This document shows, one piece after another, positions 1 to 64,000 of a stretch of 64,000 nucleotides of DNA; position 1 is the stretch's first letter, and every line of letters begins with the position of its first letter. The stretch spans positions 7,070-71,069 of the forward strand of contig CAZDVZ010000001.1 of NCBI GenBank assembly GCA_964509125.1, read 5' to 3'. The notes under the pieces were generated by a model. That model ran no database searches, was not told the origin of the DNA, and was given only the letters and a program-made list of their open reading frames with translations. The translations under genes and the position numbers were made by a program. The stretch comes from an uncultured Oscillospiraceae bacterium. GTDB taxonomy: Bacteria > Bacillota > Clostridia > Oscillospirales > CAG-382.

Positions 1-1007
1 CAAGATGTAAGATCCACAACATCTCCAAGGTCCGCGCAAAGCGCAGGCTTTGCAAAACTTGCATCCGAAGACACCATAGGCGTATCTTCAATGGTAATTT
101 CAATGTAATCGATGCACAATTTTGTTCCTCTTGTTTGAAAGCCCATTGCCCCGGTTACGTATGGTGCGCTCGAATAGGAGAGGAGATCATAGCCGTTCAC
201 GTTTAATTCAACCTTCGTACCGTTCAATCTGATGTTAAAAAGGTTGTACGACGATCTGGACATATAGCCAAAAGATCCGTTTGAAAAAATTTGCCACGCA
301 TTTGAAGAATTGCGGTGAGCGATCTCGGTTCCGCTCGATGCTGCGGCGTTATATCTGAACGCACACTGCATATAGGGATAATTAACATTTTGCACCCTAT
401 ACATCAAAGCTCCCCACTTCGCATCATCGATTGCCGCTTCGTTTTTTACGTTAGCTTTTATGTTGACGTCCCCAAAATCGTCCAAATACTCCGGGAGCAA
501 AACGCGAATATAGCTATCCGCCGTATAATTCGCATTTAAAATATATGCACCGTTTTCGGTTGTAATTGAAGTTCCGCTTGTTTGTTCAATGACACGAAAA
601 TCCGTAGGCGCTTTATTAAAGTCATTTCTATAAAGCACATATTCATTTTCCGTAGAGTTTTTTGCAACCACGTACACTGTCTTCGATGTGTCTCCGAAGG
701 TTGCCGTAAGAGCGTAAACACCTTTGGCAGAAGGAGCGAACTGTGTAATTTCCTCGCCTTCGTAAGTCCATATTATATCACTTTTTATTGCAGAAGAAGT
801 CTCGGAAAATTGGACTCCGCATTTTGAAAGGTCAATAATCTGTCCCACATCACAGCATATGGCGGGCTTTGAATACTTTACGTTCATGAAAATTTCTTCG
901 CTCACCGTTGCGAAAACATCTATAGAGAAAACCACAGAAATCGTGGTAATCAAAATGGAAAAAACCAACGTCAAAGAAAGAAAGTGCCTCAAAAGCTTAT
1001 TTTTCAT
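1..1007 (-). CDS. secreted protein (C-terminus off-window): signal peptide, repeated Cys-containing module, LamG/DUF1080-like jelly-roll region
   Basis: Missing from the ORF track because it runs off the left edge. Hand translation from the ATG (complement of 1005-1007) gives MKNKLLRHFLSLTLVFSILITTISVVFS... and stays open to base 1. The N-terminus is hydrophobic. The module KPAICCDVGQIIDLSKCG recurs as KPALCADLGDVVDLTS. The fold call is by eye only. Confidence 0.55.
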   Translation of the reverse strand, partial: MKNKLLRHFLSLTLVFSILITTISVVFSIDVFATVSEEIFMNVKYSKPAICCDVGQIIDLSKCGVQFSETSSAIKSDIIWTYEGEEITQFAPSAKGVYALTATFGDTSKTVYVVAKNSTENEYVLYRNDFNKAPTDFRVIEQTSGTSITTENGAYILNANYTADSYIRVLLPEYLDDFGDVNIKANVKNEAAIDDAKWGALMYRVQNVNYPYMQCAFRYNAAASSGTEIAHRNSSNAWQIFSNGSFGYMSRSSYNLFNIRLNGTKVELNVNGYDLLSYSSAPYVTGAMGFQTRGTKLCIDYIEITIEDTPMVSSDASFAKPALCADLGDVVDLTS

Positions 1008-1160
1008 TTTTTAAACTGCATATATAACTACGCTTTCCTCCTGAATCCTTAATTATACATTTTTATTATATATTTTTATTCGCCAAAAGTCAATAGCTGA
1101 TGATTTTTTTTTACTTTTAAGTGACAAAAACCACAAAATAACGCAGTTAGTTTTTCCGCG

Positions 1161-1205
1161 AAACAATAAAGAGTCCGACGGTACGCATTGCGTGTCGTCG
1201 GACTC
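1161..1205 (-). terminator. rho-independent terminator after the 1234-2157 gene
   Basis: Perfect 10-bp stem GAGTCCGACG (1171-1180) / CGTCGGACTC (1196-1205). On the minus strand it is followed by TTTATTGTTT. Confidence 0.8.
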
Positions 1206-1233
1206 TTTATGCTTTTATTACTGTAAGTTTTTA

Positions 1234-2157
1234 TTAATTCGCGCTTTTGTTTTTGCCTTTACCCAATAAAACTACAACCACAATTACCACTACAACAACG
1301 GCAACCACGATACCTACAACGAGGGCGCCGCTTCCGGAACTTTCGTCCTCGGAAGAATCATCGGCGGAAGAATTAACGCTTTGCGATGCATTGGAAGACT
1401 CTTCCACTTCAGAAGTTACTGCAGAAGACTCTTTAGATACTTCAGTCGAATTTGTACTTTCGGAGGATTCTTCCGATGGTTCTTCCTCCGAAGGATCTTC
1501 AGGTATTTCCACATCGGGAATGGAGTTTCCATATCCCCAAATCTGAACTTCGCTGAGAGACAAACAATAGCCCGTGCTGATAAGAGTCATTCTAAGGACT
1601 TTTGCAGTTGCGGGAGTATCAAATTGGAATCTAAAATCATAAAATCCGTTTTCGGAACCATCTTCCGTATGGTTTTCCTTAACAATTTCGTAATCCTTTA
1701 CTCTTGTGAAATTTATGCCATCTAAAGAAAGCTCTATCATAGCAACTTCAGGAGCGAAGCCTCTGTTTCCCTTTCCATCAACGCCGTCGGCATAGCCGAA
1801 TGTAACGGAATCCCATACGTTGCCAAAAGTGATCTCATAAATATCATCATATGTTGCGCCCAAGTCAAACAATATTGTGTGACCTGCACCTGTCCCTGTG
1901 AGAACAACGCCAAGTCCGGGTTTCTCAACGGAATAATAAGGATTTACGCCATCATTAAGAATGGTATAATCATCATCGCCGTAATACAACGTACTGTCCG
2001 ATTCGGATCTCAAAAACGAAGGAGAGCCGCCCGAAGTTGATATGGCATACATCCCGTTTTCAGCGTAGTTTACAGGCTCGCCCTCTGCCGACACGCTAAA
2101 GGTAAAAGCAGAGATAAGTAATAATACTGTCATAAAAATTGAAGAGATTTTTTTCAT
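1234..2157 (-). CDS. surface protein: signal peptide, one F5/8 type C (discoidin)-like module, acidic Ser/Glu stalk, C-terminal TM anchor
   Basis: Start moved to MKKISSIFMTVLLLISAFTFSVSAEG (ATG at 2157), preceded by GGAGGAAAAAACC. The module ends ...AKVLRMTLISTGYCLSLSEVQIWGYG, a discoidin-type ending. The tail is SEEEPSEESSESTNS... followed by ALVVGIVVAVVVVVIVVVVLLGKGKNKSAN. Confidence 0.75.
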   Translation of the reverse strand: MKKISSIFMTVLLLISAFTFSVSAEGEPVNYAENGMYAISTSGGSPSFLRSESDSTLYYGDDDYTILNDGVNPYYSVEKPGLGVVLTGTGAGHTILFDLGATYDDIYEITFGNVWDSVTFGYADGVDGKGNRGFAPEVAMIELSLDGINFTRVKDYEIVKENHTEDGSENGFYDFRFQFDTPATAKVLRMTLISTGYCLSLSEVQIWGYGNSIPDVEIPEDPSEEEPSEESSESTNSTEVSKESSAVTSEVEESSNASQSVNSSADDSSEDESSGSGALVVGIVVAVVVVVIVVVVLLGKGKNKSAN

Positions 2158-2230
2158 GGTTTTTTCCTCCATAAATTTTATATTAACGCAAAAAGTGACT
2201 TTTTTCCCATCAATTGCGCTACAAAACATT

Positions 2231-2863
2231 TCAAAGTTTACTCATATAAGGGTTGAACTGTCTTTCATAAGACAATTGTGTAAAACTTCCATGGCCGGGA
2301 TACACTTTGTATTCTCCGGGATAACGCTTGAGTTTTTTGAGAGAACGTATCATATCCGCAGAGTTCCCCCCGTAAAAATCCGTTCTTCCAATCGCACCTC
2401 TGAAAAGAGTGTCCCCTGTAAAAATATTATCTCCAAATATATAGCAAACAGAGCCTTCCGTATGTCCCGGAGTGTGAAGGACGGTGAAATCGAAACCTTT
2501 AATTTCATATCGCCCTTCTTTTTCAAACAAAAAATCGGCAGGTGCAAAAGGCCTGGGGTCGTAGGGCAATATGGAAGTGAAAGAGTCCTGTTCCGTCAAA
2601 GAATGCGCATCCAGCTTATGAATGGCAACTGTAGTTCGCACCGTCCGCAAATCACCGACGGCAAGGATGTGGTCAAAATGGCCGTGAGTAAGAAGCACCA
2701 AAGCGGGATATGCATTCATTTCAAACAATACGCTCTTAACGACATTCAAATCGTCGCCGGGATCAATAACAACAGCGGGGCCACGTTCCGCCCCCTGCTT
2801 TCTAAAAATATAGCAGTTAGTTTCAAATCCTACTACAATATGTTTGAAAATATATCCCTTCAT
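2231..2863 (-). CDS. MBL-fold metallo-hydrolase (hydroxyacylglutathione hydrolase-like)
   Basis: Motifs LLTHGHFDHI and HTPGHTEGS. The start is ambiguous: ATG at 2863, or GTG at 2869 or 2878. Confidence 0.85.
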   Translation of the reverse strand: MKGYIFKHIVVGFETNCYIFRKQGAERGPAVVIDPGDDLNVVKSVLFEMNAYPALVLLTHGHFDHILAVGDLRTVRTTVAIHKLDAHSLTEQDSFTSILPYDPRPFAPADFLFEKEGRYEIKGFDFTVLHTPGHTEGSVCYIFGDNIFTGDTLFRGAIGRTDFYGGNSADMIRSLKKLKRYPGEYKVYPGHGSFTQLSYERQFNPYMSKL

Positions 2864-2968
2864 AAACACGACAAACACCTCAACAAAAAATAAATTCCCA
2901 CGCTCTCTGAATATTTTACACTTTTTGGGGACAAAATACTACTGAAACTGAAAGAGAGGTGTATACAA

Positions 2969-3142
2969 ATGAGTCCAAAAGAATTACAATACGTTGATGA
3001 CGCACTTTCCCACGAACAATTTTTGAAATGTCAGTGTGAAAACACAGCACAAAGATTAAACGATCCCGACCTTAAAAATTTCGTTACCCTCATGGCTTCC
3101 GAACATCAAGAAATCTTCGGAAAACTTTTCTCCACCCTTTAA
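2969..3142 (+). CDS. small CotF-family spore coat protein (57 aa)
   Basis: Below the track cutoff. Hand translation gives MSPKELQYVDDALSHEQFLKCQCENTAQRLNDPDLKNFVTLMASEHQEIFGKLFSTL. This fits the helical Coat-F-like pattern (DP.LK...HQE). It lies immediately upstream of a second CotF-like gene. Confidence 0.6.
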   Translation: MSPKELQYVDDALSHEQFLKCQCENTAQRLNDPDLKNFVTLMASEHQEIFGKLFSTL

Positions 3143-3154
3143 GGAGGTAATATC

Positions 3155-3397
3155 ATGGACGATAAAACTTTAATGGAAAACCTGCTTCTCACAACAAAAG
3201 GCGCTTGCGATCTTTACCTTCACGGATGCATAGAATCGTCTAACGAACCCGTTCACGGTGCATTTTCCGTTGCACTTGACAAAACGCTTAGAATGCAAAA
3301 AGACATTTATGCAAAAATGGAAGCTAACGGATGGTATCCAAAAGAAACCGCTGAAAAACAGCAGATCGACAAAACCTTACAAAAATTTCAAGGCTAA
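3155..3397 (+). CDS. CotF-family spore coat protein
   Basis: RBS AAGGAGG lies 8 nt upstream. The sequence LLTTKGACDLYLHGCIESSNEPVHGAF...MEANGWY matches the Coat F pattern (K...Y...E..N...R......M...GWY). Confidence 0.75.
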   Translation: MDDKTLMENLLLTTKGACDLYLHGCIESSNEPVHGAFSVALDKTLRMQKDIYAKMEANGWYPKETAEKQQIDKTLQKFQG

Positions 3398-3406
3398 AAA
3401 TTTCCC

Positions 3407-3422
3407 GCCGCAGCTTTGCGGC
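3407..3422. terminator. short GC hairpin between convergent genes
   Basis: GCCGCA-GCTT-TGCGGC, flanked by AAAAATTT on one side and an AT-rich run on the other. Only a 6-bp stem. Confidence 0.4.
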
Positions 3423-3432
3423 ATTACATACA

Positions 3433-3783
3433 TTATTTTCTGTAATACTTATAATATGCAAGAACTGTTCTAACGGTGTTTTTGTCAAGATCAAAGCCCG
3501 TTATTGTCGCACCTTCAAGGCTCATAAACTCCCACGCCTCCATCTCTATGACAATGGTACGAAAAACAACTTGACCTCCGCAAATTATAGCAAGCTCGTC
3601 GCCTGAAACGTGGATAAAACCTTCTCTGGCAATTATCTTTTCTTCGCCCTTCGAATCTCTCTCTATAAGATAACGAATATGCATTTCGTGCAACCTGTTT
3701 GCCATCCATCGCTTGAATTGCGGACTTTTCGTGTCCTTGGGCGGCTTATCCTTGCGAAACCCCAATTTATCTAAAAAAGACAT
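3433..3783 (-). CDS. hypothetical protein
   Basis: ORF-track protein. The ATG at 3783 (MSFLDKLGFRKDKPP...) is preferred over the upstream TTG. I recognise no motif. Confidence 0.5.
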   Translation of the reverse strand: MSFLDKLGFRKDKPPKDTKSPQFKRWMANRLHEMHIRYLIERDSKGEEKIIAREGFIHVSGDELAIICGGQVVFRTIVIEMEAWEFMSLEGATITGFDLDKNTVRTVLAYYKYYRK

Positions 3784-3925
3784 ACAAACCAACCATTTTC
3801 AATTAATATTTTCCATCCATAATTTACTTTTCATTAGAATTGTATCACAAAAAAACTTCCATGTCAACACCCTTTTTTGTTCAAAAGCACAAATATGTGC
3901 AAGTGCAAAAAGAGTTTTTTCATGT

Positions 3926-5290
3926 TTAATTTTCCACAAGGCGAATAACTTTTTCCGCGCCCAGAAGGACAGCTTCTTCTTCGTCATGAGTAACAAATAC
4001 AACCGTTTTATCGCAAATGTATTTTTTCACAGTCTTTATTACCGAAATCTTTGTTTCATCGTCAAGGCCTTTAAACGGTTCATCCATCACAAGAAGCTCA
4101 CTGTCCGAACACAACGCACGGCAGATCGCCACACGTCGCTTCATACCGCCCGAAAGCTGTGAAACCTTCTTGTGCAAACTGTCATTCAACCCCATTTCAC
4201 AAAGCATTCCCTCTATTTCCTCTCGGCCGACTTCGCTTCCCGTTACGGCAAAGATATTAGCGGCAGGAGTAAATCCTTCGCAAAGTCTATCCTCTTGAAA
4301 CACGGCGGAAAGCTTTTGATCGCCCCCGGAAATTTCCCCAAAGTCTTGTTTTTCCAATTTTAATAGCATATTCAAAAGAGTGGTTTTTCCACTTCCCGAA
4401 CGCCCCACGAGAGCAGTGACGCCCACATCAAATTTCCCCGAAAAGCCGTCAAGCACCGTTTGATCGCCATAACTTTTTTTAACGTCTGTCATCTCCACCG
4501 CCAATGGAGAGATTTTTTCTTTTTTTGCGCTTTTTTCAGGCAAAACAGTAATTTCAAAAAGGCGGAAAATTCCCTTTATGGCAAGCGAAAACAGTTTTTC
4601 CGTACCGATGCTTAAAAAGACTATCATTACGGTCCACGCCAAAAGAGTCTCTGTATCCAGATAAATTTTTGATTCATAAAGCGCCTCGCCTATGGAGCCG
4701 GTGGGAACGCCTATTATCTCTGCCGCAATACCCGATTTCCACGCAAGTCCCGATGCCACGGTACTTCCGGAAATAAGAAATGGTTTTACAGACGGAAGCC
4801 ACAAAAACTTAACGCGTCTGAAAAAAGGCATTTTAAACACTTTTGCCATTTGCGTCATTTTTTCGTCAATGCTCTTTATACCTTGCAAAACATTTGTGTA
4901 GATAATTGGCAGAACCATCAAAAACGAAATGAAAACAGAAAGCTTTTCAGTGCCAAACCAAAACAAACTCAAAACCACAAATGAAGCCACAGGAACCGAG
5001 CGTATGGCAGACATAAACGGCTTAAATAAAATTTCTGCGTTTTCCCACTTACCACCAATTACGGCAAGAAAAACCCCAAGGAAAAATCCGATCAGAAAAC
5101 CTTTTATTATCCGTCCAAAGCTAAAAAAAGTAACCGAAAGAAACCCTTTTTCCTTTACAAGAGATAAAAGACGTTTGCAAACATCTATGGGCGAGGCGAT
5201 AATTATAGTTTCGTTGATCTTCATTGCAACCGCCTGCCAAACGCCAAGTGCTATTACAATTGCAATAAAAAGCTTTATTTTCCTTTTCAT
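3926..5290 (-). CDS. fused ABC transporter permease-ATPase (NitT/TauT-type permease N-terminal, ATP-binding domain C-terminal)
   Basis: The N-terminal half is a multi-TM binding-protein-dependent permease (...AIRSVPVASFVVLSLFWFG...). The C-terminal half carries Walker A GRSGSGKTT, signature LSGGMKRR and Walker B LLVMDEPF. Confidence 0.85.
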   Translation of the reverse strand: MKRKIKLFIAIVIALGVWQAVAMKINETIIIASPIDVCKRLLSLVKEKGFLSVTFFSFGRIIKGFLIGFFLGVFLAVIGGKWENAEILFKPFMSAIRSVPVASFVVLSLFWFGTEKLSVFISFLMVLPIIYTNVLQGIKSIDEKMTQMAKVFKMPFFRRVKFLWLPSVKPFLISGSTVASGLAWKSGIAAEIIGVPTGSIGEALYESKIYLDTETLLAWTVMIVFLSIGTEKLFSLAIKGIFRLFEITVLPEKSAKKEKISPLAVEMTDVKKSYGDQTVLDGFSGKFDVGVTALVGRSGSGKTTLLNMLLKLEKQDFGEISGGDQKLSAVFQEDRLCEGFTPAANIFAVTGSEVGREEIEGMLCEMGLNDSLHKKVSQLSGGMKRRVAICRALCSDSELLVMDEPFKGLDDETKISVIKTVKKYICDKTVVFVTHDEEEAVLLGAEKVIRLVEN

Positions 5291-5323
5291 TATCTAAACC
5301 CTACCTGTCTTTTTTTTAGCTTG

Positions 5324-6454
5324 CTATATTTTCTGAAGTTTGGGATAAAATTCTTTTATTTTTTCGCAAAGAGTAAAAATCTCATCTTTGGTGTTGAAAT
5401 AAGAAAGCCCCACACGAATCGCAGATTCAGCGAGAGAATGAGTCAAGCCAAAAGAAGCGAGTACGGAATTTTCTTTAGCGTGAGTAGAACAAGCGGAAGA
5501 AGCCGAAACGCAAATCCCATCAGCGGAAAGAGCGTTGATAAAAGTTTCGCTTTTGATTCCGGGTATTGAAAAATTAAGAATGGAGCAAACGGAATTTTCG
5601 GGCGTATTTATAACAACTTTGTCTCCCATGGATTCTTTCAGTTTTTCCGCGAGAGATTGTTTTAAAGACGAAATGTAAGCGTTTCTCTCTTTTTTTTCGC
5701 CGTTCCAAAGCTTTGCAGCAGTGGCAAAAGCTAAAATTCCGGGTATGTTTTCCGTTCCCGAACGAAGTCCTTTTTCTTGTCCACCGCCATAAATAAAGGG
5801 ACTTATATGAACACCCTTTTTTAAGTACAAGGCGCCCACGCCCTTTATTCCGCCAATCTTATGAGCGGAAACAGAAGCGGCGTCGCAATATTTTGAAAAC
5901 AACGCGGGAACTTTCATAAAACTTTGTACGCAATCGGAATGAAAATACGCTCCACATCCACTTATATCAATCTCTTCTCTGATTTTTTTTATGTCATACA
6001 TTGCTCCTGTTTCATTGTTGACCTGCATTATGGAAACGAGTCCCGCTTTTTGAGAAAGCGCATCACGAAGCTGTGACATATCAATATTTCCGCCTTTTGT
6101 AGATAGACGAATAACCTCATATCCCATTTTCTCAAGCACAGAAACAGGCTGAGACACCGAAGGATGTTCGGAATCGGTAGTTATAACTCGCCTCGAATGC
6201 TTGGCGTTTTTAGCAGCAAGTCCAAAAATTGCGGTGTTATTGCTTTCGCTTCCGCCCGATGTGAAGTACACCTCTTGCACGTCGCACTTCATGGCGGAGG
6301 CAACATCCGCTCTCGCTCCTTTCAGTGCCAAAGAAGCCGACACGCCCGCAGCATGGGGAGATGATGGATTACCAAAATTTCTCATACCCAAAATCGCACA
6401 TTCAACCGCCTTTTCGTCGGGAATCATTGTAGATGAATTGTCCAAATATATCAT
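5324..6454 (-). CDS. cysteine desulfurase (class V aminotransferase, NifS/IscS-like)
   Basis: PLP-lysine context SAHKIGG, RSGTENIPG, and active-site loop SASSACS. Confidence 0.9.
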   Translation of the reverse strand: MIYLDNSSTMIPDEKAVECAILGMRNFGNPSSPHAAGVSASLALKGARADVASAMKCDVQEVYFTSGGSESNNTAIFGLAAKNAKHSRRVITTDSEHPSVSQPVSVLEKMGYEVIRLSTKGGNIDMSQLRDALSQKAGLVSIMQVNNETGAMYDIKKIREEIDISGCGAYFHSDCVQSFMKVPALFSKYCDAASVSAHKIGGIKGVGALYLKKGVHISPFIYGGGQEKGLRSGTENIPGILAFATAAKLWNGEKKERNAYISSLKQSLAEKLKESMGDKVVINTPENSVCSILNFSIPGIKSETFINALSADGICVSASSACSTHAKENSVLASFGLTHSLAESAIRVGLSYFNTKDEIFTLCEKIKEFYPKLQKI

Positions 6455-6484
6455 ATATTTTCTCTCTCCCTTTTTGTAACAACA

Positions 6485-6513
6485 ATTATACTACAAAAAT
6501 CAAAAAAAGTCAA
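6485..6513 (-). promoter_or_regulatory. sigma-A-type promoter for the desulfurase/ABC unit
   Basis: On the minus strand: TTGACT, 17 nt spacer, TATAAT. About 30 nt upstream of the 6454 start. Confidence 0.55.
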
Positions 6514-6567
6514 TTTTCACGCTACATTTTTATGTAAAATTCCAATAAGATTTTTTTAATTTTTCTA

Positions 6568-6596
6568 TTTACTTTTCCTCTAAAATGGTGTATAAT
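6568..6596 (+). promoter_or_regulatory. sigma-A-type promoter for rny
   Basis: TTTACT, 17 nt spacer, TATAAT, with TG upstream of the -10 (tggTGTATAAT). Confidence 0.5.
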
Positions 6597-6702
6597 GAAT
6601 TAGTTTGAAAAATTGGGCAAATATGTTTTCATTATTACACGTTTTCGGAAACGAAAATTCTTGTTCAAAAAATTCAGACAATTACATATATAGGAGGTAC
6701 AA

Positions 6703-8235
6703 ATGAGTATTGCCATTGGTGCAGTAGCTGGCTTAGTTTTAGGCTTTCTTGCCGGTTTTATATATCGCAAATCCATAGCCGAAAAAGCTATTGGAACAGC
6801 GGAAAAAGAAGCAGTCAGAATAGTTGAACAAGCCAAAAAAGACGGCGAATCTAAGAAAAAAGAATTGTTGATTGAAGCGAAAGAAGAGGCTTTAAAGATC
6901 AAAAACGAACACGAGCGTGAAAACAGAGAAGCGAGAGCCGAAATCAATAAATTGGAAAAAAGGGCAATTCAAAAAGAAGAATCTTTGGACAAAAAGCTTG
7001 ACGCTCTCCAGAAAAAAGAGGAGATCCTTTCAGAAAAGCTGAAAGCGAACGAGGCGGAAATCGAAAGGATAAACGAACTTAAAGAAAGACAGCTTGAGGA
7101 ACTTCAAAGAATTTCAGGCATGACAACAGAAGAAGCAAAAGAGCTTATTGTTTCCAAAGTTGAAGAAGAAGCAAAGATCTCTGCGGCAAAACGCCTGGTT
7201 GCCATTGAAGCGGATCTTAAAGAAACCGCAGATGAGCGCGCTCAAGAAATTATCGTTACAGCGATGCAGAGAATTGCTTCTGACAGCGTTGCCGAAAGAA
7301 CTGTTTCTGTTGTTGACCTTCCCAACGACGAAATGAAGGGCAGAATCATTGGCAGAGAAGGAAGAAACATCAGAACCATTGAAACGCTCGCAGGCGTTGA
7401 CCTAATTATCGATGACACATCCGACGCTATTACAATTTCCACGTTTGATCCAACCAGACGTGAAATTGCAAGAATTGCTCTGGAAAATCTCGTTGCAGAC
7501 GGAAGAATACACCCTTCCCGCATTGAAGAAATGATTGAAAAGAGCCGCAAAGAAGTTGAGAGCACCATTAAGAAGGAAGGCGAGCAAGCCACGTTTGAGA
7601 CAGGAGTTCACGGGGTTAATGCAGAGCTTATCAAGACTTTGGGTAAACTTAAATTCCGCACGAGCTATGGCCAAAACGTGCTTCGCCACTCTATAGAAGT
7701 AGCTCACCTTTCGGGAATGATCGCCAAAGAGCTTGGCGTGGATGCATACATTGCCAAACGTGCGGGGCTTCTCCACGATATCGGCAAGGCAACAAGCCAA
7801 GAAGCCGGTGGTTCTCACGTTCAAATTGGTGTTGAACTTGCCAAAAAATACAAGGAAAGTAAAGAAGTTGTACACGCAATTGAGGCACACCACGGAGATG
7901 TGGAAGCTAAAAGTGTTTACGCCATTATAGTCCAAGTTGCAGATGCCATTTCTGCCGCGAGACCCGGTGCGAGACGTGACAACTTGGAGAACTATATTCG
8001 CAGATTACAAAGACTTGAAGAAATCGCAACAGGCTTTGACGGAATTGAAAAAGCATTTGCAATCCAGGCGGGCAGAGAGATACGCGTTCTCGTAAACCCC
8101 GAAATGATCAGCGATGCAGATATGGTGCTTAAAGCGAGAGACATTGCATCAAAAATAGAAGAAGAGCTTGAATATCCCGGACAAGTTAAGATCAATATGA
8201 TAAGAGAAACGAGAGTTTTTGACTATGCCAAATAA
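6703..8235 (+). CDS. rny: ribonuclease Y
   Basis: N-terminal TM, Lys/Glu coiled coil, KH region ([12 protein letters not shown]) and HD domain (LLHDIGK...HH). RBS is ATAGGAGG. Confidence 0.95.
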
Positions 8236-9013
8236 TTCTTTGGTCGTTATGGCTTTGGGAGATGTCGCAGGGCAAAGTGCTTTAGATTATGTTTGTTCAA
8301 AGCTTAGAAAGTTAAAGCTTTTATATGGTGCAGACGTTGTAATTGTCAACGGCGAGAACGCCTCAAAAAGCGGAGGACTTGACGGCGAAGATGCAAAACG
8401 TCTTTTGTCCGCAGGTGCGGACGTTATCACAGGCGGGAATCATACTTTAAGGGGCAGGCGAATTGCCGATGCCATGGAAGAACATCCTGAAATATTACGC
8501 CCCTTGAACTTTCAAGACGCTTGTCCCGGAAAAGGGCACACTGTCATTGACGTTAAAAACGGCATAAAACTCCTTGTTTTGAATGTTGCCGGACAAATAT
8601 ATATGGACCCCGCAGATTCACCATTCACCTGCACAGACAGGATTTTGAACAACACAGATTACCATGTATGCATTGCCGACTTTCACGGCGAGGCAACAAG
8701 CGAAAAAGCCGCTTTTGCAAGATATTTTGACGGAAAGATCAATTTCATCTTTGGAACTCACACCCATGTTCAAACGGCGGACGAGACTTACCTTCCGTGC
8801 GGAAGTGGATTTATAACCGACATAGGAATGTGCGGGCCTGTTAATTCAATCTTGGGAACAGAGCCGCAGGTAGTGATAGATCGTATGGTGAAAAGAACCT
8901 TTTTGCCTTTTACCAAAGCAGATGGACCTATAAAGATATGTGGTGCATCAGTCACCATTAATTTAAACACAGGATATGTAACCGACATAAAACGGATTCA
9001 ATTCCAAGAATGA
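8225..9013 (+). CDS. ymdB: YmdB-family metallophosphoesterase (2',3'-cyclic-nucleotide phosphodiesterase-like)
   Basis: Motifs ALGDVAG, VNGENA, GNHT and [10 protein letters not shown]. It follows rny, the conserved pairing. The start is uncertain (8219, 8225 or 8240). Confidence 0.85.
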
Positions 9014-9035
9014 TTTTCAACAGAGGTACTACAAC

Positions 9036-9497
9036 ATGAACAAAAAAATTAAAAGATGGCTTATCACCATAAGCTCTATAGTCGCACTTTCCGCAAGCGC
9101 AGTCACCGCCTTCGCCGAAGATGCCGCAACAGAAACAAGCAGCGGAACCGATTCCGGCGGCCAACTTGTCAGCATGCTTATCATGATTGCAGCATTTTTC
9201 GTTATGGGCTATTTCTTTATCATTCGTCCCGAAAAGAAACGAAAAAAAGAAGCCGATGTGTTAAGAGACAGCCTTAGACCCGGCAACAGGATCACAACTA
9301 TAGGCGGTATCGTAGGAACAGTTGAAAAGGTTACAGAAGAAGAAATTTTCCTTACTAACGGCCTTGTTCTTAAAAGGTGGGCACTACGCTCCATTGACGA
9401 AACCGCAGAAGATGGAAAATCCTCCGCTGTGATGTATTATGAAGAAGACGAAAACGCAGAAAAAGAAACCAATGGCGAAGAAGGCGAAAACAAATAG
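9036..9497 (+). CDS. yajC: preprotein translocase subunit YajC with an N-terminal signal-peptide-like extension and acidic C-tail
   Basis: The core FFIIRPEKKRKKE...ITTIGGIVGTVEKV is YajC. It is preceded by MNKKIKRWLITISSIVALSASAVTAFAEDAATETSSGTDSGG. Confidence 0.85.
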   Translation: MNKKIKRWLITISSIVALSASAVTAFAEDAATETSSGTDSGGQLVSMLIMIAAFFVMGYFFIIRPEKKRKKEADVLRDSLRPGNRITTIGGIVGTVEKVTEEEIFLTNGLVLKRWALRSIDETAEDGKSSAVMYYEEDENAEKETNGEEGENK

Positions 9498-9593
9498 ATT
9501 TTAACCCCTTTAACTTTTGCAACAATATGCAATTCAGGTGATGTGCGACACTCCCTGATATAAAAACAGGGACACAACAAAATATAAAATTGA

Positions 9594-9626
9594 CCTTGCA
9601 AAAGCAATTTTGCAGGGTCTTTTTTT
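9594..9626 (+). terminator. rho-independent terminator after yajC
   Basis: CCTTGCAAAA-GCAA-TTTTGCAGGG followed by a T run. Confidence 0.7.
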
Positions 9627-9812
9627 GCGTTCAAACCTTGCAAAATCATTACAAAACAAGAGATTTTCAAGCGAAACTACAAAAAATATGTATTTTCTGG
9701 ACTTTTGGCAAACGATATTCGACTTTGCCTTTTTGCCTGAAAATTTTGATGCGCAACACTGCCCCGACACATTAGGGTGATGCAAAAATCAATATCATTA
9801 AGTTTGGAAAAT

Positions 9813-9845
9813 AGCCAAGTTCAAAAAATGAGCTTGGCTTTTTTT
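9813..9845 (+). terminator. orphan terminator-like hairpin in an ORF-poor spacer
   Basis: AGCCAAGTT / AGCTTGGCT stem (9 bp including one G-U) followed by T6. No credible CDS lies upstream of it. Confidence 0.45.
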
Positions 9846-10407
9846 AAAAAAAGTTTATTAATGTCAACATGGAATGGGACATTTATGGTAAAAAAAGATA
9901 AAATTACTAAAAAGAGAAGAAGCAAAAATAAAACAGTTCCCAATATATGGGGCAAAAACACTTCTTTTTTAGGTTAATACAGAAAAAATCGTAAATTTAT
10001 ATTTTTCCCTTTTTCTCTTTTCGCTTCGAGAGAATGTTACTACTTGTCGTACTTGGGTGTACAGTAGAGATATATTGCCCGTTCCGAAGATATTTTTTAT
10101 CCTCTAATAAACAAGACTGTAAGGAAAGTATTATAGTGTTTTTTAAAATTAGTTCCCTGTGCATAAATCACAAGCGGTTACAATTACTCTATTATATCAT
10201 CTGCCAAAAAGTAGATCTCCATAATAAATTCATCGGCAAGGAACTTTGAACAGCTCCATTCCAACTTAAATATTGCAACGAAGCAATGCAAAAAGCCGCC
10301 CGTTTGGCAGTTAGATCAAAAAATCCAACTTCCAAAGGACGGCTTTTATATCCCATTAAGGACAATTTAAATCATTTAATTGTTGTCGCAGATCTACTGC
10401 AATTTAA

Positions 10408-11781
10408 TTATGCTCTTCTTCTCTTGGAAACAACAACTGCACCTGCAAGAGAGATAACTGTAAGGATAGCAACAACTGCTACGCCTGCATCGCCGGGAGA
10501 ATCAGAATTATCGGGGTTAACAGATGCTTCTCCACCGTTACCGATAACTTTGAGTTCGCTTATTACCAAAACGTAATCATCGCTTACAACTGTAACTTTA
10601 ACAGCTTTAGCAGAAATCGCTTCGTTAAATGTAACAACTTTGTTGTATACGTTTCCACCAAGATCAACTTCTGTGATGGTATATTTGTCAGCAGAGATTG
10701 TTTTAAAACCGCTGCCTGTGTTAACTTCTACTGTAACTGTACCAAACTTACGGTTGCCGTTAACGTATGTACCAATTTCAAGTCTGGTAATGTCTGTATA
10801 TTTTTTACCAAGGTTTACGTTAACAACATTAGCTTTGCCCGTACCCATGAAAGCAACCGCTTGGCCTGCGCTCTCGGCTGTAACCGCACCGTCTGTAAGG
10901 CAAGTGCCGTTATCTTCTTTACCGGCAAGGAAAGCGCCTTCTACTGTGTAGGATTTGCCTGCTGCATAGTTAACTTCAACGGGAGCTGCAGGTTCATCGG
11001 ATGTAGTATCGTCTGCTGCATCGGATGTTGTGTCATCTGCTGCGTCGGATGTTGTATCGTCTGATGCGTCGGATGTTGTATCGTCTGCTGCATCGGATGT
11101 TGTGTCGTCTGCTGCATCGGATGTTGTGTCATCTGCTGCATCGGATGTTGTGTCGTCTGCTGCATCGGATGTTGTATCGTCTGCTGCATCGGATGTTGTG
11201 TCATCTGCTGCATCGGATGTTGTGTCATCTGCTGCGTCGCCACCATAAACTTGAACCTCGGAGAGACCGAAGCAATACAAATCTTGAGTTACGCTGATCT
11301 TAACAAACTTTGCTGAAACATTTGATGCGAGAGCATAAGAGTAGTTGTGAGCAACTTCGCTGCCTTCAACCAATGTATCTGTTACAACGTAATCTGTAAC
11401 TGCAACGAAATCTACGCCGTTTGCGGAAACTTCGATTACAACATTACCGTATGCACGGTTGCTTACAACGATAACACCACCAACAACGATTTCGTTGATG
11501 TCAGTATAAACAGCGCCGAGGTCAACAACGATTGTATTTGTATAGCCTGTTCCTACAAATACAGCTGTTTGACCTGCTGTTTCCACAACTGCCATAGTAC
11601 CGTCTGTAAGCATTACACCATTATCGGCTTTACCGCCAAGGAAACTACCTGTTACGGTGTAAGATTTACCTTGAGCATAGTTTACTTTGGCCGCAGAAGC
11701 TGTGTATGAGATGCAAGTTGTAACGAGCATCATAACAACGAGTGCTAAAGCAGCAAATCTTTTGAGTGTGCTTTTTTTCAT
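10408..11781 (-). CDS. surface protein: signal peptide, two F5/8 type C (discoidin)-like modules joined by a DAADDTTS x10 stalk, C-terminal TM anchor
   Basis: Start at MKKSTLKRFAALALVVMMLV (ATG at 11781). Both modules begin VNYA.GKSYTV and end ...LSEVQVYG or ...ISELKVIG. The tail is GVAVVAILTVISLAGAVVVSKRRRA. Confidence 0.8.
   Translation of the reverse strand: MKKSTLKRFAALALVVMMLVTTCISYTASAAKVNYAQGKSYTVTGSFLGGKADNGVMLTDGTMAVVETAGQTAVFVGTGYTNTIVVDLGAVYTDINEIVVGGVIVVSNRAYGNVVIEVSANGVDFVAVTDYVVTDTLVEGSEVAHNYSYALASNVSAKFVKISVTQDLYCFGLSEVQVYGGDAADDTTSDAADDTTSDAADDTTSDAADDTTSDAADDTTSDAADDTTSDAADDTTSDASDDTTSDAADDTTSDAADDTTSDEPAAPVEVNYAAGKSYTVEGAFLAGKEDNGTCLTDGAVTAESAGQAVAFMGTGKANVVNVNLGKKYTDITRLEIGTYVNGNRKFGTVTVEVNTGSGFKTISADKYTITEVDLGGNVYNKVVTFNEAISAKAVKVTVVSDDYVLVISELKVIGNGGEASVNPDNSDSPGDAGVAVVAILTVISLAGAVVVSKRRRA
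10997..11236 (-). repeat. coding tandem repeat, 24 bp x 10 (DAADDTTS; one DASDDTTS unit)
   Basis: Plus-strand unit tcggatgtNgtNtcNtctgNtgcN counted ten times head to tail. Differences fall at wobble positions except one Ala-to-Ser change. Confidence 0.95.
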
Positions 11782-11946
11782 GAATTTAGCCCTTTCTTTA
11801 TTTGTGTTTTTCTGCAGAAACGAACCCATATTTCACGCCGTGGCTCTACCGCTTTTGATAAGCAGTCATAAAACAGCTTACGTCGCGGAATAAGCCGAGA
11901 CGATGCGCCGAGCCCTTGCAAATATACTTTTCAAATCTGCATTGTC

Positions 11947-11975
11947 ATTTTAGCACAAAGAATTATTTTTGTCAA
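11947..11975 (-). promoter_or_regulatory. sigma-A-type promoter for the 10408-11781 gene
   Basis: On the minus strand: TTGACA, 17 nt spacer, TAAAAT. This implies a leader of roughly 160 nt. Confidence 0.55.
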
Positions 11976-12074
11976 TAGGATTTTCCGTCTTTTTAGCTGT
12001 TTTTAATAACAGAATTTCATTTTTTTTAAAGAATATTCACAATCGCATTTTGAAAACCACAATATATATGATAA

Positions 12075-12098
12075 GAGCCGCGCAAAAATGCGCGGCTC
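12075..12098 (-). terminator. rho-independent terminator after tpiA
   Basis: GAGCCGCGCA-loop-TGCGCGGCTC, a 10-bp GC-rich stem 27 nt past the tpiA stop, followed on the minus strand by TTATCATATATATT. Confidence 0.75.
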
Positions 12099-12125
12099 CA
12101 CAAAATATCAACGGGATATTTATTT

Positions 12126-12902
12126 TTATTGAGCAGCAGCCTCAATGATTTTAACAAAGTCGGGAGCTTTAAGGGATGCACCGCCGATAAGTCCGCCGTC
12201 AACATTCTTTTTAGAAAGAAGCTCTGCCGCATTACCTGCGTTCATCGAGCCGCCATATTGTATAGTTGTTGCTTCTGCAACAGCTTCGCCGTAAAGTTTT
12301 GCAAGAACGCCTCTAATAATTGCGCAAACCTCTTCTGCTTGGTCAGCAGTTGCGGTTTTACCTGTACCGATTGCCCAAACAGGCTCGTATGCGATGATGA
12401 TATTTTTCATATCTTCAGCAGAAACGCCTAAAAGGTCAACCTTTGTTTGCATGGAAACGATCTCTTCTGTGATTCCTTGCTCTCTCTGCTCAAGAACTTC
12501 GCCTACACAAAGGATAACTTTAAGTCCGTTTGCCAAAGCCGCTTTAACTCTTGCGTTTACCGTGTTGTCGGTTTCACCGAAATATTGTCTTCTTTCGCTG
12601 TGACCGATAATTACATATTCAACGCCCGCTTCTTTAAGCATTTCGCCGGAAATTTCTCCTGTGAATGCACCTTTTTCTGCCCAATGTACGTTTTGTGCAG
12701 AAATTTTAATTGGGCTTCCTTCTGCGGCCGCTTTAGCAGCAGCGATATCTGTAAAAGGAACGCCTGCAATAATTTCACAATAGGACGTATCTTTTCCTGC
12801 GAGTTCTGCTTTGATTGCGTTGATAAGTGCGGTTGCGCCGGCCGCCGTGTTGTTCATTTTCCAGTTACCTGCGATAACTGCTCTTCTTGTTGCTTTATTC
12901 AT
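12126..12902 (-). CDS. tpiA: triose-phosphate isomerase
   Basis: Motifs IAGNWKMN, IIGHSERR, AYEPVWAIGTG and GGASL. The ATG at 12902 is preferred over the TTG at 12917. Confidence 0.95.
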   Translation of the reverse strand: MNKATRRAVIAGNWKMNNTAAGATALINAIKAELAGKDTSYCEIIAGVPFTDIAAAKAAAEGSPIKISAQNVHWAEKGAFTGEISGEMLKEAGVEYVIIGHSERRQYFGETDNTVNARVKAALANGLKVILCVGEVLEQREQGITEEIVSMQTKVDLLGVSAEDMKNIIIAYEPVWAIGTGKTATADQAEEVCAIIRGVLAKLYGEAVAEATTIQYGGSMNAGNAAELLSKKNVDGGLIGGASLKAPDFVKIIEAAAQ

Positions 12903-12929
12903 AATGTTACTATGCAAGTCCTTTCCAAA

Positions 12930-14138
12930 TTATTTGTCTGTCATTGCTTCAATACCGGGAAGAACCTTGCCTTCCAAATATTCGAGAGAAGCGCCGCCGC
13001 CTGTAGAGATATGGGACATTTTGTCACCAAAGCCAAGAATATTTACAGCTGCCGCACTGTCGCCGCCGCCGATTATTGTTGTTGCGTCCGTCTCTGCAAG
13101 AGCTTTAGCAACAGCAATTGTGCCCTCGGCAAGAATGGGGTTTTCAAACACACCCATAGGACCGTTCCATACAACAGTTTTTGCATTTTTTACTTCGTTT
13201 GCAAAGATCTCGCGAGTTTTAGGACCAATGTCGAGTCCCATCATATCAGCGGGAATCGCATCGGCAGAAACAACTTTTGTTTCGATTTCTGCTGTTATGG
13301 GTGTAGGAAATGCGCTTGCAACTACGCAATCAACAGGAAGGAGGATCTTAACGCCTTTTTCTTTTGCGATCTTAAGCATATTTGCACAATAATCGATCTT
13401 CTCGTTATCAACGAGCGATGTTCCGATTTCCATCCCCTGTGCTTTAAGGAATGTATATGCCATACCGCCGCCTATAATAAGGGTGTCTGCTTTATTTAAA
13501 AGATTTTCAATAACGGCAAGCTTGTCTGCAACTTTTGCGCCGCCAAGAATGGTTACGAAAGGTCTTACAGGATTATTTACAGCGTTGCCGAGATATTTGA
13601 TCTCTTTTGCCATAAGATATCCGTTAGCGGATTCTTCAACATAAGATGCAACACCAACTGTAGAACAGTGAGCTCTGTGAGCCGCACCGAAAGCATCATT
13701 TACAAAAAGATCTGCAAGAGATGCCAATTCTTTGGAGAATGCTTCACCGTTTTTGGTTTCTTCTGCACGGTAACGTGTATTTTGGAGAAGAACAACATCT
13801 CCGTCTTTCATTGCTGCAACCGCTTTTTTTGCATTTTCGCCAACAACTTCGTCATCGGCTGCAAAAACAACATTAACGCCCAATTTTTCAGAAAGTCTTA
13901 CAGCTACGGGAGCAAGTGAATATTTGGGATCGGCAACGCCCTTAGGCTTACCAAGGTGAGAACAAAGGATAACCTTTGCATTGTTGTCAAGAAGATATTT
14001 AATCGTGGGAAGTGCTGCAACTATACGGTTTTCGTCTGTAATTCTGTCTCCATCAAGGGGTACGTTAAAATCACATCTGACAAGAACTCTTTTGCCTGCT
14101 ACATTGATATCTTCAACGCTCTTTTTGTTCATGTTCAT
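12930..14138 (-). CDS. pgk: phosphoglycerate kinase
   Basis: Motifs [15 protein letters not shown] and [18 protein letters not shown] lies 9 nt upstream. Confidence 0.95.
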
Positions 14139-14205
14139 GGGAAAGATCCTCCTAAAAAAATTTCAATTTATCCAAACGCCTCGCGGCGCAGATTTAAAAT
14201 ATAAT

Positions 14206-15603
14206 TTATCCGAAAACTGAGTCGGAATACATTTGAAATTGATACCTTGTACTGTGATAAAAGCTAAACGGTTTTATACCCGTCTCAATTACGGTAACAA
14301 TATGCTCCGTTGTAACTGCAGCCACTTCTTTTTCTGCGTACGCATAAATTATGGCTATATCCAAATAATTTTGATCTTTAACTTTTTCCATGCGTAATGC
14401 CGTTTCGTTGTTTTGCCAATAAAAATAAAGCTCATTTTTGTATATAGCATCGGTCACTGTTTCATCGGTTGCCGCCATAAAAGCATTTAATACACGGCCG
14501 ACAAATTCAGTATCTGTAATCGTAGGTAAAACCGATACCGCCATCGCCTCTCCGTCTATATAGGACAAATGCTCTCCATCGGAACCATACTTCGGCATGG
14601 GTACAACACCCCAATCCATACCACTGTCACATATGGTATAAACTGCGTCTCGTCTGCAAAGCAAAACCGAACTTTCGCCTTTGATAAAGGCATCCAAAGC
14701 GTTCAAACCGCTTTTATCGCCGTAAAACTCCGCCCCGATCACTTTTTTTATGAGGGAAATTATTTCCGACGCATTTTCCACGGAGGGCAACTCCAGCGGG
14801 CTGCTTGAACATTCACCAAAAAACCTTTTTCCCGCAGATGCCCAAACGGTGTTTACAAAATCGCTTTCGGTCGCCGTTGTTACAAATCCACTTTTGGCAT
14901 ATTTTGATGATTTTTCGGAATAATCCAGAAAGTCATCCCACGTCCAACCGCCATCTTTATACAAATCATACGGATCAATACCCGTTTTTTCCGCTATGCT
15001 TTTGTTATAAAAAACACACCAACCGGAATACTCGGTTTGAGTCAATGCTCCAAAAAGCATAAACAGCTTTCCGTTTATTTGAGAAGCCTCCAACAACGAA
15101 CTATCTACATATTCCGCGGAATAGTCCACATAGGGGAGAGATGTCATGTTCATCAACAAACCGTTTGCCATGAGTTGAGATAAAACATTTGCGGGAGCAA
15201 CTACAAGATCCGCATAATGGGTTCCTTGCTCCTTCGAAAGCGTGGCTTTTTCTATAATTTCGGAAGGAGTTTCCACCTCTACACGGATATTTATATTAAA
15301 TTTGTTTTCAATGGCATCATTCCTTTCAAACACCGCTTTACTTACAAAGCTTTCACCGCCATCAAAACTCCAATACTTGGAATCTGTAGTAACGACCACA
15401 AACTCCCGTCCTCCATAGTCCTTCCCTTCTAACGCATCAAGCGTAGACGAAGAAAAATCACCGGATATATTCAAATCACCATCCACCCCATTTAGTGAAG
15501 GACGCGATATGGATGTATCTTCCGAATATTCATCTTCAAACCCGCAAGCGGACAAAAGAAACGAAAGAATAAAAAATAATACTAAAAACCTTTTTTTCAT
15601 CAT
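14206..15603 (-). CDS. lipoprotein, family-1 extracellular solute-binding protein-like (orphan; no permease or ATPase nearby)
   Basis: Lipobox FLLSAC at the N-terminus. Size and aromatic-rich pattern resemble sugar ABC substrate-binding proteins. Assignment is by eye. Confidence 0.55.
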   Translation of the reverse strand: MMKKRFLVLFFILSFLLSACGFEDEYSEDTSISRPSLNGVDGDLNISGDFSSSTLDALEGKDYGGREFVVVTTDSKYWSFDGGESFVSKAVFERNDAIENKFNINIRVEVETPSEIIEKATLSKEQGTHYADLVVAPANVLSQLMANGLLMNMTSLPYVDYSAEYVDSSLLEASQINGKLFMLFGALTQTEYSGWCVFYNKSIAEKTGIDPYDLYKDGGWTWDDFLDYSEKSSKYAKSGFVTTATESDFVNTVWASAGKRFFGECSSSPLELPSVENASEIISLIKKVIGAEFYGDKSGLNALDAFIKGESSVLLCRRDAVYTICDSGMDWGVVPMPKYGSDGEHLSYIDGEAMAVSVLPTITDTEFVGRVLNAFMAATDETVTDAIYKNELYFYWQNNETALRMEKVKDQNYLDIAIIYAYAEKEVAAVTTEHIVTVIETGIKPFSFYHSTRYQFQMYSDSVFG

Positions 15604-15607
15604 TTAA

Positions 15608-17080
15608 TCACACATCATTGGAAGAAGCACACACAACAGAAAACCGCGCCATTTCCTTTTCAACATCAACGCTGTCCACTTTTAGAACCAAATGTTGACC
15701 AATAACATGATCTCCGCCGTCTATATATCCTTTGCAACTGTTATCCAAGCACACCTCAACATCGGTGCCGTCAACTCCCCAAACAGTTCCCTCAAAGGTT
15801 TTTCCTATGTTGCAATTCAAATATTCAAGGGCGTAGAGATGAGACATACGTTTTTCCGCCTCTTTTGCTCTTGACTCCATTCGGTTTACAGAATCCACCG
15901 CTTTCATGGCACAGCGTTCCATGTATCCCCTATCAAGCCTATCAAAATTATCTCCGCACGATGCGGCAGCTTTTATCAGCCTTTGAACAGCAAGATCGCT
16001 GTAGCGACTAACGGGGTATGCAAACCTTACATAATATTCGGCACCGATTCCGCCATGATATTTGGCTTTCAAAGAGCAGGCAGAAGGAGGCAAAAGCTCC
16101 TTTATCTTTGCCAAAATAAGCTCCTCGTTTCTACCGCCGTGAGCTGCATTTATGGCAAAGGAGACTAAATTTTTGTCAGACACTCTCGCGGTATCAATGC
16201 AAACCGTATTTAAAAACGTCCTAAGTTCCTTAATGCCTTCCCCGGACATAGACTCTCTATGACGGTACGGGCAAGGAATGGAATGCGATTTAAAATATTT
16301 GGCGACCTCAACGCCTGCGGCGGAAATTACTTCCCTCACCAACCGTTCCGGATCGGAATATTTTTCAAGGCTTACGCTCACAACATTGCCTCTTATCCCT
16401 TTTTTCGAAAATGTGCGAACAGCGGTATCCACATCTGCTGCGCCTCTGTTCTGACGCACCATTTTCAAGTTTCCGCCTGCGGCAAACATATCTTCAAGTT
16501 GACTTAAAACCGCCTGATATTTATATCTTAAAAAACCAACGCTGGAAACATCAATATCAAAAAGCAACGACTCAACCTCTTTAGGCTCGCAATTTGCGGT
16601 TACTTTAATTACAGATTCAGCGAACTTTACAGATTTTACCTTTCCTACATCGTTGGTACGAAGGAAAACGCTCACCGTAAAACATTCTTCCCCCTCACGC
16701 AATGCACAAAGACCTTCGGCAATAGGCTCAGGGAGCATAGTATATGTCTTTTCGGGGAAAACCACAGACTTTCCTCTGGTGAAAGCGGCATCATCCAAAG
16801 CGGAATCAAGAGAAAATAAAGTTGCCACATCGGCAGAATGAATGCCTAAAATATAATCCTTCCCCTCTCTCTCCACGGAAAAAGCAGTTTCGAGACTTCC
16901 AATGGTAAACGTGGTTTTACCTCTGAGATCAACCCTTTTCCCGATAAACGGCCATTTAAATTCCGACTCCACCTCAGCGGTTTCGATAATAGCCTCCTCT
17001 GAAAAAACAAAGGGAACATAATCGGAGGAAACAATATTTCTCATCTTGGGCAAAAAAACAGATTTTTGATTTGTAATCAT
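15608..17080 (-). CDS. RNB-fold (RNase II/R family) protein with C-terminal S1-like domain; catalytic motifs look degenerate
   Basis: RNB landmarks ILGIHSADVA and YVRFAYPVSRYSDLAVQRLI are present. The S1-like end is GKTFEGTVWGVDGTDVEV. Motif I reads FTIGSLETAFSVE instead of TID.....D.DDA. Confidence 0.7.
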   Translation of the reverse strand: MITNQKSVFLPKMRNIVSSDYVPFVFSEEAIIETAEVESEFKWPFIGKRVDLRGKTTFTIGSLETAFSVEREGKDYILGIHSADVATLFSLDSALDDAAFTRGKSVVFPEKTYTMLPEPIAEGLCALREGEECFTVSVFLRTNDVGKVKSVKFAESVIKVTANCEPKEVESLLFDIDVSSVGFLRYKYQAVLSQLEDMFAAGGNLKMVRQNRGAADVDTAVRTFSKKGIRGNVVSVSLEKYSDPERLVREVISAAGVEVAKYFKSHSIPCPYRHRESMSGEGIKELRTFLNTVCIDTARVSDKNLVSFAINAAHGGRNEELILAKIKELLPPSACSLKAKYHGGIGAEYYVRFAYPVSRYSDLAVQRLIKAAASCGDNFDRLDRGYMERCAMKAVDSVNRMESRAKEAEKRMSHLYALEYLNCNIGKTFEGTVWGVDGTDVEVCLDNSCKGYIDGGDHVIGQHLVLKVDSVDVEKEMARFSVVCASSNDV

Positions 17081-17103
17081 ATAACACCTCGTATATTTCG
17101 GGG

Positions 17104-17155
17104 TAAAAAAGCAAAAAGCCTCCTAACATAAGCATATTTGCCTGTAAGGAAGCTT
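17104..17155 (-). terminator. terminator after secG
   Basis: 12-bp stem with 2 mismatches (AAGCTTCCTTAC / GTTAGGAGGCTT on the minus strand), followed by TTTGCTTTTTT. Confidence 0.5.
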
Positions 17156-17279
17156 ATTGTTCAAATGTAGAATAATGCGTCCTTACACTTTTGCCATAAG
17201 GCAATCAGCGGGACATAGTACCAAAATCATTCATCAACTATACGATAAACTCTTATCTCAATCTATTATAATTTTACTT

Positions 17280-17777
17280 TTATTCGACGGCATCAGCTGC
17301 GTTTCCTTCATCAGAAGAAGTTTCATCGAAGTCGGTTGTGTTTCCTTCGTCAGAAGAAGTTTCATCGGAGTCGGTTGTGTTTTCGTCGGCAGAAGTTGTT
17401 TCATCGGATTCTGCGCCTTCATCGGCTGAAACTTCGTCTTCTGAAGAAGACTCGGAAGTTGTAGTTGCAACAGAGTTATCTGTATTTTCGGTAGATGTAG
17501 TGGTATCCGTTGCAGATGCTGTGTCATCTTCATCAGGGGCTGTATAATAATAAGTCACAAGAACAATAAGAACGAAAAGTATAGAAACTACGTTTGTAAG
17601 CTTATTAAAAACTCTGTCAAGAGTCTTGCCTTTATTTTTGCCGAAAAATGTTTCCGCGCCGCCGGCGATGCTACCGGAAAGTCTTTTGCTGCTACCGCTT
17701 TGCATAAGAACCGCAACAACGAGAAAAACAGCCATAACAAGCAACGCTATACCTAAAACGGTTTGAACAGGATTCAT
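17280..17777 (-). CDS. secG: preprotein translocase subunit SecG with an approximately 85-aa acidic repeat-containing C-terminal extension
   Basis: The core is LVVAVLMQSGSSKRLSGSIAGGAETFFGKNKG plus a second TM. The ATG at 17777 follows AAAGGTG. The tail is ...DETSSDEGNTTDFDETSSDEGNAADAVE. Confidence 0.85.
   Translation of the reverse strand: MNPVQTVLGIALLVMAVFLVVAVLMQSGSSKRLSGSIAGGAETFFGKNKGKTLDRVFNKLTNVVSILFVLIVLVTYYYTAPDEDDTASATDTTTSTENTDNSVATTTSESSSEDEVSADEGAESDETTSADENTTDSDETSSDEGNTTDFDETSSDEGNAADAVE
17301..17378 (-). repeat. coding tandem repeat, 39 bp x 2 (plus a degenerate third unit) in the secG tail
   Basis: 17301-17339 and 17340-17378 differ at two positions. They encode the 13-residue unit NTTD(S/F)DETSSDEG. 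Confidence 0.85.
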
Positions 17778-17975
17778 AGTATACACCTTTTTCGGAATTT
17801 TAATCCGAATGACCTTTCTGCATTTTCACATTATCAATCCAATAATTACACTTTCTCAATGCGGACGCAAAAGCGCTATTTATCGCATCGTTAACGAATC
17901 AAATATACCACAAATATCTTTCGGATTCAATAGCAAATATAAAAATTGAATGTTTTTTAACAACTCGTTCATTTT

Positions 17976-19349
17976 TTAATCTGTGGGCGGATAATAATCT
18001 TTTGACATTCCGTTTTTGTACTTTTTAATTATCCTAAAAATAAAGCACCCCAGCGACCAAGCAACGAAAGCTGCTCCAAGTATAACTATGCCTTTTACGG
18101 CAAAAAGCAAAAGATCACTCTCAAGCCAGCTTAAAAATCTGTCCCAAAAAGAAAGCATTTCACTAAGCTCTGCGCCTTCCTTCGTAGCGAGGGGTACTGT
18201 TGCTATAGGTGTACCGTTTTGATATATAGTCACTTCTCCCACAATGGTTCCCGCTTCCACGGGAGCATCAAGCATGGCTTGATAAAATGTAGGCTCCGCA
18301 ACATAATTTATTTTTTCGGCGGTAATGTCCGCAAGAACTCTTACGGTTTCCGTAGGAACAGCCATCAGCGAATCCTTTTTCGCGGAAAGATTTACGCCGA
18401 TGGAAAAACTATATTCCTCTGAATCCGGAGAAATTATGCTTCTGATCTCAAAACTTTCCTTAAGCCACGGAACAATCTTATGTACGTCCGCATAAGCGTT
18501 TTCATCTCCAAACCAGCGTTTTCCCGTCTGTGCATCTCTCTTCTCGCCGGAAGCATCCATAACACAAATAATATACGAAAGCTCATTTGAAGAATAATAT
18601 GCAATGAGGCAATAACCTCCGTCTTCCGTTGCCTGCCCTGCACATATTCCCTTAACAGAGGAAAGCTTATAATCTGTTATAAGAAAATCGGAAGTAAGGT
18701 AATTTTTGTTATGTAAAGTTCCAATTCCCGAAGTGACAGACTTGCTTGCGGAAGAAATATCTATAAGGGTTTTCACCTTTGAAAACTCAGCAGCTATCAA
18801 TGCGCTGTCATACGGCGTTGTAACAGATCCGTCATTTAATCCGACGCACCCCTTGTACACCGTATTAGTTGCGCCTATCGCCTTTGCCTTATCATTCATC
18901 ATTTCAACAAAAGCTCCGATGTCGCCTTTCCCAACATAATAAGCAAGAGCGATGCCGGCATCATTGGAGGAAGATACTGTCAATGCACACAAAAGATCTT
19001 TCACCGTATATTCTTTTCCCACTGTAAGTCCCATTCTCGGCGCGCTGATCAATCCCATTTCTCCAATATATTGACTCATGGACGCCTCGTTGGGAACTGT
19101 TACCGTTTCCGTCACAGACGAAACATTTTCATATACAACAAGCGCAGTCATCATCTTTGCGGTAGCAGTTGCCGGAATCTGAACATCACTGTCTATATCC
19201 ATGGGCATTTCGCCTGTTTCCAGATTTAAAACACAAATTTTGTTCCCTGACGTAATGGAGGGCCTGGAAACGGGTTCGGCAAAAACAGTAAAAGAAAACG
19301 CCATTCCCAAAAGGAGTATTACAGCCATTACAGCACATATTTTTTTCAT
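17976..19349 (-). CDS. PBP5/DacB-like D-alanyl-D-alanine carboxypeptidase-fold protein (S11 family), signal peptide and C-terminal TM; active-site motifs look degenerate
   Basis: Family landmarks are present (SSSNDAGIALA, TPYDSALIAAEF). The expected SxxK reads PATATAKMMT and the KTG reads VKGICAG. Confidence 0.7.
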   Translation of the reverse strand: MKKICAVMAVILLLGMAFSFTVFAEPVSRPSITSGNKICVLNLETGEMPMDIDSDVQIPATATAKMMTALVVYENVSSVTETVTVPNEASMSQYIGEMGLISAPRMGLTVGKEYTVKDLLCALTVSSSNDAGIALAYYVGKGDIGAFVEMMNDKAKAIGATNTVYKGCVGLNDGSVTTPYDSALIAAEFSKVKTLIDISSASKSVTSGIGTLHNKNYLTSDFLITDYKLSSVKGICAGQATEDGGYCLIAYYSSNELSYIICVMDASGEKRDAQTGKRWFGDENAYADVHKIVPWLKESFEIRSIISPDSEEYSFSIGVNLSAKKDSLMAVPTETVRVLADITAEKINYVAEPTFYQAMLDAPVEAGTIVGEVTIYQNGTPIATVPLATKEGAELSEMLSFWDRFLSWLESDLLLFAVKGIVILGAAFVAWSLGCFIFRIIKKYKNGMSKDYYPPTD

Positions 19350-20278
19350 TATATTATATCCCTTCTCACCTTGAAAAAACTTTCGGCAGATCTGACATCA
19401 GACAACACCTGCACCGCAAGCTCATTAAAGCTTTCAAACTTTTTTTCCTCTCGCAGTAACGAAACCAAGCTGACCCTTATAGCGCGGTCATATAGATTAA
19501 AGCTTTGTCCCAAAACATGAGTCTCGCAAAGAATTACCTTTTTTTCTTCGTTTATAGTGGGACGTATGCCAATATTTGACACGCTGGGATACATCACACC
19601 GTCAATTTGACACATGGTGGCGTAAACCCCAAATCGAGGAGCGACGCGCCACTCCGGAAAAATCAAATTTGCCGTGGGAACGCCTATAGTGCGTCCGTTC
19701 GCGTTGCCATGAACTACCGGTAACATAAACGAGTACGGTCTGCCCAAAAGCTTGTTGGCTTTCTCAACCATTCCCAAAGAAATACATTCTCTTACCGCAG
19801 ATGAACTGGCAACAGTTCCGTCAACATAAACAGGCGGCATCACATAGCTTCCCACGCCACGTTCCCAAAGCCTTTCTTTGAGAGTTGCGGCGTTGCCCTT
19901 TTTCCCCTTGCCATACGTAAAATTGAAGCCGCACACCACGTAACGCGCACCAAACTCTCCCGCAAGCCATTTATCAACAAATTCTTTTTCTTCCACGTGG
20001 CAAAACTTTTCAAAATCCGCAAGATATGTTGCAGACACTCCTTCCTCTTCAAAGAAGGAAAGTCTTTCCGAAAGAGTGGAAATATATCTGTGCTCGCCGT
20101 TAAAGCTATTTGGATGCTTTTTAAAAGTCCAGACCAAAAGAGGTAAATTCATCTCAGCGCCAAGCTGCCTTGCTTTTTGCAAAAGCTGTCTGTGCCCCAC
20201 GTGAACACCGTCAAAATTTCCTATTATAATAATATTCCCGTTATTTAACGGCAAATTTGAATCTTCAATAATTTTCAT
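19349..20278 (-). CDS. ribF: bifunctional riboflavin kinase / FMN adenylyltransferase
   Basis: Motif IIIGNFDGVHVGHRQLL and kinase-half motifs (GRTIGVPTAN). Its stop overlaps the downstream start (TAATG). Confidence 0.92.
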   Translation of the reverse strand: MKIIEDSNLPLNNGNIIIIGNFDGVHVGHRQLLQKARQLGAEMNLPLLVWTFKKHPNSFNGEHRYISTLSERLSFFEEEGVSATYLADFEKFCHVEEKEFVDKWLAGEFGARYVVCGFNFTYGKGKKGNAATLKERLWERGVGSYVMPPVYVDGTVASSSAVRECISLGMVEKANKLLGRPYSFMLPVVHGNANGRTIGVPTANLIFPEWRVAPRFGVYATMCQIDGVMYPSVSNIGIRPTINEEKKVILCETHVLGQSFNLYDRAIRVSLVSLLREEKKFESFNELAVQVLSDVRSAESFFKVRRDII

Positions 20279-20427
20279 TTTTCTCTCCCGAAAAAGTATG
20301 CGCCCACATATACACGATAAGTATATACATTATTTTTTCCTTTGTCAAGAGTTTGAGGAATAATATTTTCATCCAAAAGCATAATATTTATAGAAATTAC
20401 AAACTCAAAGGAAAAGGAGCTGATCTC

Positions 20428-22548
20428 TTGAACGAAAAACACGGCGGTGTTATTCTTGCGGGTGGAAAAGGGTCGAGACTCATGCCGTTAACCGCAAAGC
20501 TGCCAAAGCCTTTACTTCCCGTCGGACGAAAAACTCCTTTGGAAAGAGGCGTATGCGCCCTTGTCGATTCGGGTGTAAATAATATTGCCATCACAACAGG
20601 ATATCTTTACAATGAAACAGAGAAATTTGCCTTCAAGGGTGCCAATTTAACATACTACAGAGAATCCGTTCCCATGGGGACAGCGGGAATGGTTTTTGAA
20701 ATAACGCCGAATTTAACCGAAGACTTTTTTGTTTTGTCCGGAGACTGTGTTTTTGAACTTTCTCTTTCAGAAATGATGAGGTATCACAAAGAAAAAAACG
20801 CCGCAGTAACCATTGCCTCTGTAACATCATATGAGCCTACAGATTATGGTACGATAGTAACCCAAAACGGCATCGTCACAGAATTTCGTGAAAAACCATC
20901 TTGGAAACAAGTAATCTCCACCAAGATCAATGGAGGAATATATATAATAAATAGAAGGGTATTTGAAAAATACGGAAAAGGCTGTTCGGATTTTGCCTCT
21001 GAATTATTTCCTATACTGCTCAGTTCGGGAGAGACGATCGCCTGCTTTGAAAGCAATGATTATTGGTGCGACATGGGGACTCCCCAAAGTTATCATCAAT
21101 GTAATATGCATTTTTCGGACGGAGAAAACGTCATGGGAGATTATATCTGCATTTCTCCAAAATCAAAGATAGAAAACTCCGTTATTATGAACGGCGTGAA
21201 AATCGGAGAAGGCTCAAAAGTTTTTTCTTCGATTTTGGGAGAAGGGGTTTCCGTTGGAAAAAACTGTTATATAGAAAATGCAGTTATTGGACACGATGCT
21301 TTGATATGCGACGATTGTACGGTGAAAAAAAGCGGAGCGGTTTCGTGTGATTCCATTTTGGGAAAAGGAAAAACCGTTTTGGGAAAGGAGCAAAGCAACA
21401 TTTCTTTTTTCGACAGCGGTACGGTTAAATTTAGAAAAACAAACGAAGAACTTCCATCCTTGTTGGGAAAAGCGCTCGCGCATATTTCTCGCGGAAGGGA
21501 GATACACTTTTTTTGCGGAGAAACGACTCGGGAAAAAGAAATTTGCACACGCATATACGAAAATGCGCTTTCTTACGGCGGAAAATCCGTATTTCCACAA
21601 ATCGCATTTCCCTCCCTCGCTTCTTTCATTTCATCGGAAACAAATTCTCTTTCCGTTCATCTTTCTCTTTGGTCGGATGAAGTCACGGTTTTAATATTTG
21701 ATGAAACGGGAATACTGCTCTCAAGAGAAGAACAAATTGAGATAGAAAAATTTTCGCCGTCAAAGCCTCTTCCTCTAAAAGAGAAGACTTACTCCAAAGA
21801 CCCTTTGGAAATTTATACGAAATTCATGGAGAAACACGTTCCCACCATGCCGGGAACAAAGGTTTCTTTTGTTTCAAAAAATTTGCCCTCGACTTTGTGT
21901 GGTAAAATAATATCCCTAAAAGAAGGTGTCTGGAGTTGGGAGAACGAAGAAGATTACAATAGCTTTTTCATAAGCGACGATGGCATGGACGTTTCTTGCC
22001 ACACAAAAGAAGGTGTACACCTTGATAAAATGCATCTTTTGGCAATTGCCGCAATTTACTTTCCAACAGAAGATATTTTTCTGCCCGATCACGTGCCGGA
22101 AGGGATAAAAAATCTTTTGATCTGTTCCGGGGGAACTTTCAAGCTTTATAGCGATTCTTTAAAAGGAAGAAACCGAAGCAAAAGCTTTTTTTCATACAAC
22201 GACGGAATATCTATCGCTCTTGGAGCAATAGCAGCATCGGCGTTGTCGGGACTGTCATTAGACGAAATAAGTAAAAAGCTTCCCCCTTTCGCTTTTATGG
22301 AAAAAACAGTTCCTTTTCAAGGAAACAAAGGAAGGGCTTTTGAAGACATTTTGGCAACCTCAAAAAGAAATACGCTTTCTGGTGCAACGTATACAACGGA
22401 AAAAGGCAAAATCTCTATTGTGCCTCAGTATAAGAACGCATTTAAAATTTTTGCCGAATCCGCATCATCCGAAGTTGCAGAAGAACTTATTTTAGAAGCG
22501 GAAGAAAATTTAAAACTGCTTCACTTTAACAAAAGTGAATTTCAATAA
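20428..22548 (+). CDS. sugar-phosphate nucleotidyltransferase + left-handed beta-helix + degenerate phosphohexomutase-like C-terminal region
   Basis: TTG start at 20428 lies 7 nt after AAGGAG. Motif ILAGGKGSRLMPLT..LPKPLLPV, then hexapeptide repeats. The C-terminal half resembles PGM/PMM domains, but the TASHNP, DGDGDR and SGTEP positions read otherwise. Confidence 0.75.
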   Translation: MNEKHGGVILAGGKGSRLMPLTAKLPKPLLPVGRKTPLERGVCALVDSGVNNIAITTGYLYNETEKFAFKGANLTYYRESVPMGTAGMVFEITPNLTEDFFVLSGDCVFELSLSEMMRYHKEKNAAVTIASVTSYEPTDYGTIVTQNGIVTEFREKPSWKQVISTKINGGIYIINRRVFEKYGKGCSDFASELFPILLSSGETIACFESNDYWCDMGTPQSYHQCNMHFSDGENVMGDYICISPKSKIENSVIMNGVKIGEGSKVFSSILGEGVSVGKNCYIENAVIGHDALICDDCTVKKSGAVSCDSILGKGKTVLGKEQSNISFFDSGTVKFRKTNEELPSLLGKALAHISRGREIHFFCGETTREKEICTRIYENALSYGGKSVFPQIAFPSLASFISSETNSLSVHLSLWSDEVTVLIFDETGILLSREEQIEIEKFSPSKPLPLKEKTYSKDPLEIYTKFMEKHVPTMPGTKVSFVSKNLPSTLCGKIISLKEGVWSWENEEDYNSFFISDDGMDVSCHTKEGVHLDKMHLLAIAAIYFPTEDIFLPDHVPEGIKNLLICSGGTFKLYSDSLKGRNRSKSFFSYNDGISIALGAIAASALSGLSLDEISKKLPPFAFMEKTVPFQGNKGRAFEDILATSKRNTLSGATYTTEKGKISIVPQYKNAFKIFAESASSEVAEELILEAEENLKLLHFNKSEFQ

Positions 22549-22629
22549 AGGAAAATTCCTTTTTCTCGTTTTTGACAATATTACACAAAAACATTGAAAT
22601 AATTTTTTTTATTTTTTTTGATTTTTCTA

Positions 22630-22658
22630 TTGACAAATCGTTAGAAAAGCATTATACT
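22630..22658 (+). promoter_or_regulatory. sigma-A-type promoter upstream of the 22774 gene
   Basis: TTGACA, 17 nt spacer, TATACT. The leader is roughly 110 nt. Confidence 0.6.
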
Positions 22659-22773
22659 GTATTCACTATCGTGATAATGTGGTTTTATGGATGCGTATTG
22701 GGCATTGTTCATTCTCCACGGTCACTCCGTTTTTTGAAACGATAACGAGATAACATAAAGGAGTTTAGTCATA

Positions 22774-23367
22774 ATGAAAAAACTTGTTACAATTTTGCTT
22801 GCAGTTGTAGTTCTTTCTGCAATGCTCGTTCCCGCATCTGCTGCTACTGAAGATGAACTTATGGCGAAATTCAAAGAAATTTCCATAAGCCGTCACTTGA
22901 TTACAGAAGTTGAAAACCTTGCCGCCGCTTACGATGTAACCGAAGAACAAGGCGATCAGCTTATGGAACTTCTTGAGGAAGTTAAGGAAGCTTTCCCCGA
23001 AGATAAAGGTCCCGGTTATTACCATCCCGAGGAATTCACAAAAGTTTGGGGCGAGGACAGAACACCTTACACAAGAGAACAGCTTGATGTTATTATGGGC
23101 GCTATTGCAGAAACTTGCGATATTATGGGTTTCACTTATGAATTTGTTGCTACCGAACAACCAATGCACGAACATGACGTTTCTTTCGTCGTTAAAGACG
23201 AAGAAGGCAGAGTTGCTTTCCAGTACGACGGTGACCTTATTCAAAAATTGAGCGAAATTGAAGAAGAACAGTCTTCTGTTCCCCTCTTAGTTGGCGGTCT
23301 TGGTGTTGTTGCTCTTGCCGGAATTGCTGTTCCCGTTGCAAAGCTCAAGAAAAAGGAACAGGAATAA
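22774..23367 (+). CDS. secreted acidic protein with C-terminal hydrophobic segment and basic tail
   Basis: RBS AAAGGAG. Signal peptide MKKLVTILLAVVVLSAMLVPASA. C-terminus SSVPLLVGGLGVVALAGIAVPVAKLKKKEQE. No LPXTG. Confidence 0.7.
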   Translation: MKKLVTILLAVVVLSAMLVPASAATEDELMAKFKEISISRHLITEVENLAAAYDVTEEQGDQLMELLEEVKEAFPEDKGPGYYHPEEFTKVWGEDRTPYTREQLDVIMGAIAETCDIMGFTYEFVATEQPMHEHDVSFVVKDEEGRVAFQYDGDLIQKLSEIEEEQSSVPLLVGGLGVVALAGIAVPVAKLKKKEQE

Positions 23368-23423
23368 TTGCAAATTTTGACACAAAAGCTTTAAAAGCAA
23401 AATAATTTTATAAATTGTTTAGT

Positions 23424-23455
23424 GCGTTCCTTGTAGTTTTACCTTCAAGGAACGC
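23424..23455 (+). terminator. strong hairpin between the 22774 gene and the sortase gene
   Basis: Perfect 10-bp stem GCGTTCCTTG / CAAGGAACGC. The T-tract after it is weak (ATTGTCG), so terminator efficiency is uncertain. Confidence 0.45.
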
Positions 23456-23498
23456 ATTGTCGATATTAGGACTTTTGTCCCCACAGAGGATTTTATCT

Positions 23499-24449
23499 AT
23501 GAAAAATTACGATTTCGATTCTAAAGCAGACAATCAAAAAATCGACGAAAATAAAGAACTTCGCGTCCCAAATGACGAAATTTCCACAGAGGAAAACCAA
23601 AACGTCAATACGGATGAAGTATTGATATCAGAAAACAACTCTAATGATGAGCACCAAAGTCCCACGGAGGCTCGGTCTGATTCTAAAAAAAGCAAAAAAG
23701 GGACAGCGAGTCTTTGCTTGTTGATGATACTTCCGTTTTTACTTTTTACAATAGGTGTAGGTATGATCTCCATTTTCTTTTTCAGAGAATATGTTGAACC
23801 ATCAGTAATTTGGAGATTTGCCGTAAACGCAAACGCCGTGGCAACCCCTCAAGCAAATGAAGACGATGAGCTTCAGTCGAACGGAGAAGTTCTCGGTGGA
23901 AGCATGGCAGAACATTCCATTGAGCCAATAACCAAACCAAACACATCGGAAGACGATTCTTCTGATTCTTCTTCGGAAGAAGGGACAGAACAAATATATT
24001 ACAACAAAGCAGACTTCCCCGCATACAAATGGGGCGAGCTGTGGGCAAAGCTTTCCATCCCCGCCATAGGCTTGGAAGAAAAGAATGTCTATGTGGGTGA
24101 ATCCAATTCCATATACAAAAAAGGCATTGGAAAGCGTTACGGGACAAGATTTCCCGGACAAGGCGGGAATATCGTTCTGGGCGCACACGTTACAAGAGAG
24201 TTTTACGGACTTGTTGACCTTAACATAGGTGACAAAGTATACATTGAAACAGGATATGGCTCATATGTATACGAAGTGTACGAAAAAGTTATCTTTTCCA
24301 CCACCGATTATCAATATGTCATGAATTATGATGATGGAGAGAAACTGACACTTTACACGTGCCATCCAAGAGAAGCCGCATACAGAACAGAACGCTTTGG
24401 CGTTTTGTGCAAAAAAATTTCCGGCCCGGAGTGGATCGAATTGGAATAG
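23499..24449 (+). CDS. sortase-family transpeptidase with cytoplasmic N-terminal region, one TM and an acidic linker
   Basis: Catalytic landmarks are LGAHVT (His), LTLYTCHP (TLxTC Cys) and RTERFGV (Arg). The start at MKNYDF (23499) is chosen because the longer ORF would span the 23424-23455 hairpin. Confidence 0.8.
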   Translation: MKNYDFDSKADNQKIDENKELRVPNDEISTEENQNVNTDEVLISENNSNDEHQSPTEARSDSKKSKKGTASLCLLMILPFLLFTIGVGMISIFFFREYVEPSVIWRFAVNANAVATPQANEDDELQSNGEVLGGSMAEHSIEPITKPNTSEDDSSDSSSEEGTEQIYYNKADFPAYKWGELWAKLSIPAIGLEEKNVYVGESNSIYKKGIGKRYGTRFPGQGGNIVLGAHVTREFYGLVDLNIGDKVYIETGYGSYVYEVYEKVIFSTTDYQYVMNYDDGEKLTLYTCHPREAAYRTERFGVLCKKISGPEWIELE

Positions 24450-24461
24450 GAGAGCGGCATT

Positions 24462-25340
24462 ATGAAAAAAACGATTTTCACGTATATTTTAATTTTTTTG
24501 TTTTGCATTCTTTTTCTCATAGGTTTTCCGTCTGCATTTTTAAGCTCACAGGCGTATGACGTTGATGGGTACATGGAGGAAATAACCTCAAACGGTTATT
24601 CTGAAGTTGTTCTTCAAGCGGTTTATGATCGCTTTGAAGATTTTGGAGATGTAATTACATTGGACGCCGATGCACTTTATGATTTAATTGACGAGGAAAG
24701 CATAGTTGAACATTCGAAAACATATACCAAAACATATTTAGCCTCTATTTTAAACGGCGAATCCTTTTCGGAAGACTCGGTAAAAAAATATGATTTTTCA
24801 TACGCCAAAAATGGCTTAAAGTCACTTCTGGAAGAATATTACCAAACAAGTGAAAGAGAATTTACCGAAGAAGAATTTGTCATAATCTACGACTATATTG
24901 AAACCCAAATAAACAGTGCCATTAAATTTTTACCGACAAACATTTTAGACAAAACCGCTTCGTTAGGTAAATATGCCGTAAAGGCAAAAAGCATATTTAA
25001 TGTCACAAGGTTCATGCTTATTCTTTCGGCTGCCGCTATGGTAGGAATCATTTTACTTTCCTTTAAAAATGGGATAGGAAAAGTACTCTATCGCTCCGGT
25101 GCTTCACTTTTTATTTCAACCGCGCTTTTGTTTGTGCCCTTTTTCTTGTTTAACAACTATAATTTAGGGTCTAAAGTAGTTATTATGAAATCTCCCCTAT
25201 CTGTTGTTTTTTCCTCTGTGCTTGAATACTTGATCGGGGGATTCACCCTATTTACGGGAATACTCTTTGCGCTTGCTTCGCTGCTCGTTGTTGCGGGAAC
25301 GGTACTGACTGTACTAAACGTGGGAAAAAAACACAGCTAA
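24462..25340 (+). CDS. membrane protein of unknown function (N-terminal TM, ~165-aa outside domain, 3-4 C-terminal TMs)
   Basis: RBS TAGGAGAG. Starts 13 nt after the sortase stop. Hydrophobicity pattern read by eye. Confidence 0.65.
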   Translation: MKKTIFTYILIFLFCILFLIGFPSAFLSSQAYDVDGYMEEITSNGYSEVVLQAVYDRFEDFGDVITLDADALYDLIDEESIVEHSKTYTKTYLASILNGESFSEDSVKKYDFSYAKNGLKSLLEEYYQTSEREFTEEEFVIIYDYIETQINSAIKFLPTNILDKTASLGKYAVKAKSIFNVTRFMLILSAAAMVGIILLSFKNGIGKVLYRSGASLFISTALLFVPFFLFNNYNLGSKVVIMKSPLSVVFSSVLEYLIGGFTLFTGILFALASLLVVAGTVLTVLNVGKKHS

Positions 25341-25378
25341 ATAAGCTTAATTATCATTATCAAGGAGAGTAGTTTTTA

Positions 25379-26248
25379 ATGATTGTAGAAAAAGCCATGG
25401 GCAAGATAAATCTCTGCCTTGACATTACAAGCAGACGCTCTGACGGATATCACAACGTGGAAAGCATAATGCACACTGTTCCCATTTGGGACACTGTATA
25501 TATTTCCGAAAGCGAAAATATAACCATAACTTGCACAAACGAAAATGTTCCTACAGGAAACACGAATTTAGCACACAAAGCTGCAGAACTTTTTTTCGGC
25601 AAGACCGAAATTAAAAGCGGAGCAAAAATTCATATTGATAAAAAAATACCCGTGGCGGCGGGCATGGCCGGAGGAAGCTCAGACGCCGCCGCAACATTAC
25701 GAGGGTTAAACAAGATTTATGGCAAGCCACTCTCGCAAAGCGAACTTGAAAATATAGGGGCTTCTTTAGGCGCAGACGTGCCGTTTTGCATAAGGGGCGG
25801 TACAGAAGGCGTCACGGGGATAGGTTACAACTTTGTAAAGGTTGCGCCCCCGCCAAAGTTTATTTATGTCATCGCCTGCGGAGGAGAAGGCATTTCAACA
25901 CCACAAATGTACGGCGAATACGACAAAAGGTATTCCCCGCCCGTTTCTGATGAAACTAAAAATTATTTTACCGGAAAAGCCGAAAACCTGAGAATCGCTC
26001 TTGAAGAAGGAAAAAAAGAACGAATTTTCTCATGTATGTTCAACTGCTTTGAAGAAATTGCCGAAGAAAAGCGACATCACATTAAAATTATTAAGGATAT
26101 AATGAAGGTTAACGGTGCCGTTTTCACTATGATGAGCGGGTCGGGACCATCGGTTTTTGGAATTTTTGAAAGCTTTGAAAAAGCAAAGCTTGCGGAAGAT
26201 CGAATTATAAAAATCGGTGCTTCTGCTTTTGCAATAATCGACGAGTGA
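25379..26248 (+). CDS. ispE: 4-(cytidine 5'-diphospho)-2-C-methyl-D-erythritol kinase
   Basis: Motifs KINLCLDI, DGYH and PVAAGMAGGSSDAAA (GHMP kinase motif). Confidence 0.93.
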   Translation: MIVEKAMGKINLCLDITSRRSDGYHNVESIMHTVPIWDTVYISESENITITCTNENVPTGNTNLAHKAAELFFGKTEIKSGAKIHIDKKIPVAAGMAGGSSDAAATLRGLNKIYGKPLSQSELENIGASLGADVPFCIRGGTEGVTGIGYNFVKVAPPPKFIYVIACGGEGISTPQMYGEYDKRYSPPVSDETKNYFTGKAENLRIALEEGKKERIFSCMFNCFEEIAEEKRHHIKIIKDIMKVNGAVFTMMSGSGPSVFGIFESFEKAKLAEDRIIKIGASAFAIIDE

Positions 26249-26308
26249 TATTTTTGAATAATGCCTTTTCACGATGTCTATACTCCTTTTGTCAAAGGAG
26301 GAGACATC

Positions 26309-26890
26309 ATGAAAAAGATTTCTTTTATAGCCATCCTAACCGCAATCGCCGTTTTTTTCACCATTGAACTTTTCCCATTTAAAGAGAGAAAAATATATTC
26401 GGAGCTTATACGCCTTCATATTTTGGCAAATTCTCAAAGCGACGAGGATATTGAATTAAAATACATGGTGAGAGACGCTGTGTTGAAGGAAAGCGAAAAC
26501 ATTTTTAAAAACCACGAAACTTCCGATGAAGCGAAAGCTGACATGGAAGAAACGGGCAAAAAAATTGAAGAAATTGCAAACCGCGTCCTTCAAGAAAACG
26601 GAAAGAGTTACAAAGCCCACGCAGTTTGGGGAACGGAAACATATCCCCAAAGAGATTATGACGGTTTGTCGTTGCCCGCAGGAGAGTATTATTCTCTTAG
26701 AATAATTTTAGGTGAAGGCGAAGGTGAAAATTGGTGGTGTGTGCTTTTCCCGCCCCTGTGTCTCGGCGCATCAAAAGCCAAAGAAGAACTTGAAAACATT
26801 GGTATAAACGGAAGTTCCGTTAAAACCTTTACAGAAAGCACCCCAAAATATAAATTCAAATTTAAACTTTTAGAGTGGATTTTCGGATGA
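26309..26890 (+). CDS. spoIIR: stage II sporulation protein R
   Basis: Strong RBS AAAGGAGG, 6 nt spacer, ATG. Motifs LIRLHILANSQSDEDIELKYMVRDAVL and GENWWCVLFPPLC. Confidence 0.9.
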   Translation: MKKISFIAILTAIAVFFTIELFPFKERKIYSELIRLHILANSQSDEDIELKYMVRDAVLKESENIFKNHETSDEAKADMEETGKKIEEIANRVLQENGKSYKAHAVWGTETYPQRDYDGLSLPAGEYYSLRIILGEGEGENWWCVLFPPLCLGASKAKEELENIGINGSSVKTFTESTPKYKFKFKLLEWIFG

Positions 26891-29800
26891 TTTACAGAAT
26901 TTTAGGACGTTCAGGAAGCGGAAAAACCGAATATTTATTTCAGGCTTTAAAAAGCGCAAATACGGCGGGGAAAGAGTGCATATTGCTCGTTCCCGAACAG
27001 CAAAGTGTTTCCGCGGAAAGGGAGCTTTGCGCCCTTTTGGGCAGTCAATACAACCTTAAAACAGAAATATTAAACTTCGAAAGACTTCCCGACAGGGTGT
27101 TTCGCGAAAACGGCGGCGTTGCAATTTCCCGCGCTGACAGTAAAACCCTGTCTTTATTTACCGCCCTCGCTTGTGAAAATTCCAAAGAACGTCTTACTCT
27201 GTATGACAAAGCGTGCACAGACAAAGATTTTACAAAAAAAATATCACAAACAATAAAAAGAATGGAAAATAGCGGTGTTACGCCTAAAGCTTTGGCAGAT
27301 GCCGCTTCTCTTTTAGATGAAACGAGTCAAAAATTCAGAGAAAAGCTATGTGATATCGGAGAGATATTTTCGGAATACGAAGAAATTTTAAAAAAAGGCT
27401 ACGCAGATAGTGCCGGCATACAGAAAAAACTTTTGGAAAGTCTTGTTGAAAACAACTTTTTTGAAGGAAAAACCGTATTTATAGACGGATATTATAACTT
27501 CACCCCTGCAGAATATCCCATTGTTGAAATGATATTCAAAGGGGCAGAAGATACATATATAACAATTTTGTACGACAAAAAAGACAAAAGTGGAATATTT
27601 GATATTAATAAAGAGACTTTGTCTTTCACCGAAAGGGTTGGCAGAGGCACGAAGGACATTTATCCCAAAACTCCAAAAGAAAGAGCCGCTTCTCTTGATT
27701 TTTTAGAAAAAAACCTTTTTGCCGAAGAAAAAAAATATCCATTATCCGCAGAGGGGATCTCTGTTTTTCCTTGCAAAAATGTTTTTGAAGAAAGCGAATG
27801 TGCCGCAGAAGAGATATTACGTCTGGTGGAAAGCGGATATAGATACAAGGACATTGCTATATCCGTAAGAGACGAAAGCCGCTTTGAAGGAATATTGGAC
27901 AATGCGTTGAGCCGTCATGGCATTCCTTTTTATTCCGCAGAGAAGGACGAGCTTTCATCAAAAGAAATATCCACATTAATACTTTCGGTTTTGGAGATCG
28001 CATATACCGACTGGTCAACCTCCTCCGTTATAAAATATATAAATTCTTCTTTTGCTCCTCTCAGCGAAAAAGAAGCGGATCTGCTTTCCATTTATGCCGA
28101 AATTTGGAGAATAAAGGGAAGACGTTGGTATAATGGTGAAGAATGGCTTATGAATCCTTCGGGATACAAAGCCGAATTTAAAGACAGAGAAAAAGAAATG
28201 CTCGACACGGTAAACAAAGCACGTGAAAAACTTTTGTTTTACCTTGAACCGTGTATAAATGATTTAAAAAACCGCAACTTGACAATAACTAAGGGTGTGC
28301 GTGCATTATACAATCACTTGATACATATAAAGGCGGATGAAGCTTTGGAAAGGCGCGTCATCTCGTTAATGGAAAGCGGAGAAGATGACGAGGCGTCTAA
28401 GCTCTCATCGCTTTGGGACAACATTATGTCCATTTTGGACACGCTTTACGAAACGGCGGGAGACATAAAAACATCGCCCCGAAGACTTCACGACCTTATT
28501 AGGCTTATGATGGATGAGTACAAATTGGGAGCGTTACCTCCGTATTTTGATAATGTTGAAATAGGCAACGCCTCTATAATGCGTCCGTCCAAATGCAAGG
28601 CTTTGATAGTTTTGGGGGCAAATGACGGGGTTTTCCCCGCAACTCCGGACTCTTCCGGACTTTTTTCCGACTTTGAAAAGGAGTTTCTAAAAACCGTAGG
28701 TATTAATTCCGAAGTTTTGCCCGACGAACATATGAAGGGCGAGTTTCTATATTTTTACAACCTTTGTGCCGCGCCTAAAAATGAGCTTATTTTAACTTAT
28801 TCCCTATCCTCTATTTCAGGATCAGGAGAAAAGCCAAGTATGTTCATTGACATGGTAACCGGTATATTTGGGGACGATTGTAAGAAAAAATACGTTCCAA
28901 AACCCATACCGGCGGGAGACTGCGGAAACACATTTTCGGAAAATGTATTTATTTCTCCTTCCGCCCCCGATGTTTTGCGACTTTCCGCAAGTAAGATTGA
29001 AAAATATTTAAAATGCCCGTTTTCCTATTATTGCGAATATGTTTTATCTTTGAAAAAATATGAAAAAGCAGAGCTAAATGCAGGCGATGCGGGAACATAT
29101 TTTCATAAGATTATAGAACTTTTTACAAAAACATTATTTGAAACGGGAAGTTTTAAAGGAAAAACCGAAGAAGAAATTAAAAACATATACAACGAAGCAA
29201 AAACGAAATATATAAATGATGTATTTCACGGTCAAGGCAATGAAAGAGAAAAATATGCTTTTGAAAAGCATGAAAGCATAATCCTTCCATTGCTAAAAAG
29301 CATAAATGACGAATTTGCAAACAGCAAATTCGTCCCCATAAGCTTTGAAGAAAGAACATATTCCTCATATCCCATAACAGAAAAAACTTTAGCAAAATTA
29401 TCCGGAGCCGCAGACAGAGTTGATATTTTGGAAAAAGACGGCAAAAAATACATTCGAGTAATCGATTACAAAACCGGAAATAAAACCATCTGCGAAAACG
29501 ATGTTAAAAAAGGCTTTGAAATGCAGATGCTTACATACCTATTTGCACATTGCAAAAAAGACGAGATCCCTGCGGGAGTTTTATATCTTCTTTGCAGGCC
29601 TCCCGAAAAAGGGAGCGCTCCTTTTCCAAGAAACGGACTGATGCTGGAGCATGAAGCTGTTGTGGAATCCATGTCGTATTTAAAAGAAAATGGTCAATTT
29701 ACAGAAAAAAGCTTCAGAAGCGAAGAATGCTTTGAAGAATTGAAAAATGACATATGCCAAAATATTCAAAAAGTTGGAAATGACATTTTAGACGGTAAAA

Positions 29801-29892
29801 TGAGCATAGCTCCCAACACCGAGAGAAAAACATCCCCTTGTAAATTCTGTCAAGCAAAACCCTATTGCAGAAAAAAGCTTGAGAAGGAGTGA
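26887..29892 (+). CDS. addB: helicase-exonuclease AddAB subunit AddB
   Basis: MIYRILGRSGSGKTEYL (Walker A) and a C-terminal Cys cluster (CPFSYYC ... SPCKFCQAKPYC). The ATG overlaps the spoIIR stop (ATGA). Confidence 0.9.
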   Translation: MIYRILGRSGSGKTEYLFQALKSANTAGKECILLVPEQQSVSAERELCALLGSQYNLKTEILNFERLPDRVFRENGGVAISRADSKTLSLFTALACENSKERLTLYDKACTDKDFTKKISQTIKRMENSGVTPKALADAASLLDETSQKFREKLCDIGEIFSEYEEILKKGYADSAGIQKKLLESLVENNFFEGKTVFIDGYYNFTPAEYPIVEMIFKGAEDTYITILYDKKDKSGIFDINKETLSFTERVGRGTKDIYPKTPKERAASLDFLEKNLFAEEKKYPLSAEGISVFPCKNVFEESECAAEEILRLVESGYRYKDIAISVRDESRFEGILDNALSRHGIPFYSAEKDELSSKEISTLILSVLEIAYTDWSTSSVIKYINSSFAPLSEKEADLLSIYAEIWRIKGRRWYNGEEWLMNPSGYKAEFKDREKEMLDTVNKAREKLLFYLEPCINDLKNRNLTITKGVRALYNHLIHIKADEALERRVISLMESGEDDEASKLSSLWDNIMSILDTLYETAGDIKTSPRRLHDLIRLMMDEYKLGALPPYFDNVEIGNASIMRPSKCKALIVLGANDGVFPATPDSSGLFSDFEKEFLKTVGINSEVLPDEHMKGEFLYFYNLCAAPKNELILTYSLSSISGSGEKPSMFIDMVTGIFGDDCKKKYVPKPIPAGDCGNTFSENVFISPSAPDVLRLSASKIEKYLKCPFSYYCEYVLSLKKYEKAELNAGDAGTYFHKIIELFTKTLFETGSFKGKTEEEIKNIYNEAKTKYINDVFHGQGNEREKYAFEKHESIILPLLKSINDEFANSKFVPISFEERTYSSYPITEKTLAKLSGAADRVDILEKDGKKYIRVIDYKTGNKTICENDVKKGFEMQMLTYLFAHCKKDEIPAGVLYLLCRPPEKGSAPFPRNGLMLEHEAVVESMSYLKENGQFTEKSFRSEECFEELKNDICQNIQKVGNDILDGKMSIAPNTERKTSPCKFCQAKPYCRKKLEKE

Positions 29893-29897
29893 ATTTT

Positions 29898-32800
29898 ATG
29901 CCGGAAAATATTAAACACCCAAAATGGACTCCCTCTCAGAAGAGAGCAATAGATGAAAACGGATGTGAGCTTTTGGTTGCGGCCGGAGCGGGAAGCGGAA
30001 AAACCTCCGTTTTGACTCAACGTATAATGGAAAAAATTAAAAAGGGCAGTGATCTTGACGGCTTTCTTGTGGTTACTTTCACAAGTGCCTCTGCGGAGGA
30101 TATGAAGGAAAAACTCAGAAAAAAAATTTCTGAAGAAATACGCCTCTCACCTGAAAACAAACATCTTTCCAATCAACTCGCAAAGCTTCCTTTTGCTAAT
30201 ATTTGCACGATGAGCTCATATTGCTTAAAAATAGTTAAGCAGAATTTCACCATTCTTGATCTCTCCCCGTCCGTAAGAATAGCGGACGAAAGTGAGGCGG
30301 CGGAAATTTTCCAAAACGCCTTTGATGAGCTCCTTGACGAAAAATTTTCTCAAAAAGACAATTCTCTTTTTACCGTTTTAAACGAAAGTGCTTGTCTTGG
30401 AAAAGAAAACAAACTTTTCGAATACCTCACAACTATATACAAAAAATTAAGGGCACACCCAAGATACAGAGAAAAACTTTTAAATCTTTCGGACATTTTT
30501 TCTCAAAGCGCCGCTTCTTGCAAAGAGGGAAAATCCCCTTGGGATACTGAGCCGGGAAAGCTAATATCGAGCGCAGTGATTACTCTTTGCAACGATGCGG
30601 AAGAAGATGCAAAAGAACTTTTATACATGGGAGAAGAGTTCGGCGGAGAACTTTTGATTCGGTCAGAAAAGTTTTACTCTTTTTTCAAACGTGGAAAAGA
30701 TTTTGCCGTGGCAAAAGAATTTCTGAAAAGCGCAGAAGAGTTTAATAATGCCAAAAGCTATTATACAAACGGCTGGCGCGGAAGCACGGTTTTTTCAGGG
30801 GTTGACGAAGAAGAAAAAAAGGCGTATAATGTCCTGAGGGAATCGGCCAGAGATAAGGCAGTAAAGGCGGCAGATTTTCTTTCGGAAGCCGCACTCAAAA
30901 GCGAGGGAGATATAATTAAATGTGCAAAAATCACGGAAGGCATCAAAGATCTTATCCTTCGGCTTGACGAGATATATTTAGCTCTGAAAAAAGAAAAAGG
31001 CGTTTTGGATTTTACAGACGCAGAGCAATTTGCATTTCAACTTTTATTTAACGAAAACAATGAAAAATCTCAAATTTGTATGGATATCGCGGCGCATACA
31101 GATGAGGTTTTGGTTGACGAATATCAAGACACAAACCCGCTCCAAGATTCTATCTTTGCCGCGCTTGCGGACAAAAATAATCGATTTATGGTTGGCGACG
31201 ATAAACAGAGCATATACCGTTTCAGAAACGCTTATCCTGATATTTTCAATGGATATAAATCATCCTTCAATACGGAAAGGGCAAAATGTATTTTCTTGAG
31301 AGAGAATTTTCGTTGCTCAAAAGAAATAATAGATTTTACAAACGATATTTTCGGGTTTCTTTGGGGAGAAACATACAGAGCCGAACAGTTGATATTTGCA
31401 AAAAATGAAAGCAGAGAGACGCCCGTTACTGTTAAAACATTTATAAGCAAACTTAAAACAAAAGAAGCTCATGTTTTGGAAAGCAGATACATAGGTACAG
31501 AAATACTGCACCTCATGGAAAGCTACGTAAAAGAAGACGGAAGTCATCTGACGTACTCCGATATTGCCATATTGCTTCCCGTAACAAAAAACGTGGGAGA
31601 GATTTTTGCCTCAGAGCTTCGGAAAATGAACATACCGGTTGCATCGGGAAAGCCGGGACTTCTCACCGACACGCCTGAGATCAAGCTTATTGTTTCCATT
31701 TTAAGATCAATAAACAACCCTTTTGAAGACTTTTCTTTGGCGTCTGCCATGAATAGCTTCTTCTTCGATTTCTCTGCAGACGAATTGGTAAAAATAAGGA
31801 ACAATCGATCTTGTTCTCTTTACGAAAGCGTTGTAAAATATACCGAAAGCAGACGTTATTTCGGAAGCATGAAATTAAAGCAAAAGTCGGCCGCGAAGAA
31901 GAAAAAGAAAAATATTCACTTTATCAGACGTGAAAAAAAGCCGTTGAAAGAAAAATGCAGCGCTTTTTTAAAAAGGCTTTCGACCCTAAGAATTAAATCT
32001 CGTGAAATGGAGTGCAGAAAATTTGTTTGGTATCTTTACGAAACCGAAAAGTTGCTTTACAACATCCAATCACTCCCGGACAAAGAAATTAAAAAGGGGA
32101 ATTTGCTTCTCTTATACAGCGAAGCTATTTCTTTTGGGAAACGTGAACACAAAAGCCTTTCTTCGTTTTTAAAACATATAGAAAACCTTCAAACGGCGGC
32201 ATATTCTCCGGACGGCGCAAACGCCGTTTCTATAATGACGATACACTCATCCAAAGGACTTGAATTTCCGGTCTGCTTTTTAGCAAACGCGGGCAGAAGT
32301 CTTAATCTCTCGGCGGGGGGAGAAAAAGAGCCCATTGTTAACATTGACCGCGGAATTTTTATTCCTGTAAGAGATGGAGATCTGTATACAAGATATCCTG
32401 TTTTGTTTACATCGCAAGAAATTTCAGAAAAATCATCGGAGCTTGCGGAGAACAAGCGCAAGCTTTACGTGGCTTTAACAAGAGCTAAAGAAAAGCTTTA
32501 CATAGTGGGCACATCAAGCAGCGAAAAAGCTTTAAGCCGTCCGTCGCCCAAATTGTCATCAAGCTATTTATGTTGGATACATTCCTCTCATCCACAAGGC
32601 GATTATTCAGTTGAATTTGTTTCGTCGTTGGAAGAAATCCAAGAGGCATCCAAACCCGAACCCTTAAAACAAAGCATATTTTTTGAAGAAAAAACATTTA
32701 CATATCCTTATGAAAAAGTTCCCGGAAAACTTTCGGTTTCACAACTTGAAAGTATATCTTCAAAGGAATATAAACAAACGGTAAAGAAAAAGGATTTTCT

Positions 32801-33347
32801 TTCCGTGCCCCGATTTGCCTCCGCCTCCCAAAAAGTATCTGCCGCCGAAATCGGAACGGCAAACCACACTTTTATGCAGTTTGCTTCGTTTGAAAATTGC
32901 ATTTCACTTGGGGTGGAATACGAAGGTGAACGACTTCTTTTGACCAATATGATAACCGATGAACAATATGGAATGCTGAATTTTAAAAATCTGAAAGGCT
33001 TTTTCCAAAGCTCGCTTTGGAAACGAATAAAAAATTCACCAAAGATTTTCCGAGAAAAAAGATTCACCATCTCCCACAATTCAAAAGATCTTTTGGGGAC
33101 AGGGAACGACGAAATTTTGGTTCAGGGTGTTATCGATTTGTTTTTCGAAAATCCAGATGGTACGTACACCGTTGTGGATTACAAAACAGACAAAGCAAAA
33201 GAGGGCGACGAAAACATTCTTTCGGAAAGATATAAAGGTCAGCTTTCTTACTATGCAAAAGCCGTGCGTGAAATGACGGGAAAAGATGTGACCGACGTTA
33301 TTATTTATTCATTCTCCATTGGAAAAGAGATAAAAGTAAAGCTTTAA
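29898..33347 (+). CDS. addA: helicase-exonuclease AddAB subunit AddA
   Basis: UvrD-type motifs AGAGSGKT, VDEYQDTN and IHSSKGLEF, a RecB-type nuclease end (GVIDL...VDYKTD), and an RBS GAGAAGGAG upstream. Confidence 0.92.
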   Translation: MPENIKHPKWTPSQKRAIDENGCELLVAAGAGSGKTSVLTQRIMEKIKKGSDLDGFLVVTFTSASAEDMKEKLRKKISEEIRLSPENKHLSNQLAKLPFANICTMSSYCLKIVKQNFTILDLSPSVRIADESEAAEIFQNAFDELLDEKFSQKDNSLFTVLNESACLGKENKLFEYLTTIYKKLRAHPRYREKLLNLSDIFSQSAASCKEGKSPWDTEPGKLISSAVITLCNDAEEDAKELLYMGEEFGGELLIRSEKFYSFFKRGKDFAVAKEFLKSAEEFNNAKSYYTNGWRGSTVFSGVDEEEKKAYNVLRESARDKAVKAADFLSEAALKSEGDIIKCAKITEGIKDLILRLDEIYLALKKEKGVLDFTDAEQFAFQLLFNENNEKSQICMDIAAHTDEVLVDEYQDTNPLQDSIFAALADKNNRFMVGDDKQSIYRFRNAYPDIFNGYKSSFNTERAKCIFLRENFRCSKEIIDFTNDIFGFLWGETYRAEQLIFAKNESRETPVTVKTFISKLKTKEAHVLESRYIGTEILHLMESYVKEDGSHLTYSDIAILLPVTKNVGEIFASELRKMNIPVASGKPGLLTDTPEIKLIVSILRSINNPFEDFSLASAMNSFFFDFSADELVKIRNNRSCSLYESVVKYTESRRYFGSMKLKQKSAAKKKKKNIHFIRREKKPLKEKCSAFLKRLSTLRIKSREMECRKFVWYLYETEKLLYNIQSLPDKEIKKGNLLLLYSEAISFGKREHKSLSSFLKHIENLQTAAYSPDGANAVSIMTIHSSKGLEFPVCFLANAGRSLNLSAGGEKEPIVNIDRGIFIPVRDGDLYTRYPVLFTSQEISEKSSELAENKRKLYVALTRAKEKLYIVGTSSSEKALSRPSPKLSSSYLCWIHSSHPQGDYSVEFVSSLEEIQEASKPEPLKQSIFFEEKTFTYPYEKVPGKLSVSQLESISSKEYKQTVKKKDFLSVPRFASASQKVSAAEIGTANHTFMQFASFENCISLGVEYEGERLLLTNMITDEQYGMLNFKNLKGFFQSSLWKRIKNSPKIFREKRFTISHNSKDLLGTGNDEILVQGVIDLFFENPDGTYTVVDYKTDKAKEGDENILSERYKGQLSYYAKAVREMTGKDVTDVIIYSFSIGKEIKVKL

Positions 33348-33360
33348 GAAAGGTCTAAGT

Positions 33361-35262
33361 ATGACTAAAAAAATTTTTTCTATGTTTTTTATATTCGCTT
33401 TGGTAATATGCGGATGCGCGCCTGACGCCGATGGAACATCAACTATAAACGAATATGAATCAAGCGGACCTACGATTGACGAAAACGGGGCGTCTTCCAT
33501 CACAGATCCGTTAAACGATAAAAGCGTTGAAGAAATTCTATCATCTATGACTTTGGACCAAAAGATAGGTCAGATGCTAATGCTTTCCATACGTTCGTGG
33601 GATGATTCGCCTGTCAATTCCACTATCCCTTCTGACTTGCAGGAAATGATCTCCAAATATTACGTTGGAAATATTATTCTTTTCGCGGAAAATTTCTCGA
33701 CGGTTGAAGATACCGTAAAACTGACTTCATCCCTCCAAAATGCTCTTGATATTAATATTCCCATGTTTATTTCCGTTGATCAAGAGGGCGGAAACGTAGT
33801 GCGGCTTTCGGAAGGTTGTTCCCTTCCCGGAAACATGGCACTCGGCGCAATAGGTTTGGAAGAAAGTTCATATACTGCAGGAGTGATTACAGGGAAACAG
33901 CTTTACGCTTTGGGAGTAAATACAAATTTTGCGCCCTCTCTTGATGTTAACAACAATCCGCAAAATCCGGTAATTAATATACGGTCTTTTTCTGAAGATC
34001 CAACTATAGTAGCGTCCTTGGGATCTGCAATGATCAGCGGTATTCAAAGCCAAAATGTTTCTGCCTGCGCAAAACATTTTCCGGGTCACGGCGACACGCA
34101 AACGGATTCTCATGTGGGACTTCCAACCATATACAAAACCCTTGAAGAACTTCAAAGCACAGAGCTTATTCCTTTTCAAAGCGCAATAGATTCGGGAATC
34201 GACATGATAATGACGGGACACATTCAATTTCCCCAAATAGAACATAAGAAAATAAATGATATTTTCGTCCCCGCCACTCTTTCTCAAAAAATTATTACCG
34301 AAATTTTGAAAGAAGAAATGGGGTTTGATGGTGTTGTTGTTACCGACTCTTTGCAAATGGACGCAATATCCCAAAACTTTTCTACGGAAGAAGGAGCAAT
34401 TTTATCAATAGCGGCGGGCGCTGATATTTTGCTCATGCCCCTTTCTGTCCTCAATGCGGGAGAAACAGAAAAACTGGAAGCGCTCATTGCATCTATAAAA
34501 AATGCGGTGGAAACAAACAGAATATCCGAGGAAAGAATTAACGACGCAGTTACACGCATACTCAAAGTAAAAAAAACACGAAACCTTTGGGAAGTATCAA
34601 AAGTAAATATAGAAGAAAAAATTTCTTCGTCACTTTCTGTAATAGGAAATGCAGAAGATAAAGCAACCGAAAGAGAGCTTGCCTCAAAAGCCATAACTGT
34701 GCTTGAAAATAAAACAGGAGAGCTTTTTTCAAGCCTTTCGCAAAACGGAAATGTGCTTTTTTGCGTTCCGTCGGAAAGCATAAAAACAAATGTTGAATTT
34801 GCCATAGAGAGATTAAAAAAAGAAAACTCTTTTGATTTAAATTATAATGTTCGCATATACGACCAAGAAAAATCCACAAAAGGACTTGATGTCACATCAT
34901 TCGACGGAGTTATAGTTTTTACAGACACGACTTCCTCATGGAAAGTAAGCGGAGCTGTGGAAATATACGACAAAGCAAGGTTAAAGGGAGTTCCCGTAGG
35001 CGTAGTGAGCTGCAGGCTGCCTTATGACGCATCATTATTTACAGCAGCGGACTGCCTTTTAGTGTGCTACTGCCCCAAAGGCGATGCTCCACAAAACGAA
35101 ACCTCTGCCTTCGGCGTAAACATCCCCGCCGCTATAGAAGTAATCTTTGGCGTATCTCAAGGAGAAGGAAAACTTCCCGTCACCATATTCAAAACCTCAT
35201 CAAACGGAACTATAGATTTTAACACTGTAATTTATCCTTTGGGTTTTAGCCAAATGGGATAG
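33361..35262 (+). CDS. glycoside hydrolase family 3 lipoprotein (beta-N-acetylhexosaminidase-like)
   Basis: Lipobox LVICGC. Motifs KHFPGHGDTQTDSH and GFDGVVVTDSLQM. Confidence 0.85.
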   Translation: MTKKIFSMFFIFALVICGCAPDADGTSTINEYESSGPTIDENGASSITDPLNDKSVEEILSSMTLDQKIGQMLMLSIRSWDDSPVNSTIPSDLQEMISKYYVGNIILFAENFSTVEDTVKLTSSLQNALDINIPMFISVDQEGGNVVRLSEGCSLPGNMALGAIGLEESSYTAGVITGKQLYALGVNTNFAPSLDVNNNPQNPVINIRSFSEDPTIVASLGSAMISGIQSQNVSACAKHFPGHGDTQTDSHVGLPTIYKTLEELQSTELIPFQSAIDSGIDMIMTGHIQFPQIEHKKINDIFVPATLSQKIITEILKEEMGFDGVVVTDSLQMDAISQNFSTEEGAILSIAAGADILLMPLSVLNAGETEKLEALIASIKNAVETNRISEERINDAVTRILKVKKTRNLWEVSKVNIEEKISSSLSVIGNAEDKATERELASKAITVLENKTGELFSSLSQNGNVLFCVPSESIKTNVEFAIERLKKENSFDLNYNVRIYDQEKSTKGLDVTSFDGVIVFTDTTSSWKVSGAVEIYDKARLKGVPVGVVSCRLPYDASLFTAADCLLVCYCPKGDAPQNETSAFGVNIPAAIEVIFGVSQGEGKLPVTIFKTSSNGTIDFNTVIYPLGFSQMG

Positions 35263-35282
35263 CTCGTAGAAAGGAAAAAAAC

Positions 35283-37943
35283 GTGGCAACAAAAAAACAA
35301 TCTTTCAAAAAAACGGGTGCAAAAACAAAAGGGAAAGCCGCAAAAACATCCGCAGAGAAAAAAACCTCTTCTAAAAACGCATCAGAAAAAGGCGAAGTGA
35401 GGCTTGAAAAGCTTCATGGGAATTATTTAATATTGGTGCTTGTTTTTGCACTTTTCGGTGCAATTATTTTCTTGTCAATGCTGGTGAGCTTGGTTTCTTT
35501 TTTCACAAATGAAACAGCTCTTTTGGGATATCTTACAAAACCGTTTTTGGGATTATGGGGAATCTGTACTCCTTTTATTGGCATTTACTCTATTGCCTAT
35601 TCCTATTTTTGCTATAAATACAGAGATGACGGCTCGGTAAGGGCGGCAAAAGGTATGCTTTTGGTTCTTAACCTAATATTCCTTTTGGGTACTCTACATC
35701 TTTTGTACAATATTTTAATCTCAGAAGTTCCGGAAAATGTAAAAGAATATTGGAATTATGGATTGAAATGGCAAGGGGGCGGGTTGATGGGCGGATGCAT
35801 AGGTTGGTTTTTAAGTAAGCTTTTGCATAGATCCGTAGGTCTTGTTGTGGGAATTGTTACATATGCTATTTGTCTCACATTCTTTTGCGGAAGCTCGCCC
35901 GTTGGACTTTTTAGAAAAGCCAAACACAAAGCACGCAACCTTGTGGGATATATTTCTCAAAAGACAAAGCAATCTATGAATGAGATTTTTGAAGACGAAG
36001 AAGTACCTATAAAAGAAACAAAGCCTTCAAAAGAAACCAAAAAAGCCGTTGCAGAAAAGCCGACACGCGTAACCGATTCCATTAATGAAGAAACTTTGGA
36101 AAACAAGAATGCCGCGCAAAAAAAGGAAGAAGAAAAAACCGTTATTACACCTTCCCTTTATGTTCCGGACAGCATTTACGATGCGCCCAATCCATATACA
36201 GCGGCCGTAAATGACGCCGAGCCTTCCACAGAAGAAAAAGAACCGGTTAAAAACAAATTTGGATTTAAAATGGGAAGAGAGGCACGAGACGAAAACGGCG
36301 AGATACCGCAAGACGTTCCCGTTAAGACTGAAACATCGGATATTGATGAAAATCAGGTTGGGGAAGAAATTGAAGAAATTGAAGTTGAAGGAAGAGAGTT
36401 CATTCCATCCGAAGAAGAAGAAAACGCCCCTCCTGTGTATATATTTCCCCCGATTGAGCTTTTGGAGCGCGGAAAGGAAGAAACTACTTTCAATACAAAC
36501 GAGGTTGAACAAAAAAGACGAATACTGCTTGCCACCCTGGAAGCTTTCAAGGTTAAAGCCGATGTTGTTAACATTAGTTGCGGCCCAACTATTACGAGAT
36601 ATGAAATAGAGCCTGAAATGGGCGTCAGTGTTAAATCCATCGAAAAGTTGGGCAAAGATCTGGCACTCAGGCTTGCCGCAAAATCGCTTCGTATAGAAGC
36701 GCCCATTCCGGGAAAATGCGCCGTTGGTATTGAGGTTTCCAATACAGACCGTCTCACGGTAAAACTTCGTGACATCTTAGATTCCCCTGTTTTCAGAGAT
36801 CACAAAAGCAAGCTTTTCTGCTGTTTAGGCGTAGATGTTGCAGGTAATGCGGTTTATTTCGACATTCCTAAAATGCCGCACTTGCTAATTGCAGGTGCTA
36901 CAGGTATGGGCAAATCCGTTTGCCTTAACTGCATTATTATATCGTTATTATACAGAGCAACGCCACAGGATGTAAGGCTCATCCTTATAGACCCCAAAAA
37001 AGTTGAATTCAGTCATTACGCAGACCTTCCCCACCTTTTAGCACCCGTTGTTACAAACATTAACAAATGCGCAGGAACGCTTAACTGGGCAGTTGCGGAA
37101 ATGGAGCGCAGATACGACTTATTTGAAGCCCACAGTCTGAGAAACTTAGAAGAATATCAAGCTCAAACAGCAGACGATCCCGAAAGCGAAAAGTTGGCAT
37201 CTATTGTCATTGTTATCGACGAGCTTGCGGATCTTATGATGCAAGCGGGAGCGGAGGTTGAAAACTCAATTTGCCGCCTCGCTCAAAAAGCACGTGCCGC
37301 GGGTATGTATCTTATTTTAGGCACTCAAAGACCGTCCGTTGACGTTATCACAGGCTTGATCAAGGCAAACATTCCCTCAAGAATCTCCCTTGCTGTTACA
37401 TCTCAAGTGGATTCAAGAACTATCCTTGACTCTGCGGGCGCAGAAAATCTTCTTGACAAAGGTGACATATTGTTCGCCCCCGCAGGCGCAAGAAAAGCGC
37501 TTCGTGTTCAAGGTGCATTTGTAAGCACAAAAGAGCTTAACTCTATTTGTGACTTTGTAAGAAGCAACTCCACTTCCAAATATGACGAAAATGTTATCGC
37601 AAGAATTAATGAAGAAGCGGAACAATGCGGTAAAAACAAAAAAGGCAAGGCTTCAGAATCCGCTGAAAAACCCGAAGCGGACACAAAAGATCTTGAGCTT
37701 ATGATAGCCGCTTTGGACGTAGGTTTTGAACAAGGCACGATTTCTACATCTTATATTCAAAGAAGACTCTCCTTTGGTTATGCAAAAGCGGCAAGGGTTG
37801 TGGATCTTCTTCAGCAAAACGGCTTTGTAAGCCCGCCGGATCCCGTTAATAAGCTTAGAAAAATAATTATTTCTCCACAAGAATTTGCGGAGCTTAAACT
37901 CAATCGCAATTCTCCCGACAAAAAAGAAGGAGGCACAGAATGA
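35283..37943 (+). CDS. ftsK: DNA translocase FtsK/SpoIIIE
   Basis: N-terminal TMs, a long linker, motor domain GATGMGKSV and VIVIDELADLM, and a C-terminal winged-helix gamma domain. GTG start. Confidence 0.92.
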   Translation: MATKKQSFKKTGAKTKGKAAKTSAEKKTSSKNASEKGEVRLEKLHGNYLILVLVFALFGAIIFLSMLVSLVSFFTNETALLGYLTKPFLGLWGICTPFIGIYSIAYSYFCYKYRDDGSVRAAKGMLLVLNLIFLLGTLHLLYNILISEVPENVKEYWNYGLKWQGGGLMGGCIGWFLSKLLHRSVGLVVGIVTYAICLTFFCGSSPVGLFRKAKHKARNLVGYISQKTKQSMNEIFEDEEVPIKETKPSKETKKAVAEKPTRVTDSINEETLENKNAAQKKEEEKTVITPSLYVPDSIYDAPNPYTAAVNDAEPSTEEKEPVKNKFGFKMGREARDENGEIPQDVPVKTETSDIDENQVGEEIEEIEVEGREFIPSEEEENAPPVYIFPPIELLERGKEETTFNTNEVEQKRRILLATLEAFKVKADVVNISCGPTITRYEIEPEMGVSVKSIEKLGKDLALRLAAKSLRIEAPIPGKCAVGIEVSNTDRLTVKLRDILDSPVFRDHKSKLFCCLGVDVAGNAVYFDIPKMPHLLIAGATGMGKSVCLNCIIISLLYRATPQDVRLILIDPKKVEFSHYADLPHLLAPVVTNINKCAGTLNWAVAEMERRYDLFEAHSLRNLEEYQAQTADDPESEKLASIVIVIDELADLMMQAGAEVENSICRLAQKARAAGMYLILGTQRPSVDVITGLIKANIPSRISLAVTSQVDSRTILDSAGAENLLDKGDILFAPAGARKALRVQGAFVSTKELNSICDFVRSNSTSKYDENVIARINEEAEQCGKNKKGKASESAEKPEADTKDLELMIAALDVGFEQGTISTSYIQRRLSFGYAKAARVVDLLQQNGFVSPPDPVNKLRKIIISPQEFAELKLNRNSPDKKEGGTE

Positions 37944-38527
37944 AAAAATTAGTATCCATTTTTGTTGCAATTATTTCGATTTTTCTTGTTTCATGCTCGT
38001 CACCTGTAAATTACACAGTAGACAAAGAGCATAAAGCAAAGATGGAAGTCATATATAATATGATAAACGGTCTGATAGAAGAAGATGAGGAAACTTATTT
38101 AAAAGCCTTTGAGAGCGATTATATTGAAAACGTGAAAAAGACTTTTGATACGTTGGGAGCAGAGTATTTCTCTAATATCATCGGGAATGGATACATGGGC
38201 GCAGATGACTTTGATGGCTTTGTAAAATCTTTTTTCACTCAAAACAGTGACGCTTTAAAGATGAATTATGGCGAAGACGTAAAAGTGGACCTTTCTTTTG
38301 AATCCGTTTCGGAAACATCTATAGATTCTTTGGCAACATTTATTGATGATTATTCCATATCATACCAACTTCCCAAGGAAAATATTAAAACCGTCTGGAA
38401 TACATCGGTGAAATTTGAAGTAAAAGGCAGTGAAAATGAAAATGAATCTGTTTATAACTTTATTATTTTAGAACTTAAAGACGGAAATTTTGTGCTTCAT
38501 CCTCAAAGCTTCTTGTTTACATTCTAA
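37940..38527 (+). CDS. lipoprotein of unknown function
   Basis: Lipobox FLVSCSS. The ATG overlaps the ftsK stop (ATGA). Confidence 0.65.
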   Translation: MKKLVSIFVAIISIFLVSCSSPVNYTVDKEHKAKMEVIYNMINGLIEEDEETYLKAFESDYIENVKKTFDTLGAEYFSNIIGNGYMGADDFDGFVKSFFTQNSDALKMNYGEDVKVDLSFESVSETSIDSLATFIDDYSISYQLPKENIKTVWNTSVKFEVKGSENENESVYNFIILELKDGNFVLHPQSFLFTF

Positions 38528-38542
38528 GAAAGGATTTGATTT

Positions 38543-39403
38543 ATGATTGATTCTATAATCGCGTTTCTTTACGGAATTATTGAAGGTATAACAGAATGGT
38601 TGCCCATAAGCAGTACGGGGCATCTTATACTGTTCGAAAAAATATTACCGTTTTCTTCAGATGTTTCCGAAGACTTTTTGGATATGTTTCGAGTTGTTGT
38701 ACAGTTGGGTGCAATTCTTGCGGTTGTAACTATTTATTTTAAAAAAATCTTCCCCTTTGATTTTTCGAAGAATAGAAAAAGCCTTATTAAGCCTGAAATT
38801 ATGTCGCTTTGGGGCAAGATAATAGTTGCTTGTGTTCCTGCGGCGATAGTTGGACTTTTGTTTGACGATTATTTGGATGCTTTATTTTATAATCCCCTCA
38901 CCGTTTCAATAAGTCTTGCTGTTTTCGGTGTTATATTTATTATTGTAGAAAACTCCAAAAAGAGTATTTCACCCCAAACTGATTCATGCTATAGCATTAC
39001 ATACAAAGCAGCGATGATCATAGGCGCATTTCAACTTATTGCAGCCATATTTCCCGGAACATCTCGGTCAGGAGCCACGATAATAGGTGCACTTATTATT
39101 GGAATTTCCAGAACTGCCGCAGCAGAATTTACATTCTTCTTGGGAATCCCCGTTATGTTTGGTGCAAGTCTTTTGAAAATTGCAAAATTTGCGCTTGAAG
39201 GAAACGTAATGTCCTCAAATGATTGGGGTATTATGATCATCGGTTTTGCTGTTTCGTATTTCGTTTCCATAGCCTCTATCAGAATGCTTATGAACTATGT
39301 TAAGAAGCACGACTTCAAAATTTTCGGCTGGTACAGAATTGTTCTCGCCGCTATAGTTATTATATACTTTGGAGTGATAACAAAACAAGGGCTTTTAAAT
39401 TAA
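38543..39403 (+). CDS. uppP: undecaprenyl-diphosphate phosphatase
   Basis: Motifs EWLPISSTGHL and PGTSRSGATI. Confidence 0.93.
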   Translation: MIDSIIAFLYGIIEGITEWLPISSTGHLILFEKILPFSSDVSEDFLDMFRVVVQLGAILAVVTIYFKKIFPFDFSKNRKSLIKPEIMSLWGKIIVACVPAAIVGLLFDDYLDALFYNPLTVSISLAVFGVIFIIVENSKKSISPQTDSCYSITYKAAMIIGAFQLIAAIFPGTSRSGATIIGALIIGISRTAAAEFTFFLGIPVMFGASLLKIAKFALEGNVMSSNDWGIMIIGFAVSYFVSIASIRMLMNYVKKHDFKIFGWYRIVLAAIVIIYFGVITKQGLLN

Positions 39404-39651
39404 TGGACTTGTAAAAAAGTCGCTCTCTTGCCACAGGAGAAATAATATGATAAAACCGTTATAAACGACGAAAAAACGCTTTTTTACAGTATATAATCTC
39501 TTTCGGATATATCACAATGGGCTTATGTCGCTTTGGGTTGGTTACATTCTTACCATTCACTCATTTTTACATACTTACATATACTGCTCTCAGAATAAAA
39601 AAGCACCGAAACGTGTTTTTAAAATAAATTTTATCCACAGGGAGCAGAACT

Positions 39652-40173
39652 ATGAATTATAATTTTCAAAACCCAAATTTATCTACTTTTATGAAAATGC
39701 CGCCCACATCGTGGGCAACGATTTACGGAAGCGAAAACTATCCTCAAATTAAAGGTACTGTGCGCTTTTATCAAACTGCACACGGTGTTTTGACGGTGGC
39801 AGAAATAAAAGGATTGCCCCAAGGCGAGGCGCCGTGCGAGAGTCCTATTTTTGCTTTCCACATCCACGAAGGCGAAGAATGTTCATCAGATCACACGCAC
39901 AATGATGGTCAGAACATTGAAAACGTCCCGTTTTCCGATTCAAAAGGACATTACAATCCGCAAAACTGTCCCCATCCATATCACGCCGGAGATCTCCCTC
40001 CTTTGTTTGGCTCAAAAGGATATGCTTTTTTGGCATTCATTTCTTCTCGTTTTACCGCAAAAGAAATTATAGGAAAAACAGTTATTATTCACTCCGGCCC
40101 GGACGATTTTACTTCTCAACCATCCGGAAATCCGGGAAGCAAAATAGCTTGCGGTGAAATTATAGGAATGTAA
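39652..40173 (+). CDS. Cu/Zn superoxide dismutase family protein
   Basis: Motifs FAFHIHEGEEC, HYNP....H..HAGDLPPL and IIHSGPDDFTSQPSGNPGSKIACGEI. Confidence 0.85.
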   Translation: MNYNFQNPNLSTFMKMPPTSWATIYGSENYPQIKGTVRFYQTAHGVLTVAEIKGLPQGEAPCESPIFAFHIHEGEECSSDHTHNDGQNIENVPFSDSKGHYNPQNCPHPYHAGDLPPLFGSKGYAFLAFISSRFTAKEIIGKTVIIHSGPDDFTSQPSGNPGSKIACGEIIGM

Positions 40174-40268
40174 TTTTTTCACAATAATACCCATATGTTT
40201 TACCCATTTTTAATGCTCTAACTCTTTACATATTTGAAAATTTCTTTCTCCCGAATTTTGATCCCATC

Positions 40269-40291
40269 TTTTTTGGGAATTTCCCAAAAAA
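40269..40291. repeat. 23-bp perfect palindrome TTTTTTGGGAA-T-TTCCCAAAAAA
   Basis: Read directly from the sequence. It lies 14 bp upstream of the -35 of the tRNA promoter. Confidence 0.9.
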
Positions 40292-40305
40292 TTTCAAAAA
40301 AGGTA

Positions 40306-40333
40306 TTGACAAACCAAAAATTTGTGGTATAAT
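40306..40333 (+). promoter_or_regulatory. sigma-A-type promoter for tRNA-Leu
   Basis: TTGACA, 16 nt spacer, TATAAT with an extended TG (TGGTATAAT). Confidence 0.7.
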
Positions 40334-40374
40334 GAATAAGCTTTCAGGCGAAAGCACCCCATATTTTAATAAAT

Positions 40375-40457
40375 GCGGCCGTGGCGGAACTGGCAGACGC
40401 GCACGTTTGAGGGGCGTGTGGGCAACCGTATGGGTTCAAGTCCCATCGGCCGCACCA
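40375..40457 (+). tRNA. tRNA-Leu (anticodon GAG), CCA encoded
   Basis: Hand fold. Acceptor GCGGCCG / CGGCCGC. D region GCGGAACTGGCAGACGC. Anticodon stem CACGT / GCGTG with loop TTGAGGG. Extra arm present. T arm ATGGG-TTCAAGT-CCCAT. Discriminator A plus CCA. Confidence 0.9.
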
Positions 40458-40459
40458 TG

Positions 40460-40499
40460 AAAAGCACACTTTTGTCCGTGAGACAAAAGTGTGCTTTTT
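40460..40499 (+). terminator. rho-independent terminator after tRNA-Leu
   Basis: AAAGCACACTTTTGTC-CGTGA-GACAAAAGTGTGCTTT followed by TTT. Confidence 0.85.
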
Positions 40500-40503
40500 G
40501 GTA

Positions 40504-40538
40504 ATATCCGCTCCTTTAGGAACGGGTGATATTTTTTT
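40504..40538 (+). terminator. second bulged hairpin plus T7 run directly upstream of yhhQ (terminator or attenuator)
   Basis: ATATC-CGCTCC / GGAACG-(GGT)-GATAT with loop TTTA, followed by TTTTTTT. The pairing is imperfect. Confidence 0.35.
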
Positions 40539-40580
40539 AATATGATATGACAACGATGATATATACCTTTGGAGGAAAGG

Positions 40581-41360
40581 ATGAAAGACAAAGGAGCACG
40601 CAATTTAAATGGTAATTCTCCAATTAAAGAATGGTTAATTAAAGAAAAAAAAGAAACAGAGCTTTTGCTGAGATGCATTCCCGCGACAGTAGTTACGCTT
40701 TTTGTTGTCAGCGTTATCTGCATGAATCTTCTGGCAAATAAAACTCTTTTTCAAAATGATATAATTGCACTTGACGGAGGAATTTTAATATCTTGGCTTT
40801 CATTTATGTGCATGGACATTATAACAAAGCATTTTGGGCCTAAAGCATCCAACAAGATTGCAATTCTTGCATCATCCATAAATTTGCTCACCTGTTTGAT
40901 TTTTTATGTGGCAAGTATCATTCCGTCAAACGCCAACGACTACAGAGTGTTGGATGACCTTTTAGGGGGAACATGGTTTATTTTACTCGGAAGCACAATT
41001 GCATTTCTTGCTTCTGCCGTAATTAACAATTTTTTGAATTGGATAATTGGAAAATCTTTTAAAAAAAACCAAAACGGAAAATTGGCATATGCCGCCCAAA
41101 CATACATATCCACCTTTATTGGCCAATTTTTCGACAACTTTATTTTTTCCATAATTGTATTTGTATTTTTTGCCCCAATATTTTGGGACGGATTTCAATG
41201 GACGATTTTACAATGCGCTATGTGTGCCCTAACGGGGGCAGTGGCAGAGCTTATTATGGAAATTGCCTTTTCGCCCATAGGATACAAAATTGTAACAAAA
41301 TGGAAAGCTAATTCTGTGGGTAAAGAATATCTTTCTTACATTAAAAGGGAGCGTGACTGA
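40581..41360 (+). CDS. yhhQ: queuosine-precursor transporter (YhhQ/DUF165 family)
   Basis: RBS GGAGGAAAGG abuts the ATG at 40581. Multi-TM protein with family-like FIGQFFDNFIFS. Confidence 0.8.
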   Translation: MKDKGARNLNGNSPIKEWLIKEKKETELLLRCIPATVVTLFVVSVICMNLLANKTLFQNDIIALDGGILISWLSFMCMDIITKHFGPKASNKIAILASSINLLTCLIFYVASIIPSNANDYRVLDDLLGGTWFILLGSTIAFLASAVINNFLNWIIGKSFKKNQNGKLAYAAQTYISTFIGQFFDNFIFSIIVFVFFAPIFWDGFQWTILQCAMCALTGAVAELIMEIAFSPIGYKIVTKWKANSVGKEYLSYIKRERD

Positions 41361-41361
41361 C

Positions 41362-42018
41362 ATGAAAGTTTTAATTACAGGAACATCCACCGGAATTGGA
41401 AAAGCTATTGCAGATTTGTTTTTGAGAAACAACCATTGTGTTTTGGGCATTGATCGCGATCCACCCACTATAAAACACCACAACTATACCCATTATGTTT
41501 GTGACATTCGTGATAAGGAAAGACTTCCCATTATTGATGATATTGAAATTTTGATAAACAATGCAGGAACTCAAAACGAGGACGATATTGACACAAATTT
41601 AAAAGCACTTATATACATTACCGAAAAATACGGACTTCAAAAAAACATCCATTCAATTTTAAATATCGGCTCTGCAAGCGCTCATACAGGCTCAGAATTT
41701 CCCGAATATTGCGCAAGCAAAGGAGGGGTCCTCGCGTACACCAAAAATGTTGCAATGCGAGTTGCACCTTTTGGAGCGACCTGCAACAGTTTAGACCCGG
41801 GCGGAGTACTTACTTCACTCAATGACTGCGTAATTAATGACAAAGAGCTTTGGGCGCAGATCATGGACGAAACGCCCTTAAAAAGATGGGCAACCGCAGA
41901 AGAAATTGCAGAGTGGGCATATTTTCTCACCGTAACAAACGGTTTTTGCACCGGACAAAGCATTGTTGTGGATGGTGGAGAATCCATAAACAGAAAATTT
42001 ATTTGGAAAGAAAATTAA
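41362..42018 (+). CDS. SDR-family oxidoreductase
   Basis: MKVLITGTSTGIGKAIA (TGxxxGxG), NNAG, and Y..SKGG (YxxxK). Confidence 0.85.
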   Translation: MKVLITGTSTGIGKAIADLFLRNNHCVLGIDRDPPTIKHHNYTHYVCDIRDKERLPIIDDIEILINNAGTQNEDDIDTNLKALIYITEKYGLQKNIHSILNIGSASAHTGSEFPEYCASKGGVLAYTKNVAMRVAPFGATCNSLDPGGVLTSLNDCVINDKELWAQIMDETPLKRWATAEEIAEWAYFLTVTNGFCTGQSIVVDGGESINRKFIWKEN

Positions 42019-42054
42019 AATAAGCTTTTATTCAAACGAAGGAGAAAAATGTTT

Positions 42055-43077
42055 TCACCTTTGCACTCTGCCGCTTCCGTCTCCTCCCGCCAGCTTTTCC
42101 ACTTCGGAAACAGCAACACGGTTAAAATCTCCCTCTATGGAATGTTTCAACGCAGAAGCCGCAACCGCAAATTCTATTGCATTTTTACAATCTTTACCGC
42201 TAAGCAAAGAATAAATAAGTCCGGCAGCAAATGAATCTCCGCCGCCAACACGATCGACTATGTGCAAGTTATATTCCTTCGAAAAATAGAAATCATCACC
42301 GTCATAAATCATGCCCGACCAGCCGTTATCGTTGGCAGAATACGATTTTCTCAAAGTAATGGCAACTTTTTCAAAACCAAACTTGGCTTTAAGCTGTTTC
42401 GCCACGGATTTATAAGACTCGTTTTCAACCTTCCCGCTATAAATGTCGCAGCCTTCCGCTTCGATTCCGAAAACATCCTTTGCGTCTTCTTCGTTGCAGA
42501 TACAAACATCAACAAAGCTACAAAGATTTGTCATCACCCGCCTCGCTTCTTCTCTGCTCCAAAGTTTTTTTCTATAATTAAGGTCACAAGAGATCTTTAC
42601 CCCCTGTTTTTTCGCCTCGATGCAAGCCAAGGCGCATATATTTGCAAGTTCGCCCCCAAGAGCAGGAGTGATACCCGTAAAATGAAACCAATCTGCTCCG
42701 CAAAAAATCTCTTTCCAATTAAAATCTTCTGACTTTGCCATTGAAATTGAGGAAAACGCCCTATCATAAACGCAAACTGATCCTCTTTGAGACGCACCCT
42801 TTTCCAAAAAATATATTCCAAGCCTGTCACCGCCTATGGTTATCTTCGACACATCAACGCCAAAAGCTCTCAATGCGTCGGAGGCACCTTTACCTATGGG
42901 GTTGTCAGGCAATTTTGTTATATAAACGCTGTTCATGCCAAAATTGGCAAGAGACACAGCAACATTTGCTTCCCCGCCGCCAAAAGACGCAGACAGTCTG
43001 TCGTTTTGGAAAAACCTATTGTAGCCATCGGGTGAAAGGCGAAGCATGATCTCACCAAAAGTTATAATTTTTGCCAT
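42055..43077 (-). CDS. kdgK: 2-dehydro-3-deoxygluconokinase
   Basis: MAKIITFGEIMLRLSP, PfkB motifs GGGEANVA and GGGDSFAAG. Its start overlaps the eda stop (TAATG). Confidence 0.9.
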   Translation of the reverse strand: MAKIITFGEIMLRLSPDGYNRFFQNDRLSASFGGGEANVAVSLANFGMNSVYITKLPDNPIGKGASDALRAFGVDVSKITIGGDRLGIYFLEKGASQRGSVCVYDRAFSSISMAKSEDFNWKEIFCGADWFHFTGITPALGGELANICALACIEAKKQGVKISCDLNYRKKLWSREEARRVMTNLCSFVDVCICNEEDAKDVFGIEAEGCDIYSGKVENESYKSVAKQLKAKFGFEKVAITLRKSYSANDNGWSGMIYDGDDFYFSKEYNLHIVDRVGGGDSFAAGLIYSLLSGKDCKNAIEFAVAASALKHSIEGDFNRVAVSEVEKLAGGDGSGRVQR

Positions 43078-43673
43078 TATAGTTCCCTCTTTTCTCTGTA
43101 TTTTTCCAATGCCTCTTTCACGAAAAAGCTGCCACCAATGGCAATAACTTTCTCAAATTCCAAATAGTCATTAATGTTGTTTCTGTCAATACCGCCCGTT
43201 GGAACAAATTTAACTTGTGGAAACGGAGCGGAAAGTGCCTTTATACCCTTTATACCGCCATAAATATTTGCGGGGAAGAATTTCACCGTATTGATTCCGC
43301 ACTCCAAAGCCGCCATTATCTCCGTAGGGGTTACACAACCCGGAATGTATGGGATGTCTGCATTTTTGCAAACATCAGCCACGGGCTTTGAAAAACCGGG
43401 GGAAACAATAAATTCTGCCCCCGCCTTCAACGCGCTTTCGGCCTGCTCGGCATTTATTACAGTACCAGCACCTATTGTCATATGGGGAAAAAGCTCTTTT
43501 CCTTTTTTTATCGCTTCTTCGGCACAAGCTGTACGAAATGTTATCTCAGCCACATTTATGCCGCTTTCCAAAAGTGCAGAAAGTATTTTTTCGGTTTCGG
43601 ATTCCTCATTTATCACAACAACGGGGATAAATTTTGATATTTTAAATAAATTTTCTGTATTCAAATACGACAT
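43077..43673 (-). CDS. eda: 2-dehydro-3-deoxyphosphogluconate (KDPG) aldolase
   Basis: Motifs VAEITFRT, GAGTV, FIVSPG and VKFFPA. The ATG at 43673 is preceded by GGAGTG. Confidence 0.88.
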   Translation of the reverse strand: MSYLNTENLFKISKFIPVVVINEESETEKILSALLESGINVAEITFRTACAEEAIKKGKELFPHMTIGAGTVINAEQAESALKAGAEFIVSPGFSKPVADVCKNADIPYIPGCVTPTEIMAALECGINTVKFFPANIYGGIKGIKALSAPFPQVKFVPTGGIDRNNINDYLEFEKVIAIGGSFFVKEALEKYREKREL

Positions 43674-43680
43674 ATAACAC

Positions 43681-44511
43681 TCACACTCCACTATATGCAG
43701 AAAATCCGCCATCCACGGCAATTACAGTACCTGTAACAAAACCACTTGCCTTGTCGTCTGACAACCAAAGAAGCGCGCCCAAAAGGTCATCTATCTCCCC
43801 AAACCGCTTCATTGGAGTAGCATTCAAAATCTTCTTTGTCCTATCCGTGGGATTGCCCTCTTCGTCAAACAGCAGATCCCTGTTTTGATTTGTCACAAAA
43901 AAACCGGGGGCTATGGCGTTACATCGTATATTACATGGAGCAAAATGCACCGAAAGCCACTGCGTGAAATTTGATATCCCCGATTTTGCCGCAGAATATG
44001 CAGGGATCTTTGTAAGAGGACGAAACGCATTCATTGAAGAAATGTTTATAATATTCCCTCCCGTTTCCACCATATCTTCTGCAAAAACTTGAGTTACAAG
44101 GAATGCGGAGGTAATATTCAGATCAAAAACGAATTTAAATCCTCCCTCGTCCAAAGAAAAAAAGTCCTTTACATCCTTTGTATCAGGAGTCATAATTTCG
44201 TTGTCACAAGTTGCCCTCGGATTATTTCCGCCAGCTCCGTTAATAAGGAAATTTATCTTTCCCCACTTTTCATTTATTTTTAGTTTTGCTTCTTTAATGT
44301 TTTCTTTATCAAGACAATTGCAACAAATGCCAATAGCGTTTTCGCCAATTTCCTTTTGAACTTCATCCACCGCTTTACCATTAATATCAAGCAAAGCAAC
44401 TTTCGCTCCGCATTCTGCCAAAGCCTTTGCAAAAGATCTGCAGATCACGCCACCTGCCCCTGTAATTGCAACTATTTTATTTGTAAGGTCTACCCTAAAC
44501 GGAACATTCAT
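43681..44511 (-). CDS. SDR-family oxidoreductase, probable fructuronate reductase (UxuB function)
   Basis: Motifs ITGAGGVICRSFA, NGAGGN and YSAAKSG. It sits between uxuA and eda, which supports the functional guess. Confidence 0.7.
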   Translation of the reverse strand: MNVPFRVDLTNKIVAITGAGGVICRSFAKALAECGAKVALLDINGKAVDEVQKEIGENAIGICCNCLDKENIKEAKLKINEKWGKINFLINGAGGNNPRATCDNEIMTPDTKDVKDFFSLDEGGFKFVFDLNITSAFLVTQVFAEDMVETGGNIINISSMNAFRPLTKIPAYSAAKSGISNFTQWLSVHFAPCNIRCNAIAPGFFVTNQNRDLLFDEEGNPTDRTKKILNATPMKRFGEIDDLLGALLWLSDDKASGFVTGTVIAVDGGFSAYSGV

Positions 44512-45551
44512 TTTTTGCCTCCCAATTCTTTTTCCACAGCCTCAAATAGTCCATTAAGATATGCCGCGCCCAATGCGCGATCATAAAGTCCATATCCCGG
44601 TTTTCCATCCTCGCCCCAAATATTTCTTCCGTGGTCGGGACGAACATATCCATTAAATCCACCTTTTACCAAAGCACGAACAACTCCGTAAATATCAACA
44701 TCGCCCCAAGAGGTCAAATGTCCCGCTTCGGTAAAATCCATTTTACCGGAATATTTTATCTGCCTTATGTGTGCAAAGAAAATTCTGTCTGCATACTTTT
44801 CTGCCATAGAAACAAGGTCGTTTTCGCGCCCCGCTCCCAAAGATCCGGTACAAAATGTCACGCCGTTGTGCCTATTAGGAACGGCTGAAAAAAGCTTATC
44901 ATAGCTTTCGGCACTTGTAATAATACGAGGCAACCCAAACATATCCCATGGCGGATCATCCGGGTGTATCGCCATATTAATTCCTGTTTCATCGCAGGCG
45001 GGCATTATGCCCTCTAAAAAGTAAACCAAATTTTGAAAAAGCTGTTCATGAGTTATATCTTTGTAAGCTCTAATAAGCTCGCCCAACTCTTCGGGTCTAT
45101 AGCTTTCGTCCCATCCCGGCAAATGCAGGTTATTCGGATCAAGGGACATGAGCTCGTCATGGTTATATGAAAGCGAATTGCTTCCGTCGGGAGCGTTTGT
45201 TTTCAAATTTGTCCTAAGCCAATCGAAAACAGGCATAAAATTGTAACAAATACATTTTACCCCATATTTCCCTAAAACACGTATTGTTTCCGAATAATTC
45301 TCAATAAGTCTATCCCGCGTGGGTTTGCCTAATTTTATATCTTCGTGAACAGGCACGGACTCTATTACTTCCATTCCAATATTGCAATTATCGCAAAGTG
45401 ATTTTAGCCGAATAATTTTGTCTTCTCCCCAGCGTTCACCAACTTTTACGTCGTAAACCGCAGTTACTACACTGCTCATGTTGGGGATCTGCTTTATATA
45501 TTGTAACGGAATAACATCATTTTCACCGTACCAGCGAAATGTCATTTTCAT
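44508..45551 (-). CDS. uxuA: mannonate dehydratase
   Basis: MKMTFRWYGENDVIPLQYIKQIP... is a typical UxuA N-terminus. 4-nt overlap with the downstream SDR. Confidence 0.9.
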   Translation of the reverse strand: MKMTFRWYGENDVIPLQYIKQIPNMSSVVTAVYDVKVGERWGEDKIIRLKSLCDNCNIGMEVIESVPVHEDIKLGKPTRDRLIENYSETIRVLGKYGVKCICYNFMPVFDWLRTNLKTNAPDGSNSLSYNHDELMSLDPNNLHLPGWDESYRPEELGELIRAYKDITHEQLFQNLVYFLEGIMPACDETGINMAIHPDDPPWDMFGLPRIITSAESYDKLFSAVPNRHNGVTFCTGSLGAGRENDLVSMAEKYADRIFFAHIRQIKYSGKMDFTEAGHLTSWGDVDIYGVVRALVKGGFNGYVRPDHGRNIWGEDGKPGYGLYDRALGAAYLNGLFEAVEKELGGKK

Positions 45552-45561
45552 AATTGCTTCC

Positions 45562-46890
45562 TCATTTTTGTTTTATTAAATATTTTGGGGTTTTATAACA
45601 TATATTTTCCACTAAAGAATAAGCAGAAGAAAGATCGTATTCTCCCCTCTCCACATATTCCGCAACAACGCTTGCAAGAATGCGGCGAAAAAAGTCGAAT
45701 CTTACATAACTTGAAAAGCTCCTCGAATCTGTAAGCATGCCGGTGCAAGTTCCCAAAACAGAATATTCTGCAATTGTTTGGAGATTTTTTCTTATGCCCA
45801 AAACAGTATCATTAAACCACCATGCCGCACCCATGCGCACGTTTCGAAACGCACCCGTTATGCAAGCCAAAGCAGGAAGTGGAGAATCATTTAGGGAATA
45901 AAGCACCAAAGAAGGGCGTTCGCTTTCAGGAATTTTAGCTAAAAGCTGCGTTGGATCAACATTTTTATTAACTCCTATAACATCAAATCCGCTATCTGAA
46001 CCGCATTTTTTAAAGTATTCGGGATTTACATTCCTTACAACGCCAAAATGAAGCTGAACCGTCATATCTCGTTTTTTGCACTCTTTTAAAATAAATGACA
46101 GCAGAAACCAAACGAGCTTATCTTGGTCTGAACCACTCATATTTTCTTTATTTTCATATATTTTTTCTGCCTCTTTAAAATCCGCAGAAAGCAAGGGGAA
46201 CTGTCCAAAACCTATGTCTGCTATGGTACATCCGTGAGATACAAAATAATCCATTCTCGCTGAAATGGCATTCATAAGTCCTTTTAATGTGCTTGTTTCA
46301 TACCCCGATATCAATGATAATTTTTCAAGATATCCCTTTTCAAAAGAAAAAACTTTGTCAGGTCTGAATGTCGGGGCAACAACCGTATTTCCATATTTTC
46401 CATGAGGTTTTAAATCATCCGTAGGATCATCCGTGGTAGCGATATATTCCACTTTAAATTTTTTCAAAAGATGAGAAACAGTAATGCTTTTCAACTTTTC
46501 CGTTGCCTCTTTGTATATTTCCTCTCCGCTTTCCTTGTTAAGGGGCTTGGTTATTCCAAAAATTTGAGAAAGCTCCATATGAGTCCAATAATAAAGAGGG
46601 TTTCCGCATAACATTGGCATTATCTCGGCATATTTCAAAAACTTTTCGCGAAAATCAGCATCGCCTGTAATATATTTTTCTTCCACACCGCAAAGACGCA
46701 TTGCGCGCCATTTGTAATGATCGGATTTAAGCCAAAATTCGCCAATATCGGAAAAATGCGCATCCTCGCTTATCATGTATGGGTCAAGATGGCAATGATA
46801 ATCTATAATGGGAAGATCTTTTACATGGTCATACAACTTTGTTGCCGTTTCGCTTTGAAGCAAAACAGTGTTATCAAAAAAATTCATCAT
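45562..46890 (-). CDS. uxaC: glucuronate isomerase
   Basis: Motifs IIDYHCHLDP, WLKSDHYKWRAMR and GMLTDSRSF. The ATG at 46890 lies 4 nt after GGAGAG. Confidence 0.92.
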   Translation of the reverse strand: MMNFFDNTVLLQSETATKLYDHVKDLPIIDYHCHLDPYMISEDAHFSDIGEFWLKSDHYKWRAMRLCGVEEKYITGDADFREKFLKYAEIMPMLCGNPLYYWTHMELSQIFGITKPLNKESGEEIYKEATEKLKSITVSHLLKKFKVEYIATTDDPTDDLKPHGKYGNTVVAPTFRPDKVFSFEKGYLEKLSLISGYETSTLKGLMNAISARMDYFVSHGCTIADIGFGQFPLLSADFKEAEKIYENKENMSGSDQDKLVWFLLSFILKECKKRDMTVQLHFGVVRNVNPEYFKKCGSDSGFDVIGVNKNVDPTQLLAKIPESERPSLVLYSLNDSPLPALACITGAFRNVRMGAAWWFNDTVLGIRKNLQTIAEYSVLGTCTGMLTDSRSFSSYVRFDFFRRILASVVAEYVERGEYDLSSAYSLVENICYKTPKYLIKQK

Positions 46891-46905
46891 AGCGCTCTCC
46901 AATTT

Positions 46906-47853
46906 TTACACATCAATCCATTTGCCGCCACTTTTATAGGAAGCGAGTATTAAGTTAACTACTTTTGCGCTTTCTTTGCCGTCAATTTCAAATTTTTTCC
47001 CCGTTTTTACACAGTTATAAAAATCCTTAACCAAGGCTTCATGACTACTTCCGTAGCACGACTTGCCCAAAGCGGCAGCTTCCCTTTCGAAATATTTAAG
47101 TTCTTTTCCCACCACAACATAATCGGGCATTATTTTCAACCACTCGCCGGAAACGCAGAGCGTTATCTCAACAGGGCAATCTTTATTGTTTCCGTTGGAT
47201 GCGTAAAAAGTGAATTCACCGCCATTTTTAGCCAAAATGGTTGCCGTGTCTTCCACATCAATAACGCCCTGCAAAGTAAGATTTGAAAGGCTTGCCGAAA
47301 GATTCCCCGGCATTCCGCAAAACCATTGCATAAGATCCAACGTATGAAGTGCTTGATTTATTAATACTCCGCCGCCCTCTGTAGTTGCGTGACCGCGCCA
47401 CTCCCCTGAATCGTAATAGCTTTTATCTCGGTGCCATGAAACCTGTCCAACGCCACCTTCAACTTTTTTCCCCGTTATATATTCTTTAACAAACCTATTG
47501 GCAGGGTTATATCTGTTTTGATGACAAACGCCAAGCTTAGCCGTGGAGTTTCTCTCGGCCTCAAGAATAATATCAATATCTTCTCTTCTTATACACAAAG
47601 GCTTTTCGCATAAAACATTAATGCCTCTTTCAAGACAATATACAATCATTTCCGCGTGAAGAAAATGAGGCGTACAAATATGTACAACATCGGGAGCTAT
47701 CTCATCCAACATCAATTTATAATTTGTATATCTTGCAACATCCTTCGGGATGGGGGCATTTGAATCGCATATTGCCTTAAGAGTGCCCATGTTCCTTAAA
47801 ATTTGCTCATGAAGCTTTCCTATTACGCCATACCCAATTATTACAGATTTCAT
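46906..47853 (-). CDS. Gfo/Idh/MocA-family NAD(P)-dependent oxidoreductase
   Basis: MKSVIIGYGVIGKLH (Rossmann), EKPL motif, and C-terminal alpha/beta domain. The ATG at 47853 lies 7 nt after AAAGGAG. Confidence 0.85.
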   Translation of the reverse strand: MKSVIIGYGVIGKLHEQILRNMGTLKAICDSNAPIPKDVARYTNYKLMLDEIAPDVVHICTPHFLHAEMIVYCLERGINVLCEKPLCIRREDIDIILEAERNSTAKLGVCHQNRYNPANRFVKEYITGKKVEGGVGQVSWHRDKSYYDSGEWRGHATTEGGGVLINQALHTLDLMQWFCGMPGNLSASLSNLTLQGVIDVEDTATILAKNGGEFTFYASNGNNKDCPVEITLCVSGEWLKIMPDYVVVGKELKYFEREAAALGKSCYGSSHEALVKDFYNCVKTGKKFEIDGKESAKVVNLILASYKSGGKWIDV

Positions 47854-47867
47854 TCTCATCTCCTTTT

Positions 47868-49037
47868 TCAATATGTACCGCTTGTATCGCTCACCGATGA
47901 ATCATTTGCTTCTTTGTGGCGTGAAATTTTTCGATAAGCGTTCAACTCTTCTAAGTATCTATCTTCATCTACGGGAAGAGAAATCTTCTCTCCGCCGTTC
48001 CAGCCGGAAAGCTCAATTGCGTTCATAAGCTCCACACCCATGAGACCTTCTTTTCCTTCTACAAATAACTGCTCTTTTCCCAAAATGGTATTTGTAAAAT
48101 TGTTGATTATTCCAACGTGCTGAAGATTGAGCCCGTCCGTTTCCACTTGTACGGTTTCTACAGGTGGACGATCAAAGCCTCCCTTGCAAGTTGCAGACCA
48201 TTTTAAACTGTCTTCTGAGTTTTTGTACCAAATGAGCTTACCATCTTCGCAGAGAAGTTTTCCCTTGGTTCCGGATACTTCGAATCGGTTTGTACCCGGA
48301 GTTTCTCCGGTTGTAGTTACAAAAACACCTGTTGCACCATTTTTGTAACGGAAAACCGCTGTCACTTCATCTTCAACTTCAATATCGTGCCATTTGCCAT
48401 ATTGGCAAAAACCTTGAACTTCAACGGGCATTTCGCCTACTACCCATTGAATAAGGTCTATTTGATGTGGGCATTGATTAATAAGTACACCGCCACCCTC
48501 TCCCGACCACGTGGCACGCCAGCTTCCGCTTGCATAATACGCCTCCGTTCTAAACCAATCGGTTATTATCCAATTCACCCTTTGAAGCTGGCCTATCCCA
48601 CCTTCTTTAATTATCTCTCTCATTTTACGGTAAAGACAATTTGTCCTTTGATTAAACATCATTGTGAAAAGCGCGCCCGTTTTTTTAGATGCTTCGTTCA
48701 TCTCTTTAACTTGCTTTGTAAAAACGCCCGCGGGTTTTTCACAAATAACATGAATGTTACGCTTGAAACACTCTATCGCCATTTCCGGATGGAGATAATG
48801 AGGAACTTCAATGAGAACAGCGTCACAAAGTCCGCTATCTAACATTTCTATATAATCGGTGAAATATTTTGCATCTTTATTTTTAGTCTTGCTTTTAACA
48901 TTTTCTATTTTTTGAGGATTTATGTCACACATTGCGGAAACAACTGCATTTTCCGCCTTCCCTTCATCAAAAATATTAAGGGCATAAGTGGAGCCTTGGT
49001 TGCCCAAACCTATAATTCCATATCTTACAGTTTCCAT
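47868..49037 (-). CDS. Gfo/Idh/MocA-family NAD(P)-dependent oxidoreductase (longer paralogue type)
   Basis: Motifs RYGIIGLGNQG, ICEKPAG and GGGVLINQCPHQIDL. Confidence 0.85.
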   Translation of the reverse strand: METVRYGIIGLGNQGSTYALNIFDEGKAENAVVSAMCDINPQKIENVKSKTKNKDAKYFTDYIEMLDSGLCDAVLIEVPHYLHPEMAIECFKRNIHVICEKPAGVFTKQVKEMNEASKKTGALFTMMFNQRTNCLYRKMREIIKEGGIGQLQRVNWIITDWFRTEAYYASGSWRATWSGEGGGVLINQCPHQIDLIQWVVGEMPVEVQGFCQYGKWHDIEVEDEVTAVFRYKNGATGVFVTTTGETPGTNRFEVSGTKGKLLCEDGKLIWYKNSEDSLKWSATCKGGFDRPPVETVQVETDGLNLQHVGIINNFTNTILGKEQLFVEGKEGLMGVELMNAIELSGWNGGEKISLPVDEDRYLEELNAYRKISRHKEANDSSVSDTSGTY

Positions 49038-49052
49038 TTTTACCTCACAAAA

Positions 49053-49817
49053 TTAAAAATTTCTGTTTATATACTCTATGCTTCTTTTCACTTGACCAAG
49101 AGTATCCGCCATATCTGCGGCGTTATCCTGCTCTACGAGAAAATATTCCGTCCCCGATGATTTTGCATGAGATATGAATTTTTCAAAATCAAGCGTTCCG
49201 TCACCCACAGGACACATTCTCGGCTCAAAGCCGCCTTCCGGCGTTTTTGTAATTTTGTAATCCTTCAAATGAACACATTCGATTCGCCCTTTAAGCCTGT
49301 CTGCAATTTCGCACATATCAACTCCGCCGTATTGGAGCCAATACGTGTCAAGAGTAAAATGCAAATGAGGAGCGTTATTTATCAAATAATCAAACACCGT
49401 TTCCTTGCCGTGACGATAAAATTCAAAATGATGATTATGATAAAACAGCTTGCATCCGTTTTCTTCCATCCTCATTGCGGCATCCTCCAACAAGGACACG
49501 GTTTCTGCCAATTTTTCTTTGGTTTCCATAGCCTCAAACGGCATCATTCCAAGGCCAATGTATTTGCATCCGAAAAGCGAATGTTCTTCCATTAAAGTTT
49601 TTGTATCATTTATGATTCTATCTATTGGCACGTGCGTTAAAACGGTATCAAGTCCCGTTTTCTCCGAAACCCTTTTTATCATTTCGGGAACAAACTTTCC
49701 TCCGGAATATTGCATGAAAGAATATCCCATTTCTTTAAGGGCGAATGCCGCCTGTTCAAAATCTTCCTCTGTTTTTAAATGGTTGCGAATTGAAAATAAA
49801 TTAAGTCCTACCTTCAT
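49053..49817 (-). CDS. xylose-isomerase-like TIM-barrel protein (sugar phosphate isomerase/epimerase family)
   Basis: Size and pattern fit the AP-endonuclease-2/xylose isomerase-like barrel (MKVGLNLFS..., ...HNHHFEF..., VHLKD..., EQD). Confidence 0.75.
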   Translation of the reverse strand: MKVGLNLFSIRNHLKTEEDFEQAAFALKEMGYSFMQYSGGKFVPEMIKRVSEKTGLDTVLTHVPIDRIINDTKTLMEEHSLFGCKYIGLGMMPFEAMETKEKLAETVSLLEDAAMRMEENGCKLFYHNHHFEFYRHGKETVFDYLINNAPHLHFTLDTYWLQYGGVDMCEIADRLKGRIECVHLKDYKITKTPEGGFEPRMCPVGDGTLDFEKFISHAKSSGTEYFLVEQDNAADMADTLGQVKRSIEYINRNF

Positions 49818-49826
49818 TTTGTCTCC

Positions 49827-50732
49827 TTACTCCACTTCAAAGCCGCCTTTTACTTCTCTGCAACCGCATTTTATCAAAAGTCTTTTAAGATATAATACCG
49901 CCGCATCAAACGCTTCTTCTCCACTTACAAAATTAAATCGATGCTTCATTTCTTCGCCGTCTATTTCGTTATATCCTTCAAATATTTTAAGATGAGGTTC
50001 TAATGTCAAAACGGTATTAACATTTTTACTGACTATAATCTGCAAAATGCGCTCAATATTTCCATCTCCAACTCCCGCCGGAACCAACTCACCCGTTTGA
50101 TGCACTACATCTTTAACGTGAAAATATAGACTTTTGTCCAACAATGCGGGAATTGTTTTGTGGGGCATTTCCCCAACCTGCAAAAAGTTTGCCGGATCGT
50201 AAACAAACTTCAGCCCCGAAACGGAATTTAAAAGGTCCAGAATCCTCTCTGTTGTGTCACCGTAAATTCCTTTTTCGTTTTCATGGCACAAGGTTATTCC
50301 ATAACTTTTTGCCACGTTCACCATTTTCACAAGACGCTCTATAACAGCTTCCCTATCTCCGTATGCGCCGTAAAAGCTAAACATCCTAATGCGCTCGGTT
50401 TCCAAAACATTGGCAAGACGGCACAAATGGTGCACTTCTCTCATATATTCATCAAAATCCACGGATATGTCAACTTTTCCCATGGGAGATCCCAAAGCAG
50501 AAAGGGATATGCCGTTTTCTTTAAGCGCTTTATGTACTTGTTTTCCTTCTTCTAAAGTAAAATTTTTTACATTTTTCCCGTCAACCGACCTTAGCTCTGT
50601 AAGATATATATTATTTTTTAAAAGAGAATTTATCTGTGTGGGCAAAGACTTACCTGCCTCATCCGAAAATGCACTAAGTTTTATCATATATAAATCGACG
50701 ACAATTTTGCCCGTTCCTTTCTTGTTTTTCAC
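49827..50732 (-). CDS. xylose-isomerase-like TIM-barrel protein (second, distinct)
   Basis: Motifs IKLSAFSDE..., LCHENEKGIYG and FHVKD. The GTG at 50732 overlaps the upstream stop (GTGA). An alternative ATG lies at 50687. Confidence 0.7.
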   Translation of the reverse strand: MKNKKGTGKIVVDLYMIKLSAFSDEAGKSLPTQINSLLKNNIYLTELRSVDGKNVKNFTLEEGKQVHKALKENGISLSALGSPMGKVDISVDFDEYMREVHHLCRLANVLETERIRMFSFYGAYGDREAVIERLVKMVNVAKSYGITLCHENEKGIYGDTTERILDLLNSVSGLKFVYDPANFLQVGEMPHKTIPALLDKSLYFHVKDVVHQTGELVPAGVGDGNIERILQIIVSKNVNTVLTLEPHLKIFEGYNEIDGEEMKHRFNFVSGEEAFDAAVLYLKRLLIKCGCREVKGGFEVE

Positions 50733-51262
50733 ACATAATGAGATATTTCCCCAAAAACGCTCACTTTCATTACAGACGGATCAATTTGAATTACGGTTTT
50801 TTGCTTTTTCTTGGCATATTCAACGGTGTAAGCGGTTCCTCCCTTTTGACCGTCAAAACAACAAACAACAACATCTGCATTATCTACCATATAACGATTC
50901 CGCTTCAAAAAACAATTCTTAGTATACGCGGGAGAAACCATAACGATTTTATCGGAATGTAGCAAAACACTTTCCCTTCTCTGCCTTTCACTAACATTCC
51001 ATTGTTTATCCTGGGCGGGAAAAGGAACGGCACAAATCAATTTTAATGTGGAGATTTCGCTTTTTAGCTCTATTATTTCCTCTGCCGTCCAAAGATCAAA
51101 GCCTCTTGCAACGCCGGAAATAAAGCTATCGTATCCTAACTCGATAAGCCGTTTTATCACCTGAGTTTGCAAACTTCTGAATCTTATATATTTTTCATTA
51201 AGGCTGTCTTCCGGAAATCCAAGTTTTTCGGGGCGATAACCTGTAAATGCCACAGTTTTCAT
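50729..51262 (-). CDS. DUF1273 / SLOG-superfamily protein (YpsA-like)
   Basis: MKTVAFTGYRPEKLGF...ISGVARGFDLWTAEEI...VPFPAQDKQW... parallels B. subtilis YpsA (ITGYKPFELGIF...ISGQLGVELWAAE) from memory. Confidence 0.75.
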   Translation of the reverse strand: MKTVAFTGYRPEKLGFPEDSLNEKYIRFRSLQTQVIKRLIELGYDSFISGVARGFDLWTAEEIIELKSEISTLKLICAVPFPAQDKQWNVSERQRRESVLLHSDKIVMVSPAYTKNCFLKRNRYMVDNADVVVCCFDGQKGGTAYTVEYAKKKQKTVIQIDPSVMKVSVFGEISHYV

Positions 51263-51294
51263 TTTTCCCTCTTGTTTACATATTACTTTTTTTA

Positions 51295-51322
51295 ATTATA
51301 CCATATTTTTTTTATTTTTCAA
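51295..51322 (-). promoter_or_regulatory. strong sigma-A-type promoter heading the DUF1273-to-kdgK operon
   Basis: On the minus strand: TTGAAA, 16 nt spacer, TATAAT with an extended TG (TGGTATAAT). About 30 nt upstream of the 51262 start. Confidence 0.65.
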
Positions 51323-51332
51323 TATTTTCGCT

Positions 51333-51373
51333 AAAAAATATAAGGGGCCGCAAAAAACTTTTTCACGGCTCCT
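51333..51373 (-). terminator. terminator after the LtaS-like gene
   Basis: 8-bp stem AGGAGCCG / CGGCCCCT (one G-U), followed on the minus strand by TATATTTTTTAG. Confidence 0.5.
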
Positions 51374-51391
51374 TATATTCAATGTATTAGG

Positions 51392-53455
51392 TTATTGATC
51401 ATATTTTTCAGACACGCGGTAATACTGTACAATATTATATTCGTTGAGAATTTTCGTATACGGACTTTTTTCTCCCGTTCGATACCATTTCCCGTCCTTG
51501 CCCTTGTATCCAAATGAGCTTATAATAGGGATCTCTGCCTTTACAGCGTCCAAATACAAATGAAAATCGGTTTTGGGCGCGCCGCACACTTCTAAAAGCT
51601 CGTTTGAAAGATAATTAAGGCTCATATCCTCGTTTTTTTCTTCTATATCATAATTCGCCCAAATAAAATACGGAGTTGAATGAATGTCAGCATTTCGTTC
51701 CGTACTAAGACTACCCAATTCTGATCCTAAAAGAGTTTCCGAAAAAGACGGGATGTGTGGATAATGGTCGCCGTAAAATACTACAACCACATCGTCATCC
51801 ACAGAAGAGAAGTAAGAAATCAATTTTTCCAATGCCTTATCCGTCTCGTAAATCGAAGATAAATACGATTGTGCCTCATTGTTATCTATACCGTCTATGG
51901 TAATTTGATAATCAGTTATTCTATACGGAGAATGGTTTTGCATAGTTGTAGCAAAAAGGAACATCGGGTCATCGCCATCTCTGTTTTCGTACAGTGAAAT
52001 TATCTCATTAAAAACAGTTTTATCGGAAATTTTGGCGTTGATATATTCAGGAATTTTTCCACCGCTTTTAAAGTAGGATGAATAATATTTTTTATCAAAC
52101 CCCATATATTCGTAAGCCTCTCCCAAGTCCCATACTCCGGGGGAACATCCTGCCAACGCTACAGTGCTGTAACCCCTATTTTTAAAATAGTTCACAAGAG
52201 AATCTTGGGGCGTTTTCACATACTGTGTGTATGCTGCCGATCCCATGGGATAGAAATGCATTGTGTTTCCTGTGAGAAATTCGAATTCCGAGTTACAAGA
52301 ATAGCCTCCGTAAGCAGAAACCGTAACATACCCTTTAATCGTATTTTCTTTAAGACTATTGTAAAATGGCATATAATCCTTGTTTGTTTTCAAATTACCC
52401 AACTTTGAAAAATCGGCAAACGACTCATCCATAATGGCAATTACAGTAGGCTTTTTGGTACCTGTTTCTTCCTCCGCTTTATAGTTTGACAAAATTTCGA
52501 GAGCTTTTTCCTCCGAATAACCATCCGGCTCGGTGGTTGTGGAATTTATAACATCCATGCAAAAGAAAAGGACATTACCCACTTCCATATATGTGCTCTT
52601 ATCTTCATAACCGGAATAGTTAAGCTTTATTATTCTTTTTTCCACCCCATAATCAAAAAGCCTGGCGTTGAAAGCGGTAAACAAAACGGAAAGGCACAAG
52701 AAACCTACGCCAAATCCAATTCTGATTTTTCCTTTAGGAGTTTCGATTTTTGTAAAGATCAGAATAAGAACGCATAACGTAAAATACAAGATCGCAAAGG
52801 CGAGAACTTGAGGCCCAACACCCGAAAAGACAGAATACTCCGATGATATCTCCACAGCAGACTGCAAGTTATTTATGTCGGACGCTCTGATGGGTGCGCC
52901 CCTGAAAGCATAAACAAAATATTGAAGAATTCCGTAAAATACGCAAACAAAAGTTATAAATCCATAATAGATTTTATGCGACAATGCCCTTTTAAACAAA
53001 AATGATCCGGGAAGATAAAGCAAATACACAAACAAAGGCGCAACTATCATGAAAGCGATATTTTCTTTTAAAGGATTCGCTGCCATGGTAGATTCTGTAA
53101 AAACGTAAGAGCTTACAGCAAACAGTATTCCAAGTCCCCATCCTGTACACCTCGGCTTACGTTTTTTCACTATTCCTATTACCGGAAGCGCAATGCTTAT
53201 TACACAAATTAAAACAACTTTGGCTATCATCCAATTTATGCTTTTGGGATCATTTAAAATTTTCTCTTTATTTTCAAAAAGCGATTTATTTATATCATTA
53301 GCGCCAATCATAAGTGCGACGAACGGCAAGTAATACAATATAACAGTATCTGCTTTTTCCCAAAGCCACAAAATCGCAACTTTTATTTTCTTCGTTAAGC
53401 GGGAAGATAAAAGCTTATTCGACACGTTATTTATAAATTCCTTTATTTTTGTCAT
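51392..53455 (-). CDS. LTA-synthase/sulfatase-family membrane protein (multi-TM N-terminus, extracellular alkaline-phosphatase-fold domain)
   Basis: About 300 aa of TM helices, then a sulfatase-type region (IAIMDESF..., FATTMQNHSPY, FYGDHYPH). Confidence 0.75.
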   Translation of the reverse strand: MTKIKEFINNVSNKLLSSRLTKKIKVAILWLWEKADTVILYYLPFVALMIGANDINKSLFENKEKILNDPKSINWMIAKVVLICVISIALPVIGIVKKRKPRCTGWGLGILFAVSSYVFTESTMAANPLKENIAFMIVAPLFVYLLYLPGSFLFKRALSHKIYYGFITFVCVFYGILQYFVYAFRGAPIRASDINNLQSAVEISSEYSVFSGVGPQVLAFAILYFTLCVLILIFTKIETPKGKIRIGFGVGFLCLSVLFTAFNARLFDYGVEKRIIKLNYSGYEDKSTYMEVGNVLFFCMDVINSTTTEPDGYSEEKALEILSNYKAEEETGTKKPTVIAIMDESFADFSKLGNLKTNKDYMPFYNSLKENTIKGYVTVSAYGGYSCNSEFEFLTGNTMHFYPMGSAAYTQYVKTPQDSLVNYFKNRGYSTVALAGCSPGVWDLGEAYEYMGFDKKYYSSYFKSGGKIPEYINAKISDKTVFNEIISLYENRDGDDPMFLFATTMQNHSPYRITDYQITIDGIDNNEAQSYLSSIYETDKALEKLISYFSSVDDDVVVVFYGDHYPHIPSFSETLLGSELGSLSTERNADIHSTPYFIWANYDIEEKNEDMSLNYLSNELLEVCGAPKTDFHLYLDAVKAEIPIISSFGYKGKDGKWYRTGEKSPYTKILNEYNIVQYYRVSEKYDQ

Positions 53456-54969
53456 TGCATAACCCTTCCGTTAATTATGTGTATAAGATAATCCTTACAG
53501 TTTTCAAGCTCTTCCACCGTTTCATATGCCGGTTTTCCTGTTAGCGGGTCAAACAAATATTTATAACAAAACATAGCATAGCCCGAATAATTTTCTTGTG
53601 TCAAAGAATATTCAAAGCATCGTTTCAAAACATCTTTGTTTTCAATCCATTCCCGCTGACCCGTACCTGCGTTTTTATCTATTGTTCCGTTATAGCCCAT
53701 AATGGCTTTTCCGAGAGACATACCCGCCATAAATCTTATATTTGGGTTTGTTGTTATCTCTGACCACCGCTCATAAGTTGCCGAAAAACTCCAATTTTGG
53801 TGTTCCATTCCAAAATAGATCTGTGGCATAATATAATCCACATAGCCGTCTTCAGAAAGCCACGTTTTCACATCAGCATAATAACTCGTCTCCATGGAAT
53901 TAAGGTTTCCCGCAGGTGATATGCCAAAAATAACATTATCGTTTTCTGCTTTGATTGCAGAATATATGCCCGACACCAACGAGTTGAGATTTTGATATCT
54001 AAAGTCCCTAAGGGTTAAAGCGGGCTGCTTACGCCTGGCATAAGCATATTCTTTGTTGTCAAACTCTCTTACTTCCCCAAAATAAAAATAATCGTCCATA
54101 TGAATGCCGTCCACATCATAATTTCTCACGATTTCGGCGGCACCTTCTATAATTAAGTCTCTCACTTCTTCGTAAGCAATGTTCAGGTAATATAAATCGT
54201 TATAATCAAACAAGTATCTTTCCCATTCATCGCCCTTTTCGGCTTTTGCCCACGCGCTTGTAAAGTATATATCGCTGATTTTAGACATATCCTCCGGCGT
54301 CATCCCCCTCATGGGATTTATCCATGCCTGAAAGCTGAGCCCTTTTTTATGAGCGAGATCTATCATAATCTCAATGGGATCATATTTGCCAAAATCCCCA
54401 TAGCTTCCCGTTACATAATGAGACCACGGGTAATATGCCGAAGGATAAAAACTATCTGCTCCGGGGCGCACCTGAACTATCACTGTATTAAATCCGAGAG
54501 ATTTTAAATTTTCATACGCTTTAGACACATAAATTCTAAATTCCGATACGCTTCTTTGTGACGATCCTTCGCAATAGACCGACGTAAAATCATATTGCGA
54601 TATCCATACAGCTTTCATAACATCATAATTAAGCGGTAAATAATCACTATTTGCACCAACGTCCTTAAATCCGCGACGCCAAAGTACGTCATCATATGCC
54701 GAAACCGTTAAAAAACGCTCATATCCTTCCTGATCTTCATACTCATTCATTGTATCCAAGTCGGTACTTCCGTTTTGAAATTCATCTTCGGCGGAAATTG
54801 ACAAATCTCCCGTTGACGGATCTTCATCGTTTCTTTCGGAAAGATTTTTCCCATCTTCCAATTTTTCAAAATTTTCATCTCCGTCAGACGTCCCATCAAA
54901 AGATGAGCAAGAAAATAAATTAAGCAAAAAAAATATCATCAGCGCGGTAGATATTATACGTCTTGACAT
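53452..54969 (-). CDS. glycosyl-hydrolase-like family 10 (GHL10/DUF187, YngK-like) lipoprotein
   Basis: Lipobox LNLFSCSS. Motifs FNTVIVQVRPGADSFYPSAYYPWSHY and VDGIHMDDYFY. 4-nt overlap with the downstream LtaS-like gene. Confidence 0.75.
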   Translation of the reverse strand: MSRRIISTALMIFFLLNLFSCSSFDGTSDGDENFEKLEDGKNLSERNDEDPSTGDLSISAEDEFQNGSTDLDTMNEYEDQEGYERFLTVSAYDDVLWRRGFKDVGANSDYLPLNYDVMKAVWISQYDFTSVYCEGSSQRSVSEFRIYVSKAYENLKSLGFNTVIVQVRPGADSFYPSAYYPWSHYVTGSYGDFGKYDPIEIMIDLAHKKGLSFQAWINPMRGMTPEDMSKISDIYFTSAWAKAEKGDEWERYLFDYNDLYYLNIAYEEVRDLIIEGAAEIVRNYDVDGIHMDDYFYFGEVREFDNKEYAYARRKQPALTLRDFRYQNLNSLVSGIYSAIKAENDNVIFGISPAGNLNSMETSYYADVKTWLSEDGYVDYIMPQIYFGMEHQNWSFSATYERWSEITTNPNIRFMAGMSLGKAIMGYNGTIDKNAGTGQREWIENKDVLKRCFEYSLTQENYSGYAMFCYKYLFDPLTGKPAYETVEELENCKDYLIHIINGRVMQ

Positions 54970-54984
54970 ATTTCCCCCAACTAA

Positions 54985-55020
54985 ACATACACCTCCCTCG
55001 GTATCGGGGAAGGTGTATGT
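54985..55020 (-). terminator. terminator between the two GHL10 paralogues
   Basis: ACATACACCTTCCC / GGGAGGTGTATGT stem (one bulge), followed on the minus strand by TTTAGTT. Confidence 0.55.
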
Positions 55021-55034
55021 ACCGAAAAATAATA

Positions 55035-56537
55035 TTAATACTTAATTACTTCACCTTTAATGAGAGTGGTGAAATATGCTTTACAGTTTGCAACCTCTTC
55101 TGCAGTTGCCGCGTTGGGTTCACCTGTAAGAGGATCAAACATATAGCTGTATGCGAAAACAGCAAAACCACCATAATTTGATTGTTTTACAGAATATTCA
55201 AAGCATTTTTTGAATACGTCTTTATTTTTTGTCCATTCATCAGCGCCTGTACCGGCATACGGGTCATTTCCGGAGACTGCTTTGCCTAAAGACATACCCG
55301 CCATGAATTTTATGTTGGGGTTTGTTGTAACTTTAGACCATTCTTGGTATGTATATGGGAAGCTCCATGTCTGATGTTCCATACCAAAATAGATCTGAGG
55401 CATGATATAGTCAACATATCCATCCTGAGAAAGCCATGTTTCTACATCTGCATAATATTTATTATACATTTGTGTAATGTTACCTGCGGGAGAAATGCCG
55501 AAAATAACATTTTTGTTTTCTTCTTTTATCGCGGAGTAAATTCCCGATACTAAATTATTAAGGTTATCGTATCTGAATTTTTGAAGTGTAAGAGTTGCAT
55601 TTTTCCTCTTTGCTGCATTAAACTCCGTAATATCAAAATCAGGTTCTTCGCCCCAGTAGAAATAGTCATCCATATGCACGCCGTCAACATCGTAATTACG
55701 TACGATCTCGGCAGCAGCGTTAATGATATGTTCGCGTACATCTTCATGAGCAACATTCAAATAATTAAGTCCGTTATACTCATAAAGATAAGTTTTATAC
55801 TTCATCTTGGATTTCCAAGATTTAATCGTATAAGCATCATCAATCTTATTGATGTTTGCCGTAGACATTCCTCTCATGGGGTTGATCCAAGCTTGGAAGC
55901 TAAGATTTTTCTCATGAGCAAGCTCTATCATGATCTCCAAGGGATCATATTTCGCAGAGTTTCCATAACTACCTACAACGTAATGAGACCAGGGATAATA
56001 TGCAGAAGGATAAAAGCTATCCGCATTGGGACGAACCTGAACGATTACAGTGTTAAATCCCAAAGAAACAAGGTTATCATATGCTTTTTCAACATATTTT
56101 TTAAATTGAGCCTTCATACGCTGCGCGTTGTTTGAGCAATAAACAGAATTAAAGTCAAACTGGGAGATCCAAACAGCCTTCATTTTATCATAGTTAAGAG
56201 GAACATAATCGCTGTTTGCGCCTTTGTCTTTAAAGCCTCTTTCCTCAAGAACTTTGTCCGTCTTAGAAGCTTCAAGGAAGAGCTCATAGCCCTCTTGGTC
56301 CACATATTCACCACCGGATGTATCGTCGGTAGAAACGTCATCCTCAGAAACGGCATCAGAAACATCATCCGTAGAGGACGTGTTATCAGTATCCGCTTCG
56401 GAATTTTCACTCGATGATGCGGACGAATCGGTTGCGCTTTCATTTGCTCCGGAGCTTCTATCGGTATCACCGCCGCAAGCACACATTCCGCATACCATGA
56501 TGCCACAAAGCAACATAGATATAATCTTTTTAATCAT
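55035..56537 (-). CDS. GHL10/DUF187 lipoprotein, tandem paralogue with acidic Ser/Asp linker
   Basis: Lipobox GMCACGG. It has the same core motifs as 53452-54969 (FNTVIVQVRPNADSFYPSAYYPWSHY, VDGVHMDDYFY). Long collinear identity is visible by eye. Confidence 0.75.
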   Translation of the reverse strand: MIKKIISMLLCGIMVCGMCACGGDTDRSSGANESATDSSASSSENSEADTDNTSSTDDVSDAVSEDDVSTDDTSGGEYVDQEGYELFLEASKTDKVLEERGFKDKGANSDYVPLNYDKMKAVWISQFDFNSVYCSNNAQRMKAQFKKYVEKAYDNLVSLGFNTVIVQVRPNADSFYPSAYYPWSHYVVGSYGNSAKYDPLEIMIELAHEKNLSFQAWINPMRGMSTANINKIDDAYTIKSWKSKMKYKTYLYEYNGLNYLNVAHEDVREHIINAAAEIVRNYDVDGVHMDDYFYWGEEPDFDITEFNAAKRKNATLTLQKFRYDNLNNLVSGIYSAIKEENKNVIFGISPAGNITQMYNKYYADVETWLSQDGYVDYIMPQIYFGMEHQTWSFPYTYQEWSKVTTNPNIKFMAGMSLGKAVSGNDPYAGTGADEWTKNKDVFKKCFEYSVKQSNYGGFAVFAYSYMFDPLTGEPNAATAEEVANCKAYFTTLIKGEVIKY

Positions 56538-56571
56538 TTTTCCCTCCTGAAAATATGTATATTACTAATCT

Positions 56572-57084
56572 TTAATTCTTATTATTTTTGTCCTCTTTGA
56601 GAATTGCAAGTATTTCTTGCAAAGCTGCAGCGGAAGTTTCCTCCGGCGAAGGTTGTGCCGATGCAACAGCAACGGCTTCTCCTGTTTCTCCTGTTTCTTC
56701 TTTTTCTTGTTTTTTTCTTGCTTCTTCTGCTTTGGATTTAATGCCCATAACTACCTTCAAAGCGCAGAAAAGACAAAATGCCACTATTATAAAGTCGATA
56801 ATACTTTTGAGGAACAATCCGTATTGAACGGCAACCTCAGGAACCGCGTAAGTTATGCCATCCTCTGCCAATTTACCCTCTTTAATTATCCACTTCGCAT
56901 CTGCGAGAGAAGACGTGTTAATAGCAAGTCCAATGAGAGGATTGATGATATTATCAACCAACGATGTTACAATGGCTTTAAAAGCGGCACCGATTACAAC
57001 GCCGATCGCCATATCAAGAACATTGCCTTGAGCTATAAACTCTTTAAATTCGGCAAAAAAGCCTTTCTTTTTTTTATTAGCCAT
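56572..57084 (-). CDS. mscL: large-conductance mechanosensitive channel
   Basis: FKEFIAQGNVLDMAIGVVIGAAF and a second TM. Start at MANKKKKGFF (57084). Confidence 0.9.
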   Translation of the reverse strand: MANKKKKGFFAEFKEFIAQGNVLDMAIGVVIGAAFKAIVTSLVDNIINPLIGLAINTSSLADAKWIIKEGKLAEDGITYAVPEVAVQYGLFLKSIIDFIIVAFCLFCALKVVMGIKSKAEEARKKQEKEETGETGEAVAVASAQPSPEETSAAALQEILAILKEDKNNKN

Positions 57085-57236
57085 AATAAGCAGGAACAAA
57101 CCCTACCCCCTTTCTATACTCTATCAAGTCTACCAAATATTTTCCCATTTGTCAACAATAATTTATTATAAATATATTAAACTTTATTCCAAAAACATTT
57201 TCACCTATAAAACGCCTTTCGCATAATATGATGATA

Positions 57237-57264
57237 GATACAGATCAACCTGTATCATAATTTA
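57237..57264 (+). promoter_or_regulatory. 7-bp inverted repeat GATACAG-N6-CTGTATC abutting a sigma-K-like -10 (CATAATTTA)
   Basis: Read directly. CATAnnnTA matches the mother-cell sigma-K -10 consensus from memory. The -35 (AC) spacing is not convincing. Confidence 0.3.
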
Positions 57265-57289
57265 AAGTATAATATGGGAGGAATATCTC

Positions 57290-58138
57290 ATGGGTGAAAA
57301 ACAAACCCTCGGCGGTTTTTGTTCAAAATCCACCGATCCACTTTGCTGTATCAGCGTGAATAAAGTTTTTGACTCTGCAAAAGACAAAGATTGCCTTGAA
57401 GATGTAAAAGTCTACATTCCGGACTGCTACCAAGAGCTTTTAGACAGAGCCACCGCGATTAGAAGCAAATCAATAAATGTTGCGGGCACAAATATCAACA
57501 TTGAATCTGTCCCCTTCAACAAAGGATTTTATCAAGTTTGCATACGATATTATTTCTGCGTAACTTTTGAAGTTTGTGTATGCGGCGGAAAATCTCAAGA
57601 ATTTTCCGGCCTTGCCATTTTTGATAAAAAAATTATATTGTTCGGAAGTGAAAAAAACGTAAGTATTTTCAAATCCAATCCTGAAGAAAACAATTTCTGT
57701 TCTGATATCAGTGATATCAGGTGCGACGTTCAGCCTACACTTCCCACAGTAGTGGTTGAAGTTGCAGATCCTATTTGCCTCGACGTTAAAATCGTCGAAA
57801 AATGCCAAAACTTTGGGAATTGCCGCACTCACATCGATACCATTCCCGACTGCATCCGCGGATATTTTGACGGTAATATTGTTGACGGCTACGGTGTAAA
57901 CGAACTTTTCGTATCCATCGGCGTTTTTTCAATTATACGCATGGAACGTCCTGTCCAAATCGTAATACCCGCCGCCACGTTCTGTCTCCCAGAAAAAGAC
58001 AGCACACCTTGTGACACCGCAACCAATCCTTGCAGCATTTTCAGTAAAATGAATTTTCCTTTGCAAGAATTTTTCCCTTACACGGACGACTGTTGCCTCA
58101 GCTTGCCTCAAGACAATAAGGGTAGATGCAGATCATAA
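57290..58138 (+). CDS. cysteine-rich protein of unknown function (21 Cys / 282 aa, no signal peptide); candidate spore coat/exosporium component
   Basis: RBS GGGAGG. Cys counted by hand, including CC pairs at both ends (DPLCCISV, DDCCLSL) and CVC. The function is inference only. Confidence 0.7.
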   Translation: MGEKQTLGGFCSKSTDPLCCISVNKVFDSAKDKDCLEDVKVYIPDCYQELLDRATAIRSKSINVAGTNINIESVPFNKGFYQVCIRYYFCVTFEVCVCGGKSQEFSGLAIFDKKIILFGSEKNVSIFKSNPEENNFCSDISDIRCDVQPTLPTVVVEVADPICLDVKIVEKCQNFGNCRTHIDTIPDCIRGYFDGNIVDGYGVNELFVSIGVFSIIRMERPVQIVIPAATFCLPEKDSTPCDTATNPCSIFSKMNFPLQEFFPYTDDCCLSLPQDNKGRCRS

Positions 58139-58190
58139 AGTTTTGCCCTTCTTACAACGGAAATACCTTTTTATAACAATTTTCAAAGAA

Positions 58191-59252
58191 AGGTGCTGTT
58201 GCATTAAGCGACGGTCAAAAACAAAAAAAGGTGGATGCTCATTACCGAAAGGTATTGAGTATCCACTCGCTTTATGATATAATGGAATTGACGAAAAACC
58301 ATACATAAAGCGAGGTAATTATACAACAATGAGAGCAAGAAGTCAAGTAGTTTTACCATTAGATTTAGAAATAAAAATAAAAAAAGATGATAAAGTGTTT
58401 TTAATGCACGAAATATGCGAACAATTGGATTATACAGCATTGTATAAAACATATTTGCGAAAATGGAGAAAAATAGATCCGTCCGTAATATTTGAATTGA
58501 TAGTATTCGGATATATGAATGGAAAATATTCAAGTCGTGATATAGAGAAAGTGTGCTACAACGATATACGGTTTATGTGGATATTGCAAGGAGAACCAGT
58601 ACCGGATCATACTACCATATGACAAGAAGAAAGATGAATATATTTGTCCACGTGGTGACAAATTGTTTTTAAGTGGCATTGGTCACAGAAAAACCGCAAA
58701 CGGATATGAAACGAGAACAAAATACTACCGAAACGAAAGTTGTGGTAGTTGCCCACACTTTGGAAAATGTCATAGTTCTAAAAAGGGATTCAGAACGATT
58801 AAGGTTACAGAAAACTTCAATGAATTTAGAAAAAAAGCCTATGAGAACATAACATCGGAAGAAGGAATATTACTCAGAGTTAATCGTTCGATACAAGTTG
58901 AAGGTGCTTTTGGAGTATCAAAACAAGATTATGGTTTCAGAAGATTTTTGATAAGAGGAAAGAAGAATATTGAAACTCAATTTTTTCTTCTTGCTTTTGC
59001 ATTTAACGTAAATAAGTTGTATAGCAAGAAAAAATCAGGTAGAATTGGTATAGATTTGTTCCAACTTGAAGCATCATAGACAATTTTAAAATCGAATATT
59101 TAGCCTTAAAAAAGAGGTTTTTACACCTCTCTTTTCGTCGTACAATTTTTATCCTCTTTTTGAGGATTTTTTTGTTTTTTGCATCATTTTTTCTCCAACA
59201 AACTAAAAAGCTGTTGCAAGTGCGAATTTTTTTCGCACTTGCAACAGCACCT
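58191..59252 (+). mobile_element. IS1182-family insertion sequence remnant, internally deleted (about 1.06 kb)
   Basis: Perfect 13-bp terminal inverted repeats AGGTGCTGTTGCA at 58191-58203 and 59240-59252 (reverse complement). Transposase N- and C-terminal fragments lie between them. Confidence 0.8.
58329..59079 (+). pseudogene. IS1182-family transposase lacking the central DDE region and frameshifted at the junction
   Basis: The N-terminal fragment ends ...FMWILQGEPVPDHTTI*. The C-terminal fragment resumes in another frame as YDKKKDEYICPRGDKL...CGSCPHFGKC...GFRRFLIRGKKNIETQFFLLAFAFNVNKL. The junction is near 58615-58625. Confidence 0.8.
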
Positions 59253-59476
59253 GTTTTTGCATACTGTGTTATTATAAGTACTGTTATTGTTGGTACAAAC
59301 CAATATCCACCAGAATGACCGCCACGTGCAACACCAAAACGAACCTCATTCTCGGAAAGCTCAACAATATAATCGTCAAAGTAGAAAAACTTTTGATTGT
59401 TGTTAGGGTATTCATTTAATTGATTCAAAAACATTTCCTTTGTTCCTGAAAAGTCAAACGAATAACTCTTTGACAC
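59253..59476 (-). pseudogene. 5' fragment of a small gene interrupted by the IS
   Basis: GTG at 59476 follows AAGGCGGTGA. MSKSYSFDFSGTKEMFLNQLNEYPNNNQKFFYFDDYIVELSENEVRFGVARGGHSGGYWFVPTI... reads straight into the IS inverted repeat at 59252. Confidence 0.55.
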
Positions 59477-59500
59477 AAAATCACCGCCTTATTGATGCTA

Positions 59501-60373
59501 TTAGGACATATCTCGTGTGCTATACCCATATTTTAAAATCTGTTTTTGCAGTTTATTAAAACGAGATATCGTATTATCCTTTGAAATAAACTCAATAAAC
59601 TTGTTTCTCTCAATGAACTTAATCATAATCGGCTTGGGCGATGTGTAGAAAGTAAAGGAAAGGTCTGTGATTTCTCTTTCTCCGACACACTTTCCCAAAC
59701 CGCCTTCTGTTTGCTTGAAATTATATTCACATTCTTTGAAATTGATAAAACCAAATGTTTTAAGTGAGATTCCCGCCTTGTTTATGCCCGTGATTTCATT
59801 TTCGGTGCAAGCATCATAATCTTCAAAAGAAATGGGATTGATTTTCGGAATATCATCCATAATTGAAATTGCTTTGTCATATAGCGAATACCATTCGGCA
59901 ACAAAAGCACTATATCCGTCCTTATCAAAATCGTCTTCAAATTCACGGGGCGGGTTCGACTTATAGAAGTCCATTACTTGTTTAGCAAAAGATATTACCG
60001 CATTTTTATATTCCTTAAAAGGAATGCGGTGTTCGGTATTATTCGCCGTTATAATAGTAATGTTTTCTTCTTCGTGGATAATGTTGAAATCAACTCCATT
60101 ATTGCAACCGATAATGTTTACAGACATTTTATCCTCGGACGGAATCATTGTATGGCCGCAACAAGGTATCAAGAATTCTTCTGCACCCATAAAATGATTT
60201 TCAAAGAGAGTATGTAAAAATCTATATGCAGAAGCACTTACACACCACTCTGTGTCATCAGATAGCAATTGTTCTCCGATTCTAAAAATAACTTTTCCGT
60301 GAATACAACAATCATATGCTTGTTCTTTTTCGTTATCGCCACGAAAGAACATATCACCTGCATACAGCTCCAT
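59501..60373 (-). CDS. hypothetical protein (290 aa)
   Basis: Clean ORF with no motif I recognise. 24 nt upstream of the interrupted small gene on the same strand. Noticeably AT-rich by eye. Confidence 0.65.
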   Translation of the reverse strand: MELYAGDMFFRGDNEKEQAYDCCIHGKVIFRIGEQLLSDDTEWCVSASAYRFLHTLFENHFMGAEEFLIPCCGHTMIPSEDKMSVNIIGCNNGVDFNIIHEEENITIITANNTEHRIPFKEYKNAVISFAKQVMDFYKSNPPREFEDDFDKDGYSAFVAEWYSLYDKAISIMDDIPKINPISFEDYDACTENEITGINKAGISLKTFGFINFKECEYNFKQTEGGLGKCVGEREITDLSFTFYTSPKPIMIKFIERNKFIEFISKDNTISRFNKLQKQILKYGYSTRDMS

Positions 60374-60490
60374 ATACTCACTCCCATTGTTTTATCATTA
60401 TACCATAAAACATTCAAAATTTCAATGTCTCCACAATCTTCATGAGTTATAACGATTCTTATAGAATCTTATGGCTCAACTTTTTTATGA

Positions 60491-61411
60491 TTACTGTTTC
60501 AGGTAATTTCGAATTTCCTTTTCCGTAGGTAATGCTTCAAACCCGCCTTCTCTTCCATGGGTGATGGCGCTTGCAACAGCTCCAAACTGCACAGACCCTT
60601 TAATGTCTTCGGTTCTTAAAAAACTCACAGTTAAAGCCGAAAGAAAAGCCTCTCTCCCTCCGCGGAAATTTACTACGGATATATCGTCAAGCGGCATAAT
60701 AAAATCGCAATACTTTCCGTCGTATATGTAGTATCCCTTATCCTGCATATCAACAACGGTAAACCGCACTTTGACCTTTGAATTAAGCTTTATGCAACCG
60801 TTCATGCGATCATCAATACTTTTTATGGGAACGCCGGTTAATTCTGATAGATTTTCATCGCTCAAAACCATAATATCAACATTTTTCAAAGCGGACAAAT
60901 CCATATCTTCTTTTGCACCCGTTGCATCTAAAATGAATTTTGAATTTTGGATGCCCACACAATGATCCACTGTGCATACCGTTTCAAAAGGAAGTTCAAG
61001 TGTGGTAATAACAGCATCGGGCATTACGTTGAACGATGCCTCAACATCCGTGTTGTTAATCAAACGGCTTGCTCCGGGAATATATATTTCGCTCCCTTTT
61101 TCTTCTTCAAAAGAAATCCTCATAGAAGTCTGCCCCTTACGGCAACTTTTGATATACCTGGTTTCTACTCCCTCATCAAAAAAAATTTCGGTAAAAGTGT
61201 TTCCAAACATATCATCGCCCAACGCGGTGCAAAGCATGGCGCCCCATCCAAGACGAGCTATGGCTATGGCGGTAGTAGCGCCTCTGCCGCCGGCAGAAAA
61301 TCTGTACCTTTCAGCCTCAAGTCTTTTCTTGCCTTCGCAAGAAACAAAGGGCGCAGAAATCCGCAGATCAATGGTGGAAAGTCCAATAGTTAAAATGTTT
61401 CCTCTGATCAT
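60491..61411 (-). CDS. PfkB/ribokinase-family protein with divergent catalytic motif
   Basis: N-terminal GLSTIDL and GGRGATTA fit ribokinase motifs. The usual DTxGAGD position reads NFRGGRE. Confidence 0.7.
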   Translation of the reverse strand: MIRGNILTIGLSTIDLRISAPFVSCEGKKRLEAERYRFSAGGRGATTAIAIARLGWGAMLCTALGDDMFGNTFTEIFFDEGVETRYIKSCRKGQTSMRISFEEEKGSEIYIPGASRLINNTDVEASFNVMPDAVITTLELPFETVCTVDHCVGIQNSKFILDATGAKEDMDLSALKNVDIMVLSDENLSELTGVPIKSIDDRMNGCIKLNSKVKVRFTVVDMQDKGYYIYDGKYCDFIMPLDDISVVNFRGGREAFLSALTVSFLRTEDIKGSVQFGAVASAITHGREGGFEALPTEKEIRNYLKQ

Positions 61412-61439
61412 TTTACGCTCCTTTCACAAACCTAAAACC

Positions 61440-62216
61440 TTATTTTTTTCCGGCGAATCCGGAATAATACTCGGTTTTTCCGTAAAGGCTTTCGGGCGTT
61501 GTACTCAAATCTCCCTCGATGATAAAATATCCGTCATTCTCTTTAAACAAAAGCTGATGAGACTCCCATTTTCCATCTTCTTTCACGCTTGCCTTTTGAA
61601 CAGCTACATATCCGTCATTTGTTACAATTATTTCGTGAAAAAACTTTTCTTCTCCGTCGGAGTTGTAAGAAGTAAATTTAATTGCTCTTGTTTCTTCGTT
61701 AAACAAAATTTCATGATTTTTCAACGTAGAATCAGCGGTAAGCGTGCCGTTTATCCGATAACTTCCTGTTTTACTTCTTGCTACCGATTCGATGTTATTC
61801 AAAAAAGAAGTTTTTCCGTTTTCAAAATCAATAGCGGCAGTCAACGATGATGAAATCTCAGTGCTGGAAAACCAGTTTTTCAGAAAATCGACTTTATTTT
61901 TCTCAGTGCCTTGGTCAAGAACATCAAACTCCTCGGGAAGATCAGTAACAAGTATTCCCGACTTAAAATCTTTGAATGCTTCACTTGTATACCAGGTTTT
62001 GTACGCTGTCAAAAATTTCAATTCGGCTGCTGATTGGCTTGAAGTACTGTCCCCCGAAGGTTTGGAAACGGTATTATCCTGCCCGGTTTTTTCAACATTA
62101 CTTTGTTCGTTAAAATTACCTTCATCTTCATCTTTAGAGCTGCAAGAAACTAAAGCAAGTGTCATCGAAACAGCCAAAGAAACAATTAATATTTTCAAAA
62201 CAAAATTAAGTTTCAT
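61440..62216 (-). CDS. lipoprotein of unknown function
   Basis: Lipobox LALVSCSS followed by an acidic linker. Start ambiguous (ATG at 62216 or GTG at 62231). Confidence 0.65.
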   Translation of the reverse strand: MKLNFVLKILIVSLAVSMTLALVSCSSKDEDEGNFNEQSNVEKTGQDNTVSKPSGDSTSSQSAAELKFLTAYKTWYTSEAFKDFKSGILVTDLPEEFDVLDQGTEKNKVDFLKNWFSSTEISSSLTAAIDFENGKTSFLNNIESVARSKTGSYRINGTLTADSTLKNHEILFNEETRAIKFTSYNSDGEEKFFHEIIVTNDGYVAVQKASVKEDGKWESHQLLFKENDGYFIIEGDLSTTPESLYGKTEYYSGFAGKK

Positions 62217-62301
62217 AAATTTATAATACACCTCACTAAATTTTTTTAGTTAATTATAACACATATTATTTCAATTTTCAACTGTTTTTTTAAAAAAGCG
62301 G

Positions 62302-62330
62302 TTTACAAAAGATAGAAAATATTGTATACT
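62302..62330 (+). promoter_or_regulatory. sigma-A-type promoter for the serine hydrolase gene
   Basis: TTTACA, 17 nt spacer, TATACT. Confidence 0.55.
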
Positions 62331-62380
62331 GACATCATGGATAATAATCTTTAACAAAATACATAGAGGTGATGCGGTCA

Positions 62381-63502
62381 ATGGAAAAAAACACATATTT
62401 TAATAAAACCTGCAAATTAATAGAAGAAGGCATAGAAAAACGATTTTTCCCCTCTGCCGTATGTGCTATGGGAGACAAAGACGGACTTATCTTTAAAAAA
62501 GCATTCGGGTTTTCTCGTTGGTTTTCCGACGACGCACCGTGTTTTGATGTCACGCCGAACAAAATCCCCGAAAATGCCGTTTTATGCGATGTGGATTGCC
62601 TTTATGATATGGCTTCGTGCAGTAAAATTTTAGGAACTACAATGCTCGCTTTAAAAGCCTTGGAAGAAGGAGAAATCACTCTCCGTGATTCTCTTTGGAG
62701 ATTTTTCGACAATGTTCCCGACGATAAACGAGACATTGAAATTTTCGACATTATGACTCATAGAGGAGGTTTTGCTCCATGGTTTGACATAGAAAAAGTA
62801 GGATTCGCTCCGGAAGATGCGGCGAAGGCGATTTTCTCTGTTCCTCTCCAATACAAAACGGGAACAGAGGTTAGATATACTTGCATGGGGTACATTTTGT
62901 TTGGAAAACTCCTTGAAAAAGTTTACGGAGAACCCTTAGACGTTGCCGCGGAAAAACACGTTTTTTCTCCACTTAGAATGAACAATACAATGTACACCCC
63001 CATAAAGCGAAACTACAGCGGTCAAATCGCCCCAACAGAATACTGCGAAAAGCTTGGTAAATACAAAGAAGGAATTGTTCACGACGAAAACTCATGTTTT
63101 CTCAATGGAATTTCGGGGAACGCAGGAGTATTTTCTACGGCGGAAGACGTGGCAAAATTATGTACTGCTTTGGGAAACAACAGTTTCCTTTCGAAGCGTA
63201 CAATGGATGTTGCGAGAATAAACTACACAGCGTCTATTCCGGGAGAAGACAGAGGATTAGGGTTTGTCACCAAAGGCGAAAGATTCTCTTCTTCAGGTGA
63301 CCTTTTCTCATCCTGCTCTGTGGGACATACAGGGTACACCGGCACTTTCTTTTTCATTGACAGAGAAACTTCATTTTACTTTATTTTACTTACAAACAGG
63401 GTTCACTTTACAAGAGAAAACAATCTTTTACTAAGGCATAGACGAAAAATGTGCAACTGCGCAATAACGGAATATTTTAAGGTCAAAGGGGATAACAAAT
63501 GA
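62381..63502 (+). CDS. serine hydrolase (beta-lactamase class C / PBP4*-like family)
   Basis: SxxK present as ASCSKILG, plus HTGYTG near the C-terminus. The ATG at 62381 lies 8 nt after GAGGTGA. Confidence 0.85.
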   Translation: MEKNTYFNKTCKLIEEGIEKRFFPSAVCAMGDKDGLIFKKAFGFSRWFSDDAPCFDVTPNKIPENAVLCDVDCLYDMASCSKILGTTMLALKALEEGEITLRDSLWRFFDNVPDDKRDIEIFDIMTHRGGFAPWFDIEKVGFAPEDAAKAIFSVPLQYKTGTEVRYTCMGYILFGKLLEKVYGEPLDVAAEKHVFSPLRMNNTMYTPIKRNYSGQIAPTEYCEKLGKYKEGIVHDENSCFLNGISGNAGVFSTAEDVAKLCTALGNNSFLSKRTMDVARINYTASIPGEDRGLGFVTKGERFSSSGDLFSSCSVGHTGYTGTFFFIDRETSFYFILLTNRVHFTRENNLLLRHRRKMCNCAITEYFKVKGDNK

Positions 63503-64000
63503 AAAAACAAATAAATCCGGGAACACTTCTCACTCCGCTTCCCGCTGTAATTGTTACTTGCGGGACAATGGAAAACTCAAACGCCATAACCGTTGCATGG
63601 ACGGGAATAATCAATTCTACACCGCCTATGCTATATATTTCCCTGCGTCCCGAAAGGCATTCGTTTGAAATTATTAAAAATTCAGGTGAGTTTGTAGTAA
63701 ATCTTACCACAAGTGCGCTCACTTTTGCTACGGATTTTTGCGGAGTAAGATCGGGTAGAGATGTGGATAAGTTTAAAACACTCGGACTGACAAAACAAAA
63801 AGCAAATTTAGTTGAAGCTCCAATCATTGCAGAATCTCCCGTCGCTTTGGAATGTAAAGTTACGGAAATTAAAGAACTTGGAAGCCACCATATGTTTATA
63901 GCTAAAATTTTATGTGTGGATGCAGAAGAAAAATATTTTGATTCCAAAGGTAAACTTAATTTTGAGCAAATGGGACTTATTACTTATTCTCACGGAACAT
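63499..64000 (+). CDS. flavin reductase-like (DIM6/NTAB family) protein, 3' end off-window
   Basis: Not in the track because it runs off the right edge. The ATG overlaps the upstream stop (ATGA). Hand translation gives MKKQINPGTLLTPLPAVIVTCGTMENSNAITVAWTGIINSTPPMLYISLRPERHSFEIIKNSGEFVVNL... Confidence 0.8.
   Translation, partial: MKKQINPGTLLTPLPAVIVTCGTMENSNAITVAWTGIINSTPPMLYISLRPERHSFEIIKNSGEFVVNLTTSALTFATDFCGVRSGRDVDKFKTLGLTKQKANLVEAPIIAESPVALECKVTEIKELGSHHMFIAKILCVDAEEKYFDSKGKLNFEQMGLITYSHGT

Follow-up and report, generated by a model that had tools for sequence, protein, structure and literature searches.

Four adjacent genes at positions 46906–50687 of the window (the whole 64,000-nucleotide stretch of DNA that was analysed) probably encode a cytoplasmic, non-hydrolytic glucuronide-cleaving system of the P2B11 type, the product of which would be consumed by the enzymes of five downstream genes. 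P2B11 is a four-enzyme glucuronide-cleaving set (Iso1, Oxido1, Oxido2 and Iso2) from a Collinsella-like gut bacterium (Nasseri et al., bioRxiv 10.1101/2024.03.25.586180; Nature 631:199, 2024). The preliminary description of this DNA had presented the four genes as a candidate new feeder pathway, but they belong to this system published in 2024 and do not form a new pathway. Among the options considered there, oxidation–elimination of a glucuronide via a 3-keto intermediate is strongly supported by four one-to-one P2B11 homologues.

The open reading frame listing together with Pfam and NCBIfam scans identified ten closely packed minus-strand genes extending from the promoter to kdgK. They encode a YpsA/SLOG protein, two PF01261 TIM barrels (TIM1 and TIM2), two Gfo/Idh/MocA oxidoreductases (GFO-A and GFO-B) and the uxaC-uxuA-uxuB(SDR)-eda-kdgK series (Table 1). 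The promoter was the top sigma-70-like site in a scan of positions 41800–51500 and comes after a terminator-like hairpin of the upstream gene (51369–51347). Direct reading of the junctions revealed gaps of 0–17 nt and ribosome-binding sites, and no terminator lies within the operon; the GFO-B/uxaC junction is too short for a terminator or a promoter. The nine module and hexuronate genes plus the leading YpsA/SLOG gene are probably transcribed from this promoter. Thus, the ten-gene operon described before is borne out by the reading frames, the domain scans and the junctions. Of the stop/start overlaps then proposed, ATGA at uxuA/SDR and TAATG at eda/kdgK are present, whereas GTGA at YpsA/TIM1 is probably a 41-nt gap. 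The TIM1 frame (49827–50732) stays open to GTG 50732; since its homologues are 282–285 aa long, ATG 50687 is most likely the true start, which creates this gap. Likely true starts were also assigned for uxaC (46890 within ORF 45562–46902) and eda (ATG 43673 within ORF 43077–43721) from the junctions, and for GFO-B (ATG 47853).

Table 1. Promoter and genes of the operon in order of transcription.
Feature	Position	Strand	Evidence
Sigma-70-type promoter, TTGAAA-16-TGgTATAAT	51295..51322	-	11/12 matches, extended -10
YpsA/SLOG (DUF1273), 177 aa	50729..51262	-	PF06908, 89.8 bits
TIM1, xylose-isomerase-like TIM barrel	49827..50687	-	PF01261; P2B11-Iso1 homologue
TIM2, xylose-isomerase-like TIM barrel	49053..49817	-	PF01261; P2B11-Iso2 homologue
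GFO-A, Gfo/Idh/MocA oxidoreductase, 389 aa	47868..49037	-	P2B11-Oxido1 homologue
GFO-B, Gfo/Idh/MocA oxidoreductase	46906..47871	-	PF01408 + PF22725; P2B11-Oxido2 homologue
uxaC, glucuronate isomerase (D-glucuronate -> D-fructuronate)	45562..46890	-	PF02614, 451.8 bits; NF002794, 448.6 bits (cut-off 387)
uxuA, D-mannonate dehydratase	44508..45551	-	PF03786, 450.9 bits; NF003027, 464 bits (cut-off 191)
SDR-type D-mannonate oxidoreductase (UxuB function, fructuronate -> mannonate)	43681..44511	-	NF006132, 395 bits (cut-off 281)
eda, KDPG/KHG aldolase	43077..43673	-	PF01081, 217.6 bits; TIGR01182, 235.9 bits (cut-off 156)
kdgK-type PfkB sugar kinase	42055..43077	-	PF00294, 122 bits

For the PfkB kinase, the scores were 567 bits with NF041633 (kinase half) and 244 bits with the KDG/KDGal kinase model NF041332, both below the whole-protein cut-offs; its gene adjoins eda in relatives too, and the context identifies it as 2-keto-3-deoxygluconate kinase. 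The leading YpsA/SLOG gene, the first one 3' of the promoter, is probably co-transcribed with the operon and, judged by sequence comparison, lies outside the conserved sugar module. In relatives a divergent AraC regulator takes its place, and a YpsA homologue was found in 0 of 87 related loci; of the ten genes originally treated as one unit, nine hold together and the leading one does not. Domain scans confirmed the reported absence of a glycoside hydrolase, transporter or regulator from the operon. Flanking genes encode an LtaS-like sulfatase-domain protein, two GHL10 proteins, MscL, an SDR and Vut_1, and searching the 64-kb window with an approximate query detected no GH2-like gene.

In a comparison with the P2B11 enzymes, the four feeder proteins paired one-to-one as best matches, with no cross-matches of TIM1 to Iso2 or TIM2 to Iso1; the pairing was repeated against the clean copies from the native P2B11 locus (L089). 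P2B11 splits alpha- and beta-(thio)glucuronides via a 3-keto intermediate and cleaves alpha- and beta-glucuronides equally well; activity requires Oxido1 and at least one 'isomerase', is stimulated by Mn2+/Co2+ and is raised in rate by Oxido2 (bioRxiv 10.1101/2024.03.25.586180). In vitro turnover is slow, and 6-phospho-, 6-sulfo- and sulfoquinovosides are slow substrates (bioRxiv 10.1101/2024.03.25.586180). GFO-A matched PDB 8TDI, which is P2B11 Oxido1, named 'glucuronide-3-dehydrogenase' (bioRxiv 10.1101/2024.03.25.586180), with 336 bits (E = 2.6e-99) against 120 bits for the second-best PDB structure, and is 45–48% identical to Oxido1 over its full length. GFO-A residues Asn-129, Trp-161, Arg-163, Tyr-167, Asn-187 and His-191 correspond to the six published Oxido1 active-site residues and are invariant in alignment A1. 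GFO-A is predicted to be a glucuronide 3-dehydrogenase. GFO-B is the full-length, reciprocal best match of Oxido2 (32% identity, E = 2e-47), possibly acting as an auxiliary or back-up 3-dehydrogenase or as a 3-keto-glucuronate reductase.

TIM2 shares 32% identity with Iso2 (E = 6e-39) and is homologous to the 3-keto-glycoside beta-eliminases AtOGE of Agrobacterium tumefaciens, its best solved-structure match (8BVK, E = 7.6e-18), and AL1/BT1 (8TCS/8TCD, E about 7e-13). His-129, Asp-157 and His-183 of TIM2 align with the catalytic His-134, Asp-163 and the metal ligand His-189 of AtOGE, respectively; the catalytic His and the metal His/Asp are thus retained, and TIM2 is predicted to be a 3-keto-glucuronide 1,2-lyase. 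TIM1 is 33% identical to Iso1 (E = 4e-37; 2.5e-45 with the L089 copy), and its motifs HENEK, DxANF, H-x-KD and TLEPH recur unchanged in 55 homologues and are shared by Iso1. No sequence match to TIM1 was found in the PDB. Its AlphaFold2 model is a TIM barrel (pLDDT 91.8), whose neighbours in a structure search were all generic epimerases and dehydratases of the TIM-barrel type. We predict that TIM1 is a Mn2+/Co2+-dependent 3-keto-glucuronide 1,2-lyase and/or 2-hydroxy-3-keto-glycal hydratase. Both TIM-barrel metal-site motifs are kept between the two systems; as with P2B11, there is no DUF1080 partner and uxaC is nearby, and inspection by eye shows no signal peptide on any of the four window proteins. 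The systems differ in phylum (Clostridia here, Coriobacteriia for P2B11) and in gene order (Iso1-Iso2-Oxi1-Oxi2 here, Iso1-Oxi1-Oxi2-Iso2 in P2B11), and the present genes form a single operon with the complete uxaC-uxuA-uxuB-eda-kdgK set, led by YpsA and with no linked transporter. Identity to the characterised enzymes is about 31–45%, and the substrate specificity proposed here is a prediction by homology.

The linkage to hexuronate genes, named earlier as a point to check, recurs in related loci. A TIM barrel adjoins GFO-A in 72 of 82 loci; uxaC, uxuA, uxuB, eda or kdgK lies within 10 kb in 25 of the 82, on the same strand in 23 of these, and hexuronate genes accompany 12 of the 22 loci having all four module genes. 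Linked loci come mostly from gut and rumen Clostridia. In 57 of the 82 loci no hexuronate gene occurs in the available sequence, many of the contigs being short. Close relatives (GFO-A identity 69–79%) mostly have TIM1-TIM2-GFOA-GFOB followed by hexuronate genes; variants among them lack TIM2 (L086, followed directly by genes for GH43 and a LacI regulator), uxaC (L088) or all hexuronate genes (L087). L087 and L090 are well-flanked, stand-alone four-gene clusters. The linkage spans GFO-A identities of 49–79% with differing gene orders (L011, L013, L016, L038, L057 and L077). The native P2B11 locus carries an MFS_2/GPH-type transporter and uxaC 3–5 kb downstream. A GH2-like gene was detected in just 2 of 85 loci with the same approximate query.

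It is possible, though unlikely, that the same oxidation–elimination serves a substrate other than the classical beta-glucuronides of host, drug or plant origin: a 6-sulfo- or 6-phosphoglycoside, a sulfoquinovoside, or an alpha-(4-O-methyl)glucuronosyl xylo-oligosaccharide of plant cell walls. Such a role would agree with the indifference of P2B11 to the anomer and its slow action on the 6-substituted sugars, with the origin of the relatives, largely rumen and herbivore-gut MAGs, and with the GH43 and LacI genes of L086. Against it, the recurrent partners uxuA, uxuB and uxaC are specific to the glucuronate branch and are not sulfoquinovose or 6-phospho-sugar genes, and the xylo-oligosaccharide version is a sub-case of glucuronide cleavage rather than a rival to it.

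A cyclitol feeder, in which myo- or scyllo-inositol would be converted via inosose and keto-gluconate into a hexuronate intermediate as in the Thermotoga variant, is very improbable. Inositol catabolism does use the same two superfamilies, and the proteins match the IolG and IolE models weakly, with IolI and IolE as distant structural neighbours of TIM1. The scores argue against this option of the preliminary description: 101 bits (GFO-A) and 73 bits (GFO-B) to the IolG equivalog with a cut-off of 355, 46 bits to IolE with a cut-off of 290, and 81 bits between GFO-A and myo-inositol 2-dehydrogenase (3CEA) versus 336 to the glucuronide 3-dehydrogenase. No iolB, iolC, iolD or iolN-type hydrolase gene is present in the operon or related loci, and all four proteins pair with a characterised glucuronide system.

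Even less credible is DgpA/DgpBC-like cleavage of a C-glycoside (C-glucuronide) or YcjS/YcjR-type interconversion of 3-keto-glycosides, with no uronate released. The family combination is the same and DgpA structures do turn up in the PDB searches with low scores (GFO-A 60 bits, GFO-B 52–54 bits), but GFO-A is >270 bits closer to 8TDI and neither TIM1 nor TIM2 matches a DgpB or DgpC chain at E <= 0.01. Going by their names, the PDB matches to the four proteins include no YcjS/YcjR entry. Neither of these two options raised before is supported. Related AL/BT lyases leave 3-keto-C-glycosides uncleaved, and the uxu/uxa linkage argues for a free uronate product. Adjacency by chance or regulatory convenience of functionally unrelated genes, which the loci without hexuronate genes, the two stand-alone clusters and the YpsA gene outside the conserved module might suggest, is scarcely believable given a linkage that recurs across divergent loci in varied gene orders, at 30% against about 1% expected by our estimate (a single-copy 1-kb gene within 10 kb, for a genome size near 3 Mb), and a biochemically proven substrate class that yields exactly the substrate of UxaC.

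Glucuronide cleavage by the four-gene module would do the same job as GH2 beta-glucuronidase (GUS/UidA) with the transporter UidB ahead of the Ashwell pathway, in which glucuronate is freed for UxaC, UxuB, UxuA, KdgK and Eda. GH2 beta-glucuronidase is a single Koshland hydrolase, strictly beta-specific and unable to cleave thio-glucuronides, and is unrelated in sequence to the module. The chemical logic is shared with the B. thetaiotaomicron BT2156-2160 and Alistipes AL1-4 pathways, which begin with a GFO 3-dehydrogenase that binds NAD tightly, continue with a metal-dependent 1,2-lyase of TIM-barrel fold and a hydration, and end with re-reduction (Liou et al. 2020; Nasseri et al. 2024). Those enzymes are described as periplasmic, work with a DUF1080 lyase/hydratase that has no counterpart here, and act on glucosides and mannosides rather than glucuronides; scores with the NCBIfam models were 42 bits for BT_2158_fam (cut-off 750) and 33 bits for BT_2159_fam (cut-off 650). 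AtOGE catalyses Mn2+-dependent beta-elimination of 3-keto-O-glycosides, its substrate, C3-oxidised phlorizin, being made in a separate oxidation step (PMC10628242); it differs in acting on natural-product 3-keto-glucosides with no link to uronate catabolism. DgpA/DgpBC and LgdA/LgdB (levoglucosan) likewise combine a GFO 3-dehydrogenase with xylose-isomerase-like TIM-barrel eliminases, but their dehydrogenases score 50–65 bits (family level), their TIM subunits give no match and their substrates are others.

In the proposed pathway, a glucuronide would be imported by a transporter encoded outside the 64-kb window. GFO-A with tightly bound NAD+ would oxidise the C3 hydroxyl to give a 3-keto-glucuronide, as suggested by homology to a characterised enzyme of solved structure. 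TIM2, with TIM1 helping or overlapping, would then abstract H2 and expel the aglycone by means of Mn2+/Co2+ and a His base; as in P2B11, either anomer and an O- or S-linkage may be accepted. One of the two TIM barrels would hydrate the elimination product to 3-keto-glucuronate, which reduced GFO-A, or GFO-B, may reduce to D-glucuronate. The last step would regenerate NAD+, thereby making the net reaction a redox-neutral 'hydrolysis'; the same recycling was postulated by the P2B11 authors (bioRxiv 10.1101/2024.03.25.586180). Finally, the established isomerase pathway (UxaC, SDR-UxuB, UxuA, KdgK and Eda) would yield pyruvate and glyceraldehyde-3-phosphate. The original idea that UxaC receives a uronate from the module agrees with the conservation of the gene linkage, and the direct fusion of a glucuronide-cleaving set to a full hexuronate pathway appears to be previously unreported.

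Ten ORFs lie on the minus strand from 51322 to 42055, as established by ORF listing with Pfam and NCBIfam assignment (table). No sigma-70-like site of the region scores better than the operon promoter, which matches at 11 of 12 positions, has an extended -10 and stands after a terminator-like hairpin that belongs to the upstream gene. Reading all junctions in sequence gave gaps of 0-17 nt, ribosome-binding sites, and the ATGA and TAATG overlaps; between the stop of GFO-B and the start of uxaC there are only ~15 nt. The preliminary description had claimed this ten-gene minus-strand layout and its promoter, and the ORF, family, promoter and junction reads agree with it, with three corrections added. 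GFO-B, uxaC and eda probably begin a few codons within their maximal ORFs. For TIM1 the probable start is the ATG at 50687, favored over the GTG at 50732 because homologues measure 282-285 aa; the rival GTG has GGGGAA ~10 nt upstream. The four module genes, encoding two TIM barrels (TIM1 and TIM2) and two oxidoreductases (GFO-A and GFO-B), are contiguous at 46906-50687.

Genes of the sugar operon in the window, with family assignments and NCBIfam scores
Gene	Position	Strand	Assignment	Model score
YpsA	50729-51262	-	YpsA/SLOG	
TIM1	49827-50732 (maximal ORF)	-	PF01261 xylose-isomerase-like TIM barrel	
TIM2	49053-49817	-	PF01261 xylose-isomerase-like TIM barrel	
GFO-A	47868-49037	-	Gfo/Idh/MocA oxidoreductase	
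GFO-B	46906-47871 (maximal ORF)	-	Gfo/Idh/MocA oxidoreductase	
uxaC	45562-46902 (maximal ORF)	-	glucuronate isomerase	NF002794, 448.6 bits (cut-off 387)
uxuA	44508-45551	-	mannonate dehydratase	NF003027, 464 bits (cut-off 191)
SDR	43681-44511	-	D-mannonate oxidoreductase	NF006132, 395 bits (cut-off 281)
eda	43077-43721 (maximal ORF)	-	KDPG/KHG aldolase	TIGR01182, 236 bits (cut-off 156)
kdgK	42055-43077	-	PfkB kinase	

UxaC, UxuA, the SDR and Eda all passed curated NCBIfam cut-offs, identifying these enzymes of the isomerase (Ashwell) pathway for D-glucuronate. The kdgK product aligned at 567 bits with the kinase half of NF041633, an aldolase-kinase fusion model whose cut-off of 700 is set for the whole fusion, and KDG-kinase models scored below their cut-offs; the gene adjoins eda here and in relatives. 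Family scans and a GH2 check of the operon flanks found no transporter, regulator or recognized glucuronidase. Of the ten genes, the leading YpsA/SLOG (DUF1273) gene is no part of the conserved module. It follows the strong promoter and precedes TIM1, a position taken in relatives by a divergent AraC regulator, and was found in 0 of 87 related loci. The window contains no AraC-like ORF, and its sugar operon may be expressed constitutively or controlled in trans.

The closest characterized counterpart of the module is a human gut system. In a thioglycoside screen of a human-gut fosmid library, Nasseri et al. found that fosmid P2B11, of Gram-positive source, cut a thio-glucuronide (bioRxiv 10.1101/2024.03.25.586180; published as Nature 631:199). 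Its four enzymes, Iso1, Oxido1, Oxido2 and Iso2, cleaved alpha- and beta-glucuronides at similar rates, left glucosides uncleaved and acted slowly on 6-phospho-, 6-sulfo- and sulfoquinovosides (bioRxiv 10.1101/2024.03.25.586180). The minimum for activity was Oxido1 with at least one 'isomerase', while Oxido2 raised the rate and was a poor substitute for Oxido1; Iso1 and Iso2 each catalyzed elimination on the 3-keto-glycoside and were activated by Co2+/Mn2+ (bioRxiv 10.1101/2024.03.25.586180). Addition of NAD(P)(H) had no effect, the re-oxidants being 3-keto sugars (bioRxiv 10.1101/2024.03.25.586180). In-vitro rates were slow, and the system came from a single fosmid, its cluster being described as without an apparent transporter or regulator close by (bioRxiv 10.1101/2024.03.25.586180).

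BLASTP of the window proteins against the four P2B11 proteins printed in the preprint SI, rerun with error-free copies 96-99% identical to the SI sequences from L089 (a locus copy of P2B11), gave a clean one-to-one pairing of all four module enzymes. GFO-A is 45% identical to Oxido1 (E 3e-111, SI sequence). In a PDB sequence search its best match over residues 1-367 was 8TDI, the 'P2B11 Glucuronide-3-dehydrogenase' (E 2.6e-99, 336 bits); the second-best structure scored 120 bits, inositol dehydrogenases ~80 and DgpA 60. The Oxido1 active site consists of Asn147, Trp179, Arg181, Tyr185, Asn205 and His209 (bioRxiv 10.1101/2024.03.25.586180), in a numbering offset by 10 relative to the PDB chain. 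These six correspond to N129, W161, R163, Y167, N187 and H191 of GFO-A, all invariant in alignment A1. GFO-B matched Oxido2 over its full length (32% identity, E 2e-47), more strongly than it matched Oxido1.

The two TIM barrels were separated just as clearly, with no cross-match of TIM1 to Iso2 or of TIM2 to Iso1 in the same BLASTP comparison. TIM2 is 32% identical to Iso2 (E 6e-39), and its top PDB matches are AtOGE, the Agrobacterium O-glycoside beta-eliminase, and AL1/BT1 of the Alistipes/Bacteroides (AL/BT) 3-keto-glycoside pathway, with catalytic and metal residues retained. AtOGE uses the catalytic residues His134 and Asp163 and the metal ligand His189 (PMC10628242), with which H129, D157 and H183 of TIM2 align. 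TIM1 had Iso1 as its sole significant partner (33% identity over ~270 residues, E 4e-37 with the SI copy to 2.5e-45), and its invariant motifs HENEK, DxANF, HxKD and TLEPH are also found in Iso1. The PDB sequence search returned no match for TIM1. Its AlphaFold2 model was confident (pLDDT 91.8); Foldseek against the PDB retrieved only generic xylose-isomerase-like barrels at TM ~0.7 (Art22, ketose 3-epimerases, AsbF, IolI and UlaE), neighbors that favor neither a lyase nor a hydratase.

We therefore consider it likely that the module performs P2B11-type non-hydrolytic glucuronide cleavage and feeds the operon's own glucuronate pathway. Like P2B11, the window clusters all four enzyme types without a DUF1080 partner; it differs in gene order from Iso1-Oxi1-Oxi2-Iso2 and shows 31-45% identity. 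The feeder pathway, previously put forward as a candidate new one, is thus a Clostridial relative of a system published in 2024 as the P2B11 type. Among the four mechanistic leads then listed, hydrolase-free breakdown of a glucuronide by oxidation-elimination is borne out by the P2B11 pairing, and inositol, DgpABC and YcjS/R chemistry are not. A natural substrate other than a classical glucuronide could be involved. In herbivore guts it might be an alpha-(Me)GlcA xylo-oligosaccharide, and another C6-anionic glycoside is also conceivable; this is a sub-case of P2B11-type cleavage and does not contradict it.

Other systems built from the same families were weighed. The window module shares its chemistry with the AL/BT system but not its family membership: scores were 42 bits for NF058561 (cut-off 750) and 33 for NF058563 (cut-off 650), DUF1080 was missing, and no export signal was seen by eye, as against the periplasmic BT/AL enzymes. 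Inositol catabolism (IolG/IolW with IolE/IolI, or Thermotoga IolM/N/O) is set aside on scores of 101 and 73 bits for TIGR04380 (cut-off 355) and 46 bits for TIGR04379 (cut-off 290), and other iol genes were absent from the operon, its flanks and the window scans. For C-glycoside cleavage by DgpA/DgpBC, the DgpA structures reached 51-60 bits against 336 for 8TDI, and no DgpB/C chain was matched by TIM1, TIM2 or the TIM1 profile. YcjS/R was dropped, no YcjS/YcjR entry being named among the PDB matches of the four module proteins.

A route can be proposed, its first two steps by homology to characterized enzymes. GFO-A would oxidize the glucuronide at C3 to the keto form, and TIM2 and/or TIM1 would then eliminate the aglycone. 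The AL/BT enzymes have been followed by NMR through C3 oxidation, 1,2-elimination to 2-hydroxy-3-keto-glucal, hydration and re-reduction. In the window, hydration of the glycal may be carried out by one of the two barrels; the Pfam scan found no DUF1080 hydratase in the operon or its flanks. The resulting 3-keto-glucuronate would be returned to glucuronate by reduced GFO-A or by GFO-B; hydration, this re-reduction and the division of roles among TIM1, TIM2 and GFO-B are what we infer. UxaC, SDR-UxuB, UxuA, KdgK and Eda would complete the established isomerase pathway to pyruvate and glyceraldehyde-3-phosphate. The N-termini of the four module proteins, judged by eye, have no obvious signal peptide, which suggests uptake of the glucuronide through a transporter whose gene lies elsewhere.

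GFO-A belongs to a large family: >8000 clusters (90% identity) match it at E <= 1e-40, and at least 593 relatives turned up when a single genome per species was scanned by pattern. The best 80 of these are nearly all from gut, rumen or faecal Clostridia MAGs, the remainder being a few Treponema/Spirochaetaceae, one Erysipelotrichaceae MAG and one Lederbergia isolate. Of the relatives that carry a name, those nearest to the window are 'Clostridia bacterium' MAGs, part of them from ruminant guts. Linkage was counted by tblastn with the ten window proteins as queries across 82 non-redundant loci; synteny counts were not taken from ORF clustering, in which a greedy ORF caller took antisense ORFs in high-GC loci (cluster 5). 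A TIM barrel stands beside GFO-A in 72 of the 82 loci, both TIM barrel types occur in 27 and a second GFO in 42. At least one of uxaC, uxuA, uxuB, eda and kdgK lies within 10 kb in 25 loci (same-strand in 23), and all four module genes are present in 22, twelve of which also have hexuronate genes; all these counts are lower bounds because many contigs are short. For a single-copy gene in a ~3 Mb genome, our rough estimate of chance linkage is about 1%. Hexuronate linkage is seen in loci whose GFO-A is 49-79% identical and in several arrangements of the genes, as at L011, L013, L016, L038, L057 and L077. GH2 genes resembling beta-glucuronidase (GUS) were found in only 2 of 85 loci.

Loci with 69-79% GFO-A identity mostly read TIM1-TIM2-GFOA-GFOB-(uxaC)-uxuA-SDR-(eda-kdgK), with a divergent AraC-family regulator in front; AraC-type genes are the commonest further neighbor (~30 loci). 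Exceptions among close relatives are L086 without TIM2, L088 without uxaC and L087 without hexuronate genes, and a cluster named Lacrimispora saccharolytica, 79% identical, stands alone amid housekeeping genes. Relatives in culture that have the cluster include Lacrimispora and Agathobacter (one named 'Agathobacter sp.'). Many loci have just one of the two TIM barrel types, and at nine (L016, L026, L032, L038, L050, L057, L070, L078 and L079) the place of the second oxidoreductase is held by a paralogue resembling GFO-A (39-53% identical to it) and not by the GFO-B/Oxido2 type. Module composition is therefore variable, in agreement with the report that Oxido1 and one 'isomerase' suffice in vitro. 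A third distinct PF01261 TIM-barrel gene lies directly upstream of the AraC regulator or the module at L081:6580-7416 and L001:5880-6662 (cluster 13, 4 loci).

At L088:7355-14885, and also at L007, L018, L019 and L048, uxuA-uxuB follow directly after the module without uxaC; in the whole set of loci, linkage is less frequent for uxaC (10) than for uxuA (15) and uxuB (18). Most simply, uxaC would be encoded elsewhere and shared with galacturonate catabolism. That the module instead delivers a product downstream of UxaC, for which there is no obvious chemistry, seems very improbable at best. L089:1-10236 (Logan ERR8529885_352) is effectively the P2B11 locus, its Oxido1 99% identical. Downstream of Iso1-Oxi1-Oxi2-Iso2 it carries an opposite-strand GH3 gene, an MFS_2/GPH-family transporter (7122-8612) and uxaC (8744-10162). 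With uxaC and a transporter beside its genes, the characterized system is therefore also tied to glucuronate catabolism.

Several further features were seen nearby. GH4 glycosidase genes (NAD+- and Mn2+-dependent) occur near the module at L069:5734-7059 and two more loci (cluster 19); GH4 enzymes likewise use C3 oxidation followed by elimination. L084:1-6403 has, by the module and a second AraC gene, a Hepar_II_III_C-like protein (weak match), an FMN oxidoreductase, a FAD-binding protein, an SDR and another TIM barrel, which may form a further uronate or glycosaminoglycan-related set. Directly upstream of the operon, 51392-56537 (-) encodes a 687-aa membrane protein, LtaS-like and with a sulfatase domain, and a tandem pair of GHL10 (PF02638) paralogues of 505 and 500 aa; the terminator-like hairpin and promoter part these genes from the operon. 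Unrelated to the module, a 454-aa ORF at 3926-5290 (-), adjoining a class-V aminotransferase, joins a BPD_transp_1 permease and an ABC_tran ATPase as a fused ABC transporter component. Pfam (E <= 0.001 or E <= 1e-5) assigned no family to window ORFs 195-473 aa long at 1234-2229 (-), 10408-11829 (-), 24462-25340 (+), 37940-38527 (+), 57290-58138 (+) and 59501-60373 (-).

Bacterial deconjugation of drug, steroid and bilirubin glucuronides has been ascribed almost wholly to GH2 beta-glucuronidases, and GUS inhibitors and 'estrobolome' surveys rest on this GH2-only assumption. The enzyme system itself has been known since 2024; as far as our literature search goes, what appears new here is its operon-level fusion to the complete hexuronate pathway and the recurrence of that fusion. 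The searchable literature yielded no report of either, prior publication being possible, and titles and abstracts from 2024 onwards revealed no follow-up study on the P2B11 route. The operon and its many relatives give the P2B11 chemistry its missing physiological context: it is wired to a full glucuronate-to-pyruvate pathway, common and mostly unlinked to GH2. The recurrent fusion suggests widespread GUS-independent glucuronide use, and the genes identified here can serve as markers when metagenomes are surveyed for deconjugation without GUS. We give roughly even chances to the broader proposal that this oxidative non-Koshland route is, beyond a one-off fosmid side activity, a dedicated and widespread glucuronide entry in Clostridia of the gut and rumen, tied firmly to uxaC-uxuA-uxuB-eda-kdgK and usually without a linked GH2. 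If so, aglycones would be released independently of GUS from drug, hormone, bile-pigment and plant glucuronides and from alpha-(Me)GlcA xylan fragments, by a route whose mechanism would probably make it insensitive to GUS inhibitors.
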